From positions 2,272,001 to 2,336,000 of the forward strand of contig CAWFSF010000006.1 of the NCBI GenBank assembly GCA_963818475.1: a stretch of 64,000 nucleotides of DNA. The letters run 5' to 3'. Of this stretch, positions 1-64,000 are shown one piece after another. Both the position numbers and the translations under genes were made by a program. Under the pieces are notes generated by a model. The model was given only the letters and a program-made list of their open reading frames with translations, was not told the origin of the DNA and searched no databases. The stretch is from Nitrospirota bacterium (GTDB taxonomy: Bacteria > Nitrospirota > UBA9217). Position 1 is the stretch's first letter. The number at the start of each line of letters is the position of its first letter.

Positions 1-106
1 TTCCTTTGCATGATCAACCACCGTTTGAAAATCGTTGGACGAAAGAGCGACGCAGAGCTGTTGCTTGAGGTTCTGCACGGTTGCCTGCCTTTCAGAGCGA
101 CAAATG

Positions 107-144
107 AAAAAAGGGCCTGTGCTTTCAAAGAAAGCGCAGGCCCT
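107..144 (-). terminator. Intrinsic terminator of the pil operon
   Basis: Minus strand AGGGCCTGCGCTTTC-ttt-GAAAGCACAGGCCCT followed by a T-run, just after the stop at 165. Confidence 0.8.
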
Positions 145-164
145 GGTCAGAGTTTCAGAATTCT

Positions 165-1754
165 TTATTGGACGACTAGATTGAAGGTGCCCGTGGTCGA
201 AACCCCATTGGCATCGGTCACGGTAATATCAAAGGTCGTCGTAGTTCCAACGGGATCGATACCCGGTTCTGTTCCCGAAAGTATGTCCCCTGTAAGGGTA
301 AGCCATGAGGCAGGTGGGGTCGGCGTTGAACTCCACGTATAAGGACCCGTTCCCGTTCCAGGAGTTACTCCAAACGTTACATTTGCGGTGCTGCCTGAGG
401 TCCAAGCAGTTAAAGGACTTGCTGTTGAGATAGCAGGTTCGGCATTAACCTGAATTATTGTATCGACCGAAGCGCTCACTGAATATATGTCAGTAACCGT
501 CAGCGTAACAGTGTAGGTTGCCGCAGATATTGGGGTACCACTTATGCCGTTGGACGTTCCCGTTAGAGAATTCAGACTAAGACCTGGCGGCAGATTCGTG
601 GCATTCCATGACAAGGTGCCAGTCCCAAATGATGCAACAAAAGCCGCCGCATCCGTCGCATAGGCTCCTGTCACGGTGGCTTGCGTTGGTGTCACTGCGA
701 CAGTTACCACTGGCTCGGCATGAACGGTCACCGTCAGATCTTTCGTGGCTACCAGACCGTCACCATCGGTAACACTGAACGTGGCGCCCCACGAGCCAGG
801 CGTTGTCGGAACGCCGCTTATGACCCCTGTTGAAGCATCAACCGTAAGGCCTGGCGCCATCGATGCGTTCACGCTCCAGGTATACGGTGCAACTCCTCCG
901 GCAACCGTGAGCGTGGTGGTGGGATAGGTTCCCAACACCGTAGCATCAGGCAACGACGTCGTCGTGATCGTAGGCGTTGGCGCAGTCGTAAACGACCAAT
1001 TGTAGTCAACCGCAAGCGTGTTGCCAGCAAGGTCCTTGATCCCATTTACCGCCACAAGCGTTACGGTATAAGTGCTGTTTGAAATCAGCGTGCCGGTAGT
1101 GAAGGTTGCTATCCCTCCGCCGTAAGTCACGGCTCCCGATACAGGACCGCCGCTTCCCGAGACCAGGAATGAAGTCGTCGAAACGGATGACGCAAGCAGC
1201 GCCTCGCTGAAGATAGCTTCTATGTTGGGATTGGTAACGGATATATTCGATGACCCGTTTGTTGGAGTGACTGAAGTTACAACAGGCGACGTTAAATCTG
1301 CAGCGGCCGTGGTCGTAAATGTCCATGAATAATTAGCAGCCATGGCATTTCCTACCACATCACTGATCCCTGATGTGAGAGTAGCGATGTACGTTGTAGT
1401 GCCCACCAAAGCGGAAGAAGGTTGAAAAGTAGCATTAGTGCCGTTCAATGACAGGAGAACAGTTCCGGTCACCGGAGTGCCGCCGCTTGTTTGAAGAACG
1501 AACGAACCTGTAGTGACTGTTGACCTAAGAACCGCCTCAGAAAAGGTTACTGAAAGGATAGATCCTATTCCGGCATTAATTGTGCCGTCAGCAGGAGAGA
1601 CTGTCACTACAGTCGGAGGTGTGGTGTCTCCCGCCCCGCCCGCCCCGCCAGGGATAGATGAAGGCGGAACAAGCTTTTCATCTTCGTTGCCGCAGCTTAT
1701 TAAGAGGGCAATGGTAACTAATAACAGTATATATTTATAAAGCGATTGTTTCAT
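165..1754 (-). CDS. Lipoprotein with tandem Ig-like repeats (Big_5/SbsA-like, then putative Ig/He_PIG-like), possible adhesin
   Basis: Lipobox LLISC; two DxTxPxVxxVxP...FSE...DxxGNxxAxxYxWxFTT repeats; three repeats of the LPPGLSL...ISGTP...VTD type; very Thr-rich. Confidence 0.8.
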   Translation of the reverse strand: MKQSLYKYILLLVTIALLISCGNEDEKLVPPSSIPGGAGGAGDTTPPTVVTVSPADGTINAGIGSILSVTFSEAVLRSTVTTGSFVLQTSGGTPVTGTVLLSLNGTNATFQPSSALVGTTTYIATLTSGISDVVGNAMAANYSWTFTTTAAADLTSPVVTSVTPTNGSSNISVTNPNIEAIFSEALLASSVSTTSFLVSGSGGPVSGAVTYGGGIATFTTGTLISNSTYTVTLVAVNGIKDLAGNTLAVDYNWSFTTAPTPTITTTSLPDATVLGTYPTTTLTVAGGVAPYTWSVNASMAPGLTVDASTGVISGVPTTPGSWGATFSVTDGDGLVATKDLTVTVHAEPVVTVAVTPTQATVTGAYATDAAAFVASFGTGTLSWNATNLPPGLSLNSLTGTSNGISGTPISAATYTVTLTVTDIYSVSASVDTIIQVNAEPAISTASPLTAWTSGSTANVTFGVTPGTGTGPYTWSSTPTPPASWLTLTGDILSGTEPGIDPVGTTTTFDITVTDANGVSTTGTFNLVVQ

Positions 1755-1840
1755 GCTTAATCCTCCTGTGGCGGTCGCGCTCTCTACAGATAACCGAAGC
1801 GACCAGGAACTGCTGCCTTTTTCATTCTCGAACCGAGCAC

Positions 1841-2323
1841 TTAAGTTACGGTAATATCAATTTTTTGAAACGCTGGACCGGAAAAGACACTGAACGTGCC
1901 GGTAGCTGGACAGGACGGATCCACTCGTACGGTAAAATATGCAAATCCGGATTTTCCTGTTTTTGTTCGATACGGGACAACAGCAGGTGCCCCTTCGGCA
2001 TTGAATAAATGCCATATCTGCAGAGCTGGATCTACTGAATTAGGCGCCCAACTCAGGTTTGCGTAAATTGTTATATTCTCCATGGGGAGTTCATCCGGCC
2101 CCAGAACTTGTACAGCAACAGTTGTATCATCAATATTTCCTGAACATGTAGCCGTACCAATCGAAGATGTGATATCGCCCGGCTGTATTACTATCGTGCT
2201 TCCAAACGGCGCCTCAATGCTTTTTTCAGTAGTAGTAGTAGTTCCACAAGCGTAAAGTAGGATCGACGCCACCAGGGTCAAGGCTGTAAAGACTCTCATT
2301 ACATGAGAACGCGTTTTATTCAT
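1841..2323 (-). CDS. Hypothetical lipoprotein, probably Ig-like
   Basis: Lipobox LLYAC; beta-rich mature part; GGAGG RBS; directly after pilQ. Confidence 0.65.
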   Translation of the reverse strand: MNKTRSHVMRVFTALTLVASILLYACGTTTTTEKSIEAPFGSTIVIQPGDITSSIGTATCSGNIDDTTVAVQVLGPDELPMENITIYANLSWAPNSVDPALQIWHLFNAEGAPAVVPYRTKTGKSGFAYFTVRVDPSCPATGTFSVFSGPAFQKIDITVT

Positions 2324-2349
2324 GGATACCTCCGTACGAAACTTGTACC

Positions 2350-4635
2350 TTAAATTTGCTCCTGCCTTATGATATTCGGCTTAATAAAGATGAGCAGTTC
2401 ACGTTTATCTTCCCGGCTGGTATTTTTGCGGAACAACCAGCCGATAAGCGGAAGGTCGCCGAAAAACGGCACTTTTGCGACACTTGCGCCGCGGTCCACG
2501 ATCAAAATACCGCCGATCACTGCCGTCTCGCCGTCTGAAAGAAGAATTTCTGTTTCAGCCTCGTTTTTTCGTATGGACGGTGAGCCTTCTACAATAATTG
2601 AACTGTCAGGCGCGTTCTTCTGAGCCTTGATCTTCATGAATATTTTATTATCTGGCGTCACGTGCGGTGTCACGACAAGAGACAAACTGGCATCGATAAA
2701 CGAAATCTGGGGCTGGCCGGTAGCTGTCGGCTGGAGAAAAGGTATCGACACACCCTGAGATATTTTGGCTTCTTTGTTATCGAGAGCGCTTACCCGTGGC
2801 GTTGAGATCACCTTACCCTCGCCGGTGGATTCCAGCGCCGATAAAACAATGTCCAGATTAAACGCTTTGCTGAGCGATCCGAAGGTGAACCCGATCGCGC
2901 CGCCGGAGCCCGATCCTGTTGCTGCCGGCAGGTTCACAAGATAGGTACCGACACCGGATGCCCCCGCTACGCCGGTTGGGGGTCCCGTTACCCCGATCGT
3001 GTTCGGGAATTGCAAGCCAGTCGGGTTCCCCGTCGCTGCCCCCGCCTTATAGTCGATGCCCCACTGTACGCCCAACTCGCGGCTGAAATTCAGGGATGCT
3101 TCGACGATCCTCGCCTCGATCATGACCTGCGGGATGGCCTTATCCAGGACTTTAACAAGTGCAACCACATCGTCAATGTTACGGGGAATGTCCTTGACGA
3201 TGATCGTATTGGTCCTCACGTCCACGACGGTCTCGCCGCGGGGGGAGAGGGATTTTTTAAGGGTCGGTTCGAGCGCGCTAGCAGTGCTGTAATTGATCGA
3301 AATGACCCTGGTTATCAGATCTTCCGCCTTCTTCTTTGCTTCCTTGGATTTCGTCTGTTCTTCTGCCTCTCTGGTCAATTCAGCGACGCCGGCGATACGA
3401 AGGATATCATCCTCAAGTACATAGCCCAGGCCGTTCATTCTCAGAATAATGTCCATGGCCTGGTCCCAGGGAATCCTGACCATGCGCACGGTGACCCTGC
3501 CCTTCACATCAGGAGCAAGAATGATGTTCAGATTCGCCACTTCGGCAAAGAGACGCATCACTGTTATCAGATCAGCGTCCTGGAGGTCGAGAGAGATCTT
3601 TTTCCCGGAAAACTTGCTGGTGCCGACAACCAAAGCATCTTGACGGGTCAGTGACTGATTCACTGTTTCCTCGGCTGCTGCCTTGGGCGCAGCCGGTGAC
3701 GCCGCTACCGGGGGGGCCGCAACTTCTTTTTCAGCTTCAGCAGCAGGCGGTGATGCCGGGGTCTCTGCCGATTTCTCCTGGACCGGGGTTTCTGCTGCTG
3801 CCACTGGCGCTGCTGCATTCATGGCGATAATAACGGTATTTCCGGTCGGCGTGACCGTGTACTCCATGGTTTTCGTGAGATCGAGCACCACGCGCACTTT
3901 TTTCTCATCGCGGTCCTTATGCTGGCCAACACGCACCTTGTCGAGGCCGCCCTTCCGTACTGGGATGACGGTCGGCCTTACTTTGCTGATGGCCCCGGGA
4001 ATATCAATGACAAGCCTCTTCCCCTCAAGCATGAAGGTGTTCGGATGAATGGTTCCGTTGCCGGCAATGACGACATTAACGCCGTCCTTTCCAGCCTTTG
4101 CCTTTACCGACGTCACAACGGTTGCCGTGCCTTTTTCCTGGCTGGGCTCTTCGGCAACTGCCGCTGGCGGGGCAGCGGTGATGGCCTCGGTTTCGGCCTT
4201 CGCTGTGTCAGCCGGCCTGGCAAGTTCAACGATCAGCTGTCCATTGAACTGGTATACCTTGGTATCTACCGGCTGATTGAGGCCGATCTCGAGGCGTGCA
4301 ATCGTGTCCATCTGGGTCGGCGTCACCGCTCCCACCGGGCCCTTATCCACGCTCAGGGGGTCCTTGAAGTTCCTGACATCAGCATCAGGGATATCAACGA
4401 CCAGCCGGAGCGGTTCCGTGAGCTGGAAAGAGGTATATTGCAAAATGGGTTCTCCGCCGGAGATGACCAGTTCTGTCTTGCCGTCCGTTTCTCTCGGTTC
4501 TATCTTTTCAATGACAACCATCTTGGTCTCTTGCGTTGCCGACGGCGTCGTACCGGCACAGCCGTTCAGCATGAAGATAAAGGGAACAAGAAGCAGCACA
4601 CAACCTATTTTGATACGGGGTTGAACGGACGTCAT
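2350..4635 (-). CDS. pilQ: Type IV pilus secretin PilQ with two AMIN domains
   Basis: AMIN motifs (PLRLVVDIP, RLVIDIPG, VRVGQH...VRVVLDL); KISLDLQDAD; QVMIEARIVEA; KVPFFGDLPLIGWLFR. Confidence 0.95.
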   Translation of the reverse strand: MTSVQPRIKIGCVLLLVPFIFMLNGCAGTTPSATQETKMVVIEKIEPRETDGKTELVISGGEPILQYTSFQLTEPLRLVVDIPDADVRNFKDPLSVDKGPVGAVTPTQMDTIARLEIGLNQPVDTKVYQFNGQLIVELARPADTAKAETEAITAAPPAAVAEEPSQEKGTATVVTSVKAKAGKDGVNVVIAGNGTIHPNTFMLEGKRLVIDIPGAISKVRPTVIPVRKGGLDKVRVGQHKDRDEKKVRVVLDLTKTMEYTVTPTGNTVIIAMNAAAPVAAAETPVQEKSAETPASPPAAEAEKEVAAPPVAASPAAPKAAAEETVNQSLTRQDALVVGTSKFSGKKISLDLQDADLITVMRLFAEVANLNIILAPDVKGRVTVRMVRIPWDQAMDIILRMNGLGYVLEDDILRIAGVAELTREAEEQTKSKEAKKKAEDLITRVISINYSTASALEPTLKKSLSPRGETVVDVRTNTIIVKDIPRNIDDVVALVKVLDKAIPQVMIEARIVEASLNFSRELGVQWGIDYKAGAATGNPTGLQFPNTIGVTGPPTGVAGASGVGTYLVNLPAATGSGSGGAIGFTFGSLSKAFNLDIVLSALESTGEGKVISTPRVSALDNKEAKISQGVSIPFLQPTATGQPQISFIDASLSLVVTPHVTPDNKIFMKIKAQKNAPDSSIIVEGSPSIRKNEAETEILLSDGETAVIGGILIVDRGASVAKVPFFGDLPLIGWLFRKNTSREDKRELLIFIKPNIIRQEQI

Positions 4636-5162
4636 TACATCCCCTCCTGTTTTTTCCGGAGATTTATAATAATCTCCCTGCGTTCATCAGCGCCTAAATA
4701 ATTTTTAAATTTCTCCTCAAGCACCAAGGAATCCTCGGTGATTTTTTTCACCACCGCCTTGTTCGGACCGATGCGCGACCCGACATGCACAAAATAGCCT
4801 TTACCGTCAGGGCCTTCCAGCATGGCATTATAGCCGAAGCCCCCCCAGAGGATGCCGGTCATTCTAAACTCATTGATCGTATAGCGCTCCAGCGGCGGCA
4901 GGTTGGTCTGGCCTGGTTGCTTGCTCAAGCGGCTCACAATGGGTGCAAAAGGATCACGCCGGTCCCCGGGATAGTAAGCATAGTCGGCAACGCTCTGGCT
5001 GGGAACAGCAACGCCCGCTGTAGACGTCATTTGCGAAGTGACCGTCGCCGCCGACACCGGCGCCGTCTGCTTCGCCTTGTCAGCCGGGGGGCTGGCTGTG
5101 TCCTTCGAGCCGGAACACCCGACACTGACAATCAGCAACGCTGCCAGGAAACCGGGGAGCAT
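4635..5162 (-). CDS. pilP: Pilus assembly lipoprotein PilP (start likely ATG 5162; ORF open to 5213)
   Basis: RRDPFAP, PLERY, GILWG...AML...DGKGYFVHVG motifs; position between pilO and pilQ. Confidence 0.9.
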   Translation of the reverse strand: MLPGFLAALLIVSVGCSGSKDTASPPADKAKQTAPVSAATVTSQMTSTAGVAVPSQSVADYAYYPGDRRDPFAPIVSRLSKQPGQTNLPPLERYTINEFRMTGILWGGFGYNAMLEGPDGKGYFVHVGSRIGPNKAVVKKITEDSLVLEEKFKNYLGADERREIIINLRKKQEGM

Positions 5163-5172
5163 CCCCGTCAGG

Positions 5173-5790
5173 CTATTGCCTCTTTTTTGCTGGTGTTTTT
5201 GGCGCTGTCTCAACTTTTTTCTCCACGGCGGCGAACGTCATTGCCGTACAATTGATAGCAATTTCCATTGCCCCGTCCGGGGCAGACTTCGCCTGGCCCA
5301 TCTTGATGTTCAATATGTTCACGATACGTTTTACTTTGCTGATACTGTCGAAAAATATCCCCACATTATGATACCCGCCGAGCAGGTCCACGGAAATGGG
5401 AATCTCCTCATAAAGTCCGCTAGCATGGGTCCGCCGCCTCTCGGGCCTCCACAGCTTGAGCGTGAGGCCGGACCTGTTCACCAGACCCTGAAGTTCGCCG
5501 AGCAGCGTCGACACTTCGGTCTCCTGCGGCAGCTGTTCCGACAGAACCTTCAGCTTCGCATTGAGCGTCACTACCTCCTGTTCGAGCTCGGCCAGTCTCA
5601 TGATCCGTTCTTCATTGCTCCGTATAATTGCCTTTGTTTCCTTTAAGACAACTTCATTTTTTCTGATTTCGGAGATTATGGGGATGTATATAAAATAGAC
5701 GAATAGTCCTATCAGCACGCACAGGAATCCGATGAAGCCGTAGATCCGGGTCTTTGCGGGGATATTCTGTATTTTATTGACGAGAGCCAT
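5173..5790 (-). CDS. pilO: Pilus assembly protein PilO
   Basis: N-terminal TM, coiled coil, LPQETEVSTLL, GGYHNVGIFFDSISKVKRIVNI. Confidence 0.92.
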   Translation of the reverse strand: MALVNKIQNIPAKTRIYGFIGFLCVLIGLFVYFIYIPIISEIRKNEVVLKETKAIIRSNEERIMRLAELEQEVVTLNAKLKVLSEQLPQETEVSTLLGELQGLVNRSGLTLKLWRPERRRTHASGLYEEIPISVDLLGGYHNVGIFFDSISKVKRIVNILNIKMGQAKSAPDGAMEIAINCTAMTFAAVEKKVETAPKTPAKKRQ

Positions 5791-6338
5791 TACTCTCCTT
5801 TGACCTTGAACTGAAGTTTGTACTGATAGACATCAGTGTTTTCGAATCTGGCCTGTTTTGATTCAAGAAGTACGACATCGCTGAAAAAGGGTTCGGCTTT
5901 CAGGTTGTCGATAAAGCGCACCACTTCATTGTTCGTAAAAGCCAGCCCTTCGATATGTAGCAGTCCGGCATTTTCCGAAAGCGAGGTAAGGTTCAGTCCC
6001 TTGGGCAATGCCCTGCTGACCTTGTCAAGAAGCTTGACGGGGCCGCTCTGATTCTTTTTCAGCTGTTCAATGATAGCGATCTTTTCCAGGACCGTTTTCT
6101 TGACCGCTTCAACATTGGCGACCTTCTCCAGCTTTTTCTTCTGGTCTGCCACTGTTGCTTTTGCCGTGTTAACCTGCTTTTGCAGGTTGGCGGCATGGGT
6201 TGTCAATGTGATCCAGAAGAACGCAAGGCCACCCACGGTCACGGTCAACAGCAGCACGCCGAGAATCAGCTGCTGCTGCAGTTCGGTCATTTTCTTCGCA
6301 GGTTTCCGCTTGGTAGGGAGGAGATTTATCTTTATCAT
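5790..6338 (-). CDS. pilN: Pilus assembly protein PilN
   Basis: MIKINLLP N-terminal motif; ATG overlaps the pilM stop (TGATG). Confidence 0.92.
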   Translation of the reverse strand: MIKINLLPTKRKPAKKMTELQQQLILGVLLLTVTVGGLAFFWITLTTHAANLQKQVNTAKATVADQKKKLEKVANVEAVKKTVLEKIAIIEQLKKNQSGPVKLLDKVSRALPKGLNLTSLSENAGLLHIEGLAFTNNEVVRFIDNLKAEPFFSDVVLLESKQARFENTDVYQYKLQFKVKGE

Positions 6339-7402
6339 CAGTCCCCTGGCCTCCTCATTGCGAGCCCCACCGCCACGGCGCACAAGGGTGCGGCCTCTTC
6401 AATGAGGGCGGGATTAAAGCGTTTTGGATCAACTTTCAGGTTTTTGAAAGGATTCGCCACTTCCACCGGAATCTCAAGCCGCTCCGAGAGGATGGTGCTG
6501 AACTGTCCGATCCGTGCGCATCCTCCCGATACCAGCACCCGCTCTACCGGCTCGTTGCCGGTCGTGGAGCGGAAGAACTCAAATGAACGCTGCGTCTCGG
6601 CCACAATATCCTCGGTAACCGCGGCGATCGCTGTTGCCAGCTCCTCCCGGTCGGCGCCGTCAACGTCCTCGCCACGCTTCACCATCTCGGCATCCTCGTA
6701 GGACAGCCCGAAATCGCGCTGCAGCGCCTCGGTGTAGCGGTTGCCGCCGACCGTGATGTCACGGGTAAAGATCGAGATCCCATCCCGAATAATATTGATG
6801 TTCATCACGGAAGCCCCGATGTTGAGGAGGGCCGTTGCGCCTGATTCCATTTCGTAGTTCAGTTCATACATGTTGGCCAGTGCAAAGGCGTCCACGTCCA
6901 TCACCACTGGCTCAAGCCCCGCTTCCTTGACCAGGTTGACATAATCGTTGATCTTGTCCTTTTTCACCGCCACCAGCAGAACGTCTGCCTGCCCCTCGGT
7001 GGCGGCGGGACCCAGCTTCTGAAAATCGACATTCACATCGTCGATGGAGAAGGGAATATACTGTTCGGCCTCCCACTTGATGGACTCGGCAAGCTCCTCG
7101 TCGGACATGTCGGCAACGGAAACACGTTTGATGATCACCGAGCTGCCGGAGACCGATATGACCACGCTCTTGGTCGAGACCTTCTGTTTTGCCACCAGTT
7201 CCTTGATCGCCTCGACAACCCTGCCGGCGTCCATTACCGCGCCCTCAACGATGACCTCGGGCGGCAGGGGTATCATTCCGAACTTGACGAGCTGGTAGTT
7301 CTTCTCCGACCCCTTCAGCTGTACCAGCTTGATAAAGGTGGACCCGATGTCCAGCGCTATTGGTTCTACTTTTTCTCGTAAAGAACATATTCTCTCCGGC
7401 AC
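6338..7402 (-). CDS. pilM: Pilus assembly protein PilM (actin-like)
   Basis: ALDIGSTFIK, EAEQYIPF, VLVSGG, AVAVGLAMR motifs. Confidence 0.95.
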   Translation of the reverse strand: MPERICSLREKVEPIALDIGSTFIKLVQLKGSEKNYQLVKFGMIPLPPEVIVEGAVMDAGRVVEAIKELVAKQKVSTKSVVISVSGSSVIIKRVSVADMSDEELAESIKWEAEQYIPFSIDDVNVDFQKLGPAATEGQADVLLVAVKKDKINDYVNLVKEAGLEPVVMDVDAFALANMYELNYEMESGATALLNIGASVMNINIIRDGISIFTRDITVGGNRYTEALQRDFGLSYEDAEMVKRGEDVDGADREELATAIAAVTEDIVAETQRSFEFFRSTTGNEPVERVLVSGGCARIGQFSTILSERLEIPVEVANPFKNLKVDPKRFNPALIEEAAPLCAVAVGLAMRRPGD

Positions 7403-7410
7403 TCGCCTGG

Positions 7411-7611
7411 CTAAACGGTATTCTTGCCCCTGATGATCTTGTCGATGGTCTTCAGATTGCTCTCAGTGTACAATCTCCAGCCGCGCCAATCGCGCTCAAC
7501 CCCGCTCAGGATGCCCTGACTCTCCCACCGGAACAGCGTTGCACGTGAGATATCGTACTTGTCGCAGATTTCGCTGGTTTTGTATTTTTTCGGTTGTTTG
7601 CGCGTAACCAT
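7411..7611 (-). CDS. Small MerR-type HTH DNA-binding protein with no effector domain
   Basis: YKTSEICDKYDISRATLFRWESQG...RDWRGWRLYT winged-HTH pattern; GAGGG RBS. Confidence 0.85.
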   Translation of the reverse strand: MVTRKQPKKYKTSEICDKYDISRATLFRWESQGILSGVERDWRGWRLYTESNLKTIDKIIRGKNTV

Positions 7612-7660
7612 GCTACCCTCTCTAGGAACAATAATATGGATAGTTATAGTAAGTATAGTT

Positions 7661-7690
7661 ATTATGATATAAGTACTTGAATATTGTCAA
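7661..7690 (-). promoter_or_regulatory. Sigma70-type promoter of the HTH-pilMNOPQ operon
   Basis: TTGACA-18 bp-CATAAT; spacer contains the palindrome AAGTACTT. Confidence 0.55.
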
Positions 7691-7980
7691 GCCTTTTCTT
7701 CATTTTTTTCATACTTTTTTCGCAGTTCTCTGTTTCTACCGTATCTGGTATGTCTCCGGCCGTGGCCATACTTTATTTTGCGGCGCGCCTATAACGTATT
7801 TTTTTACGATTGTTTTCGGGGAATGCCGAAGAAATCTTTTTCCCCGGGCCCGGCGCTCATGCAGCAAGGAAAATGGTTGCACACGGGAGGCCGTGAAGAA
7901 CAGACGCCAACATCATTTTTGACCGTTTACTTTTCCCTCTCGTTGGTGAATAATGCATATCAGCGAACACGGGGGTCACC

Positions 7981-9033
7981 ATGGACAGCAACCTCCTCAG
8001 GGACATCAAATTCAATTGCGACGTTTCGGACGCGCAGTATTGGGGTTATTTTTCGATCTGCGGGCTGCTGATGCGTTATCGCGACCTCTTTCGGTCCGAG
8101 AAGGGCCTCGCCTTCCGGGCAGAGATCAAGAATGATGATATCGGTGCCTGGATACAGGCAAAGGAATCAGCATGGCCGGCACTGGAGCAGCAATCCTTCC
8201 GCAGCTTGATCCTGGACGGGAAGAGCTATGACCCCTTTGACCAGGGTGGGATCAACCGCCTGCTGGTCCCGCAGGGACTCATCTACGGCGCGGGCTACGG
8301 CATGTATATGAAGCCCACTTTTTTTCTGGCCCGCCTCGTTTCGATCCGCGAGCTCGACGGTCTGACGGTCTATACGTCGGATACTGAACTGGTGCGGGAC
8401 CTCTTTACGGCTTCCGGCATGCTCCAGGGAACGTCGATCCTGCTTCGCCTCGAACCACTGACCATGCTGCTCATGAGCAGGTTCTCGTCCTTGCCCCCCC
8501 GGAAGGAAACAGCGCTGGATGATGCTTTTGCGCAGTATGGCTTCCCGATCCGGCAGATCATGGACAGCACCTTCGAAGAGCGCCTCAAGAGCACGGCGCT
8601 GCGCTACTCCGAAACGATCCTCTACCATGAACGTGCCGAGGCGCGGGAACAGATGCTTGAATGGAAGGACCTCCTCCGGACCGCCGGAGACCGCAAAGCG
8701 GAACACTATGTCCGGGCCATAAAGGACCTGATCGCCGACACCTCTGATCATGGGCCCTATAAGCGGATGATCGAGACCAGGGACCGCGGCGCACTCAGCC
8801 TGTATCTGGCGCTGGCGGAAGGTTTCCAGAAAGCACTGTTCCCCGAGATGAAAAAAGCATACGCGCTTTTTCGGCAGACCGGGGAATGGGAGCTGATCGA
8901 AGATGCCCGCATCGCAGGCCGCGGACGTTTCAACCTCCAGCGCTCAAGGATCATCGATATCTTCCAGAGGAGCACGGCTGAGGATTTCGGCCGCGCCATA
9001 CGGGCGCTTGCAGACAGTGAGATCCGTGAATAA
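7981..9033 (+). CDS. Conserved hypothetical protein (Sfum_1244-like)
   Basis: NCDVSDA.YWG.FSICGLLMRYRDL and YGAGYG..MKPTFFLA motifs recalled for this family. Confidence 0.7.
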   Translation: MDSNLLRDIKFNCDVSDAQYWGYFSICGLLMRYRDLFRSEKGLAFRAEIKNDDIGAWIQAKESAWPALEQQSFRSLILDGKSYDPFDQGGINRLLVPQGLIYGAGYGMYMKPTFFLARLVSIRELDGLTVYTSDTELVRDLFTASGMLQGTSILLRLEPLTMLLMSRFSSLPPRKETALDDAFAQYGFPIRQIMDSTFEERLKSTALRYSETILYHERAEAREQMLEWKDLLRTAGDRKAEHYVRAIKDLIADTSDHGPYKRMIETRDRGALSLYLALAEGFQKALFPEMKKAYALFRQTGEWELIEDARIAGRGRFNLQRSRIIDIFQRSTAEDFGRAIRALADSEIRE

Positions 9034-9194
9034 TGTATCCGAAGAACTGAACTTCCGAAGTCCAGGGAACAGGATTTTTTTCTGGAAGAGATGCACAGCG
9101 CAGGACGCGCCATAAAAGGCTTGCAATGGAAATATCTTTGTGAAATAATTCACTCCGCCGCGCAAAGAATAGGTACGATTATCACGGAGGCGCC

Positions 9195-10667
9195 ATGACA
9201 CAACAAGCAGTCCTGCTCATCGCAAAAGGAAAGAACGAGATCGCGGTTCTGCCGCGCATGGCGAACCGGCACGGACTGATCGCCGGCGCCACGGGCACCG
9301 GCAAGACCGTAACGCTCCGCGTGATGGCCGAGCAGTTCAGCCGGATCGGCGTGCCGGTCTTCATGGCCGACGTCAAGGGCGACCTATCCGGCATTGCCCG
9401 GCCGGGCGGCGACAGACCCGAGTTCAACGCCCGGGCAAAGCAGCTGGGGGTCGCCGACTATGCCTTCGACAGCTGCCCCACGGTGTTCTGGGATGTTTTC
9501 GGCCAGCAGGGACATCCGGTCCGCACAACCGTCTCGGAAATGGGCCCCCTCCTCCTCTCGCGCGTCCTGAACCTGAACGAGGTCCAGAGCGGCGTACTGA
9601 CCATCATTTTCAAGATCGCCGACAGCAGCGGCCTGCTGCTCCTGGACCTGAAGGACCTCCGCGCCATGACTCAGTTCGTGGGAGACAACGCGGACCAGTT
9701 CAAAACCGGATACGGAAATATCTCCACCGCAAGCATCGGGGCGATCCAGCGCGGCCTGCTGACCATCGACGAGCAGGGCGGCGGCATCTTCTTCGGCGAG
9801 CCCGCCCTGAACCTCCAGGACATGATGCAGACCGACGAACGCGGCAAGGGCGTCATCAACATTCTTGCAGCGGACAGGCTCATGCAGTCGCCGAAGCTCT
9901 ATGCCACGTTCCTGCTCTGGATGCTCTCCGAGCTCTATGAGACCCTGCCCGAGGTGGGCGACCTGGAAAAACCGAAATTCGTTTTTTTCTTTGACGAGGC
10001 GCACCTGCTTTTCGAGGATACGCCCAAAGCGCTGGAGGACAAGATCGAGCAGGTGGTGCGGCTCATCCGTTCCAAGGGCGTCGGCGTCTACTTCGTCACC
10101 CAGAATCCGATCGATATTCCCGAGACCGTGCTGGGCCAGCTCGGGAACCGCGTGCAGCATGCGCTCCGTGCGTTCACGCCCCGGGACCAGAAGGTGGTCA
10201 AGGCCGCAGCCGAGACCTTTCGCGCCGACCCCGGCCTCGATGTGGCAAAGGCCATCACGGAGCTTGGCGTGGGCGAGGCGCTTGTTTCCGTGCTCGACGC
10301 CAAGGGCAGCCCCACCGTCGTGGAGCGCGCCAAGATCTTCCCTCCCCGCAGCCGACTCACCCCTTTGACGATGGACGAGCGCAGTGCCGTTATTACGACA
10401 TCGCTGCTCTATGGCCATTATGAGAAATCCGTTGACCGAGAATCCGCCTATGAAAAGCTGAAGCAGCGTGCCGGGGAGCAGAAAGCAGATGAAGAGCAGG
10501 CAGCGCCGGCCCCGAAAGGGCGCGCCGCCGCGCCGCGGTCCGAGACGGGAGATATCCTCGGCGCCATGGCCAAAAGTGCAGCCCATGCCATCGGCAGCCA
10601 GCTTGGACGCCAGATCATCCGTGGCGTGCTCGGTTCGATCCTAGGCGGAAGCACCAGAAGGCGGTAA
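9195..10667 (+). CDS. HerA-like ATPase, DUF853/YjgR family
   Basis: [52 protein letters not shown]. Confidence 0.92.
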
Positions 10668-10687
10668 CTGCCCAGGCCCCGACAACC

Positions 10688-10716
10688 TTGACAGAAGTTT
10701 TCCGATTCGCTATAGT
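10688..10716 (+). promoter_or_regulatory. Sigma70 promoter
   Basis: TTGACA-17 bp-TATAGT. Confidence 0.7.
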
Positions 10717-10752
10717 TTCCTCATTACTTCAACTCATTCAAGGAGGTTTTCT

Positions 10753-11004
10753 ATGAAGCGCATCATGATTGCTGTAGTAGCAATGCTTCTGGTTGCATCG
10801 GTAGCATTCGCCGGAAAGACTTATCAGTTCACCGGTACCGTTCTCGAGGTCAAGGACAACGTCATCATCGTTGACAAAGCCGGGGAAAAGTTTGAAATGT
10901 CCAAGGACGCCGGCACAAAGATCAAGGGCGACCTGAAGGTCGGCGCAAAGGTGACCGTGAAGTACGAGTCCCGCGCAGCCGAGATCGAAGTTAAGGGAAA
11001 GTAA
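10753..11004 (+). CDS. Small secreted protein, probable OB-fold
   Basis: Signal peptide ending AFA; AAGGAGG RBS; GDLKVGAKVTVKY. Confidence 0.75.
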   Translation: MKRIMIAVVAMLLVASVAFAGKTYQFTGTVLEVKDNVIIVDKAGEKFEMSKDAGTKIKGDLKVGAKVTVKYESRAAEIEVKGK

Positions 11005-11030
11005 GCCCATCCTCAAGCAGCATGCAACAC

Positions 11031-11059
11031 AAGCTCCGGCAAATTGCCGGAGCTTTTTT
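11031..11059 (+). terminator. Intrinsic terminator
   Basis: AAGCTCCGGC-aaatt-GCCGGAGCTTTTTT. Confidence 0.85.
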
Positions 11060-11213
11060 AATTCTGCCTGTCCCTTTACCCCCGTGCCATTGGCCACCAT
11101 CAAGCTTCATGCTTCGCGCCCGTTGATTGACATTGCGGGTGACACAAAAATATACTATACTTGCAAAAATAGCGTGCAGATACCTTGGCCAGGGACGAAT
11201 GGAGGTGCGTTTT

Positions 11214-12446
11214 ATGTACTCGTACGGGAACATATCGAGAAATACCATTGCCATGGTCCTGGCAGGCGGCAAAGGGGAGCGGCTCAGTCCGATCACCTTC
11301 GGCAGGCCGAAGCCGGCGGTCCCCTTTGGCGGGAAGTACAAGATCATCGATTTCGTACTCAGCAATATGTTCAACTCCGGGATCAAAAAGGTATACATCC
11401 TGACGCAATATCAGGCCTATTCCCTCAGCAAACACATCAAGGAGTCCTGGGCAAAATGGACCGGCCTGGGCGAGTTTTACGACACGATCTCCCCGGAAAC
11501 GACCAGCGTGGGCGAACAGTGGTATAAAGGGACTGCCGACGCTATTTACCAGAACCTGGGCTTTATCGAATCTTCGGGCGCCGAATATGTGGTCATCTTC
11601 GGCGGCGACCATATCTACAAGATGGACATCGCGCAGATGATGGCCTATCACCGGATGAACAAGGCGGAACTCACCATCGCGGTGCTCGAGATCCCTCCGG
11701 AAGAAGCTTTGCGCTTCGGGGTGCTGTGCGTGGACGAAGACCTGCGGGTCACCTCCTTTATGGAAAAGCCGAAAGACCCATCACGGGTCCCGAACAGGGC
11801 AACCTGCTTCGCATCCATGGGCAACTATGTTTTCTCGGCAAAGAAGCTCGTTGATGTCCTTAAAAAGGGCAAACGAAAGTTCGAAGACCTCGATTTCGGA
11901 AAGCATGTCATTCCCATGATGCTCGAAGCAAATGACAAGGTCTTCGCCTACAGCTTCTTTGACAATTACGTGCCGGGCATGGAACCGAACGAACGGGGAT
12001 ACTGGAAGGATGTGGGCACGCTCGACACCTATTACGAGGCGAACATGGACCTGGTCATGGTCAGCCCCCAGCTGAATCTCTACAACTACGAATGGCCGAT
12101 CCTGACCAATCAGGGGAACCTGCCGCCCGCAAAGACCGTGTTCGACAACGACGGCCGGCGGGGAATGAATATCGACTCCCTCGTCTGCGGAGGCTGCATC
12201 ACGAGCGGCGCCACGGTCCGGAGGTCGATCCTTGGCCCGTCCTGCAAGATCCACAGCTACGCCGAGATCGATGATTCCATCCTTTTCGACAATGTGGATG
12301 TTGGCAGAAACGCGAAGATCCGGAAAGCCATCATCGATGAGGGCGTTCATATTCCGGAGGGAATGGAGATCGGCTATGACCATGAGGAGGACCGCATGAG
12401 GGGGTGCATCGTGACCGAATCGGGGATCGTCGTGGTCACCCGGTAG
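11214..12446 (+). CDS. glgC: Glucose-1-phosphate adenylyltransferase
   Basis: VLAGGKGERL, KPAVPFGGKY, GTADAIYQN, GDHIYKMD, YWKDVGT; GGAGG RBS before ATG 11214. Confidence 0.95.
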   Translation: MYSYGNISRNTIAMVLAGGKGERLSPITFGRPKPAVPFGGKYKIIDFVLSNMFNSGIKKVYILTQYQAYSLSKHIKESWAKWTGLGEFYDTISPETTSVGEQWYKGTADAIYQNLGFIESSGAEYVVIFGGDHIYKMDIAQMMAYHRMNKAELTIAVLEIPPEEALRFGVLCVDEDLRVTSFMEKPKDPSRVPNRATCFASMGNYVFSAKKLVDVLKKGKRKFEDLDFGKHVIPMMLEANDKVFAYSFFDNYVPGMEPNERGYWKDVGTLDTYYEANMDLVMVSPQLNLYNYEWPILTNQGNLPPAKTVFDNDGRRGMNIDSLVCGGCITSGATVRRSILGPSCKIHSYAEIDDSILFDNVDVGRNAKIRKAIIDEGVHIPEGMEIGYDHEEDRMRGCIVTESGIVVVTR

Positions 12447-12607
12447 GGAGGGAGACTGCGGATCAGGTGTTCAGGAAGCTTTACCAGTTATTTGAAAAAC
12501 CCTGTTAGTCGTCTTTGCTGCAACCCCGGTCATAGTAGGGGCAGCGTGGCCTCGGTGAGCACCACGTCGGCCGGGCCGGCGTTCTGGACTGATGGTTCGT
12601 CCATGAT

Positions 12608-12946
12608 CTACTTCACCTCCTCGATCCACACGATATTTTCGTACATTGAGAAGATCGGCAGCCTCCATCCGTACTTCTTTATTTTGACGATCCTTCCCTT
12701 CAGCCTGACAGCGTCGTTCTGAACCGTACCCGAATTGAACTTGAACCGGTATTTGGCGTCAAAGTTGACAAATGGCCGGTCCTCGGTGGCGATCATGAAC
12801 CGCCCGTCCACTTTCGTCATCTGTGCATCGGTTATCTTCGTCGTGATCGTGTCCGCGACAAAATAGCTGTAGAGTATGGTCAGGACGCAAACCGCCATGC
12901 CGATAAGGATCGCCTTGAACTTAAATTGTTTCAATATCTCTGCCAT
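12608..12946 (-). CDS. Membrane-anchored hypothetical protein (DUF1523-like)
   Basis: N-terminal TM; KFNS and YGWRLPIFSMYENIV motifs; GGAGG RBS before ATG 12946. Confidence 0.6.
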   Translation of the reverse strand: MAEILKQFKFKAILIGMAVCVLTILYSYFVADTITTKITDAQMTKVDGRFMIATEDRPFVNFDAKYRFKFNSGTVQNDAVRLKGRIVKIKKYGWRLPIFSMYENIVWIEEVK

Positions 12947-13128
12947 GCATGCCTCCCCGCCCCTGAAATAGCCTGCCGTTTGACCGACTCTGTGCAGAAG
13001 TCTATCTAAAACCGGAGAGGGAGTCAAGGTTTCGTCCTTTGATTTCGGAAGATTAATGTTTGCCGAAATTATCAGTTTATGGTAAATATGACAATAGCTC
13101 TGCGCAACATCAATAACAAGGAGGAGTT

Positions 13129-13329
13129 ATGAACAAACAGATCGGCCTTATCCTGCTGGTAGCCGGCGTAGCCCTGTTGATCTGGGGCATAAGCATGACC
13201 GGCTCGTTCGAGTCCAAAATATCGCGTGCGTTTACGGGATCGCCAACAAACAAGACCATGGCGGTCCTTATCGCCGGAGGGGTTTGCACGGCCCTTGGAG
13301 CCTACCAGCTTTCGAGAAAAGGCCGGTAA
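13129..13329 (+). CDS. Small membrane protein (DUF3185-like)
   Basis: Two TM segments flanking SRAFTGSPT; AAGGAGG RBS. Confidence 0.75.
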   Translation: MNKQIGLILLVAGVALLIWGISMTGSFESKISRAFTGSPTNKTMAVLIAGGVCTALGAYQLSRKGR

Positions 13330-13364
13330 TCTCCGCGCCGCAGATCGTCAGCGGCAGGTGACAT

Positions 13365-13401
13365 AAAAAAGCCTGCCAGGGTATTCACTGGCAGGCTTTT
13401 T
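13365..13401. terminator. Bidirectional intrinsic terminator
   Basis: AAAAAAGCCTGCCAG...CTGGCAGGCTTTTT between convergent genes. Confidence 0.8.
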
Positions 13402-13499
13402 ATGCTTACTTCGAGGTTTGCATCCTCAACGATCTCCACCCTGTCCCCTTTTTCGGAGGGATAGGAGAAACGCTCAGCCTGCAAGCCTTCTGCGTTCCC

Positions 13500-14657
13500 T
13501 CACGCTACCTTGACCCTGTTGCGCCCGTCGTGCTTGGCAGCATAGAGCCTCGTGTCCACGAGCTTGATAAGTTGGGAAGGGTCCATGTTTTGTCCCGGAA
13601 CAAGCGATGCCACCCCGATACTGACGGTCACCACGCTCGCGGTCGCCGAAAAAGCGTGCGGCACGCCCAGAACCTCGACCTCGATCCTCAGCCTTTCGGC
13701 AATATCCGTCGCGCCCCGGATATCAGTGTCCGGAAGCACGACCATGAACTCCTCGCCTCCGTACCGGGCGGCAAGATCGGCCGGCCGCTTCACTGACCCG
13801 GCGATGACCGCCGCAACCTTCTTAAGGCATTCGTCACCGCCCTGGTGCCCGTAATTATCGTTGTAGAGCTTGAAATGGTCGATATCCAGCATGATGAGGG
13901 AGATCGGCCGCTGGTCCCGCATGGCGCGGCGCCATTCCTGGTCCATGCACTCGTCGAAGCTCTGGCGGTTCGCGAGCCCGGTCAGGCCGTCTATTGTCGA
14001 AGCTCGGCGCAGAATATCGTTCCCTTTCCTCACCTCTTCGAGGAGCGCAAGGTTCTCGAATTTCAGCGAGATGGAAGAAGTTATGGCATTGTGGTGTTTA
14101 AAGGAATGATTAAGAATGGTGAACAGGTAGGTCACGACAAGAACGCTTATGGTATATTCGAACTCCCCCCCGTCAAGGAAACAGCGGATCGCATAGAGCA
14201 GCATGGCCGGTACGGCCCACATGGCTGGTCCGTATTTCAGGGAAGAATGGGATATGGTGGTAGAAGCAGACATGCTTGCCACGACAAGGACAAAAAGGGA
14301 TATGAGACCGTGATCGCCTGACGGGAAAATAATGAATGCAGAGAGGCCCCAGGTCATGCCCGAAAGAAGAGCCAGGAGCAGATAAGCGTTCTTCCAGTAC
14401 GCTCCTTCAAAAGGCTGGTCGCGGACGCCGAGGAACCGGTAGTACATTACGATCCTGCCGGCAACAATAGCCAGGATCATCAGTATCCATGTAAGGATGT
14501 TTGCGTGAGGAACGAGACGGCGCACAACATAGCACAGGACCAGCGCGACAATGAACGCGGTGACTTGCATCGTTGGAAGCTGACTGAAGGCCAGGCGGAC
14601 CTGTTCCCTCAGAATGTCGTCATTGAAGTCTCTGCTTATATTTATCTCGTTAGGCAT
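13500..14657 (-). CDS. Membrane-bound diguanylate cyclase
   Basis: Multiple TM helices; DIDHFKLYND, RPAD I-site, RYGGEEF. Confidence 0.92.
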   Translation of the reverse strand: MPNEINISRDFNDDILREQVRLAFSQLPTMQVTAFIVALVLCYVVRRLVPHANILTWILMILAIVAGRIVMYYRFLGVRDQPFEGAYWKNAYLLLALLSGMTWGLSAFIIFPSGDHGLISLFVLVVASMSASTTISHSSLKYGPAMWAVPAMLLYAIRCFLDGGEFEYTISVLVVTYLFTILNHSFKHHNAITSSISLKFENLALLEEVRKGNDILRRASTIDGLTGLANRQSFDECMDQEWRRAMRDQRPISLIMLDIDHFKLYNDNYGHQGGDECLKKVAAVIAGSVKRPADLAARYGGEEFMVVLPDTDIRGATDIAERLRIEVEVLGVPHAFSATASVVTVSIGVASLVPGQNMDPSQLIKLVDTRLYAAKHDGRNRVKVA

Positions 14658-14762
14658 GGTTCAGCTTTGCATTACCTTCTTGCCAAAAGATCATGATCCA
14701 ACACGAAACACAACGGAGAAAGTCTATCTGAAAGGGGAAGAGGTGTCAATGAGAAGCATAAT

Positions 14763-14798
14763 AAAAAACCCTTCATCATGGTTCCGATGAAGGGTTTT
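14763..14798 (-). terminator. Terminator of the glutamate synthase operon
   Basis: AAAACCCTTCATC...GATGAAGGGTTTT hairpin with flanking A/T runs. Confidence 0.75.
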
Positions 14799-14855
14799 AC
14801 ATTTCATGTCCGGAGAGATTCTGTCTTACCTTTCCCCGGGGGTCGGGGATACTGC

Positions 14856-17183
14856 CTAGACGTTCTCCTTCATCTCCCACACACCGCAGGGGCAGATGCC
14901 GGCGCAGAAACCGCAGCCGATGCACTTCGACTCATCCACCACATACTCGAAGGACTTATTCGGCAATTTCTTCCTGGTAATTGCGCCGTAGTAGCATGAC
15001 TGCTCGCACATGCCGCAATCGCGGCAGGAGCCGCAGGACATGCAGCGATCGGCCTCTTTTTTGGCATTGAACTTGATCGTGTCGAACCGGCAAACCTCAT
15101 AGTACTGGGTCTTGATCCGCTCGTAGGGGATCGCGCGCCGCTCTTCGGGCACGTAGTCGGTGTTCATAAGCTGGGCGTTGATGACGTCCGCGGCAACCTT
15201 GCCCTGGCCGATGGCGTGGGTCACCAGACCCGGCTTGGTCGCATCGCCGATGGCGAAGACCTTCACGTCCGAGGTTTGTCCCAGGTCGTTCACCGTTATG
15301 TACCCGCGTTCGGTATTGATCGATTGCGGCAGGAAGTCGAGCACCGGCTTTTCGCCGATGGAGATGATCACCATATCAGCGTCCAGAGATGTGCCGTCCT
15401 TGAAGTAGATTTTCTTTTCCTTTGCGACATACTTCTCGGTCACCTTCGGGAACAGAATCTCTGTGCCCTTGGCTTTCGCCATCTCCTGCTCTTTGCCGAA
15501 AGAAGCGGGCTTCTGCACATCAACAGCGGTCACGGACGCTGCGCCGTGCTCATAGGCCTGGCACGCGATGTCCATACCCACGTTGCCCGCGCCGATCACG
15601 ACCACCTTCTTGCCTTTGAGGTTCCTCGGCTTGCCGAAATTCACCTCTTTAAGGTAATCGATGCCCGCGACCACGTCCTCGTGCCCAGGGAACGGGATCA
15701 CGCGGCCTTCATGGGCGCCGACCGCAATGACCACCAGATCGTGGTCCAGGTATATTCTCTCGAACTTCTTTTTATCCACCGGAGACTTCACGTGAACGTT
15801 CACGCCGATCTCGGCAAAGCGTGAAAGTTCCTTATCAAGGATCTTCTTCGGCAGGCGCTCGCGCGGTATGCACATTTCGAGCTTGCCGCCGATCTTGCCC
15901 GAAGCTTCGTAGAGGTCAACGCTGTGGCCTTTAAGCCCCAACTGCCACGCTGCCGAGAGTCCGCCGGGACCGCCGCCGATAATTGCGACGCTCTGGCCGG
16001 TCGACTTTGCTTTCTTCGGCGCTTTCAAGTTCAGCGCTGCTGCACCGTATTCTTTGATGTTCAGGGGCTCGTCAACGCGGCCGCGAGTGCAGTCGGTCAT
16101 GCACAGGTTCGGGCAAACCGTGCCGCAGACCGTTGCCGGCAGCGGGCTGTACTGGAGCACGAGCGCAAGCGCCTCGGCCGTTCTCCCCTGTCTGATAAGC
16201 GATGCCCGCTTATGCGACGGGATCCGGGAAGGACAGGCGTAAGCGCAGGGAGGAAGATACTGGTCGTTCTTCCAGACCGGCATCCAGCGGCGCTCTTCCC
16301 CGGTCGTGATATAGGGAAGCACCGAACGGTCATGGGTGAGGTAAGCGCCGAACATGCCGCCCTTGCCCACTTCCTTTTCCCACAGGTTCAGGCGGAACTC
16401 CGTGAGTCCCATCTTGAGCTTGCCCTTTGCCTTGGTTTTCTCAGCCGGGGTAAAAGCGATGAGCTTCTTCCAGGCAGAGATGTCCTTCGTGAGCTCCTCA
16501 TAATGGGACATGCGGTCAATGGCCGTGAGATAAGGCTTCATGTTCGTGGTAAGCCACTCCCAGTCCTGCGGGGTGAGGTCCACTAGCTTCACATCTGCCT
16601 TGCTGTATTCCTTGATAGGGCCGCGGAAATAGATCGTGCCGCCGACCATGCCAACGCAGGGGCGATAGCCCAGGATATTTTCGGGATCGCGGGGCTCAAC
16701 GCCGCAGACCACGGCAATGCCGCCTGCCTTGAACTCGGCAAAGGAATCGCCCACGCTCCTGAAGTACCAGGACTCGAGGTCCGGGAACCGGGGATTCTTC
16801 TTAGTCATTGTCTCGCAGCGTGCGCCGCCGCCGCCCTGGACATAGAGCTTGCCCTGTGCGCCTGCGTTGTGCGCGCCGTTCGCCACGTCGCCGAGCACGG
16901 TGATCGTCGTGCCGCAATTGAGCCAGCCCGTGTCGTCGGAAGTCGAGCCCTTGACCAAGATCACGGTGTTGTCCATGCCCATGCTGCCCACGCGCTGGCC
17001 GGACGTACCTTCGATGGTGATCTTCACCTTGCCGAATTGCGGCCAGATGCGGCCGCCGATGCCGTGCTGACCGTCGGCAACAACCGTCAGCTCCTTGGCG
17101 CCGTCCTTGATGGCTTTCTGTATCTGCTCTTCGAGCGTTTTCGAAGAGACGCGTTTTCCGTCGATATTGCCCTTGATTATCAT
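14856..17183 (-). CDS. Glutamate synthase subunit: GXGXG (GltB domain 3) fused to a GltD-like FAD/NAD(P)H oxidoreductase and a 2x[4Fe-4S] ferredoxin
   Basis: GQHGIGG, GQRVGSMG; PPCAYACP; IIGGGPGGL; VIGAGNVGMD; C-terminal CxxCxxCxxxC pairs. Confidence 0.88.
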   Translation of the reverse strand: MIIKGNIDGKRVSSKTLEEQIQKAIKDGAKELTVVADGQHGIGGRIWPQFGKVKITIEGTSGQRVGSMGMDNTVILVKGSTSDDTGWLNCGTTITVLGDVANGAHNAGAQGKLYVQGGGGARCETMTKKNPRFPDLESWYFRSVGDSFAEFKAGGIAVVCGVEPRDPENILGYRPCVGMVGGTIYFRGPIKEYSKADVKLVDLTPQDWEWLTTNMKPYLTAIDRMSHYEELTKDISAWKKLIAFTPAEKTKAKGKLKMGLTEFRLNLWEKEVGKGGMFGAYLTHDRSVLPYITTGEERRWMPVWKNDQYLPPCAYACPSRIPSHKRASLIRQGRTAEALALVLQYSPLPATVCGTVCPNLCMTDCTRGRVDEPLNIKEYGAAALNLKAPKKAKSTGQSVAIIGGGPGGLSAAWQLGLKGHSVDLYEASGKIGGKLEMCIPRERLPKKILDKELSRFAEIGVNVHVKSPVDKKKFERIYLDHDLVVIAVGAHEGRVIPFPGHEDVVAGIDYLKEVNFGKPRNLKGKKVVVIGAGNVGMDIACQAYEHGAASVTAVDVQKPASFGKEQEMAKAKGTEILFPKVTEKYVAKEKKIYFKDGTSLDADMVIISIGEKPVLDFLPQSINTERGYITVNDLGQTSDVKVFAIGDATKPGLVTHAIGQGKVAADVINAQLMNTDYVPEERRAIPYERIKTQYYEVCRFDTIKFNAKKEADRCMSCGSCRDCGMCEQSCYYGAITRKKLPNKSFEYVVDESKCIGCGFCAGICPCGVWEMKENV

Positions 17184-17251
17184 TTTATCCTCAAAGCGAT
17201 TTAATTAACCACGGAGTCACGGAGAAGTTACACTTCAGCGGTTTATTTTTA

Positions 17252-17282
17252 AATCCGCAATCCGAAATCCGCATTCCGCAAT
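17252..17282. repeat. Tandem heptamer array AATCCG(C/A)
   Basis: aatccgc aatccga aatccgc attccgc aat. Confidence 0.85.
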
Positions 17283-18937
17283 CAACATACGTAGCTGATC
17301 GAAAGCCGATCCGCGATGTCCTTGTCCGCCACACCCAGTGCGTCGGACATGCCGATGGGAAGCTCGGTGCTCCGCCCCAGCGGCGCAAAGATCTTCTTGA
17401 GCTCCACGTCGGCCGCCTTGAACACCTCGACGACCCGTTCAGCCACTTTGTCGGGGTCAAGCCTGCGGTACAGCTTGGGATCCTGCGTCGTAATGCCCCG
17501 CGGGCACTTGCCGAGGTTGCAGACATTGCAGCGGTTGTACTCGTCGCCGAAGCAGCCCGCAGCGGTCTGCATGATGTACTTGCCGATGTCCACGGCCGAA
17601 GCGCCGAGCATGATGAGCGCTGCCGCGTTCGCCGCGAGGTTGCCGCCCTTGCCCACGCCGCCCGCGGCGATCAAGGGAAGCTCGTTCTGTTTGCCCTGCT
17701 TCACGAGGTCGAGGTAGCAATCGCGGATGTTCGATGCGATGGGATGGCCCATCTTGTCCATGGACACGTTATATGCCGCCCCGGTGCCGCCATCCTCGCC
17801 GTCGATGCAAAGCGCCGCGGCATAAGGGTTTCGGGCAAGGTTGTTCAGCACGGCACGGGCCGTCTTGGTGCCCGAGATCTTGGGATAGACCGGCACGCGG
17901 AAACCCCAGGCCATGGACATGGACTGGATCATCTTCGCAACAGCCTCTTCAATGGAATATTTCGTCTGGTGCGTGGGCGGCGAGGCCAGATCGATGAACT
18001 GCGGCACGCCGCGGATCTTCGAGATAAGGCCGAGCACCTTGTAGGCCTGGAGCAGGCCGCCGTCGCCCGGTTTCGCGCCCTGTCCGTACTTGATCTCGAT
18101 GGCGCAGGGGTCTTCGATCATGTCAGGAAGACAACGGATGATCTCGTCCCAACCGAAATATCCTGACGCGATCTGGATAATGAAATATTTCAAGTAGCGC
18201 GACTTGAGGATGCTCGGCGGCAGACCGCCCTCTCCCGAGCACATGACCACGGGAAGGCCTTCGACCTCGTTCAGATAGGTGATGCCCATGGCGAGGCCTT
18301 CCCACATATGCGGAGAGAGCGCGCCGATGGACATGCTGCCGATCCTGATGGGGTAGATCTCGCGCACCGGAGGGACAAAGGATCCCTCGATCATGCCGAG
18401 CTTGTTGCCCTGGACCCTGATGGGAAGCTGCTCCGCCGGAAGGTTCCGGCCCAGAAGCGTCCTGATGCGGAATTCATGGCGTCCTGCGTCGAGCGCCGGG
18501 TCGGTGAGCATCGAGATACGCGTGAACTTGAGCTTGTCGAGCGTCGATACCGACGGATCGTTCCTGCGGCCGCCGCGCATATAGGGGATGCCGCCCTTGT
18601 TCTTGAAGTGGTAGAACTTGTGCTGAAAATTGTACTCAGGAAAGATCGCTTCTGTGGGGCAGACCAGCGCGCAGGTGCCGCAGCCGATACAGTAGCGTTC
18701 GATCTCCATGGACTGCTTCACCACGTGGGTCAGCCTGCGGGTCACCTTCGGCTCGGGACTGGAGCCCTCGGACGTGACGGTCCGCTGGGTGTTGACCGCG
18801 GGTTCGATGGCCTTCACCGGGCAGACGGCGGTGCAGCGTCCGCAGCGCGTGCAGCGGTCCTCGCGCCATTTGATGATATAGGGAAACTCTTTGATCGAGA
18901 GTTGATGGTTCTGGTCTAACCGTGCAGCTGATTCCAT
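17282..18937 (-). CDS. Glutamate synthase FMN-binding subunit with an N-terminal ferredoxin domain
   Basis: MSIGALS, SGEGG, QIASGYFG, EIKYGQGAKPGDGG, CNLGKCPRGITTQDP. Confidence 0.92.
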   Translation of the reverse strand: MESAARLDQNHQLSIKEFPYIIKWREDRCTRCGRCTAVCPVKAIEPAVNTQRTVTSEGSSPEPKVTRRLTHVVKQSMEIERYCIGCGTCALVCPTEAIFPEYNFQHKFYHFKNKGGIPYMRGGRRNDPSVSTLDKLKFTRISMLTDPALDAGRHEFRIRTLLGRNLPAEQLPIRVQGNKLGMIEGSFVPPVREIYPIRIGSMSIGALSPHMWEGLAMGITYLNEVEGLPVVMCSGEGGLPPSILKSRYLKYFIIQIASGYFGWDEIIRCLPDMIEDPCAIEIKYGQGAKPGDGGLLQAYKVLGLISKIRGVPQFIDLASPPTHQTKYSIEEAVAKMIQSMSMAWGFRVPVYPKISGTKTARAVLNNLARNPYAAALCIDGEDGGTGAAYNVSMDKMGHPIASNIRDCYLDLVKQGKQNELPLIAAGGVGKGGNLAANAAALIMLGASAVDIGKYIMQTAAGCFGDEYNRCNVCNLGKCPRGITTQDPKLYRRLDPDKVAERVVEVFKAADVELKKIFAPLGRSTELPIGMSDALGVADKDIADRLSISYVC

Positions 18938-20025
18938 ACCTTAACCTCCCGCGCGCCAGGCGCGATGATCACCATGTCGTACTTCATGGGGAAAATATCC
19001 GTTGTCTTGTCCCGGTCCGGCACCGCACTGTCCACGCCGCAGACCTCGGACATGAGCGCGTACTTGCCTTGCTTACCCCCGACGATGCCGGGTCGAAGCT
19101 TCTTCGAGTCCTGTACCATGAAGACCGTGCCGTCGGGCGTAAAACCGATAATGCAGTTAGGGCCGTCGATGCAAAGCGGCCGGAGCGATTTTTTGAGCAG
19201 CCGGAGCGCCGGAGCGTCGGAACGGCCGGCGATCTCGCTGTCCTTCATCGGGGTTATAATGTCCTTATAGTAAGAAAGCGGATACCCGAGGGTCCGGTTC
19301 GTATAGTGCATGATGTGGGTGAAGACCTCGGAGTCGGAGTTGTACCCCATGTACCCCGGGTTGCCGCGGCCCATGAGAAACTCGCGGATCGGAACGAAAG
19401 CCGTGTTCTCGCCATTCGTCATGGTGCCGTAGCCCTGGATGAAAAAGGGATGGCAGGCATAAAGATAGATGGCGTAGTTAGTGTTCTGTCGGCCCTGGGC
19501 AAGAACGATCTTGGCCTTGACGTCGGACCGGTCGAGGCCGAAGAACTCGCCCACCTGGAGCGGATCGCCGACCTCCTTGAGCGTCAGCACGTCGGGGTAG
19601 AAGGAGAAGACAAAGAGCGACCCGTCGGGCTCGCCCATGCACCGGAGGGCCAGCCTCGTATTCATGAGCAGGTCCTCCTTCTCGCGCAAGGGTTTATCCC
19701 GGTACGATTCGGGATAATCATACACCTTGGCGATATAGTGCTCACGGCGTTCGATACCCGGTACGTTCTTGATGGAGGGCGCCCAGGTAAACTTCTCCTT
19801 GAATCCATGGGTCTTCATGTATTCGTCCAGGTCCCGAAGCCCCTTGTTCGAACAGATCGCGGAAAGAACGGGAAATCCCTTGAACTCCGCGAAGGGCCCG
19901 CCCAGGTCCTTGAGCATCAGGCCGAGCCCGGACCCGTCATGGCCTTCCTTCATGGTCTCGAGCGCATGGATGTTCTCCATGGGGGAGAAATAGTCGCTCG
20001 ATGTTATTGCGCTCAAACGGCACAT
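18916..20025 (-). CDS. Glutamate synthase class II glutamine amidotransferase subunit
   Basis: N-terminal MC (Ntn nucleophile), GHDGSGLG, NGENT, SDSE, LRPG. Confidence 0.9.
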   Translation of the reverse strand: MCRLSAITSSDYFSPMENIHALETMKEGHDGSGLGLMLKDLGGPFAEFKGFPVLSAICSNKGLRDLDEYMKTHGFKEKFTWAPSIKNVPGIERREHYIAKVYDYPESYRDKPLREKEDLLMNTRLALRCMGEPDGSLFVFSFYPDVLTLKEVGDPLQVGEFFGLDRSDVKAKIVLAQGRQNTNYAIYLYACHPFFIQGYGTMTNGENTAFVPIREFLMGRGNPGYMGYNSDSEVFTHIMHYTNRTLGYPLSYYKDIITPMKDSEIAGRSDAPALRLLKKSLRPLCIDGPNCIIGFTPDGTVFMVQDSKKLRPGIVGGKQGKYALMSEVCGVDSAVPDRDKTTDIFPMKYDMVIIAPGAREVKVWNQLHG

Positions 20026-20260
20026 GCTGTTGCTCCTCTTCTTACCGCCAGTGATGGTGGGGAAAAATCACCCGGGCAGGAAAAACCATGCGTTGTCGCC
20101 TGCCGGTACCGTAGGGGACTACCCTTCAATTATAAACGGGGAGTATCGGATTTGGGAGTTCGCTATGGTTTTGTTTCCGCCCCAGGGGGAATCCGGGCTG
20201 CCGGCGAGAACGATCACCTCCAGGCGGGGAAACGCCTGCGATGCACATGCTCAACCAGCG

Positions 20261-20289
20261 GCAAAAAGCCCCTTTACGAGGGGCTTTTT
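20261..20289 (-). terminator. Terminator-like hairpin in the leader of the glutamate synthase operon
   Basis: AAAAAGCCCCT-cgtaa-AGGGGCTTTTT, ~60 nt downstream of a TTGACA-18-TATTTT promoter (20350-20321). Confidence 0.6.
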
Positions 20290-20656
20290 AATCGGCAATA
20301 CCTTTGCCGTATGACTAGGTAAAATACACCGGGTAAAGCTCTGCTGTCAAGCAAAAATTGAGCGCGGCAGGGGGAGGGATCGCGCTGAATCGGAAGCGAG
20401 CTACGCGGCCGAGGAATGGGTCCTTGCAAGGGAGGACGTAGAGTAAATAAGATCCTTGAGCGGGACCAGACGGGAAATATTCGAAGAGCGTTGACATGGC
20501 CTTGCTCTCGGTGACAATGCCGTTTCGTTTTTTGCTTTTTCGAAACGAGAGGTCATGCCGCCTCTTTCAGGATCATCCGCCTGAACTGTAGCTTCTTTTA
20601 GCTCCTTGTTTCAGCGAATACCGAAGCTGTACATCAGGGTATTTTGGAACTACTCA

Positions 20657-21358
20657 CTAATAATACAGCAACATAAGGAGCAGAAAAGCCAGACTCTTTG
20701 CCACTTCTATCCAGCCTGTGGTCTGCAGCCTCACCTTATAAAGGGTGGCAGCCGCTATGAGGTTTTCCAGGAGCGGCAGGAGAGGAAGAAGCGAGAGGTG
20801 GAAACCGCGATACACAACAACGACAAACAGCACATACAGTACCGCGAGCACCCGATCCATTGATTTCTTGAACAGGAGCACCTTGACCTTGAATACGCCC
20901 GCGGTGAAATACAGTGCCACAGCCACAAAGAGCCGGACATCGATCCCGTTCGTTATCAGGAACTTCGCCAGCACAGCCGCGAGGCTCAGCAGGGCGAAGC
21001 CGAGCAGCTCGGTAAGGAGGAAATGCTCGCCTGCGAAGCGGTTCATCAGCAGATATGCCGTAGGGATAACAAGAAGGGGCAGGAGCCTAGGCACGTCGCT
21101 GCCGAAAACCGCAACGAGAACGGCCGTTGCCGCAACGATCTGGCAGATGAAGATGACGAAGTACCGCTGGTCCCCTTTTTTCCTGAGCCATTTCGAGAAA
21201 GCCTGCTTCGAGTTGACCAGCATGGCGAGAGCAAGAAACAGGGGGAAAACCAGCCACGTAAAACCACGGCTGACGCCGATGCCGACAAGGAAGGCGATGA
21301 TCAATACACTCCAGGAGCCGTATTCTTTGAGGAAATAGCCTTTGGTTTCAGTTCTCAT
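20657..21358 (-). CDS. YwiC-like membrane protein
   Basis: KEYGSWSVL N-terminal motif; multi-TM; GWIEV near the C-terminus. Confidence 0.7.
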   Translation of the reverse strand: MRTETKGYFLKEYGSWSVLIIAFLVGIGVSRGFTWLVFPLFLALAMLVNSKQAFSKWLRKKGDQRYFVIFICQIVAATAVLVAVFGSDVPRLLPLLVIPTAYLLMNRFAGEHFLLTELLGFALLSLAAVLAKFLITNGIDVRLFVAVALYFTAGVFKVKVLLFKKSMDRVLAVLYVLFVVVVYRGFHLSLLPLLPLLENLIAAATLYKVRLQTTGWIEVAKSLAFLLLMLLYY

Positions 21359-21536
21359 GCCTGCAGTATACCATTGAGAAAGGAAGAGCGTGTATGAGGA
21401 AAATCATAAAAAGCAAAAAGCGCGGCATGTTATGCTGTGGGAAGGAGCGACAGATGGCGGAAATGGCGGATCGGCGCTTTGCATACCTTGTTCTGCCTGA
21501 AGGCTGCGACCTGCCTCCCGGACACGTGCTTCGGTC

Positions 21537-22460
21537 TTAGTCGAACCCGAGCGCTATGCCGAGCCCGGCATACGACAGCCTGTTGACATAGAATTGTCCA
21601 TGCGGCGAGTACCCTTTGTAAGCCTCTAAGAGCACGCGGATAAATCTGCCGTTGGGTATAGAGCTGTCGAACTGAAGCCCCGCCTTGAGTGATCCATTCA
21701 CTGCCCAGTCATGTTCCTGATCGATCTTGAGATCGAGCCCGCCGACGAGCCGACCGCGGCCCAGGACCGGGTCGGTCCCGTAATACTCGACCCCTCCCTG
21801 CGCTGCCCACGGGCGCAGTTCATGCGGAACCTTGTGGAGGAAGTACTCGCCGCCGCCATAGACACGCCACTCCCGCCATTCCCGGGACCAGATAACATTC
21901 AGGGCCTCATAGGAAAATTCGATACGGTCCGTTTTGGACTGGAGCAGGTACTCATCGCCCAGATGAGAGCTCTGATGATAAAGCGCGATCCGCACCGAAA
22001 CAGGGCCCTTACGGTAGCTCATGGGAAAACCGATGGTATAGTCGGCATTGACCAGGGCACGGGACGGCATATCGAGGTTGAACTGCGCATGGATGCCACC
22101 GCCGAAGTTCATCTGCCATGCAGACCCCTCAGCCCGGTCGATATGCCGGTAAATACCGAAGATCTCGCCGAATCCGCCGGTCGCGGCGTTAATGGACTGC
22201 GATTGATACACATAGTGGCGATAACTGAGGTAGAAGTGAGGTTCTTTGGGGTCTGCCAGAAGAGGCCGGAAGAGGTCGCCTAAAGGAAGGAATATTGTCT
22301 CAGCAGGGGAAACGGAGGAGCCAGCCGGGGCAATTATTTCACTGCCCGTTCCAGGAGTATGCGAAGCGAATTCAGTGGCATGAGAGGCCGGCGTCAGTGC
22401 GATCAGGATGAAAAAGACGAGCGCGACTGAACCAGCACAATTCCGGAAGAACAGGTTCAT
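21537..22460 (-). CDS. DUF1207-like exported/outer-membrane protein (appears fused to NuoN only through an indel)
   Basis: Own signal peptide MNLFF...ASHA; FRPLLADPKEP, HQSSHLGDE, GYSPHGQF motifs. Confidence 0.75.
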   Translation of the reverse strand: MNLFFRNCAGSVALVFFILIALTPASHATEFASHTPGTGSEIIAPAGSSVSPAETIFLPLGDLFRPLLADPKEPHFYLSYRHYVYQSQSINAATGGFGEIFGIYRHIDRAEGSAWQMNFGGGIHAQFNLDMPSRALVNADYTIGFPMSYRKGPVSVRIALYHQSSHLGDEYLLQSKTDRIEFSYEALNVIWSREWREWRVYGGGEYFLHKVPHELRPWAAQGGVEYYGTDPVLGRGRLVGGLDLKIDQEHDWAVNGSLKAGLQFDSSIPNGRFIRVLLEAYKGYSPHGQFYVNRLSYAGLGIALGFD

Positions 22461-22510
22461 AAGATGAAGTATAGCGGATTGGCTGGCAGTTTGTCGCCGG
22501 TGTCCAAAAG

Positions 22511-23970
22511 CTAAGCAAGCCAAACCGGCGATCGAGGCCTTGGCGAAATCGAGCAGCTGAGCCGGCAATACGCCGATGTAGATGACGAAGGACGCTGAAA
22601 TTGCCAGCGCCAGCGCCAGCGACGGGGCCCGGGAGATCTCGAATGACCCGACGGGGTCCTTCATATACATGACCATGATAACGCGCAGATAGAAATAGGC
22701 GCTGATCGATGAAAGCAGGACGCCGACAACGGCAAGCCAGACAAGGCCCGCTTGTACGGCTGACTGGAAGATATAGAACTTGCCGACAAAACCGGCTGTC
22801 GGCGGTATGCCCGTGAGCGAGAACATGAAGATCAGCATGAGGAAGGCTGCGGTCTTGTTGGTCTTGCCCAGGCCGGCAAAGTCCGCGATGTCCTCGCCCC
22901 GCTCCCCCGCCTTGCGCAGCATGATCACCACGCCGAAGGCCCCCATGTTCATGAGCGCGTAAATGCAGACGTAGAGCATGACGCTCGCGGCACCGTCGGG
23001 ACCGCCGGCAGCCAGGCCGACGAGTGCATAACCCGCATGGGCAATGGAGGAATAGGCGAGCATGCGTTTGATGTTCGTCTGCGACAAGGCCATGATGTTG
23101 CCCGACAGCCATGGTCAGCACGGCCAGACCCGCCAGGATCGCGGTCGATTGTTCATGGAGCGGCTGGAGCGCATACAGGAAGACCCTGAGCAGCACGGCA
23201 AAACCGGCGACCTTGGGACCGGCGGACATGAACGCCGTGACCGACGTCGGCGCCCCTTCGTATACGTCCGGCACCCACATATGGAATGGCGCTGCAGCCA
23301 CCTTGAATCCGAAGCTCACGACCAGCATGATCATGGACAGCATCAGGACCGGGTTCGTCAGGTCAGCCTTCTGGAGGAACAGCAGGATGCCGGCCAGGTT
23401 CGTGGTGCCCGTGATTCCGTACATCAGCGACATGCCGTACAGCATGATCCCCGACGAGAAGGCGCCCAGGAGCAGATACTTGATAGCCGCTTCATTGGAA
23501 CGGTTGCTGCCCCGCATGAAGCCGGCGAGGACATAGATCGAAAGGGCCATGAGCTCGAGTCCGAGGTACAGCGTGATAAGGTCCCCGGCCGAGGCCATGA
23601 GCATCATGCCGCACGTGGAAAAGAGCATCAGTGCGTAATACTCGCCGCGGTGGATATCCTCTTCTTTAAGGTAATTGATCGAGACGAGGATGCCCAGGCC
23701 GCAGGCGCTGTAAAAAACGAACTTGAAATACGTCGAGAACGGATCGATGAGGAACGTTCCCGAGAACACAGAGCCGGAGGCGCCGATCGCTCCATAGCTC
23801 GCCACGGCGGCAAATGACACGCAGCCGAGACTGAACCATCCGAGGTATCCTTTATATTTCTTGTCCGTGAAAAAATCGAGGATCAACACCAGCAGGCCGC
23901 CGGCAATGATAATGATCTCCGGTGCAAGGGACGTCATGGATTGTGCTATTTCCTGGATCGAGCTGGACAT
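22511..23970 (-). CDS. nuoN: NADH-quinone oxidoreductase subunit N (frameshifts near 23102 and 22520)
   Basis: EAAIKYLLLGA, FKVAAAPFHMWVPDVYEGAPT, NIKRMLAYSSIAHAGY across two frames. Confidence 0.9.
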
Positions 23971-24015
23971 CGATATCTCCTCACAGATTCCACTGGAATA
24001 AAACTCCTGACAAAA

Positions 24016-25556
24016 CTACTTCGCGAGCAGGGAACCCACCGCTTGGGCCATGGCAGGAACGTGCTGGACTTTGGCGTTCACCTGCTGAATAAGATTGGAT
24101 GCGGACATATGGATCATCTGGAGCGCCGCATTCGGATAGAGGCCGATGAAGAAGACCAGTATCACCAGCGGCAACGATGCGGCGATCTCCCGCAGGTTCA
24201 TATCAACAAGATGTTCGTTATGCGGGATTCGTGATCTTGCCGAAGGCCACACGCTGATAGAGCCAGAGCATGTATCCCGCGCCGAGAATGATCCCGAGCG
24301 AGGCGATCACGGCATAGGGCTTATAGTGCATGAACGCGCCGAGCAGGATGGCAAACTCGCCGATGAAGCCGTTCGTGCCCGGCAAGCCGATGGACGAAAA
24401 GGTGATGATCATCAGGAACGTGGCATAGATCGGGACCCTGGCTGCGATGCCGCCGTAGTCGGCGATCACCCGCGTATGGGTCCGTTCGTATATCACACCC
24501 ACGGCAAGGAACAACGCTCCCGTCGAGATGCCGTGGTTCAGCATCTGCAGGATCCCGCCCTCAAGCCCCTGGCTGTTCAGGGCAAAGATGCCGAGGGTGA
24601 CAAAACCCATATGGCTGACGCTCGAGTAGGCAATCAGTTTCTTGAAGTCCGTCTGCGCAAAGGCCATGTAGGCCCCGTAGATGATCGCGATCACCGAAAG
24701 GATCATGATGGCCGGGGTCCAGGCTGAGCGCGGCGTCAGGGAAGAACGGCAGCGAGAACCGGAGGAAGCCGTAGGCGCCCATCTTGATCAGGATGCCGGC
24801 CAGGATGATGCTGCCTGCAGTGGGCGCTTCCACGTGTGCGTCGGGCAGCCAGGTGTGGACCGGGAACATCGGCACCTTGACCGCAAAGGCCGCGAAAAAG
24901 GCAATGAAAGCAAATATCTGGAACGTATAGGTGAACTGGTGGTTCATGATGGCCAGCACATCGAAGGTCTTACCCGCGGCAACGTAAATGGCCATGATGG
25001 CGACGAGCATGAGCACGCTGCCCACGAGAGTGTAGAGAAAGAACTTGATGGCAGCGTAAAGCCGGTTCGGTCCTCCCCAGATGCCGATCAGCAGGTACAT
25101 GGGGATGAGCATGGCTTCCCAGAAGATATAGAACAGGAAAAGGTCAAGCGAGGTAAAGACGCCGATCATAGCCGCTTCAAGGAACAGGATGGCAATCATG
25201 AACTCCCGCACCCGGTCCTGAATGGCGGTCCAGGACACCATGATCGAGATGACCGTCAGGAGGGCTGTCAGCGCCACAAAGAGGATGCTGATGCCGTCAA
25301 CGCCGAGCTTGTAGCTGATGCCCCAGGCGGCGATCCAGGGCAGGTTCTCGCCGAACTGCATGTTCGCGGTCGTCGTGTCAAAATTCGTGAGCAGCGGCAG
25401 ACAGAGCGCAAGATCGATGACCGCGACGCTTACGGCGATCCAGCGTACTGCCGCGGCGTTCCTGACGAACAGCAGGATGAACGAACCGATCACGGGAATG
25501 AAGATCAGGAGGCTCAACAGCGGGTATCCGAGCTGGTTCGGGATCAATTCAAGCAT
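24016..25556 (-). CDS. nuoM: Subunit M (frameshifts near 24715 and 24225)
   Basis: FWEAMLIPMY, KVPMFPVHTWLPDAHVEAPT, KKLIAYSSVSHMG, GLPGTNGFIGE. Confidence 0.92.
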
Positions 25557-25636
25557 GGATCTGACTCCTTTGGCAAATGGATACTGATGTCAACGCAAAC
25601 CACGAGGCATCTGTTTCAATGATAAGCTGCGCCCTG

Positions 25637-27569
25637 CTAACGCAGAACGTAGTACAATCCCACGAGGACCACCAGGCCAAGCGCCATGGTAAATGCATAC
25701 TGCTGCACATAGCCGGTCTGGATCTTCCGGCTTTGCTGGCTCGTCGAACTGATCGCCTGCGCAAGGCCGTTCACTGCACCGTCGATGATTTTGACATCGC
25801 CGATCGTATAGAGAATCTTCGCCAGTTTGTGAACCAGGCCGTCAACAAAAATGTAGTTGTAGATTTCGTCAACCTTATATTTATTAAGGAGCAGCGTGTA
25901 AGCACCCTTGTACTTCTCCGCCCAGTAGGCGGGCCGGGAAGGGTTCTTTACATACCATGCATAGGCGCTTCTGATCCCGGCAAGCGCGACCACGACGGAA
26001 AACACCATCAGGCCAAGCTCGAACCAGTGGCTTTCTGCCGCAGCTGCATGCTCAGCATGCGGAAAGAGCGGTGCGAGAAAATCGCCAAACAGGTTCATGT
26101 GAGGAATGATCGCCCCGGGCATCCCGATCCAGCCGATGACCACGGAGAAAAACGCAAGGATCATGAGCGGGACGGTCATGACCTTCGGCGACTCGTGCAC
26201 ATGGTGCTCGACCTCGTGGTCCATGCGGGATTTTCCGTAGAAGGTCAGGTAGATCAGCCGGAATGAATAGAATGCCGTCATGAAGGCGGCGGCCACGCCG
26301 AGGACCCACAGCCCGCGGCCCAGCGTCGATGCATTGTAAGCGCTCCAGAGGATCTCGTCCTTGCTGAAAAAGCCCGCAAAGGGAAAGATCCCGGCCAGGG
26401 CAAGAGAGCCGATGATGAACACCGCATGGGTGATCTTGATCTTGGACTTGAGCGCGCCCATCTTGCGCATATCCTGCTCGCCCGACAGTGCATGGATCAC
26501 GCTGCCCGAGGCAAGGAACAGGAGCCCCTTGAAGAACGCATGGGTCGTGAGGTGAAAGATGCCTGCCGAGAACGCCCCGACCCCGAGCCCCAGGAACATA
26601 TAGCCGAGCTGACTGATCGTTGAATAGGCGATGACGCGCTTGATGTCATTCTGCACCAGGCCGATGGTCGCGGCAAAGACCGCGGTCAGCCCGCCGACGA
26701 TGGCAACGACATTCATCGCGGTCGGAGAGAGCGAGAAGATCGGCGCACAGCGCGCCACCATGAAGACGCCGGCGGTGACCATGGTCGCCGCATGGATCAG
26801 GGCGCTGACCGGCGTGGGGCCTTCCATGGCGTCCGGGAGCCAGACGTAGAGCGGAAGCTGGGCGGACTTGCCCATGGCTCCCACGAACAATAGCAGCGCG
26901 ATCAGGGTAATCACACTGATCTCTGACCCGAAGAGCAGGTAGTTGAAATTGGCGGCCGGATCGGCAACGGCCTTGAAGACCTCGGCGAAAGTTCAGTGTG
27001 CCGAAGGTGACAAAGATCAGGAGCATGCCGAGCAGGAAGCCGAAGTCGCCTACGCGGTTCACGACAAAGGCCTTGATGCCGGCATCGGAGGCTGATTTTT
27101 TCTCATACCAGAAGCCGATCAGGAGGTAGGAGCAGAGGCCGACCCCTTCCCAGCCCACGAACATGAGCAGGAAGCTGTTGGCCATGACCAGCACCAGCAT
27201 GAAGAAGGTAAAGAGCGCCAAATAGGAGAAGAACCGGGCAAAACCTTTGTCGCCGTGCATATATCCCACGGAGTAGATGTGAATAAGGGAACTGAGCGTG
27301 GTCACGACCAGGAGCATGACCGTGGTCAACTGGTCGATCTGCAGCCCCACATTCACCGAGAGCGTACCGATGGAGATCCAGGAATAGAGGTTCTCATTGA
27401 TGATCGTCCCGCCGAGCACATCGAAGAAGGCGCTCACGGAAAGCACGAACGCCCCGACCACGCCGAGAATGGGGAAGTAGGCGGCCCTCTCCTTCAGGAA
27501 TTTCCCGAACAGACCGGCGATCAGGAAGCCGGCGAAGGGCAGCAGCGGTATCAGTGCATATTTAAGCAT
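25637..27569 (-). CDS. nuoL: Subunit L (frameshift near 26990)
   Basis: GWEGVGLCSYLLIGF, KSAQLPLYVWLPDAMEGPTPVSALIHAATMV. Confidence 0.93.
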
Positions 27570-27586
27570 AATCACCTCTTCGAGGT

Positions 27587-27707
27587 AAATTCCAAACTTC
27601 AATTTCCAAATCTCAAATAAAATCCAAATTTCAAATTCGAATCATAGAACATTTGCCTCTTGGTACTTGGAATTTATTTGTAATTTGGCGCTTGGGCTTT
27701 GGGATTT
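27587..27707. repeat. AT-rich heptamer-based imperfect palindrome (family B)
   Basis: Left arm of (t/c)ccaaat-like units, right arm of ttgg units; aligns with 39554-39684. Confidence 0.75.
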
Positions 27708-27714
27708 CCCGATT

Positions 27715-28017
27715 TTATCCCTTCATGATGTTAAAGTCTTCCACGTGGATACTCCCGCGGTTGCGGGCCAGGAGGATGATGATCGCCAGAGCCACCGCTG
27801 CCTCGGCAGCGGCCACGGTGATGACAAAGATCACGAAGATCTGGCCGGTGAGCGACTGCAGATAGTGCGAGAATGCGACCAGGTTGATGTTCGCCGCATT
27901 CAGCATGAGCTCGATGGACATCAGGACGATGAACACATTGCGGCGGCTCAGCACGCCGACAACACCGATGGTGAACAACCCGGCACTCAGCAGGATATAC
28001 CAGGACAAGGGGATCAT
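27715..28017 (-). CDS. nuoK: Subunit K
   Basis: [27 protein letters not shown]. Confidence 0.95.
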
Positions 28018-28034
28018 GGAAACCTCCGGTTTCC

Positions 28035-28107
28035 ATTGCGGAGGAAGATTGCAGAATTTGGATTGAGATTCAGCAAAAGCCGCAATCCGAAATCCGAAAT
28101 CCGCAAT
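28035..28107. repeat. Degenerate ATTGCGG / CCGCAAT heptamer palindrome (family A)
   Basis: attgcgg...cgcaat ccgaaat ccgaaat ccgcaat. Confidence 0.75.
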
Positions 28108-28115
28108 GTACTTAT

Positions 28116-28626
28116 CTATTCATTCGTTTTCTTCTTCGCCAGCATTACAGCACCCACGAGCCCGACCAGCAGGATGATGGACGCGATCTCGAACGGCACC
28201 AGGTAGTTGGTATACAGTTCAATGCCGAGGGCACCAACCCCGGTACTCGAGACATCGCGCATCGGTTGGCCCGCGTCTGCCGGAAATCTGCCCTTAATGA
28301 CAAGCAATCCGATCTCACCGGCGATCAGCACGCCAAAACCGACGAGCCAGGGCCAGAAACGGTTTGCCCGCAGCGCGGTAGACCTCGCGGTCCACGCTCA
28401 GGAGCATGGCCACGAAGAGGTACAGGATCAGGATGGCCCCGGCATACACGATAAGCTGCACCGCAGCCAGGAACTCCGCGTTCAGCAACACGAATACGCC
28501 TGCAATATGAAAGAAGAGCAGGAGCATGAACATCACGCTATGGATGGGGTTCTTCCGGGTGACCGTGAGGACCGCCGATACGAGGATCACTGCGGCAAAA
28601 TACAGGAAGATAAGTTTATGCGCCAT
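28116..28626 (-). CDS. nuoJ: Subunit J (frameshift near 28330-28380)
   Basis: [40 protein letters not shown]. Confidence 0.9.
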
Positions 28627-29113
28627 TACTTCTTTACCGCCTTTCCGCCCATGTAGTGGTCGCCCACATCGACAAGACGGTCCTTGGTATAGAACGCATC
28701 TTTCCGGTCATAGCAGGCAAGCTCGAACTCGGGGGTCATCAGGATCGCCGAAACAGGGCACGCATCGATGCAGAAACCGCAGAACACGCACCGGAGCAGG
28801 TCAAGTTCGTAGGAGTTCACCACTTTTTCGATGGTCTGGCCCTTCGGACGTCACCACCGTAATGGCCTTGGAAGGACAGACCGCCTCGCAGAGACCGCAG
28901 CCGATGCACGCCGCTGCGCCCTTTTCATCGCGGCGCATGGCATGGAGCCCGCGCGAACCCGGGGATGGGTTTGCGCTTGAAGGCCGGGTACTGCCGCGTC
29001 CTCGCATAGGGTATCATACGTTTTTGACGGGTGAGCATGGTCTTGAGCGTCAGGGCCATGCCCTGTGCGATCTCGATCATGAAGATCGTTTTGAGCAGCT
29101 TTTTATTTTTCAT
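28626..29113 (-). CDS. nuoI: Subunit I (frameshifts near 28958 and 28825)
   Basis: RGLH...[12 protein letters not shown] and [13 protein letters not shown] in adjacent frames. Confidence 0.9.
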
Positions 29114-29154
29114 GTCATTTACTCCTCACTCCGCCCTCGCTCAAACCTCTCCGT

Positions 29155-30242
29155 CTACAGCCAGCCCAGCTGCTTCATACCTGCCGCCACGAGCAGCGTG
29201 CAGAGCGACAAGGGGAGAAAAATCTTCCAGGAAATCTTCATGAGCTGGTCATAACGGTACCGGGGAAGCGTTGCCCGGATCCACATGTAGAAAAAGATGA
29301 AGAAGTACAGCTTTGCCAGCAGCCAGAGCGTCGGGGGCAGGGCCGCGAACATCCGGTTGATGAATGCTATTGAGGTGAGATGGCCAAACGCGGTGTTGGG
29401 AAGAATCTGCACCGGCAGCCAGCCGCCGAGGAACATGATGCTCGCCAGGAGCGAGACCACCATCATGTTCATGTACTCTGCCATGAAGAAGAGGCCGAAG
29501 CGAATGCCGCTGTACTCGGTGAAGTATCCCGCCACGAGCTCGCTCTCTGCCTCGGGCAGGTCGAAAGGAACACGGTTCGTCTCTGCAATGGCCGAAACCA
29601 GATAGAGGAAAAATGCCACCGGGCCCACGGGCAGCGCGATAATGAACCATTGCTTGCTCTGGGCATTCACAATATCGTTCAGGTTCAGCGAGCCGGCCAG
29701 GAGCACCACGGTGAGGATCGCAAAGGCCATGGGGATCTCGTAGCTGATCATCTGGGCTGCGGACCGGAACCCTCCCATGAGGGAATACTTGTTGTTCGAC
29801 GCCCAGCCGGCCATGATGACGCCGTAGGTGCCGATGCTGGCGAACGCGACGATAAAAAGAACACCTACGTTCAGGTTCGACACCCAGAGCGGGACCGTAT
29901 GGGACAGCAGACCGAAAAAGTCGTGGGCGGTCCAAAGGGTATGACCACAAAGGCGCCAAACGCCATGACGAGCATGAGGATCGGCGCAATGCTGAAGACC
30001 CATTTGTCGGCCTTGGCCGGGATGATGTCCTCTTTCATGATGAACTTGACCGCATCGGCGATCGGCTGCAGGATCCCGTGCCAGCCGGTCCGCATCGGGC
30101 CCAGGCGCCCCTGCATATGCGCAAGCACCTTGCGCTCCATGAGCTGCAGATACATCGCATTGGCCAGGATGAAAGCCAGCAGCACCACAATGGGAATGAC
30201 GAGCGTATAGAGGATGTTGAGTACCAGGTTCAGATCAGGCAT
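29155..30242 (-). CDS. nuoH: Subunit H (frameshift near 29925)
   Basis: ERKVLAHMQGRLGP, QPIADAVK, RSAAQMISYE, AETNRVPFDLPEAESELVAG. Confidence 0.93.
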
Positions 30243-30251
30243 GTTCTGCTC

Positions 30252-32427
30252 CTACACTTCGATCTTAATGTGTTTAATGGTCCCGATTTCATGTGACCGC
30301 GTGATCGTCATCCCGGACGAGAACAATTGCTTCTCGGCCGTGATCACTTCCTTCTTCATGATCGTAGCGGATGCCAGCGACAGGTCAACATCCGTTCCGG
30401 CAAGGGGCGACTTGTTCACGCGGCCAGCACGCACCAACGGCAAGACCGGCATACAGCGGTACCGTGGACCGGATCTCCGCAATGATGTCCCGCACGGATC
30501 CATAGGTCAGGGACCCGCCCATCTTCTTCGCAATCTCCGCGAGGATCTCCCAGTCAGGACGCGATTCCCCGTAGGGCTCTTCAGCGCGGTTGATCTGCTG
30601 GAGGCGGCGCTCAAGGTTCGTGAACGTTCCGCTCTTTTCCACATAGCTTGCCGCCGGCAGCACCACATCGGCCATCTGCGCCGTCTCGGTCATAAAAATG
30701 TCCTGCACCACGAGGAAATCGAGCTTCGCAAGCACCGGTTTGAGGCCCGGGTCGCTTCCGATCGGATCGTCGCCCATGATATAGAGGGCATGCAGTTTGC
30801 CGGAGGCCATCGCGTCGACCATCTCCACAGCGTTTTTGCCGGCCGTCTCGGGCAGGACCGCGTTCCAGGAACCGGCAAGCGAGGCCGTCGTATCAGCACT
30901 GACCTTCCGGTATCCGGGATAATAATCCGGAAGCACTCCCATATCGAGCGCACCCTGGAAGTTGCTGCGCCGTACGATGGGATAATAGGTAACATTCTTC
31001 AGAAGACCGGCAAGCTCCTTGATCCGGCTGAAATCCGCGTCCGTGAGCTTCGACGGTACGATGACCGCCACGCTTCCGGCACCTTTCAGGACCGCTGCAG
31101 CATGCTGTGCCTCGCTGCTGCCCTGTCCGGCAGACAACGCCCTGACCAGGTCGCCCAGCGCCGCCTCGGTGCTTTGGGGGATCACGACCGAAGCAAGCTT
31201 GTTGAATTTATTAATTCCGTCGTTCACCAGGACCAGCGTGCGGCCTTTTCGATTGACGGCGCGGACGATCTCAATGCCGGTGAGCGGGTTGATATCGCCG
31301 ACTTCCTTGTCGAGCACCAGGATAACATCGTTAGTGCCCATCTGGCCGAGTTCACCGCTGAAGAACGCCGTATCGAGTCCTTTCGGCGCCTTGAGCCTCG
31401 CCAGCAGATCCACATTGTTCGTGCCCACGATCGTGCGCATGAACTTCTGGAACACATAATGGTCCTCGTTCGTGGTCCGGACGGACCCGAGACCGCCGAT
31501 GCTGTCAGCCCCGCTCTTGCCCTTGATCACGTTGAGGTTCGTGGCCACCACTGCCAGCGCCTCTTCCCAGGTGCAGTCAACGAGCTCATTGCCCACGCGC
31601 ATCTTCGGCGTAGTGAGCCGGTCTTTGTGATGGACCGCGTCCCAGCCGAACCGCCCCTTGGCGCAGAGATAATTGTCCTTCCCCGGGCTCACCCGCATGA
31701 TCCTGCTGTCGCGGGTCTCAAGCGTGGTGGTGCAGCCGCAGCCGCAGTAGTTGCAGACGGATTTCGTCCCCTCCAGGTTCCAGGACCGGGCCTTATACTT
31801 GAACTGGCGCGTCGTGAGCGCTCCCACCGGGCAGATCTCGACGCATTCGCCGCAGAACTCGCAGTCCAGCGGCCGGTCGAAATCGGTGCTGATCCGCGCC
31901 TTGGTGCCGCGGCGGGTGAATGCCCACTCGCCTACGCCGTTCTGTTCATCGCAGATCCTGACGCATTTGCCGCAAAGGATGCAGCGGCTGATATTGCGTT
32001 CGACGATCGGGCTCTCCAGATCAGGCGGGAGGTAGCCCTTTTCAGCATCGAACCTGCTCTGGCCGAGTCCGTACTCATGCACGAGGTCCTGGAGCTGGCA
32101 CTCGCCCGCCTTGTCGCAGACCGGACAGTCGAGGGGATGCTTGATCAGCAGGAGTTCGAGCACCATCTTGCGCGCATTGATGAGCTCGGGCGACGTGGTG
32201 CGGACCACCATGTTGTCGCCGGCCGGCGTGGTGCACGACGGCGTGAACCGGCGCGGCGTTCCCTCCACCTCCACGATGCAGATCCGGCAGGCGCCGAAGG
32301 GATGGAGCTTGTTGTCATGGCACAGGGTGGGCACCCGCGACCCGGCCGCATTAGCAGCCTCGAGGATGGTCGATCCCATGGGCACTTCTACTTTTTTTCC
32401 GTCAACCGTTACTGTTATTTTTTGCAT
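30252..32427 (-). CDS. nuoG: NuoG/BfuA-like subunit: Fe-S domains on a molybdopterin-oxidoreductase scaffold (frameshift near 30415)
   Basis: PTLC...GACRIC...SC; HPLDCPVCDKAGEC; two CxxCxxCxxxC; CNYCGCGC; ADVVLPAASYVEKSGTFTN. Confidence 0.85.
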
Positions 32428-32484
32428 AGGTTTTCTTCTACCTTTGTATGCAACCGCTGTTTTCCGCGGTAAATTTGTCCGCTG

Positions 32485-34293
32485 CTAATCGATCGACCAG
32501 AACCGGCACGCCTTGATGCAGGATTTGCACTTGGTGCACTTTTCAGGATCGATGTATGCAACCTGGCCTTTTTCCCACTTGAGCGCGCCGGTCGGGCAGG
32601 CCTTGAAGCACTGGCCGCACTTCTTGCATTTTGACTGATCTACCACAAACTTGACGAGCGGCGTGCAGACCCTGGCCGGGCAGCGATGCTCCTTGATATG
32701 CGCCTCGTACTCGTCGCGGAAATACTTGATCGTGGTAAGCACGGGGTTGGGCGAGGTCTGACCGAGACCGCACAGCGAGGTGTCCTTGATCTGCTGGGAA
32801 AGATCGAGCAGCAGTTCGATATCGCCTTCACGACCCTCGCCGTTCGTAATGCGCTGCAGAATGGTGAGCAGCGTTTTGTTCCCGATCCGGCAGGGCACGC
32901 ACTTGCCGCAGGACTCGTCCTCGGTGAACTCAAGGAAGAACTTGGCCATGGCCGGCATACAGGTGGTCTCGTCCATCACCACCATGCCGCCTGAGCCCAT
33001 GATCGCACCGGTCTTGTTGATATTCTCGAAGTCCACGGGCGTATCGATGAGCGAACCGGGTATGCAGCCTCCCGACGGGCCGCCCATCTGCACTGCCTTG
33101 AACTTGCGGTTGTTCTTGATACCGCCGCCGATATCATAAATGATGGTCTTGAGCGGCGTGCCCATGGGCACTTCGACAAGCCCGATATTGTTCAAGGCTC
33201 CGGAGAGCGCGAACACCTTGGTGCCTTTGCTCTTCTCGGTCCCCAGGCTCGCGAACCAGTCCGCTCCGTGCAGAATGATCGGCGGTATGTTCGCAAAGGT
33301 CTCGACGTTGTTCAACACCGATGGGCGCTGCCACAAGCCTTTGACGGCCGGGAACGGCGGCTTGGCCCGCGGCATGCCGCGCTTGCCTTCGATCGACGCC
33401 ATGAGCGCCGTTTCTTCTCCGCAGACAAAAGCGCCGGCGCCCTGGTAGATCTCAATATCGAGGTCGAAACCCGTGCCGAGGATGTCCTTACCCAAGAGGC
33501 CGTGGTCCTTGGCCGATTCGATGGCAAGTTGGAGCCGTTGCACTGCCAAGGGATATTCAGCCCTTACATAGATGTACCCGTAATGGGCGTTGATCGCCTT
33601 CGCGGCAATGATCATGCCTTCGAGCACGGAGTGGGGGTCCGCCTCCATGACGCTGCGGTCCATGAACGCGCCCGGGTCACCCTCGTCTCCGTTGCACAGA
33701 ATGTACTTGATATCACCCGAAACACGGGCGCAAAGCTCCCATTTGAGGCCCGTCAAAAAGCCGGCTCCGCCCCTGCCGCGAAGTCCCGATTTCTTCATTT
33801 CGACGACGATCTGCTCCGGCGTCATTTCCGTGAGCGCCTTGGCCGCAGCCATGTAGCCGTCGCGGGCGATGTATTCCTCGATCTTCTCGGCGTCGATGAG
33901 GCTCCGGTTCCTGAGCGCCCGGAGAACCTGGTGCTTGAAGAAGGGGATCTCGTTCATCACCGGGATCGTGTTCTTTTCCGCCGGCGGCGTGTACAGGAAC
34001 TTCTGGACCGGCCGGCCCTTGATGAAATGCTCCTCCACGAGATGCGGCACATCCTCGGGCTTCACCAGCTGATAGAAGATGTCCTCGGGGTAGACCACCA
34101 TCACCGGGCCCTTGGCGCAGAACCCGTTGCACCCGGTCAGCACGATCTTGACCTCCTTCTGGAGGTTACGCTTGATGAGTTCGGTCTCGAGCGCGTCCTT
34201 GACCTTAAGGGATCCGTTTGCAACGCAGCCGGTGCCTGCGCAGATCATTATGTTCGAACGGTATGCAGTCGTTTCCACGATATTACCCCGCAC
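32485..34293 (-). CDS. nuoF: Long NuoF of the HydB/HndC/BfuB type
   Basis: N-terminal CAGTGC...GCNGFC; GLRGRGGAGF; DEGDPGAFMDR; GGPSG; SCGKCVPCR; C-terminal 2x[4Fe-4S]. Confidence 0.92.
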   Translation of the reverse strand: MRGNIVETTAYRSNIMICAGTGCVANGSLKVKDALETELIKRNLQKEVKIVLTGCNGFCAKGPVMVVYPEDIFYQLVKPEDVPHLVEEHFIKGRPVQKFLYTPPAEKNTIPVMNEIPFFKHQVLRALRNRSLIDAEKIEEYIARDGYMAAAKALTEMTPEQIVVEMKKSGLRGRGGAGFLTGLKWELCARVSGDIKYILCNGDEGDPGAFMDRSVMEADPHSVLEGMIIAAKAINAHYGYIYVRAEYPLAVQRLQLAIESAKDHGLLGKDILGTGFDLDIEIYQGAGAFVCGEETALMASIEGKRGMPRAKPPFPAVKGLWQRPSVLNNVETFANIPPIILHGADWFASLGTEKSKGTKVFALSGALNNIGLVEVPMGTPLKTIIYDIGGGIKNNRKFKAVQMGGPSGGCIPGSLIDTPVDFENINKTGAIMGSGGMVVMDETTCMPAMAKFFLEFTEDESCGKCVPCRIGNKTLLTILQRITNGEGREGDIELLLDLSQQIKDTSLCGLGQTSPNPVLTTIKYFRDEYEAHIKEHRCPARVCTPLVKFVVDQSKCKKCGQCFKACPTGALKWEKGQVAYIDPEKCTKCKSCIKACRFWSID

Positions 34294-34357
34294 ATGAATT
34301 GTAGGTTCTGTTCTTAGTTACCTGCTCGCTCCTGGTTGTCGAGCGTTTTTTACCTGA

Positions 34358-34735
34358 CTAATAGGTCGTTTCGTGCCCGGCAACCAGGGCGTATTCTTTG
34401 ACCGGCCGGCCCGCAACGACATGCTCGGCGAAGATCTTGCGCATCTTTTCTTCCGTCAGAGCAGTATATTTTATCGGCGGCTCCCCGGTGGTCTCGATGG
34501 TGGTCATCGGTTCCTGGCTGCACAGGCCCGCGCAGCCCGAGGTCGTGATCGCCACGTCCTTCAGATTGGACTTGGCAAGCTCTTCCATGATGGTGTTCAT
34601 GATGCCCCGGGCGCCCGCAGCAATCCCGCAGGTCCCCATATGCACCGTGATCTTGACCCTGAACCCACCCTCGCGAAGCCCTTGATGGTAGTCTTCCTTG
34701 ATCTTTTTTAAATCAGCGATCGTCAGCTTTGCCAT
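34358..34735 (-). CDS. Thioredoxin-like [2Fe-2S] ferredoxin (HndB/HydD type)
   Basis: VHMGTCGIAAGA, TSGCAGLCSQEP, EHVVAGRPV. Confidence 0.88.
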   Translation of the reverse strand: MAKLTIADLKKIKEDYHQGLREGGFRVKITVHMGTCGIAAGARGIMNTIMEELAKSNLKDVAITTSGCAGLCSQEPMTTIETTGEPPIKYTALTEEKMRKIFAEHVVAGRPVKEYALVAGHETTY

Positions 34736-34750
34736 ATACCCCCCATAGGG

Positions 34751-34835
34751 GAAATCCTAAATTCGAATACCGAAATACTAAACGTTTCAGTTGTTTCGAT
34801 ATTATTTAGAATTTCGTATTTCGCATTTCGAAATT
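34751..34835. repeat. CGAAAT / ATTTCG heptamer imperfect palindrome
   Basis: gaaat cctaaat tcgaata ccgaaat...aatttcg tatttcg catttcg. Confidence 0.7.
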
Positions 34836-34838
34836 GCC

Positions 34839-35348
34839 CTAGTCGTATTTCTTAATAATGTCCATTACCTTCGTGGCCGCCACATCGCCGTAGGTGTCCT
34901 GCCCGATGACCACAACCGGTGCGAGGCCGCATGCGCCGAGGCACCGCACTGCCTCGAGGGAATACTTCTTGTCCCGGGTGATCTCGCCGACTTCGAGGTC
35001 CAGTTCAGCCTTGATCTTTTCGATGATCTCCTCGCTTCGTTTCACGTAGCAGGCGGTCCCGAGGCAGACCCGGATCACGTGCTTGCCGCGCGGGACCAGG
35101 GTGAAGTAGGAATAGAAGGTGGCCACGCCGAAGACCACGCTGGGAGACATGTTCATGCCTTTCGCGATATAGCGCTGCACGATATGCGGGAGATACCCGC
35201 AGATCTCCTGCGCCTGCTGCAGTACGGGAATCAGCGAACCGGGCTTGTCCTTGTACTTTTCAATGATCACGTCGATCTTCCGGTACATCTCGGGCAAGAT
35301 GACCTCATTGTTTGTGGCAGTATGTTCTGCTGCTTCTGTACTCATCAT
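34839..35348 (-). CDS. nuoE: NuoE/HydC/HndA [2Fe-2S] subunit
   Basis: LIPVLQQAQ, GVATFY, VCLGTACYV, RCLGACGLAPV. Confidence 0.92.
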   Translation of the reverse strand: MMSTEAAEHTATNNEVILPEMYRKIDVIIEKYKDKPGSLIPVLQQAQEICGYLPHIVQRYIAKGMNMSPSVVFGVATFYSYFTLVPRGKHVIRVCLGTACYVKRSEEIIEKIKAELDLEVGEITRDKKYSLEAVRCLGACGLAPVVVIGQDTYGDVAATKVMDIIKKYD

Positions 35349-35381
35349 TAACCTCTTCGACTCACCTGATGAATTTTTCTT

Positions 35382-35912
35382 TCAGATCCTCATACCGTGC
35401 TGCAGCATGCCCCTGAGTGCTTCGAATACCGCCGGGCTGTTGATCGGCACATCGTCGAGCTCGTTCTTTATCTCCCGGGTGTCAAGCCGGAAGACCTCAC
35501 CGTCCACGCGTTCTTCGTAGACCATATCCAGCTCAGGATGGCCCGCAATGATCGTCAGCAGGGTATCTGCCATGGCGCCCATCTTGGGCCGGTCAATGTT
35601 GCTCCACTGGAACGTGACCGTTACCCGGGTGCCGCTGTTCGGCGCTGAGTCGATCGTCAGGCCGCCGCCTGCCTGCTCCGCTGCCTGGGCCAGAAGCGGA
35701 ATTCCGAGACCTGTTTTCTTATGTTTCGTCGAAAAAAAAGGGTTCCGGACCCTTGCCAGCGTCTCGGCATCCATCCCTCTTCCGTTATCAATCACCAGTA
35801 TCTGCAGAAGGTCCTGAGCACTGTCCCTGTTGGCCAGTATTTCAATTCTTGTCGCGCCAGCCCGAAGCGAGTTCTCTGCAATATCGAGGATATGGAGCGA
35901 AATTTCTTCCAT
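35382..35912 (-). CDS. Stand-alone HATPase_c (histidine-kinase-like ATPase)
   Basis: MEEISLHILDIAENS, DNGRGM, PFFSTK, GLGIPLL, NIDRPKMG. Confidence 0.85.
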   Translation of the reverse strand: MEEISLHILDIAENSLRAGATRIEILANRDSAQDLLQILVIDNGRGMDAETLARVRNPFFSTKHKKTGLGIPLLAQAAEQAGGGLTIDSAPNSGTRVTVTFQWSNIDRPKMGAMADTLLTIIAGHPELDMVYEERVDGEVFRLDTREIKNELDDVPINSPAVFEALRGMLQHGMRI

Positions 35913-35916
35913 TACC

Positions 35917-36663
35917 TCAGTACTCAGCCTTCCTGCCATCTTTTCCGGCAAGGGCCTTTTTGATCTCGGCAACCGTGCCCTCTTCCAGCAAAAAGGATGT
36001 AAACCGCTTCCCCATATCTGCAGGGCTGTGAGCATCCGAACTCGTGACCATTGGATACTTCGCGCAATCAGGGAATCGTTTTCGAGCCTCGACAATGTTC
36101 GAGTTTGCCGATACCTCCACCGCATCCAGAACCAGCGTATCAGGGATGAACCCAAGCTGTCCGATAATGCTGAAGGATTCCCGGTCAACATGAGCAGCTA
36201 TTACAAGGCTGTCACCCTTTGCCGCCCGGGCTTTAGCAACGATCGCTTCTGCGGGCAGCGATGTAGCTCCGATCAGAAGCCGCTCACAAAAGCCGGTTAC
36301 TCCATCCTCGTCGTCAGCGATCACCTGCAGTCCAAAGGAGTGACCGTCATTTTTTCCGGCAAGGTGTTGGTAAACAAACTTCTGGAAATCCAGGAGATCG
36401 TCGTCATCATCAAAGAACACCAGGATGTGCGCTTCCTCGGAAGAAGTGACTTCCATCCCGCCGAGAACAATCAACCCGTTGCGGAGCCCGGCTTTTTTCA
36501 CGGCAATGACGTTTTCAGCCGAGTTATGGTCACACACACCGATCAGGTCGATCCCCTTCTCGATGGCAGCGCTCACGACCTCCCTCGGTGACATGTCAAG
36601 ACCGGAGCAGGGAGACAGGCAGGTGTGTACATGAAGATCGGCCTTAAAGCGCCTCAGCGCCAC
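35917..36663 (-). CDS. PHP-domain phosphoesterase
   Basis: DLHVHTCLSPC, CDHNS, AAHVDR, SSDAH. Confidence 0.9.
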   Translation of the reverse strand: MALRRFKADLHVHTCLSPCSGLDMSPREVVSAAIEKGIDLIGVCDHNSAENVIAVKKAGLRNGLIVLGGMEVTSSEEAHILVFFDDDDDLLDFQKFVYQHLAGKNDGHSFGLQVIADDEDGVTGFCERLLIGATSLPAEAIVAKARAAKGDSLVIAAHVDRESFSIIGQLGFIPDTLVLDAVEVSANSNIVEARKRFPDCAKYPMVTSSDAHSPADMGKRFTSFLLEEGTVAEIKKALAGKDGRKAEY

Positions 36664-36994
36664 GGATACCTGCCTTATACAATCTGCCCACCAGTTCGAA
36701 CGCCGAAAGGTTGCTCACCATGATCGGAATGCCTTCTACCTCGGCCTTGGCGATCGTATCCTGGTCCGGGACCCTGCCCTGTATCAGAATGATGCCCGAC
36801 AGCCCCGTATGTGCTGCCACGGCCACAATGTTGTGGTGGATATGGAGCGTGACCCATAGGTTCCCGTCCTCGGCGTGGGCCAGGACGTCCGACAGGAGGT
36901 CGCTCACGTACCCGCCGGTCACCTCGTTATCAAGATGCCCTGCGCCGGTTTTGACGGTCAAGCCGAACTCCGCTACCAGGTCACGTAGTTTCAT
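36644..36994 (-). CDS. DRTGG-domain protein
   Basis: GGYVSDLLSDVL, LWVT..HHNIVAVA, SAFELVGRLY. Confidence 0.85.
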   Translation of the reverse strand: MKLRDLVAEFGLTVKTGAGHLDNEVTGGYVSDLLSDVLAHAEDGNLWVTLHIHHNIVAVAAHTGLSGIILIQGRVPDQDTIAKAEVEGIPIMVSNLSAFELVGRLYKAGIRGAEAL

Positions 36995-37004
36995 TGGTCT
37001 CCGG

Positions 37005-37961
37005 TCAACTCGTATAATAGAACTGCATGGTCAGATGAGTTCCCTCGGGCACCGATGATACGAGGTTCATCTCATCGGCGCATTTTTTCATGTTCGCCAG
37101 CCCCATGCCGGCGCCGAACCCTAATTCCCGCACCCAGTCCGGCGCTGTGGAAAAACCGGGCTGCAATGCTTTTTCGACATCGGGTATTCCGGGCCCGGTG
37201 TCGATCGCCTCCACCGTAACCCCCCACTTTTCCACCTGGGCACGGATCACACCGCCCTTGGTATATGAAGCGAGATTTATCTCTGCTTCGTACGTGGCAA
37301 CCCCGATCCTCCTGAGGAGAGGCGGGCAGACACCCAGTTTTTTGAGAGCATTCTTGAGTTCGCTCGCCGCCTTACCGGCGTCCTTCAGTGTCTGACCAAT
37401 AATATTGTATTTAAATGTGAAGCTGATTTCGTCCGCAGTCACATCCTCAAAGAACTTCCGCATGGTCGGACGCTGACGCGTCAGGGCAGCCTTTGATTCC
37501 GACTGCTCGTATTCGACCTCAAGTTTCTTCAACAGGCCTTCGACAATACTCCCCTTCGTGACGATGCCGACCAGCTCATTGTCCCGGTTCAAAACGGGGT
37601 ACCGCCGGTAACCGAATTTGGAGAACTTTGCTATGCAGTGAACAAGCAATTCATCAGCATAGAGACACTCAACCTTTGTTTTCATTCTCTCCCGGATGGG
37701 AGCATTGATCGCGTTGTCGGTCAGTGCGTTGATCAGATCTTCTATGCTGATCATGCCGACGAGCTTTCCATTCTCCACAACCGGTGTGCCGGACAGCCGG
37801 TTGTCACGCAAGAGGATCCTGAGCTCCGACATGGTCTGCTCAGGCCCTACGGTGACCATCGTCGGGGGCATGACCTCGCCGACGGTAAGCTCGTAGACCA
37901 TCTCCTGGGTCTTGGTCAACCGGTCCAGTGTTCCCTGATCTTTACCTTGCGATGCAATCAC
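37005..37961 (-). CDS. CBS-pair fused to an RsbT-like (anti-sigma-type) Ser/Thr kinase
   Basis: Two CBS repeats (GTPVVENGKLVGMIS; RYPVLNRDNELVGIVT), then YEAEIN, DTGPGIPD, GFSTAPDWVRELGFGAGMGL. Confidence 0.88.
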   Translation of the reverse strand: MIASQGKDQGTLDRLTKTQEMVYELTVGEVMPPTMVTVGPEQTMSELRILLRDNRLSGTPVVENGKLVGMISIEDLINALTDNAINAPIRERMKTKVECLYADELLVHCIAKFSKFGYRRYPVLNRDNELVGIVTKGSIVEGLLKKLEVEYEQSESKAALTRQRPTMRKFFEDVTADEISFTFKYNIIGQTLKDAGKAASELKNALKKLGVCPPLLRRIGVATYEAEINLASYTKGGVIRAQVEKWGVTVEAIDTGPGIPDVEKALQPGFSTAPDWVRELGFGAGMGLANMKKCADEMNLVSSVPEGTHLTMQFYYTS

Positions 37962-37962
37962 G

Positions 37963-38319
37963 TTATTGCCGTTCGTCTACCCCTCTGAGCCCGCTCGTGT
38001 ACAAGATGCCGCAGGCCTCGAACATGGACAACCTCGTAATGAAGAGAGGAATCTCTTTTTGCTTTGCCAGTGCCACGGTTTCCGCTTCAGGTCGCTTCCC
38101 GCGCACTACACAAACCGCTTTGATATCGGCGATATCAGCGGTCCGTACTGCCTGGGGGTTCGTGATCCCCGTGATCAGAATGCCATTCGCGTGCATACGA
38201 CCGAGCACATCGCTCATAAGATCGGCGCTGAAACAGCTATCCACTTCAATTTCGCTTATAAGGCCGCTCCCGGCAAGGACCTCAGCGTTCAAAAGCGTGA
38301 CGATCTCTTTCAAATTCAT
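37963..38319 (-). CDS. DRTGG-domain protein
   Basis: ADLMSDVL, ITGITNPQAVRTA, VRGKRP, SMFEACGILY. Confidence 0.85.
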   Translation of the reverse strand: MNLKEIVTLLNAEVLAGSGLISEIEVDSCFSADLMSDVLGRMHANGILITGITNPQAVRTADIADIKAVCVVRGKRPEAETVALAKQKEIPLFITRLSMFEACGILYTSGLRGVDERQ

Positions 38320-38337
38320 GCCGCGTTCCTCAGCCAC

Positions 38338-39537
38338 TTACCGGTCAACCTCACCCAGCACGATGTCGATGGTCCCGATGCATGAGATAACATCGGCCAC
38401 CATATGGCCGGTCACCATCTTCGAAAGGGCGCTCACGTGCACATACGAGGGGGCGCGGATCTTGATGCGGTAGGGCCGGCCGCTGCCGTCGCTTACTATA
38501 TAGAACCCGAGTTCGCCCTTCGGCGCCTCGGTCGCCACGTAGACCTCGCCCTTGGGCATGGGGACCCACTTGCTCATGAGCACGAACTGGTGGGCCAGCG
38601 ATTCCATGTTTTTCATGACGTTCATTTTCTCGGGAATGGCGTACCGCGGGTCCGGGGTCACCACCGGACCGGGCGGCATCATATCGAGGCACTGTTTGAT
38701 GATCCGGTTGCTCTGGCGCATCTCATTGATGCGCACGATGTACCGGTCGTAGACATCGCCGTTCTTTCCGAGCGGCACGTCGAAATCAACCTTATCGTAG
38801 GCCGCATAGGGTTCGACCTTGCGCAGATCGTAGTTCACGCCGGAACCGCGGAGCGTACCGCCCGTCAGGCCGTAGTTGACCGCATCCTTGGCCGAGAACA
38901 CGCCAATGCCCACGGTGCGCTGGAGCCAGATGCGATTTTGCCGGATCAGCGTATCGTACTCTTCAAGCCGTTTGGGGAAGATCTCGGTGAATTCACGGCA
39001 CTTATCAATGAAATCACGCGGTATATCGTTGCGTACGCCGCCGATGCGAACATAGCTCACGGTCTGGCGTGCTCCCGTCACCATCTCGGTAAGGTCGAGG
39101 ATAAGCTCCCGTTCCCGCAGCGTATACATGCAGACCGTCATGGCACCGATGTCAAGGGCATGGGTGCCAAGCCACACCAGATGGCCCGAAAGCCGCGTCA
39201 GCTCCGCCATCAGCGTTCTGATGAACTGCGCCCGCTCCGGGACCTCGATGTTGGCAAGCTTCTCGACGGCAACCACGTACCCGAGGTTATTGTTCATGCA
39301 GGTGATATATTCCAGCCGGTCAGTCATGGGGATGATCTGATGGTAGGTCCTGCTCTCCATCCACTTTTCGATCCCGCGGTGGAGATACCCGGGGCGGGCG
39401 TCGCAGCCTACCACGGTCTCGCCCTGCAGGTCGAGCACCAGGCGCAGCACGCCGTGGGTGGCCGGATGCTGCGGCCCCATGTTGAGCGTTATTTCTTTCT
39501 GGACTATTTCTTTTTCTGTCGTCTCTGTCGCTGACAT
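38338..39537 (-). CDS. nuoD: Subunit D
   Basis: NMGPQHPATHGVLRL, GYLHRGIEK, DRLEY, EAPKGELG, DIVLGEVDR; no Ni-binding CxxC. Confidence 0.95.
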   Translation of the reverse strand: MSATETTEKEIVQKEITLNMGPQHPATHGVLRLVLDLQGETVVGCDARPGYLHRGIEKWMESRTYHQIIPMTDRLEYITCMNNNLGYVVAVEKLANIEVPERAQFIRTLMAELTRLSGHLVWLGTHALDIGAMTVCMYTLRERELILDLTEMVTGARQTVSYVRIGGVRNDIPRDFIDKCREFTEIFPKRLEEYDTLIRQNRIWLQRTVGIGVFSAKDAVNYGLTGGTLRGSGVNYDLRKVEPYAAYDKVDFDVPLGKNGDVYDRYIVRINEMRQSNRIIKQCLDMMPPGPVVTPDPRYAIPEKMNVMKNMESLAHQFVLMSKWVPMPKGEVYVATEAPKGELGFYIVSDGSGRPYRIKIRAPSYVHVSALSKMVTGHMVADVISCIGTIDIVLGEVDR

Positions 39538-39553
39538 AGTGTCACCATCTGAT

Positions 39554-39684
39554 AAAATTCCAATTTTCAAATCCCAAATCTCAAATACTATCCAAATTTA
39601 AAATTCCAATTTTCAAAGTGTTTGTATTTTGATGCTTGCAATTTGGAATGTATTTGTCATTTGGTGCTTGAAGTTTGGTGCTTG
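39554..39684. repeat. AT-rich heptamer-based imperfect palindrome (family B)
   Basis: aaattccaa ttttcaa atcccaaatctcaaata...ttggaatgtatttgtcatttggtgcttg. Confidence 0.75.
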
Positions 39685-39690
39685 TCGTTA

Positions 39691-40161
39691 TCAGTATCCT
39701 TTCAGCGGATATTCCTTCCGGAGCGGATGCCCTTCCCAGTCCTCGGGCAGCAGGATCCGGCGAAGGTCGGGATGGCCGTCGAACTTGATCCCCATGAGAT
39801 CGAAGGTCTCGCGTTCGTGCCAGTTGGCTGTTTGCCAGACCGACGACACCGTGTCGATCCGCGGGTCCTCTTCCGGCACACGCACCTTCAAACGGATGCG
39901 GTGGCGGTACTCGATAGAGATAAGGTTATAAACGACTTCGAAGCGGAGACCGGTGTCACCCGGATAGGTCGAGTAATCGACGGCCGTCAGGTCGGCCAAG
40001 TGGTCCATCTGGAGGGAGGGTTCATCTTTGAGGTACAGACAGATGTCCCGGATCCTGTCTTTTTTGACCATGATCGAGACCTGACCTGCAAAGGTCGTCG
40101 TATCCAGGACCTGACCGGCGAATTTTTCTTCTACCATCTTAGCGATCTGTAAGGGATCCAT
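39691..40161 (-). CDS. nuoC: Subunit C
   Basis: ANWHERETFDLMGIKFDGHPDLRRILLPEDWEGHPLRKEYP. Confidence 0.95.
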   Translation of the reverse strand: MDPLQIAKMVEEKFAGQVLDTTTFAGQVSIMVKKDRIRDICLYLKDEPSLQMDHLADLTAVDYSTYPGDTGLRFEVVYNLISIEYRHRIRLKVRVPEEDPRIDTVSSVWQTANWHERETFDLMGIKFDGHPDLRRILLPEDWEGHPLRKEYPLKGY

Positions 40162-40231
40162 ACAACCTCGTCACGGTCCGCACCGCGCAAAAGGTCCGCG
40201 GTGCTCGGTTTCGATCAGGATATTTGGTGTA

Positions 40232-40711
40232 TTACTTCCGGATATAGTGCTCTTTCTTGATCTTCTCTTGCAGTTTGATGATGCCGTTCATCAGGGCCTC
40301 AGGACGCGGCGGGCAGCCCGGTATGTAGACGTCAACGGGAATGATATTGTCAACGCCCTGCACCACGGCGTAGGTATTAAAGATGCCGCCGGAACCGGCG
40401 CAGCTTCCCATGGCGATGACATACCGCGGTTCGGGCATCTGGTCATAGACGCGGCGCACGATGGGTGCCATCTTTTTCGAAAGCGTACCGGCTACCAGGA
40501 GCAGGTCGGACTGCCGGGGAGACGGACGGGGTACGGTGCCGAAGCGGTCGAAGTCGTGCTGGGGAGCGGAATAATACTGGATCATTTCAATGGCGCAGCA
40601 GGCGAGGCCGAACGTCATGGGCCAGATGGAGCTTGCACGGCAGTAATTGAGAAAACCATCGACGGTGGTCGTGATATACCCGTCCTCAAAAAGATTCTGG
40701 ACTACTCCCAT
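40232..40711 (-). CDS. nuoB: Subunit B
   Basis: [34 protein letters not shown]. Confidence 0.95.
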
Positions 40712-41076
40712 TCGAGCGCCCCTTTCTTCCACGCGTAGAAATACCCGACAAGCAGGATGATGATGAAGATCACCATCTCCACAAAGCCGTAGAGACCGAT
40801 CTGGTTGTACGACACTGCCCAGGGATAGAGGAATACGGCTTCAATATCGAAGATAAGGAACAGCATGGCGATGATGTAGTAACGGATGGAGAACTTCTGA
40901 TTGGCGTCCATGAAGGGAGTGATGCCGGACTCGTAGGTCAGCAGCTTTTCGGGATAGGGGTTCCGCGGACGGATGAACCATCCGGCAACCAGCATGCCGA
41001 CGCCGACAGCAGTACCGAGCAACAGGAATATTGCTACGGGCAAAAAGTGTTCTGGAAGATAGGTACTTGGTGTCAT
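40702..41076 (-). CDS. nuoA: Subunit A
   Basis: [28 protein letters not shown]. Confidence 0.95.
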
Positions 41077-41131
41077 ACACTAAACTCCCTGCTATTAAAT
41101 TTTAAATTAACACAACTTCTGAAACTTGTGC

Positions 41132-41160
41132 ATAGTAAGCCAAGCAAAATATTTTGTCAA
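41132..41160 (-). promoter_or_regulatory. Sigma70 promoter of the nuo operon
   Basis: TTGACA-17 bp-TACTAT. Confidence 0.7.
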
Positions 41161-41296
41161 GCAAAACATTATGACGAATTAACAGCGTTCTTTCCCGGTA
41201 AACCACAGTTATAAAACGAAGCGCACTGCTGAATCCTTATGCCCTTGATTTCCGTCGCGTGATGCCGTAAAATGGCGGCGCACTGGGGAGGTCGTC

Positions 41297-41926
41297 ATGG
41301 ATCCATATTCAAAAGAACAGCTCTTGTCCTTCTATAATATGCACCTGAAGAAATTCGGCGACCGGCCCGAGGCGCTCCGCTGGACGCCGCAGGGCCAGCT
41401 CAAGCGCTATCACATGCTTGCCGATATCGCGCCGGCCGCGGAGCTGAACAACAGCACGGTCCTCGACTACGGATGCGGGACTGGGGATTTTTACCGGTTC
41501 TTAAAGCGGCGGGGCATCAAGGTAAAATATACGGGCGTGGACATCAACGAGAATTTCATCAGTCTGGCGCAGAAGAAGTACCCCGAATGCACGTTCAAGG
41601 TCATGAACGCCGATGATGACGAATTCGAAGGATTCTATGATTACATCTTTATCTGCGGCGTGTTCAACCTGAACGTGCCGGGCGTCAACGACGACCTGAA
41701 GAACGCCCTGGTCACGCTCTTCAAACACTGCAACAAGGGGCTCGTCCTGAGCGCCCTCTCCTCGCACACGCCCATCAGGGACCCCGAGCTCCACTTCACG
41801 TCCCCGGAAGAGATGGTCAAATTCGCGCTGGAGAACCTTTCGCCCTCCATCGCACTGCGTCACGACCGAATCCAGTACGATTTCATGCTTTACGTCTATA
41901 CGGCATATAACGAAGTAACGATCTAG
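41297..41926 (+). CDS. Class I SAM-dependent methyltransferase
   Basis: VLDYGCGTG, YTGVDIN, YDYIFICGVFN. Confidence 0.88.
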   Translation: MDPYSKEQLLSFYNMHLKKFGDRPEALRWTPQGQLKRYHMLADIAPAAELNNSTVLDYGCGTGDFYRFLKRRGIKVKYTGVDINENFISLAQKKYPECTFKVMNADDDEFEGFYDYIFICGVFNLNVPGVNDDLKNALVTLFKHCNKGLVLSALSSHTPIRDPELHFTSPEEMVKFALENLSPSIALRHDRIQYDFMLYVYTAYNEVTI

Positions 41927-42011
41927 CCGAATTAGAAATTAAAAAAGGCTGGGTATACCAACATGCCCATCCTTCCTGAAATGACCGAATAAGGAATAAC
42001 CATCCGCTGCC

Positions 42012-43463
42012 CTATTGCTCTTCCTCCTGCCCACGTTCGTCCTCATTGAAATGCATCTTGATTCCCAGTTCCTTGATCTTCTTCCTGAGCGTGTTGCGAT
42101 TGATGCCGAGGAGGTTCGCGGCGCGCACCTGGTTCCCTTCGGTCTTTTTGAGGACCAGCGTGATGAGCGGCTTTTCCACGCGCTGGACCACCATGGAGTA
42201 GATGTCGCCCACTTCAAGCCCGCCCATGCGGTCCACGAGGTCGGTGAGCTTTTCTTCGAGGAAATTCTCGAACGAGAGTGCGACGCCATGGCCAGGCTTG
42301 AAGATCTGGGGCGGCAGGGCGTCGGGAAATATCTTGTCGCCCTGCGAGAGCGTGATGGCGCGCTGGACCGCGTTCTCAAGCTCCCGCACATTACCCGGCC
42401 AGTCATAGGCGCGGAGGACCTTGAGCGTCTCCGGCGTAAGCACCCGGGGTTTGCCCTGCCCGGCCTGGTGCTTTTGCATAAAGTATTCCGCCAACGGAGT
42501 GATATCGTCCTTCCGTTTCCGCAGCGGCGGGATATTGAGTTGGATCACGTTCAGGCGGTAGAACAGGTCCTCGCGGAAGCGCTTTTCCCGCACGGCCTTC
42601 TCAAGGTTCTGGTGGGTCGCGGCAATGACGCGCACATCGGTCCTGATCGACTCGGTGCCGCCCACCCGTTCGAACTCACGCTCCTGCAGCACGCGGAGCA
42701 GCTTGCCCTGAAGCGGCAGGCTCATGTCGCCGATCTCGTCCAGGAACATCGTGCCGCCGGCGGCCGCCTCGAACTTCCCGATCTTCCGGATGACCGCGCC
42801 GGTAAAGGCGCCCTTCTCGTGACCAAAGAGCTCGCTCTCAAGCAATTCCGACGGGATGGCCGCCGAATTCACCGCCACAAAGGGGCGGCCCGCGCGCTTG
42901 CTGTGATAGTGGATGGCCCGAGCCACGAGCTCCTTGCCCGTCCCGCTCTCGCCGTGGATCAGGACCGTGGCATCGCTCTCCGCCACCCGTCCGATGGTCT
43001 TGTAGATCTCCTGCATGGCAGGCGTATTGCCCACGAGGCCGCCTTCGTACTTCTCGCGCACCTCCGCCCGGAGCGCGGTCACTTCCTGCGAGAGCCGCCG
43101 CACGTCGATGGCCTTCCGCACGAGGATGTTCACCTCGTCGAGGTCAAAGGGCTTGGTGATGTAGTCGAAGGCGCCGCGCCGCATGGCCTCGATGGCGTTC
43201 TGCATCGTTGCCTGGGCCGTCATGATGATGACCGAGACCCCCTTGCCGTCCCGCTGGATCTTGTCGAGCGCCTCGAAACCGCTCATGCCCGGCATGCGGA
43301 TGTCCATCAGCACGATCGCAATACCGCCCTCGCTCAGCCGCTCAAAGGCCTCGGCAGCGTCCTGGGCAAGCACCGCAGTCATCCCCTCTTTTTCAAGGGA
43401 CTTCTTGAGCACCCAGCGGACGCTCTCATCGTCGTCGACTATCAGTATTTTTTCGTTTGTCAT
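42012..43463 (-). CDS. ntrC: Sigma54-dependent response regulator, NtrC-like
   Basis: Receiver domain; [24 protein letters not shown]; Fis [23 protein letters not shown]. Confidence 0.85.
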
Positions 43464-43472
43464 AGCCCTTCC

Positions 43473-43577
43473 AATTTCGGATTTCGGATTGCGGATTTCG
43501 GATTAACCCAGAACCTTAGCAACCCGTGCTTCGTTTTTGCCTTTCATTCCGCAATCCGCAATCCGCAATCCGCAATT
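43473..43577. repeat. Heptamer palindrome (family A)
   Basis: Four ATT(T/G)CGG units, a spacer, then attccgc aatccgc aatccgc aatccgc. Confidence 0.9.
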
Positions 43578-43580
43578 GCT

Positions 43581-44699
43581 TCATCCCATCAGCGGCAGAT
43601 ACACGCTGAAGGTCGTTCCCTCTCCCTCGTGGCTTTCGACGCGGATCGTGCCGAGGTGCTCCTGCACTATCTGGTATGACAGCGCCAGGCCGAGCCCCAC
43701 CCCCCGGTCCTTGGTCGTGAAGAAGGGCGTGAAGATGTCGTTCAGATGCTCCGGCGTGATCCCCTTGCCCGTATCGCTCACCTTGATGACCATGAGCCGG
43801 TGTTTTTTACCGTCAGCCTGAACGCTGGTGAACAGGTCCGACATGCGCGTCAGCACGGTCAGCTTCCCGCCCGAGGCCATGGCCTCGACTGCGTTCTTGA
43901 TGATGTTCAGGAACACCTGCACCAGCTGGTCCTCGTTGCCGAGCACCTCCGGCAGGCTCGGGTCGTACATCCGGGAGAGGACGATGCCGCTCTCCCGGGC
44001 CTGTTCCTCATGCAGCAGCAGCACCCGGTCGATGATGCTATGGATGTTGATCCCCCTGATCTCGCTCGGGCTGAGGCGCGTAAAATCGAGGATCCCCTCC
44101 AGCACATTGTTCAGGCGGTCGGCTTCCTTCATGATCACGTCGAGGTATTCTTCGAAGCTCCTGCTGTCCTGCCGGGATGCCGCAGCATCGCTCCGAAGCT
44201 CCGACCGCATGAGCTGCGCAGCGCCGCGAATGCCGACCAGCGGGTTTTTAACTTCATGAGCGATGCCTGCAGCGATCATTCCGAGCGTCGCGAGGCGGTC
44301 GGACCTGCGCATGCGCTCCTTCAGGTCCCGCACGCCGGCCTGATCGCGGATGGTCGAAATCACGCCCGTGGGGCTGCCGTCGTCATCCGCCAGCACGCTG
44401 GTCACGAGCCCGATGGGGAGCGGCGGCCGGTGCCTGGCAGCCAATTCCGTTTCGTAATCAGAGTACGAGCGGCCCGTCGTGAAGGTCTTTTCGATCTGGC
44501 TCACCATGGCGGGGTTGTCGGCGAATACGAGGCTTATGCCTTTGCCGAGCGCCTCTGACGCTGTGATCCCGGTCATTTCTTCTGCCGCGCGGTTCCAGAT
44601 GATGATCTGTCCCTGCGCATCGGTCACCACGACACCGTCGACGATCCCCGTGAGGATATCAGCGGTCAGATCCTTTATTTTTTGCGTCACCGAGCCCAT
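43581..44699 (-). CDS. ntrB: PAS histidine kinase, NtrB-like
   Basis: PAS domain; AHEVKNPLVGIRGAAQL, YDPSLPE, QVFLNIIKNA, GVGLGL. Confidence 0.85.
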   Translation of the reverse strand: MGSVTQKIKDLTADILTGIVDGVVVTDAQGQIIIWNRAAEEMTGITASEALGKGISLVFADNPAMVSQIEKTFTTGRSYSDYETELAARHRPPLPIGLVTSVLADDDGSPTGVISTIRDQAGVRDLKERMRRSDRLATLGMIAAGIAHEVKNPLVGIRGAAQLMRSELRSDAAASRQDSRSFEEYLDVIMKEADRLNNVLEGILDFTRLSPSEIRGINIHSIIDRVLLLHEEQARESGIVLSRMYDPSLPEVLGNEDQLVQVFLNIIKNAVEAMASGGKLTVLTRMSDLFTSVQADGKKHRLMVIKVSDTGKGITPEHLNDIFTPFFTTKDRGVGLGLALSYQIVQEHLGTIRVESHEGEGTTFSVYLPLMG

Positions 44700-44757
44700 G
44701 CTTATTGATATCACATACTATTTGATGATTCAAGGTAATTTATGATATAGTCCGTTC

Positions 44758-44851
44758 AATTGCGGATTTCGGATTGCGGATTTCGGATTTAGTAAAGCTG
44801 CCTGCTTTATTCTGCTGTTCATTCCGCAATCCGAAATCCGCAATCCGCAAT
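44758..44851. repeat. Heptamer palindrome (family A)
   Basis: aattgcgg atttcgg attgcgg atttcgg...attccgc aatccga aatccgc aatccgc aat. Confidence 0.9.
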
Positions 44852-44853
44852 CT

Positions 44854-45726
44854 ATGCTCAATCTTCGTCTCATACTCGTGGCCGTCATTTGGGGCGTGAA
44901 CTTTTCCCTTATCAAGTTCGCGCTTGCCAATTTCTACCCGCTCGGATTCACAGTGATCCGCTTTGCGCTTGCGGCACTGTTCCTCTTTGGCGTCATTGCG
45001 TTGACTCGCGAATCATTCGGCATGAAGCGCCGCGACTTCGCCGCGGTCGCCGTGCTCGGCTTCATCGGCATCTCCCTGTACAGCATTCTGTTCATGTACG
45101 GGCTCAAATACACGACAGCATCCAACTCGGCACTCTTCATTGCCATGTCGCCCCTGTTCGCTGCAATGACGCAACTCGTTACGAAAAAGGAGCGCTTGCC
45201 CGCGAAAAGCGCGCTGGGCCTTTTGCTGTCGTTCCTCGGTGCAGCTTTGATCATCTGGACGAGGACCGGCGGCCTCCATTTCACCTGGCAGGCGCTTTCC
45301 GGCGACCTCCTGACCCTTGCGGCATCCTGCTCCTGGGCGCTCTATACGCTCCGGGCCAAACCGCTGCTTCAGCACTACTCCCCGATAAAAATTACGGCAT
45401 ACAGCATGGCCGCCGGGACCGTCCTCCTGCTCCCGCTGTCCTTGCCCGAGCTTGCAGCCCAGCCATGGCTATCGATCCCAATGCAATCCTGGGGCGCGCT
45501 CGGCTTTGCCGCTTTTTTAGGCGGCGGACTCGCCTACACGCTCTGGTATCAGGGCGTGCAGCAGTTCGGCGTCACCAGAACGATCGTCTATCACTACCTC
45601 GTGCCCTTTGTTGCTGTTGCGTTCGCAGCCCTCTTCCTGCACGAACATATCACCTTCCTGCAGATCCTCGGCGGCTGCTCCATCCTTGCCGGGGTCTACC
45701 TGGTGCAGAAAAATTCTCCCGGCTGA
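44854..45726 (+). CDS. EamA/DMT family transporter
   Basis: IWGVNF, RFALA, GLKYTTASNS, YLVPFVA; about 10 TM. Confidence 0.9.
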   Translation: MLNLRLILVAVIWGVNFSLIKFALANFYPLGFTVIRFALAALFLFGVIALTRESFGMKRRDFAAVAVLGFIGISLYSILFMYGLKYTTASNSALFIAMSPLFAAMTQLVTKKERLPAKSALGLLLSFLGAALIIWTRTGGLHFTWQALSGDLLTLAASCSWALYTLRAKPLLQHYSPIKITAYSMAAGTVLLLPLSLPELAAQPWLSIPMQSWGALGFAAFLGGGLAYTLWYQGVQQFGVTRTIVYHYLVPFVAVAFAALFLHEHITFLQILGGCSILAGVYLVQKNSPG

Positions 45727-45817
45727 GAAAAAAACTTCCTCAGAAAAACCAGTCCTCCTCCTTATGCAGGCGAATCGCTCCCAGACATGACGAAATAGGC
45801 ATATGCATTTTTATATA

Positions 45818-45832
45818 GCAATGCCTGTGCCA
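45818..45832 (-). promoter_or_regulatory. Sigma54 (-24/-12) promoter
   Basis: TGGCAC-AGGCA-TTGC, an exact consensus match. Confidence 0.7.
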
Positions 45833-46003
45833 CCTCGCCTGACTCCAGCATGGCCTGCTATCTTATTAATTTAATGAGACAATTTTTATTCTATTCAGGG
45901 ATACGATGGTGTGACTTTGATATTTTGCGGCATAAAATTAAGCACCTGATCATAAAACAGGCATTCAACGATCCACAAATGATGCGCTCGGGAAAAAATT
46001 CAG

Positions 46004-46040
46004 TTGACAAGTAGTTCATACTATATTAAAATCATTCTAA
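46004..46040 (+). promoter_or_regulatory. Sigma70 promoter overlapped by a PerR/Fur-type box
   Basis: TTGACA-17-TAAAAT; the 7-1-7 box TTAAAATCATTCTAA at 46026-46040. Confidence 0.7.
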
Positions 46041-46179
46041 TTTAACCCGCACACAACCGGATATGCGGACTCCATGTCAATGCTTGCCTGCGGCTGCAGC
46101 TGCTAAAGACCGGCCCTACATGATTCTGCTATACTTTTGCTTAACGGCACCGCACTTTTAACAAAGGGAGGAACACCTT

Positions 46180-46764
46180 ATGGCATACGATCCAAAGGAT
46201 TATACAAAGCTCATAGGAATGTCCGGGTTCAGCGAGACCCTGCTTAAGAACCACTTCACGCTCTATCAGGGCTATGTAACGAACACGAACAAGGTGCTCG
46301 ATACGCTCGACCAGATGGCCAAGGACGGCAAGACCGCGGCGCCGGAATTTGCGGAGCTGAAGCGGAGGCTCGGCTGGGAGTTCAACGGAATGCGGCTCCA
46401 TGAATATTATTTCGAGAACCTGGGCGGATCAGGATCAGCCGGACTCAACAAGGATGGCAAGCTCAGCAAGAAAATAGCCGAAAGCTTCGGCAGCTACGAA
46501 GCCTGGGAAAAGGACTTCCGGGCAACAGGCGCCATGCGCGGCATCGGCTGGGTCGCGCTCTACCAGGACCCGGCCTCGGGACGGCTCATCAATTTTTGGA
46601 TCAACGAACATGATGTGTCCCATCCGGCAGGCTGTACCCTCCTGCTCATCATGGACGTTTTCGAACATGCCTTCATGATCGATTATGGCCTGAAGCGCGC
46701 GGACTATATCGAAGCCTTCTTCAAGAACATCAACTGGTCGGCTGCCGAAGCACGGATAAAGTAA
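46180..46764 (+). CDS. sod: Fe/Mn superoxide dismutase family protein
   Basis: HFTLYQGYV, NGMRLHEYYF, DVFEHAF metal ligands. Confidence 0.9.
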   Translation: MAYDPKDYTKLIGMSGFSETLLKNHFTLYQGYVTNTNKVLDTLDQMAKDGKTAAPEFAELKRRLGWEFNGMRLHEYYFENLGGSGSAGLNKDGKLSKKIAESFGSYEAWEKDFRATGAMRGIGWVALYQDPASGRLINFWINEHDVSHPAGCTLLLIMDVFEHAFMIDYGLKRADYIEAFFKNINWSAAEARIK

Positions 46765-46880
46765 ACCTCAATTTTCCCCCAGGCGGGGGTGAAGTCTGCA
46801 GTATTCACCCCCGCCTACCCCTTCATCGGACAAAACAGTTAAAACCGTAAACGCATACATTACTAAAGGAGGATCATACG

Positions 46881-47375
46881 ATGTCAAAATCAGAACAGGG
46901 TCTGCAGGACGCCTTTGCCGGCGAGTCCCAGGCAAATCGGAAATATCTCGCCTTTGCCAAGAAGGCGGAAGTAGAAGGCTTTAAACAGGCGGCGAAATTG
47001 TTCAGGGCCGCGGCAGCAGCCGAGACAATCCATGCCCATAACCACCTGCGCCAGCTCGGCGTGGTCAAATCCACGAAAGAGAACCTTATGGCTGCCATCA
47101 GCGGCGAGTCCTTCGAGTTCCAGAAGATGTACCCCCAGATGATCGCAGATGCCCAAGAAGAGAACAACAAAGGCGCGCTCCAAAGCTTCAACTACGCCAA
47201 CGAGGTGGAGAAGATCCATGCCGCCTTGTACCAGAAGGCGCTCGATACGCTCGGCAAGAACGTTGACACCGACTACTATATCTGCTCGGTCTGCGGCTAC
47301 ACGGCTGAAGGCGAAGCTCCGGACGAATGCCCGGTCTGCAAAGCAAAGAAACAGGCATTTCGCAAGGCGGAATAG
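46881..47375 (+). CDS. rbr: Rubrerythrin
   Basis: AFAGESQANRKY, ETIHA, EKIH, C-terminal CSVCGY...CPVC. Confidence 0.93.
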   Translation: MSKSEQGLQDAFAGESQANRKYLAFAKKAEVEGFKQAAKLFRAAAAAETIHAHNHLRQLGVVKSTKENLMAAISGESFEFQKMYPQMIADAQEENNKGALQSFNYANEVEKIHAALYQKALDTLGKNVDTDYYICSVCGYTAEGEAPDECPVCKAKKQAFRKAE

Positions 47376-47378
47376 CGA

Positions 47379-47948
47379 TTGAAGATCGTCGCGTTCAACG
47401 GCAGTCCGCGCCCCGGCGGCAATACCGAGGTCCTCCTTGAAGAAGCGTTAAAGCCGCTCCGTGAGGCCGGGCATGAAATCACCGTCTTTAAGCTCAACAC
47501 TATGGACTTCAAACCCTGCCAGGACTGCGGCGGGTGCACAAAAACGGGCATCTGCATCCACCCGGACGCGATGACCGAAATATACGCTGCCATCAGGGCG
47601 GCGGACAGGATCATCCTGGCCTCCCCGATCTTTTTCTACAGCCTAAGCGCCCAGGCCAAGGCGATGATTGACCGGTGCCAGGCTTTCTGGTGCGAGAAAT
47701 ACCTGCTCAAGAAGATCATTCCCGCAGGGCCGCACGGAAGAAAAGGCCTGCTCCTGCTGGTAGGCGGCATGAAAAAGGACGACGGCAGGCAGTGTGCGGA
47801 GGCCGTGGCAAAAGGGTTTTTCAGGACCTGCAGCGTTCCGGAGCATGAGACGCTCTTCTTCGGCGGTGTTGATGCCAAAGGAGATGTGCAGAAGCACCCG
47901 ACGGCGCTGAAAGAAGCATATGAGGCGGGGAAGCGGCTGGGGACGTGA
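47379..47948 (+). CDS. Iron-sulfur flavoprotein / flavodoxin-like FMN reductase
   Basis: GSPRPGGNT, CQDCGGC.....C, ASPIFF, KAMIDR. Confidence 0.88.
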   Translation: MKIVAFNGSPRPGGNTEVLLEEALKPLREAGHEITVFKLNTMDFKPCQDCGGCTKTGICIHPDAMTEIYAAIRAADRIILASPIFFYSLSAQAKAMIDRCQAFWCEKYLLKKIIPAGPHGRKGLLLLVGGMKKDDGRQCAEAVAKGFFRTCSVPEHETLFFGGVDAKGDVQKHPTALKEAYEAGKRLGT

Positions 47949-47968
47949 CCATCTGGCACTTTTGAACC

Positions 47969-48002
47969 AAAAAGGGATCCTTCGATGAAGGGTCCCTTTT
48001 TT
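47969..48002. terminator. Bidirectional terminator
   Basis: AAAAAGGGATCCTTC-gat-GAAGGGTCCCTTTTTT. Confidence 0.8.
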
Positions 48003-48086
48003 ATGCCGCCGGTGTTTCCCTAATCGCAGCAGTCGAGCCATCCTCGCTTTTCGTTCGGTTGCTGCCTCATTATTAAGACTTCCTGC

Positions 48087-49022
48087 TTACCGCAGGATCC
48101 CCTTCACGATCACATCCACGGCCTCTTCCGGCGACAGTCCGTGCGCCATGAGCGTCTCCATCTGCCGTTTATCCACGCTCCCGATGGCTGCTTCATGGGT
48201 CACCTTCGCCAGCGGATGGGTCACCTGCACCAGCGGGATGGCCTTTGCCACGGCGCGGTCCTTCACGATCTCCATGCAGTCCACATGGCCGCGGGAATAG
48301 GCGGCGTTCCCCTCGGTGATGCCGGTGATCTCGGCTGTGGCGTCGTCCTCGATGGCCACACGGGCCTTGATCATTCCGCGCGCACTCTCCCCTGCAAGCA
48401 CGACCTTTTCCCTTATTTTAATATCATCGTTCCCATGCCCGAAGACCCTCGCCGTGAGCTCAACAACGGCACCTTCTCCGGCGCTGACCTCGTAATCGAT
48501 GCCGAGTTTTCCCACCCTGCCCGTGGTGAGCGTGAAGTCCGTGAAGTACCTGCCGTTCTTCCCGACCTGCACGCGGAGCTTCGGAACGACCTCGATGCCG
48601 CCGAACAGGCCGTGATAGTGCGTTTCTGAGTAGCGCATTTCGGCACCCTCGCCTATATCGACAGTCGCGTCCATGAGATGGCGCACCTTCTCAGCCTTCG
48701 GGAAAATGCAGTGGGCGATGAATGCGGCAGACGAATTCTTCTCGAGTTTCACGTCCATCAAGATCCTTTGCGTCCCTTTCTTGTGCAGCACGCCGAAACA
48801 AAGATGCACGGGCTTCGCGAGCTTTACGCCTTCCCGGACCGTTACCTTTGCCGAGATACCGTTCCGCAGCTCCTTCGCCTGCACATCGATCCCCGGGACC
48901 AGCCGGCTGCTCAGGATGCTGTTGCTGCTGACGCTCAAGTGGGCGGTCTCTGCATCGGCGAGCACGCTCCGGTCCCCGCCTGCCTCGCCCAGTGCCTGCA
49001 TGAGTTCGTTCAAATCAGACAT
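48087..49022 (-). CDS. smsB: SufB-like Fe-S scaffold (SmsB), copy 1
   Basis: PVHLCFG, AHCIFP, RGHVDCMEIV, VTHEAAIGSVD. Confidence 0.88.
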   Translation of the reverse strand: MSDLNELMQALGEAGGDRSVLADAETAHLSVSSNSILSSRLVPGIDVQAKELRNGISAKVTVREGVKLAKPVHLCFGVLHKKGTQRILMDVKLEKNSSAAFIAHCIFPKAEKVRHLMDATVDIGEGAEMRYSETHYHGLFGGIEVVPKLRVQVGKNGRYFTDFTLTTGRVGKLGIDYEVSAGEGAVVELTARVFGHGNDDIKIREKVVLAGESARGMIKARVAIEDDATAEITGITEGNAAYSRGHVDCMEIVKDRAVAKAIPLVQVTHPLAKVTHEAAIGSVDKRQMETLMAHGLSPEEAVDVIVKGILR

Positions 49023-49740
49023 AATGGCACTCCACCAGACCACAGGTCATGCATTTCTGCAGTTTATAATGCTCAGAAACCTTTTCCGGCGTTCCGGAGC
49101 AGATGATCCTCCCATGGCAGAGCTGTGATGCCCGGTCCGCGATCAGCGCGATCTCTTCCCGGTGCGTGACCAGAAGCACGGCTGCACCGCTGTTCTTGAA
49201 CGCGCTGATGACGTCGATCACGTCATGGATGGACAGCATATCGATGCCCGAATCAGGCTCGTCCAGGATCGCCAGCCGGGGCGCAAGCGCCAGCACCGAC
49301 GCGAGTTCGATCCGCTTCCGCTCTCCCCCGCTCAGGCACTTGTCGACCATCCTTCCCAGGTACAGGTCCGGCGAGAGGCCCACGCGGTCGAGAAAGGGCG
49401 CGGCATCGAGCACGGGGTTCTTGATGGCAAGGTAATCCCGTACCGTGATGCCCTCGAACCGGACCGGCTCCTGCCAGGCCATGGTGATGCCGAGCCGTGC
49501 GCGTTCATGGATCGCGAGGTCGTTGATGACCCTGTCGTCGAACCGGATCTCTCCGGCTGTCGGCCGATAGCCTTCGCACCCCATGACAAGGTATGCCAGG
49601 GTGCTCTTGCCGGTCCCGTTCGTTCCGAGCAGAGCATGCACCTCGCCGGGTTCGATGGCAAGGGAAAGCTGATCCAGGATCGGCGTTTTACCGTCGGGAC
49701 CGGTACCGTAGACCACGTTGTTTATCTCAAGCAGCGGCAT
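49015..49740 (-). CDS. smsC: SufC-like ATPase (SmsC), copy 1
   Basis: GTNGTGKST, WQEPVRFEG, LSGGERKRIE, DEPDSGID, C-terminal CMTCGLVEC. Confidence 0.88.
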   Translation of the reverse strand: MPLLEINNVVYGTGPDGKTPILDQLSLAIEPGEVHALLGTNGTGKSTLAYLVMGCEGYRPTAGEIRFDDRVINDLAIHERARLGITMAWQEPVRFEGITVRDYLAIKNPVLDAAPFLDRVGLSPDLYLGRMVDKCLSGGERKRIELASVLALAPRLAILDEPDSGIDMLSIHDVIDVISAFKNSGAAVLLVTHREEIALIADRASQLCHGRIICSGTPEKVSEHYKLQKCMTCGLVECHYV

Positions 49741-49760
49741 GAGGACACCTTTTTTGAGTC

Positions 49761-49876
49761 AACAGATCTTTTGACACGGATCAAGGCGGATAAAAATATG
49801 ATTTTCACGGATACGTCAGAGACTTATCCGCTTTTATCATATATAAATCAGCCCTTATCCGTGTCAGAGATCTGTT
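49761..49876. repeat. Intergenic inverted repeat (CACGGAT/ATCCGTG type)
   Basis: aacagatct..tgacacggat ... atccgtgtca.agatctgtt terminal inverted arms. Confidence 0.75.
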
Positions 49877-49880
49877 TATC

Positions 49881-51492
49881 CTATGTTCTCTCCCATCGTT
49901 TCACAGCAAAAGCCACCACCAGCGATACAGCCAAAGCCCCTGCCAGAAGCAGGAACGAGACGAACACGTTGTTCAGCAGCGCCGGGTTGACCAGCAGCAC
50001 CAGCGCCAGCCCGAGCATCATGGCCCCCGACACCAGCTTCAGGAGCCTCCCCTGCCATTCCGTCAGCTGCCGTTTCCCGAGCGTTATGCCGAACGCCACA
50101 ACAATGATCAGCAGCGGGATAACGTAAATAACATTGTAGAGCACCAGATACAGGTAGTAGGAGGCTGTTGACAGGCTGTTCAGCGTCAGTATGCGTGTGT
50201 ACACCATCGGGAACCCGGCCGTGCAGAGGAGCTCATAGGAGTTCGCGGCAATAGCCAGGACCGTCGTGCCCAGGAGCAGCGACAGCAGCGACGAGGCATG
50301 AATAAGGCGGCGCATCCGGTCGAACAGCTTCGGTTTGGCGCTGTCGGGGATCGTGAGGGACAAGCCCTTTTTGAACAGGAAGAAGTCCTTGATATTGATG
50401 GCGGCAATGACGAGCGAGAGCCCGCCGGCGACCCGGGTGATGAGCGCAACCTGGCCCATGACCAGGAACAGGTTGAGCCAGGCGGCCATAAAAAGGAAAT
50501 AGATGAAGCCCGAGAAGAACACAAAGACGCCGCCGACGAACAGCATCCTGCCGCGCGACCGGGCATAGACCATGAGCCCCAGGAGGGACAGGAGCACAAA
50601 GAACGCGCAGGGATTAAAGCTGTCCATGCCGGCGATCATGACCGTAAGGAGCGGCAGGGACGTTGCCGTTGTGTCGACGCTTCCGAACAGGGGAAGGTCG
50701 ATGACAGTATTTTCGCCTGCATAGGTCAGCGTTGACCCTTCTGCCTGAGAAGCGGTTATCGTGCCGCGGGACGCCGGCAACGACCCCGGCAGCACCGGGC
50801 CTTCCGAAGCCGGGGTTTTGAGCGACGCAATGCCGCTCAGAATATCCATGGGATCGGTACAAGGATCAGCGGCGCATCGCTCGACAGCGGACGCGATCTG
50901 TCTGCCAATCTGTTCGGTAAATCCGACAAACACCTCGCGGTCCACAAAGGTCATGGGCACGCCGCTGATGCTGTTGTGATACGCACGGGACAGCTCGGCC
51001 AGCAGTGCTGCGTTCTTTTTGTCATGCCACACTTCGTAGGACCTGATATCCATGCCCGGGTGGAGCGCGCCGCAGGTCCTCCAAGAACGGTTTCTCGTCA
51101 TCACAATGGGGACAGCCGTCGCCCCAGAAGAAATATACGGTGAACCTCCGTTTCAAGGACCGGGTGCTTATATCATCCGGTGTGCCAGGGCTGCTCCTGT
51201 CCCGGCCTGAAGGAGCAACCGTTCCTTCTTCGAACGGGAAAGGGGCAGGACCATCACCCTGCGGAAGAGAAAAAAACAGGCCCTTCGTTCCCTCAGAACT
51301 GTCTGCACACGCTTCTGACTCAAAACCGGGCGGGCAGATGCCTTGCTGTGTCAGGGACGGAATAGATAAAATTGCGTCATCCTCGTGGCTGCCGTCCGGA
51401 ACCATTTCAACTCGTTCCCCTGCGGATGCATTCAGCCCGCTGAGGCACAGAGAGATCAAAAGGACAATAAAAATCAAAAAGCGGAATATCAT
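49881..51492 (-). CDS. Exported glutaredoxin (CPHC) fused to a CcdA/DsbD-like membrane domain (frameshift near 51070)
   Basis: Signal peptide; FFWGDGCPHC; DSFNPCAFFVL and ELLCTAGFP in TM regions. Confidence 0.8.
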
Positions 51493-51609
51493 ACGAGCGT
51501 ACCCCGGCTCTCTTGCTGCATGATTTATCTTTATTTTACCATTTTTTACAAGAAATTACGGCGGAAGGGCATGTCAGGCAAGGCCTGATTGGAGATGCGC
51601 TTTTGGCAT

Positions 51610-51644
51610 AAAAAAACCGCTGCCCTCACCGGGAGGACAGCGGT
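51610..51644 (-). terminator. Intrinsic terminator after the HesB-like gene
   Basis: ACCGCTGTCCTC...GAGGGCAGCGGT-TTTTTT on the minus strand. Confidence 0.75.
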
Positions 51645-51683
51645 AGAATTTGGCCGATCAATGCGTCAAGCGAGGTGCTCGCT

Positions 51684-51989
51684 CTAGCAGGTGCTGCACG
51701 ATGAACCGCAGGAACTCTGTTGCATGCCCGTGAGCACGAAGCCCTGAGCTTCCACGAAATCGATGGTGGTCGTGTTCAGCATGTCGTTTGCTTTCTGTTC
51801 AAGAAAAAGCTTGAGTCCGTCCTTCTCAAGGGTGATATCGCCCTGTGCTGCTGCTTTGGCTATGTCCATAGCCAGTGAAGGGCTTCAGCCGCCGGGGACA
51901 ACGAATATCCGCACACCGTCCCCTGCCTTTCCCTGCTTCTCAACAACCGTTTTAAACTGTTTTACCGCACCGTCCGTCAAACTTACCAT
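51684..51989 (-). CDS. IscA/HesB-like selenoprotein (Sec at UGA 51887-51885), 101 aa
   Basis: GGAGG RBS and ATG 51989; MVSLTDGA...VRIFVVPGG-U-SPSLAMD continues in frame into ORF 51684-51869; SECIS-like hairpin follows. Confidence 0.85.
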
Positions 51990-52246
51990 GGGTCCTCCTG
52001 GCTGCATGCTGAGCCTGTGATCTCAGTCATGATAGATGTCGTACTGCCTCGTAACTGAAAATTACAAGGTGTGCATAGTACCAATATATTCGCTGAACTG
52101 CAACTGTTTTTTTGCTGCCCGGAGCCGCCTAAAACCCTGTTATACCCAGGTAGATGCCGGCAGCAATTAGCACGATCCCGCTGTGCGGCCTTGCCGATCA
52201 GTTCGTTGCATTCCAGGTGTCTGGATATGCGCTATCCCCAATAGAC

Positions 52247-52336
52247 TCAGCCCCTTACCCAGGCAAAGATGAACGCCGAGACAATGATTATCACCCCGGT
52301 GACCACGGCCATGATCAGAGCATACCACCGGCGCAT
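52247..52336 (-). CDS. 29-aa single-TM small protein
   Basis: MRRWYALIMAVVTGVIIIVSAFIFAWVRG; GAGGAG RBS right after the stop of the upstream gene. Confidence 0.6.
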   Translation of the reverse strand: MRRWYALIMAVVTGVIIIVSAFIFAWVRG

Positions 52337-52349
52337 GGGCAGTCTCCTC

Positions 52350-53663
52350 TCAGACGATATTGAAAAGCTCTGAATGAAACTTCGCTACAGGAACCCCCAA
52401 TCTGCGCAGGGCCTTCTCGCAGACATCCATCATCGGTACCGGCCCGCAGATGAAGAACTGGCGCCCCCCCGCTTCAGGGACATGCCGCGCGATCATCTCG
52501 GCGTTGATAAAGCCGCTTTCCCCCTGCCAGCCGGGCGGCGGGTTCTCAATGATATGCACGACCCGCAGGTCCAGAAGCCCCTTGAGTTCATCCAATTCCT
52601 CGCGGAACGCCACACGCTCCCACCGTTTGTTGGCATAGAAGAGCAAAAGCGGGCGGGCGTCGCCCCGGTCCGCCAGCGTCCGAAGCATGCTCATGATGGG
52701 GGCCGCGCCGATGCCTCCTGCGATGAAAACGAAAGCCTCGGCCGGATACCGGTCACAACTGAATGAGCCGTACGGGGCGTCTACGTAGACGGTTTCTCCA
52801 GGGTCGAGCGTTTTGATTTTCCTCGTGAAGTCCCCGCGCTCCTTGATGGTGAACTCCAGGACAGGGGCCTGCCCGGCGCTCGATGCGATGGAGAAGGGAT
52901 GGTCCTTCATAGCGAAAGGCGAGTGCCAGATCGAAAGCCAGGCGAACTGTCCGGGAAGGAACCGGATGCCGCCATGCCCTTTCGGACGTATCCGTATCGT
53001 CCAGTTGTCGCCGCGCTCCCCTTTTACTTTTTCAACAACATAAGGCCTCCGGCGCACCAGCAAGGGGCTTACAATCCACATATACAGGACGAGCCATGCC
53101 CACGCCAGGCCGAGCGCGGACCAGAAGATGCGCTTCCACTGCTCCTGCGTGGAGTAGCCAACGCCTGCGATGTGCCCTATCGCGGCAAGAATCGCGACGA
53201 CGGCCAAAACCCGGTGCCAAAGCCGCCAGTTGTCGTACTCGATGTTGAAACGCTGCCTCACGACAGTCACAACGCTCAGGGAAACGACGGCCAGCGCCGA
53301 GACGATGCCGGCCTTAAAGCTGAGCGGTGTCGTCACCGGGTCCAGGAGCGCGACAGTCGTCGGGTGCGTGAAAAAGATTATCGCCGGATGGACGACGACG
53401 AACCCGCAGACGAGAAGGCCGACGTATTTGTGGAAGTAGTAGATGATGTCGATGCCGAAAGGGGCCGTGGCTGTCTTGAAGCGGGCCGTCAGGGCAAACT
53501 CCATCCCCATTGTCGTGATGCTCATGAACCCCAGGGCCGACGAGAATTCCCACCAGAAGTCTCTTCCCGGCAGGGGCTTGCTGGCCAAAAGCGCAAAAAT
53601 CGGGCCGACTATGATGAAGAGGTAAAGCCCGTACCAGAATCCTCTTGGTATGAAGTAGTTCAT
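52350..53663 (-). CDS. Ferric-reductase-like transmembrane domain with FAD/NAD(P)H-binding domains
   Basis: Heme His residues in TM segments; PGQFAWL, HPFSIAS, APYG, IAGGIG, FFICGP. Confidence 0.88.
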   Translation of the reverse strand: MNYFIPRGFWYGLYLFIIVGPIFALLASKPLPGRDFWWEFSSALGFMSITTMGMEFALTARFKTATAPFGIDIIYYFHKYVGLLVCGFVVVHPAIIFFTHPTTVALLDPVTTPLSFKAGIVSALAVVSLSVVTVVRQRFNIEYDNWRLWHRVLAVVAILAAIGHIAGVGYSTQEQWKRIFWSALGLAWAWLVLYMWIVSPLLVRRRPYVVEKVKGERGDNWTIRIRPKGHGGIRFLPGQFAWLSIWHSPFAMKDHPFSIASSAGQAPVLEFTIKERGDFTRKIKTLDPGETVYVDAPYGSFSCDRYPAEAFVFIAGGIGAAPIMSMLRTLADRGDARPLLLFYANKRWERVAFREELDELKGLLDLRVVHIIENPPPGWQGESGFINAEMIARHVPEAGGRQFFICGPVPMMDVCEKALRRLGVPVAKFHSELFNIV

Positions 53664-53916
53664 CGTTGAACGTCCACGGTTTTCGTCTTATATTTACTTG
53701 TATGACAAAGGCTATTACGGCGTCCTGTTTTATTGAAAAAAGAAGTGTTCAGAGGATGACATGAATACCTGAGGCGTCACCTTGGCCCTTCCTCGACCGC
53801 GCCTGACAGATTCTCTACGATCGAAGACTACACTGCAAACCGACTCAATGGAGGCGCGACAATGAGAAGAAAAAGCATTTTAAGCGTAATGATTGCAGTA
53901 CCACACGATCCTTACA

Positions 53917-54813
53917 TCATGCCTGCTTCGCTTTACAGATGAGCACCGAGCAGTCCGCATGACCGAGGACATTCCGGGCCACGCTTCCGAGCATGCCCCG
54001 GACCCCGCGCATGCCCCTGCTCCCGATGGCGATGACGTCCGCCCCGGTTTCCATCGCCGCTTTGAGTATCTGCTCCGATGGGTCTCCGCTCTTCATCAAA
54101 ATCGCCACGTTCCGGAATTTCTCATTCAGAGCTGTTCGGGCCTGCTCCAGTACCTCCCCGGCATGTTTCGATTCCACCTCTTTCATGCCGGCCACGATCT
54201 TCTTGATCCGATCGTCCATCTCCGGATAAAATCGGTCCGGGATTTCCGTATGCATCGAGGCTGATATGTTCACCGCCGTCATTGTCGTGTCCTTCGAAAA
54301 AGGCAGGGAAACCAGAAGTTTTTCCGTCTCCCTGGCGCAGTCCGAACCGTCGGTGGCAAAGAGTACCTTGAGCGGTCCGCCGGATTTCCCCTGGGGAGGT
54401 TTGACGACCAGGACGGACCTGGGAGCGCTGATGGCCACGGCCCGTGCCACGCTCCCGAGCAGCAGCGCCCCTATCGCCTTCTTTCCCCTGCTGCCCATGA
54501 CGATCAAATCATGGTCGGCCTGTGCTGCCACGGCGAGAATGGCGTCAGCGGGGTGACCCGTGGTCACCGCAGTGGAAACGTTCGCCGGGAGGTCTTTCAG
54601 AAGTCCTGCGGTCTCGTCAATGATGCCAGGCGCGATTTCCTCGCCGAGCTGCACCAATGCGGCGGAATACGGATCGTCGCCGTGCGGAAAGGGTATCCCG
54701 GGCACAACATGCAGCACCGTGATATTGTCCAGTGCCGATAAATCGAACCGCGCCAGAAACCGCGCCGCTCTTTCCGAGTGTTCAGAACCGTCAGTTGCCA
54801 GTAAGAACTTCAT
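53917..54813 (-). CDS. Tandem-domain universal stress protein, copy 1
   Basis: LLATDGSE, DLIVMGSRG...LLGSVA; second domain FATDGS...GSRG..LGSVA. Confidence 0.9.
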   Translation of the reverse strand: MKFLLATDGSEHSERAARFLARFDLSALDNITVLHVVPGIPFPHGDDPYSAALVQLGEEIAPGIIDETAGLLKDLPANVSTAVTTGHPADAILAVAAQADHDLIVMGSRGKKAIGALLLGSVARAVAISAPRSVLVVKPPQGKSGGPLKVLFATDGSDCARETEKLLVSLPFSKDTTMTAVNISASMHTEIPDRFYPEMDDRIKKIVAGMKEVESKHAGEVLEQARTALNEKFRNVAILMKSGDPSEQILKAAMETGADVIAIGSRGMRGVRGMLGSVARNVLGHADCSVLICKAKQA

Positions 54814-54816
54814 TGA

Positions 54817-55092
54817 TCACCTCCTGAGCGCTCCCGATGTCAGTTCACGCGCAGCCGCGTCGGGATCATCGGCGTCTATAGCGCACGAATACCCTTTTGC
54901 CCGGCAGTATTTCACCAGCTTCCCGATTGTATCCCGGAACTCCTCGCACAACGTCATGAGTTCTCCCGTCCCCTCGCAGCCTTTCTTCCGCTCCTTCGCA
55001 AGAAGATAGACTTGAGCGTACTCCCGGGCCTCGTCAAGGAGCGCCGCGAGACGGACATCCGAATTAGATGCCTGCAGCAGACTATCAATCAT
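54817..55092 (-). CDS. Hypothetical Cys-containing protein
   Basis: ORF tightly packed in the operon with a GGAG RBS; no family recognised. Confidence 0.6.
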   Translation of the reverse strand: MIDSLLQASNSDVRLAALLDEAREYAQVYLLAKERKKGCEGTGELMTLCEEFRDTIGKLVKYCRAKGYSCAIDADDPDAAARELTSGALRR

Positions 55093-55136
55093 TTTTAATC
55101 TCCGCCCGCTGTTCTTCCACTCGTTCTTTTATATCC

Positions 55137-56181
55137 TTACCGGGAGGATAAGACTCCGAACAGATACCCGCCAAAGACCGTGAAAACAATGATCAGGCTT
55201 ACGTACGCAACAGTTCGTTTGGTCCCCATGATCTTGCTGACGACCAGGATGCTCGGAAGTGAAAGCACAGGGTCGGCGAGAAGATAGGCCATAAGCGGTC
55301 CTTTTGCCATGCCGAGATCGAGAAAGACCTTTGCCATCGGCACCTCGACCAGTGTCGGGAAATACACAAGCACGCCGAAGATAACAGGGATAATCAGTGC
55401 GGTCAGGGAATTTGATCCCACGTAGGTCGTAACAAACTCCTGGGGCAATAACACCTTGACCATGCCCGATACAAAGACCCCGGCAAGAAGAAGCGGGGCG
55501 ATCGTTTTCGCAAAACCCCAGGTTTCCATCATCCAGCTCTCGATTTCTTCTTTGATAAAGAACTTTTTTGCGATCACGGCGCTCATGCCGATCAGAAGGA
55601 GCACGATCACATACTTGATCCAGGGTACGCTTATCCTTGTCCCGACCAGCAGTATGCCGATGAGGGCGCTGAAAAGATAAAATAATCGCCTTATATCGTG
55701 CTTTTCTCGCTTTTAACAAAGGTATCAGAGGCCTGCGCCTCCTCGTCCTCGTGAAAAAGCTTACTGATGATTATGCCAATGAAACGGCAAACAGGACGGA
55801 AAAGAATATCCGGGCCACTGCCACGTCCCAGCCGATGAGGCTGCCGGTATAAAGAATCGCCACTATGTTCGTCGCCGGGGCGGTATAAAGAAAAGCGATT
55901 GCCGGGCCTATACCTGCGCCTCCCTTTCTTATGCCCGCAAAGAGCGGAAGCACCGTGCAGGAGCAGACCGCAAGCAAAAGACCCGTAACAACCGCAATGG
56001 GATAGGCAACATGCTTTAGGGGAGTTTTTCCCAAGGTATGGCAGACAGCAGGTCCTTGGGGATCAGCGCTGCCATTGCCCCGGCAATGAAAAAGGCCGGG
56101 ACAAGACAGAAAAGCGTATGCGCAAGCACATAGTCGTAGATCAGCCTCAAGCCCTGAGGAAACTAAAAGGGAGATGTTCAT
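55137..56181 (-). CDS. ArsP/DUF318-type permease (several frameshifts)
   Basis: LVPAFFIAGA (alternate frame), LAVCSCTVLPLF, FLYTAPATN, YFPTLVEVP, GPLMAYLL. Confidence 0.8.
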
Positions 56182-56182
56182 G

Positions 56183-56416
56183 TTACCTCCTCAGGAAACC
56201 TACTATTTCCTCAACGCTCGGTATCTTCCCGCTTGCCACTGTTTTGCCGTCTATCACCAATGCCGGGGTCATAAATATGCCCCTCTCGATAATTTTGGTC
56301 ATGTCATAGACATGTTCTACCGTTGCGTCGACTCCTGCAATTGCAACCGCTTCCTTTGCCCGTTTTTCGAGTTCCGCACATTTACTGCAGCCTGAACCGC
56401 AAACTTCGATCTTCAT
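56183..56416 (-). CDS. Small redox-active disulfide protein (thioredoxin-like)
   Basis: MKIEVCGSGCSKC, TPALVIDG, SGKIPS. Confidence 0.88.
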   Translation of the reverse strand: MKIEVCGSGCSKCAELEKRAKEAVAIAGVDATVEHVYDMTKIIERGIFMTPALVIDGKTVASGKIPSVEEIVGFLRR

Positions 56417-56503
56417 TGTTCGCCTCCTTGCTATAAAACATTAAACACTTTAGCGGGTCTGTCTTTCACCAAAAAGCCACCGAAGAAAGCCGGTCCCGCC
56501 GGT

Positions 56504-57408
56504 TTAAGCTGTCTCTTCCTTACGCTTGCAGATCAGGACCGAGCAGTCCGCGTGGGCGAGGACGTTCCGGGCCACGCTGCCGAGCATGCCGCTGACGCCG
56601 CGCATCCCCCTGCTTCCGAGAGCAATGATGTCCGCCCTGTGTTTCCCGCGCAGCCTGGAGGATCTGTTCCGACGGGTCTCCATTTTTGATCAGCACCGCC
56701 ACGTTCTGGAACTTTGTCCTGCAGCCGTGTTCTGGCCTGTTCCAGTACTTTTTCCGCATGTTTCGTTTCCGCTTCCTTCATCCCTGCCATGATCTTCTTT
56801 AACCGCTCGTCCAGGCCCGGACAGAACCGGTCGGGAATGTCCATATACGTTGAGAGCGAGACGTACACAGCCGTGACGCTCGTGTCAGGATGAAAGGGAA
56901 TCAGGGAAAGGACCCTCTCCGTTTCCCTGGCGCATTCCGAGCCGTCGGTGGCAAAGAGCACCTTGAGCGGTCCGTCTGGTTTCTCCTGGGGCGGCTTGAC
57001 GACCAGGACGGATTGCGGAGAGTTGATCGCCACGGCCCGCGTTACGCTCCCGAGCAGCAGCGAACCGATCGCCTTCATTCCCCGGTTTCCCATAACGATG
57101 AGATCAGGACCGGATTGCGCGGCCACGTCGATGATGGCCTCGGCTGGATGGCCCGTGGTCACTACGGTGGACACGTTCGCCCGGAGGCCTTTCAGTAATT
57201 CCGGCGGTCTCATCAATGATCCTGGGCGCAAGTTCCTCGCCGAGCTGCATCAAAGCCGCGTTGTAAGGCCCGCCGCTGTGAGGAAACGGCAATCCGGGAT
57301 GACGTGCAGCACGGTGATCTCATCGGCCTGTGAAAACTCGAAGCGCGCCAGAAAACGCGCCGCACCATCCGAATATTCCGAACCGTCTGTGGCAAGTAAA
57401 ATCTTCAT
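56504..57408 (-). CDS. Universal stress protein, copy 2 (multiple frameshifts)
   Basis: Paralogous to 53917-54813 across several frames; start MKILLATDGSEY. Confidence 0.78.
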
Positions 57409-57565
57409 GGATCACCTCCTGATTGTTCGATATCAGCGCATGCGCCGCTGCTTCGGGATCATGGGAGCTAATAAAGCTGCCGTCAGTACTATTCCGAAAC
57501 CCTAAAAGATCGCGTTTATCCGATGCTGATGAGTTTTTTTGCTATTTCGCCGCACCATTTGGCGC

Positions 57566-57995
57566 CTATTCTCCAGACACCTCCGCAATAACGGGAAGAT
57601 ATTCCTTCTTTGTTGCTTTTTTGCGCAACAGGAGCAGGACCAGAACGCCGACGATCAGGCCAGAGCATGCCGAGCGCAACACCGTAAGCTCAGACGGCCA
57701 CCCAAACCGGGCCGCAAGCGGAATACCTCCCGCAATGCCGATCAAAAACAACAGTACCGGTATTCCATACACCGCCGCCACTGCCTTCATGTACACAACG
57801 GACTCAAGGCGCACCCGAACCCGGTCGCCTACCTTTGCCTGAGCAACGTTTACCGCTTCGAACACGACCCTTCCGCCCATTGCCAAGTCCTCGACTTACC
57901 CGCAGACCGCACTGGGCGCACGCGGACGTCCGCTCAACCTCCACGGCGGCCTTCCCGCCGATAATCTTCACTACACGTTCGACGTCTTCCATCAC
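57566..57995 (-). CDS. RseC/MucC family protein (frameshift near 57890)
   Basis: VEVERTSACAQCG, AKVGDRVRV, YGIPVLLF plus two TM. Confidence 0.7.
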
Positions 57996-58287
57996 TGCAC
58001 TGCTCCGTGTTCATATGCTGCTTTCTTTATTATGACACGTGCCGCTTTGTTTAGTTGACTTTTCCCGTGCCAAGACCGTTTTTCTGCGTACCAACGTTTT
58101 CCTTTGCAACAGGTATGTCGACGGCGCAGTATCGCGCAGGAGTATGCACTTTGCTTCACTTTTCTGTTCTTTCGCGAATGTTTAATCCATGGGCTTGTTC
58201 TGCTGATATTGACCCGCTTTTACTTCACCGCATATTTGTAATCGTTGTCCTTCTTTCCGCCTAGGTCTTTGTAAGAGACAAATCGCT

Positions 58288-59224
58288 TCATTTCAAAATC
58301 CCCTTCACGATCACATCCACCGCCTCCTCGGGAGAAAGGCCATGGGCCATGAGCGTTTCGAGCTGCCGCTTATCAACACTGCCGATGGCTGCTTCATGAG
58401 TCACCTTCGCGAGCGGATGGGTCACACTCACCATGGGGATCGCCTTTGCCACGGCATTGTCCTTCACGATTTCCACGCAGTCCACATGACCTCGCGCGCC
58501 GGCGGCATTGCCTTCGGTGATTCCTTTGACCTCGGCCGTGGCCTCATCCTCGATTGCGACCCTCGCTTTGATGAGTCCTCGGGCGTTCTCGCCTGCGAGC
58601 GTGACCTTCTCCTTGATCTTCACATCGTCGTTCGCATGTCCGAAAACACGGGCAACAAGCTCGACCACGGCATTCTCGCCTGCGGTAACGTCGTAATCGA
58701 TATCGAGCTTGCCGACCCTCCCATTCACAGAGTGTAAAGTCCGTATAGAACCTGCTGTTCTTGCCGACAACGACCGTGAGCTTCGGTACGACCTCGATGC
58801 CGCCATAAACACCGTGATAATGGGTCTCGGAATAGCGCATCTCGGCCCCTTCACCGATATCGACCACGGCGTACATGAGGTGTCTTACTTTCTCGGCCTT
58901 GGGGAATATGCAGTGGGCTATAAAGGTGGCTGATGAATTCTTTTCAAGCTTCACGTCCATCTCGATCTTCTGCGTCCCCTTTTTATGGAGCACGCCAAAG
59001 CAGAGGTGAACAGGCTTCTGAAGTTTAACTCCTTCACGGACCGTGACCTTTGCGCTGATGCCGTTCCTCATCTCCCTCGCACGAACGTCGATTCCCTCGA
59101 CCTCACGAGCGCTCAGAATATTACTTCCGCTTACAGACAGGTGGGCAATGCCCGTGTCAGCGAGCGCACCCTTGTCCCCGCCCGCCTCTCCGAAAGCCTT
59201 CAGCAATTCATCGAGCTCAGACAT
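58288..59224 (-). CDS. smsB: SufB-like scaffold (SmsB), copy 2 (frameshift near 58730)
   Basis: Closely similar to copy 1; RGHVDCVEIV, VTHEAAIGSVD. Confidence 0.85.
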
Positions 59225-59932
59225 AGGCGCACGCTTCCCCGTCGCAGACAAGACATTTTCTCGTTTTGTAGTATTCGGCAACCTTCACCGGGTTGCCTGA
59301 ACAGACGATCTTCCCATTGCATACCTGCGAGGCCCGGTCGGCGATAAGAGCTATCTCCTCCCTGTGGGTAATGAGCAGGACGGAAGACCCCGCTTGCTTG
59401 AAAGCTTGTATCACATTGATGATGTCTTGCGTTGAAAGCATATCGATTCCCGAATCGGGCTCGTCAAGAATTGCTAGCCGCGGATTCATCGCCAGCAGGG
59501 ACGCAAGCTCGATTCTCTTTCGCTCCCCTCCGCTCAGAGACTTATCAACCATTCTGCGAAGGTAAAGCTCCGGATGAAGTCCTACCATCGCAAGGCAAGA
59601 TGACGGATCTCTCTCTTTATTCTTGATGGTCAGATAATCCCTGACCGATATACCCTCAAATCTCACCGGTTCTTGCCATGCCATGGTGATCCCGAGCCGT
59701 GCCCGTTCATAAATATTCAGGTCATTGATGACCTTGCCGTCAAACACTATGTTCCCTGATGACGGCCGGTATCCCCGCAGCCCATGATGAGACTGGCGAG
59801 GGTGCTCTTCCCGGTCCCATTTGTGCCGAGAAGAGCATGGACCTCCGAAGTCTCCATGGCCAAGGAGAACTCGTCGAGAATTGTTTTATCGCCCGCCCGG
59901 AAGGCAAGGTCGTTAATCTCCAGTAGTGACAT
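59217..59932 (-). CDS. smsC: SufC-like ATPase (SmsC), copy 2 (frameshift near 59770)
   Basis: GTNGTGKST, LSGGERKRIE, C-terminal CLVCDGEAC. Confidence 0.85.
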
Positions 59933-59952
59933 AATTTAGATACCCTCCGTGA

Positions 59953-60357
59953 TTACCGGATGGAATTATCCTTTTCCGTCGCCGGTTTGATGTCGAGGAC
60001 GGGCGTCCCGTCCAACATGTCCAGGCCTTGGATACGAATAACGCTGCCTTCGACGCCGAGGACTTCCACAACCGACATGCCGATGGGATTCGGCCTGATT
60101 GGCGAACAAATGCTGAAGACACCTAACCGCTCGTTGCGGTGCGGAGGAGTTTGTACCAGAAATTCCGGAGTGAATTGTAGGCTTTGATGGAAATAAAAAA
60201 GCACGACAATGCTCTGCCCGGCCTTGAGGTCCTTAAGTCCTTGGGCATACTCTTCATTGATAATTATAGCACCTTCAACTTCGGACACGGTCCAGTGCCT
60301 CGGGACCTTCCCGACATCGGTTTTCACGAAACCTATCGGTTCAAATTCGATCTTCAT
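59953..60357 (-). CDS. tsaA: TsaA/TrmO-like SAM-binding protein
   Basis: PIGFV, GVFSICSPIRPNPIGMS, GLDMLDGTPVLDIKP. Confidence 0.85.
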   Translation of the reverse strand: MKIEFEPIGFVKTDVGKVPRHWTVSEVEGAIIINEEYAQGLKDLKAGQSIVVLFYFHQSLQFTPEFLVQTPPHRNERLGVFSICSPIRPNPIGMSVVEVLGVEGSVIRIQGLDMLDGTPVLDIKPATEKDNSIR

Positions 60358-61121
60358 GACTGACCCCGCTTTAGTAGCCCCCACGCCATCTTCGCCGCTA
60401 TAACGTAGAGCACGATGCCGATGATCTTCTTCACCTGATTGGCGTCGAGCTTTTTGTGCATGAGCCATGATCCCAGGATCGCACCCGCGATTGACCCAAC
60501 GGCAGCGAACGTCAGCAGGTTCCAGTTGATGCTACCCATGGCCGCATGGCCGAAGAAACCCGAGAGTGACGAGAATACGACGATGAAAGCCGTGGTAGCC
60601 GCTGCTTTTTTTGGATCAATACCGAGCCAGACGAGAGCCGGAACAATGAAGTTTCCACCGCCCACGCCCAAGAGCCCGCCGAGGTACCCCGCGCCTATAC
60701 CCAGACCGATGCCGGTCTTGAGTTCCTTTCCGCTGTCTCTCTGACCCTCCGTTTTCTTTTTCGGTTTATAAAAAAGCATCATCGATGCCGCGAAGACCAG
60801 AAAGAGCACGAATAGTAGAATCAGAACGTTTTTGGGGAAGTACTTCGTCGAATATGCGCCCAGGGGAGAAAAAACGACTGCAAGCACAATGATCGGAATG
60901 GCAGTCCTGAACAGAACAAGGTTGTAGCGGATATAGTTGGCCGACGCAAAGGTCATGCTGATGGCGTTCAACAGCAGGCCGATGGCCATGGCCTCCGTAA
61001 GCGGTACGCCGAGCCAGTAGAATGTGGGTATTACGATGAAGGCCGATCCCACGCCCGCAATGGTAAGGACCGTGGTGAATACAAAAACGAGAACGGCTGC
61101 GGCTGCATTAATGGCAAGCAT
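60354..61121 (-). CDS. TauE/SafE sulfite-exporter family protein
   Basis: GVGSAFIVIP, GLLGVGGGNFIVP, AAATT; multi-TM. Confidence 0.88.
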   Translation of the reverse strand: MLAINAAAAVLVFVFTTVLTIAGVGSAFIVIPTFYWLGVPLTEAMAIGLLLNAISMTFASANYIRYNLVLFRTAIPIIVLAVVFSPLGAYSTKYFPKNVLILLFVLFLVFAASMMLFYKPKKKTEGQRDSGKELKTGIGLGIGAGYLGGLLGVGGGNFIVPALVWLGIDPKKAAATTAFIVVFSSLSGFFGHAAMGSINWNLLTFAAVGSIAGAILGSWLMHKKLDANQVKKIIGIVLYVIAAKMAWGLLKRGQS

Positions 61122-61289
61122 GACAGGTCTCCTTTTTTGCCGGACCATACCCGCACAGAACAGCTTGCCTCAAGGAAGGCAAAGAACGCAGAGAAAAAAG
61201 ACCCCCCTGACGAACAGGCATACTCTCCGTTCTCTGCGATCTCTGCTGTAAGTCTTACTTTCCGCGCGACGGGTACGACAGGCTTCTCT

Positions 61290-61898
61290 CTATTTCCCGT
61301 GCTCGGCGCAGGGAATGCAAAGAAGCCGTCCGTCAGGAGCCTTTGTCAGTTTATCGGTGAACACCGTCTCTCCGCATTTCGCGCAGCGTTTTACCTCGAA
61401 GTTCGGAGATCCTTTTTTCAAGTCTTTGTGAAACACGTCGCTGATATTCAGGAAGTCGGCTTCGGAAAGCCCAACTATCCGATCGACAAGAGGATCCGTA
61501 ATCGACGCGGGAATATCCTGAGGCGGCACTCCTTTTTTCCTCTCCTGTACAAATGGCGAATTGAGCGCTTTTTCGAAGAATTCCGGCTTCAGTGAGACCC
61601 TGACAGCTTTTCCGGTCCTGGCGTCGATAAGCGTGAAAGCCATTTTATTGTAATAAAGTTTTTGGATGTTAGCCTTGCCGTAGGTGCAGCCGGTGGCGGT
61701 CATGATGCCATCCAGGAAGCACCCGGCGGCATGTCCTTTGCCCGTCTCCGCTTCCACGAAGAGTTCTTTGTCCTTCGATCGTTCAACGCCGAGCGCCTTC
61801 ATGGCCGCGAGACCTGCCCTCAGGCCCATGGGCATGGCCGGGCATTTGTGGCCGTGAAACTTCATTGCGGTGTCAAAATACTCAGTAAATTCTTTCAT
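61290..61898 (-). CDS. FmdE-family protein with a C-terminal Zn finger
   Basis: FHGHKCP..PMG, CFLDG...TGCT.GK, CAKCGE...CIPC. Confidence 0.88.
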
Positions 61899-62047
61899 TG
61901 CAGGCCTCCGTTAGTGTTTGAATGACATGGTTCTTCCCTGGCGAACGCAAATGCGGTTCTGAGGATCACCAGCCATTCCACCAGCAGCGGCAAATGACAG
62001 AAAAACGTTTTTTAATCCTTACTTTTCGTTGTCGCATGATCGGATCT

Positions 62048-62737
62048 TCAAAAGTTAACTATTCCAAGATAGAGCCCTGCAGCCACAAGCAATGCACCGC
62101 TGAACCGTTTCGAGTATAAGGAGAAGTTCTTAATTCCTTTCGAACTCACCATGCTCTCCGTCAGCCCGATGGAAAGACCTGCAATAAAGATCAACGCGCA
62201 ATGTCCCACGGCATACACGAAGAGAAGCGACCCGCCGTACAGAACATCACCCTGAGTGGAAACGTAAGCAAGTATCACGGCCAGCACCGGCGTGGCGCAG
62301 GGAGACGAGACGGTGCCGGTCAAAAGTCCGAGGAGGAACGCGCCCCAGAGGCCCCGGGACTTCACCTGCCGTGTTTTCTGGAACGGCAGCGGAATCGAGA
62401 TGAAGCCCATGAGCTGGAGCCCCATGGCCACGGCGATCACCGCAAGGCCGATATACAGCCACTGGCCCGCAAAAGAAAGGAATTGGCCCATGGCCGATGC
62501 CGCAGCGCCGAGGACCGTGAAGGTGATGGACAGTCCGAGAATGAATACGAGTGAGTAGATCGCGGCTTTCTTCTTATCCCCCCCGGAATAACCGCCCACG
62601 TACCCGATGATCAGCGGTATGGCCGCGAGCACGCAGGGACTCGCTGCGGAGATCAGACCGCCGGCAAAGACGGCCAGAAACGCCAGGCTGTGATTGTTCT
62701 GGATGATCGTCTGAATATTTTCCAATAAGTGCTGCAT
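62048..62737 (-). CDS. ccdA: CcdA-type thiol-disulfide transporter
   Basis: SPCVLAAIP, SPCATPVL; six TM. Confidence 0.85.
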   Translation of the reverse strand: MQHLLENIQTIIQNNHSLAFLAVFAGGLISAASPCVLAAIPLIIGYVGGYSGGDKKKAAIYSLVFILGLSITFTVLGAAASAMGQFLSFAGQWLYIGLAVIAVAMGLQLMGFISIPLPFQKTRQVKSRGLWGAFLLGLLTGTVSSPCATPVLAVILAYVSTQGDVLYGGSLLFVYAVGHCALIFIAGLSIGLTESMVSSKGIKNFSLYSKRFSGALLVAAGLYLGIVNF

Positions 62738-62763
62738 AGCGAATACCTTATGTAAGGGCTGTT

Positions 62764-62982
62764 TTAAGTTTCCGTGAGTCTTTCCTTTGCTTTGTCCACC
62801 ACACGGCGGACATCGCCCAGGCATCACCTGCCGAGCGGATTCTTTTCGCCGCAGGAGCATCCACCGCCCTTTTTCTCAGCCATGATCTTTTCCATGATCA
62901 GGGAGCGGCCGTTGTTTGCCAGAACATCTTTTGTTATGTCTTCTTCTGAATATCCAAAACAGTAGCAAATCTGATTTTTCAA
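62764..62982 (-). CDS. BFD-like / CopZ-N-type [2Fe-2S] selenoprotein (Sec at UGA 62826-62824), 72 aa
   Basis: TTG start; ICYCFGYS...CSCGEKNPLGR-U-CLGDVRRVV; SECIS-like hairpin follows. Confidence 0.82.
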
Positions 62983-63010
62983 GATTCGGTCCCCCGCCAG
63001 GGCATTTAAC

Positions 63011-63390
63011 CTATATCCCAGCCTTCTTCAGCACAGGTGCGATCTCTTCATAGGAATAAAATCCGACATGCCGGTGAAATTCCTTGCCGCTCTTGTCCAG
63101 AAAAACCTGTGTCGGGATCATGTTCACTCCGAACCGTCTGCCGGTCTTATTGTCCTCACGCACATCGATAAAGATGACCTCAAGCTTCCCCGGGTACGTA
63201 TCGCGCAATCTCTGCATTACCGGCTTCATCTGCTCGCAGGGAATGCAGCCGACCGAACCCAGCTCAAGCATGACGATCTTGCCTTCCGCTTTCGCTTTGT
63301 TCAGCACACCATCGATGTCTCCGGTGCATTGCTGCATGACGAAATAGACAACAGGAACAGTACAACCAGCACCGCAAACTTGATTTTCAT
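63011..63390 (-). CDS. Exported thioredoxin (CIPC) (frameshift near 63330)
   Basis: Signal peptide MKIKFAVLVVLFLLS in another frame; GSVGCIPC, IPTQVF, RHVGF. Confidence 0.82.
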
Positions 63391-64000
63391 TTCGCCTCCT
63401 TCAGCCTCTCTGCAAAATACACGGGCAACCCGCTCGCCACGATCGCCTTTGCCGCTTTCTCCACATCATAGGGTACCCGCAAAAAATCTACGCTTACCGA
63501 CTTGGCGGTTATCTCGATCAGGGCCACGCAGGCCCTTGGGTCGCCGTCCTTCGGCTTGCCCACGCTTCCGGCGTTGATAAATATTTTATTTTCGACATCC
63601 TTACGGTAGGGCTTGTGCGTATGGCCGTAGATCAGAATGTCGGCATCTATCTTTCCGGCCATCTCAGTGAAAGAACTTCTCCGGCCGGTCCTCGAACCAA
63701 TAGAGGTTGTTCTTGCGCGGTGTGGCGTGAAACAGCGCGACTTTCCTTCCGAGAACCTCAAAAATGATCTCAACGAGGAAGCTTTCCAAGGTACTTCTTC
63801 GTCTTCGCCGAGGCATGCTCCTTCGTCCAGGCGAATGATCGATTTGCCATTTCCTCCTGCACCGGATCCTCGGCCTTGCAGCCGCAGTGCTCCCGGTCAT
63901 TGGCGCCACGGTTTCGTCGTAGTTTCCCTGCACGCCTTCTATATTATGTTCTCTGATAAAATCAACGACCTCATTCACAAAGGGAGAATATCCGCCCAGA
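63387..64000 (-). CDS. Metallophosphoesterase (5'-truncated by the window edge, frameshifted)
   Basis: GNYD, HCGC, FHATP, GHTHKP, NAGSVGKPKDGDPRA, RVPYD. Confidence 0.85.

Follow-up and report, generated by a model that had tools for sequence, protein, structure and literature searches.

The nuo operon in the window, the whole 64,000-nucleotide stretch of Nitrospirota DNA analyzed here, encodes a complex I with a Bfu-type head. We read it, with slightly better than even confidence, as a reversible confurcating enzyme that would pass electrons from NADH plus reduced ferredoxin to menaquinone. The class is not new to the literature. Schut et al. 2022 (PMC9304861) named Nuo-Bfu, predicted it to be a type 3 Bfu enzyme with this same reaction, and listed 51 sequences, including Nitrospirae and Geobacter, just as the original prediction had supposed that genomic surveys might. 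The coupling of NAD(H), ferredoxin, and quinone proposed there was therefore not new, and sequence, synteny, and trees support its core. The operon differs from the published type in its BfuB lineage and in head swapping among relatives. Head swapping and a five-gene cassette are its distinctive features, both absent from the original prediction. The text of Schut 2022 (PMC9304861) makes no mention of BfuD, DRTGG, or kinase, and our literature searches found no paper that describes the cassette.

Gene order and cofactor sites

Table 1. Genes of the Bfu-headed nuo operon, in positions of the window.
Feature	Position	Strand	Evidence or remark
nuoA	40702..41076	-	PF00507
nuoB (N2 cluster subunit)	40232..40732	-	PF01058; TIGR01957 above cut-off
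nuoC	39691..40161	-	PF00329
nuoD, quinone-site type, without Ni-binding CxxC	38338..39537	-	TIGR01962 above cut-off
DRTGG-domain protein 1, stand-alone (cassette)	37963..38319	-	PF07085; position conserved
CBS pair fused to anti-sigma-type kinase/ATPase domain (cassette)	37005..37961	-	PF00571 x2, PF13581; weak TIGR01925 spIIAB
DRTGG-domain protein 2, stand-alone (cassette)	36644..36994	-	PF07085 below cut-off; 29% identity to DRTGG 1
PHP-family phosphoesterase (cassette)	35917..36663	-	PF02811, PF13263
HATPase_c, stand-alone, histidine-kinase-like ATPase domain, 176 aa (cassette)	35382..35912	-	PF02518
BfuC/NuoE-like [2Fe-2S] subunit, 169 aa	34839..35348	-	PF01257
HydD/HndB-like thioredoxin-fold protein, 125 aa, three Cys	34358..34735	-	alignment; predicted BfuB binder
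BfuB/long NuoF, 602 aa, FMN, B1-B5 ligand sets	32485..34293	-	domains, alignment, motifs
NuoG/BfuA-like, five Fe-S ligand sets, without Mo-ligand Cys	30252..32427	-	domains, alignment
nuoH, one frameshift in assembly	29155..30242	-	PF00146; start 9 nt past nuoG stop
nuoI, nuoJ, nuoK	27715..29112 (upper end approximate)	-	tblastn with intact relatives' proteins
nuoL, nuoM, nuoN	22500..27569 (lower end approximate)	-	several one-base indels in assembly

The operon has the full set of nuoA-D and nuoH-N, so the nuoA-N operon first called complete is so in gene content, but G, H, I, J, L, M, and N are broken as assembled. The four genes said to replace nuoEFG are also present, but the replaced block comprises eight genes plus nuoG: a five-gene cassette (35382-38319), previously missed, separates nuoD from nuoE. 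Compared with the 14-subunit Nuo-Bfu, there are six extra genes, the HydD-like gene and the five of the cassette. Scans of positions 22000-41900 for promoters (11 promoter-like sites versus 10.1 expected) and terminators (23 terminator-like sites versus 16.6 ± 4.3 expected) yielded nothing usable.

Judged by its sequence, NuoF is a full BfuB/HydB. Its top nine PDB matches are Bfu/HydB chains (850 to 673 bits, compared to 388 for T. thermophilus Nqo1), and its score against TIGR01959 (nuoF), 502.6, falls under the cut-off of 558.65. Schut 2022 (PMC9304861) defines Bfu enzymes by a BfuB with FMN/NADH, SLBB, NADH_4Fe-4S, and ferredoxin-type domains and a BfuC gene in the cluster; NuoF carries PF01512, PF10531 (below cut-off), PF10589, and PF00037, and the neighboring NuoE/BfuC carries PF01257. 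The same study gives ligands for B1 to B5, with B2 held in A. mobile by C438, H525, C531, and C536, and C476 often Thr. In NuoF we found C462/C465/C468/C508 for B1, C445/T483/H532/C538/C543 for B2 by alignment to 7t2r_B, an N-terminal thioredoxin-like site (C18/C23/C55/C59), and a C-terminal 2x[4Fe-4S] domain (C556-C596).

Bifurcating beta subunits, according to Losey 2020, have an NADH site with Ala/Glu and Met, a Phe in place of Tyr close to FMN, and GGPSG. NuoF has A209 and M211 within DEGDPGAFM (203-211), F289 in GAFVCGEE, and GGPSG at 404-408, as well as KVFAL (359). The Phe/Tyr site was located through Schut Suppl. Fig. 10, not by the Losey residue number 367, and was scored at GAFVCGEE, not at KVFAL. 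Hence, the HydB/BfuB architecture and motifs originally ascribed to this subunit are borne out, with all five cluster sites and the bifurcation motifs found. Among 39 full-length BfuB copies of the family, the His/Cys ligands of B5, B1, and B2 are kept in all 39 and those of B3B4 in 38; GAFM and GGPSG are kept in 37, and so is the Phe of GAFVCGEE, which is Tyr in 18 of 20 short NuoF proteins. A canonical short NuoF, lacking B2-B5 and with Tyr in GAYICGEE, is excluded.

NuoG here shares with canonical NuoG the His-ligated cluster leading to NuoI. The NuoG-like subunit of the window is the sole G in the operon, with five Fe-S ligand sets and without the Fdh Cys-His ligand motif. An Fdh-Bfu reading was rejected, LARLK standing where Fdh has CARVCH, and a group 4 [NiFe] hydrogenase (Mbh-Bfu) reading was rejected as well, the Ni-binding CxxC being missing from NuoD. 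NuoD is of the quinone type, as predicted from the sequence (569.9 bits against TIGR01962; cut-off, 459.35).

Relatives, head exchange, and origin

Geobacter nuo operons share with the window BfuABC amid nuoA-N, a quinone-type NuoD, and a menaquinone host, and their BfuB shares the B1-B4 ligands, GAFM, GAFVCGEE, and GGPSG. However, Geobacter-type loci run ABCD-E-F-G-H..N with neither a HydD-like gene nor the cassette, the four-Cys B5 pattern of all 39 family copies is found in 0 of 12 such loci, and the window BfuB is 53 to 57% identical to their copies. The best solved match of NuoF, A. mobile NiFe-HydABCSL (7t2r), shares the B2 ligands apart from Thr for C476 and has hisK and hydD genes beside its cluster; DRTGG, CBS-kinase, PHP, and HATPase genes flank tetrameric HydABCD/Hnd-type clusters in Bacillota (L062, L066, L069, and L086-L088). 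Unlike these hydrogenases, the window operon has no NiFe or H-cluster module; electrons would leave its head by NuoG toward the quinone module and membrane arm. The BfuABCD enzymes of soluble type in Nitrospirota (L012, L031, and L138-L147) have a sister BfuB (66 to 73% identity), an ~820-aa A subunit, response regulators, and often fdhD; most carry the HydD-like gene, and many carry cassette genes. They have no in-line nuo genes, and the one A subunit examined, that of L012, lacks the Mo-ligand Cys. E. coli Nuo and T. thermophilus Nqo share NuoA-D and NuoH-N; compared to them, the window NuoF has additional Fe-S domains at both termini and is without the non-bifurcating residues.

Schut 2022 (PMC9304861) assigns Nuo-Bfu to BfuB clades 38/39, where Suppl. 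Fig. 6 counts 26 + 16 sequences, 9 of the 51 lying outside. In our tree, the window BfuB is sister to the soluble Nitrospirota Bfu enzymes (support, 99), not to the Geobacter copies (clade 38), and does not group with cassette-free Nitrospirota copies (L018/L021). The phylogeny called for originally sets NuoF with soluble Bfu enzymes, apart from Geobacter-type Nuo-Bfu. A single origin for all Nuo-linked BfuB was modestly rejected (P = 0.038 and 0.026) in quick trees without a mixture model; a shared origin of window-type BfuB with Syntrophales-type copies was not rejected (P = 0.32).

The same NuoG and NuoA-D/H-N occur with either head: with the Bfu head in 41 genomes, with canonical NuoEF in 10, and with both in one operon in 2, while 8 genomes carry both heads in trans. 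The Bfu head is therefore dispensable, ten family genomes having canonical NuoEF on the same chassis. NuoG proteins of both operon kinds form one clade (support, 100), and a tree separating them was rejected (P = 2.5e-31); in NuoD, NuoH, and NuoL, too, both kinds fall together in a single family clade that excludes Geobacter and Syntrophales. On NuoABCD, a common clade for the canonical-headed operons is rejected (P = 0.00015), with at least 4 switches of head. Neither grouping of the NuoG-like subunit, with soluble BfuA (P = 0.48) or with other Nitrospirota NuoG (P = 0.23), was rejected, so the order of insertion is not proven and the claim that it is surely a native NuoG was dropped. Most likely, the eight genes of the head entered together behind native nuoEF, from a tetrameric Bfu cluster of the soluble kind, and one of the two heads would then have been lost on repeated occasions. 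Since the same NuoG and membrane arm carry either kind of head, or both kinds, the heads can be compared directly. The hosts in this sample are genome bins; the basic reaction would be easier to test first in cultured Geobacter.

The synteny search showed that a Bfu head within a nuo operon recurs across the family loci and beyond. Uniqueness to this Nitrospirota family was discarded: 36 of 80 metagenome loci obtained with a Syntrophales BfuB query, a tally counted by eye, have in-line nuo genes and a long NuoF, most of the 36 with HydD-like and cassette genes, and spread over at least four further arrangements of the genes. Similar operons also exist in other lineages.

Energetics and alternative readings

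On our reading, BfuBC would oxidize NADH and reduced ferredoxin jointly, electrons would reach menaquinone by way of NuoG, NuoI, and NuoB, and proton pumping by the membrane arm would accompany their passage. We infer that the head docks on NuoBCDI via NuoG, that NADH and ferredoxin are strictly coupled, that menaquinone accepts the electrons, and which way they flow; bifurcation itself is predicted for Nuo-Bfu from motifs only through the analogy with soluble enzymes. Taking the potentials in Table 1 of Schut 2022 (PMC9304861), NADH alone to menaquinone spans 206 mV, worth at most ~2.8 H+/2e at 150 mV, whereas NADH plus ferredoxin spans 316 mV, or ~4.2 H+/2e; adding ferredoxin would therefore cover four protons. 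At four protons per 2e and 150 mV, the effective potential of the quinone is -374 mV, between NAD and ferredoxin, and thus fits the third substrate of a Bfu enzyme. If confurcation is real, a menaquinone complex I could pump four protons or reverse to reduce ferredoxin. For the forward reading, the genome (91% complete) has futalosine-pathway menaquinone genes (MqnA-family), two 2-oxoacid:ferredoxin oxidoreductases, Rnf, and heme-copper oxidases, and no [FeFe] hydrogenase was found in it. Against this reading, Rnf and two other BfuABC clusters mean that ferredoxin balance does not rely on Nuo-Bfu, and the genome has a second, canonical nuo operon.

Reverse flow driven by pmf was foreseen in the original prediction and fits Bfu wiring. 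As the main role in the cell, with menaquinol oxidized and the head splitting its electrons between NAD+ and ferredoxin to fix carbon, we think it unlikely. A pmf of 120 to 180 mV puts the effective potential of the quinone at -314 to -434 mV, so that the reaction lies near equilibrium. The genome (91% complete) encodes CO dehydrogenase, two 2-oxoacid:ferredoxin oxidoreductases, NiFe hydrogenases, heme-copper oxidases, and what we take to be an acetyl-CoA synthase-like cluster, and its second, canonical nuo operon could handle forward NADH oxidation. However, Rnf and group 4-like hydrogenase clusters are other routes to reduced ferredoxin, relatives swap the head for canonical NuoEF, and Schut 2022 (PMC9304861) argues for the forward direction.

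It is quite improbable that the complex is a regulated but otherwise ordinary NADH:menaquinone pump, its head being a dehydrogenase for NADH (or for ferredoxin only) that retains the extra clusters yet couples loosely or does not bifurcate. The exchange of the head for canonical NuoEF on one and the same NuoG speaks for this, as do degenerate BfuB copies in one genus (G095 and G189, one in each without GAFM and GGPSG). The literature searched, in which one paper used the name Nuo-Bfu, also contained no Nuo-Bfu assay, in agreement with the original statement that no such enzyme had been characterized. Nevertheless, every bifurcation marker tested is kept, at 89 to 99% identity across most of the family, characterized non-bifurcating homologs lack B2-B5, and genomes that retain both heads, 2 of them within a single operon and 8 in trans, suggest that the heads do different jobs.

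NADH as a mid-potential donor bifurcating to ferredoxin and quinone, as in EtfABCX, was the first example offered originally and is very improbable: it is thermodynamically possible, the quinone lying above NADH and ferredoxin below (Schut 2022 Table 1, PMC9304861), but Bfu enzymes put NAD and ferredoxin on the same side, as co-donors or co-acceptors, with the third, mid-potential substrate entering via BfuA, and little energy would be left for proton pumping.

Equally remote is a soluble Bfu enzyme merely housed in the operon, or an operon decaying in this strain, although the closest BfuB relatives are soluble and, in this assembly, G and H-N carry roughly twelve single-base indels, with none in A-F. 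One insertion breaks nuoG near 30414, leaving an open frame of 680 aa versus 723 aa in a relative; nuoI and nuoJ are also frameshifted. Against this, F-G-H order holds in all 37 family loci that reach nuoH, the nuoG-nuoH gap is 9 nt, relatives' copies of the indel-bearing genes are intact, and in contigs of four public runs, four of the insertions are missing. In a genome-wide sample of 50 unrelated genes, 15 also change frame, though rpoB and gyrB are intact. The membrane-arm frameshifts are likely assembly errors, and a pseudogene reading is unlikely.

The cassette and the HydD-like protein

Between nuoD and nuoE of the window come DRTGG, CBS-kinase (CBS+HATPase_c_2), DRTGG, PHP, and HATPase genes, and all 36 family loci reaching nuoD have these five. 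Cassette-E-D-F follows nuoD directly in 34 of them; in the other 2, it follows nuoD, a cNMP protein, nuoE, and a short nuoF. Kinase and phosphatase genes reportedly lie near multimeric hydrogenases. Adenine nucleotides and phosphorylation are likely the signals by which the five products control or assemble the Bfu head, the weakest step of our explanation. The family also links this unstudied kinase/phosphoesterase system with the BfuBC core, not with hydrogen chemistry. More tentatively, and with doubts as strong as those about reverse flow, one NuoG-quinone-membrane chassis might take two interchangeable heads, plain NADH or confurcating NADH plus ferredoxin, with the cassette setting the active one. 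Head choice would then change the energy per electron pair or let pmf drive the pump as a ferredoxin reductase. The cNMP-binding protein would, on the same reading, serve the plain head.

In two RNA libraries, relatives' contigs occur in 30 of 30 bins and 2 contigs bridge nuoD and DRTGG 1, from which neither transcription nor a single transcript follows. In a word search of public runs, none contained >0.20 of the words, and we therefore make no habitat claim.

The 125-aa protein, called a HydD/HndB-like ferredoxin at first, does have a HydD/HndB-like thioredoxin fold, but with only three Cys and a His at the first ligand position it may be free of a cluster; the His-plus-3-Cys pattern was scored in 56 of 75 homologs. 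It is predicted to bind BfuB: the modeled complex scored 0.65 (best control, 0.01). The pair-score mark is attained by 116 of 157 solved pairs and by 2 of 215 mismatched ones, and the runs share at least 81% of contacts, with partner pLDDT of at least 75.

Operon architecture and conservation of the Bfu head

The nuoA-N operon announced in the original prediction is present, and its four input-module genes lie inside it on the minus strand where they had been placed; five cassette genes between nuoD and nuoE had been overlooked. These encode a DRTGG protein, a CBS pair with an anti-sigma-type kinase domain, a second DRTGG protein, a PHP protein, and a stand-alone HATPase_c, spaced by -20 to 33 nt. 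A putative role for the cassette would follow from these domain types only, and no description of it was found in the literature searched or in the accessible text of PMC6085437, PMC11406978, and PMC4453560. The operon is not intact in the assembly: NuoG, H, I, J, L, M, and N are frame-broken by one-base indels. The relatives' genes are intact, four listed insertions are absent from contigs of four public runs (among the matches listed), and frame changes also turn up in 15 of 50 unrelated genes drawn from the whole genome, with rpoB and gyrB in frame. Assembly error is the likely cause, and an operon in decay, or a head undocked from its arm, is highly improbable.

The 602-aa NuoF carries the thioredoxin-like N-terminal site, DEGDPGAFM, GGPSG, and the C-terminal 2x[4Fe-4S] domain, as described, and a residue check added GAFVCGEE and the ligands of Fe-S clusters B1 and B2. 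In its comparison with solved chains, Bfu/HydB subunits fill the top nine places (850 to 673 bits, 7t2r_B first), compared with 388 bits for the best canonical NuoF. NuoD passed the curated NuoD model and lacks CxxC. The closest named relatives are Nitrospirota/Nitrospirae genome bins with 92 to 99% identity.

Among 63 other family genomes, 44 matched at E ≤ 1e-245, 42 of them with at least 76% identity; the other two, at 66% and in a longer frame, were excluded. The synteny set comprised 43 loci (42 fetched plus the window), with named loci L028-L030 uncounted because they are possible duplicates of the G-numbered genomes. The synteny search placed the Bfu head in line with nuo genes: of 36 loci reaching nuoD, 34 have the order nuoD, cassette, nuoE, HydD-like gene, nuoF, and two (G009 and G235) carry both heads, as nuoD, cNMP-binding protein gene, canonical nuoE, short nuoF, cassette, nuoE, HydD-like gene, long nuoF. 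All 37 loci reaching nuoH show F-G-H.

Bifurcation markers were taken from the accessible parts of Schut et al. 2022 (PMC9304861) and Losey et al. 2020 (PMC7311640). Across 38 loci there are 39 full-length copies of BfuB; B5, B1, and B2 ligands are universal among them, B3B4 ligands occur in 38, and GAFM with GGPSG, as well as the FMN-site Phe, in 37 each. None of 20 short NuoF proteins has B5, B2-His, B3B4, GAFM, or GGPSG, and 18 have Tyr at the Phe/Tyr site. The original observation is real, conserved, and correctly spotted. One of two tandem BfuB copies in L134 (G095) and the sole copy in L135 (G189) lack GAFM and GGPSG, which may mean loss of NADH binding or coupling. A long nuo-linked BfuB in locus L018 has Tyr in place of Phe.

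Modeling BfuB and BfuC together with the 125-aa HydD-like protein gave a score of 0.65 versus 0.01 for the best control, on a scale whose mark was reached by 116 of 157 solved pairs and 2 of 215 mismatched pairs; contacts agree by at least 81%, with pLDDT of at least 75. The model supports putative binding of the HydD-like protein through its N-terminal helix, and the score may reflect likeness to N-terminal domains in solved BfuB chains. The accessible part of PMC9304861 places hydD and hisK of A. mobile outside the holoenzyme.

Head exchange on one nuo chassis

The NuoG query matched 55 of 63 family genomes. In ten genomes without a close BfuB, the same G follows a short NuoF of canonical type within a nuo operon (G011, G013, G014, G105, G117, G128, G132, G170, G199, and G252, the last on a short contig). 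Eight Bfu-headed genomes (G002, G012, G016, G077, G089, G173, G179, and G212) carry a separate block of cNMP-binding protein, canonical nuoEF, and G elsewhere, and G218 has this block alone. A stand-alone cNMP-binding protein gene (PF00027) accompanies canonical nuoEF in family operons and orphan blocks (L017, L154, L156, L157-L159, L175, and L177-L180).

G proteins from Bfu-headed, canonical-headed, and orphan blocks form one clade (support 100), and a constraint setting Bfu-partnered G apart with soluble A subunits was rejected (p 2.5e-31). NuoD, H, and L from both operon types likewise form one family clade, which for NuoD and NuoL sits inside Nitrospirota (99) and away from Geobacter and Syntrophales. 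A NuoABCD tree drew on 29 of 34 Bfu loci, 2 dual loci, 8 of 10 canonical loci, and 4 outgroups; on it, canonical operons as a single clade were rejected (p 0.00015), and head state changed at least four times. Since nuoD followed by canonical nuoEF, with or without the cNMP gene, also occurs in other Nitrospirota families (L033, L162, and L165), this arrangement is probably the earlier one. The simplest account would be an ancestor with both heads, followed by repeated losses.

Origin and class of the head

The NuoF phylogeny groups the window protein with BfuB, the family clade (100) being sister (99) to Nitrospirota BfuB of soluble clusters, which mostly have a HydD-like gene, often cassette genes, plus an 820-aa A subunit. 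Nuo-Bfu of the Geobacter type and Nitrospirota Nuo-Bfu without the cassette lie elsewhere on the tree. A single origin for all Nuo-linked BfuB was modestly rejected (p 0.038; p 0.026 without Syntrophales), and the tree test did not reject a common origin with Syntrophales-type copies (p 0.32). For G, tree tests rejected neither kinship with soluble BfuA (p 0.48) nor kinship with other Nitrospirota NuoG (p 0.23). In L031, L033, L034, and L261, a canonical nuoABCD operon adjoins a soluble Bfu cluster back to back, an arrangement that could have favored the insertion.

Long NuoF stands in line with nuo genes at 36 of 80 metagenome loci. Cassette-bearing nuo operons occur outside the family in several gene orders (L041 and L043), so cassette-bearing Nuo-Bfu is a wider subtype. 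In nuo operons of other lineages, the cassette is either trimmed or divided, with its parts flanking nuoABCD, and at least four gene orders occur (L041, L043, L187-L222, L227-L237, and L242).

In kind, the operon belongs to the class predicted in 2022: the accessible portion of Schut et al. (PMC9304861) defines Nuo-Bfu from 51 sequences, as clade 38, with Deferribacteres and Proteobacteria, and clade 39, with Planctomycetes and Nitrospirae, and predicts joint oxidation of NADH and reduced ferredoxin with menaquinone reduced. The literature search, mostly of open-access papers, returned "Nuo-Bfu" from that paper alone and, among the papers listed, no assay of any member. The window operon is a variant: it has a HydD-like gene and a five-gene cassette, within one family its head is exchanged with canonical NuoEF, and its BfuB differs in ancestry from that of Geobacter.

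Electron flow and genomic setting

In characterized Bfu enzymes, as far as the accessible text of PMC9304861 goes, NAD and ferredoxin act together, as donors or as acceptors, and BfuA leads to a third substrate. Five Fe-S ligand sets are present in window G, which lacks a Mo ligand; its outlet would therefore likely be NuoI, as in complex I. With the potentials available from PMC9304861, NADH plus ferredoxin to menaquinone yields 316 mV, or 4.2 H+/2e, and this forward confurcation is the reading we lean toward. Reverse use of the same enzyme, for which the effective quinone potential with four pumped protons is -314 to -434 mV, is rather unlikely. An NADH-only enzyme, with 206 mV and at most 2.75 H+/2e at 150 mV, is a little less likely still, and NADH reducing ferredoxin and quinone together, the example originally offered, is very doubtful.

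The genome encodes menaquinone-pathway genes, two 2-oxoacid:ferredoxin oxidoreductases, Rnf, NiFe hydrogenases, and heme-copper oxidases; no [FeFe] hydrogenase was detected in it. It also has a second, canonical nuo operon, far from the first in all trees, and two further BfuABC clusters.

Coordinates of the operon and of other loci in the window, its genome (G000), and a relative
Feature	Position	Strand
nuoA-N operon	window 41076 down to about 22500	minus
Glutamate synthase-like genes as separate domain genes, one fused to pyridine nucleotide oxidoreductase	window 14856-20025	
SufBD-core and ABC ATPase pair; apparent second copy 10 kb off	window 48087-49740, 58544-59747	
L001, second nuo operon, canonical, short NuoF, also frameshifted in assembly	G000:C6:306000-325999	
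L002, BfuABC cluster	G000:C6:2056000-2075999	
L003, BfuABC cluster	G000:C2:345000-364999	
BfuB with FMN-site Tyr	L018:10222-12075	

One of the two BfuABC clusters is followed by a CO dehydrogenase-family gene and presumably lies near dsrAB-like genes; the other we take to be preceded by acetyl-CoA synthase-like genes.
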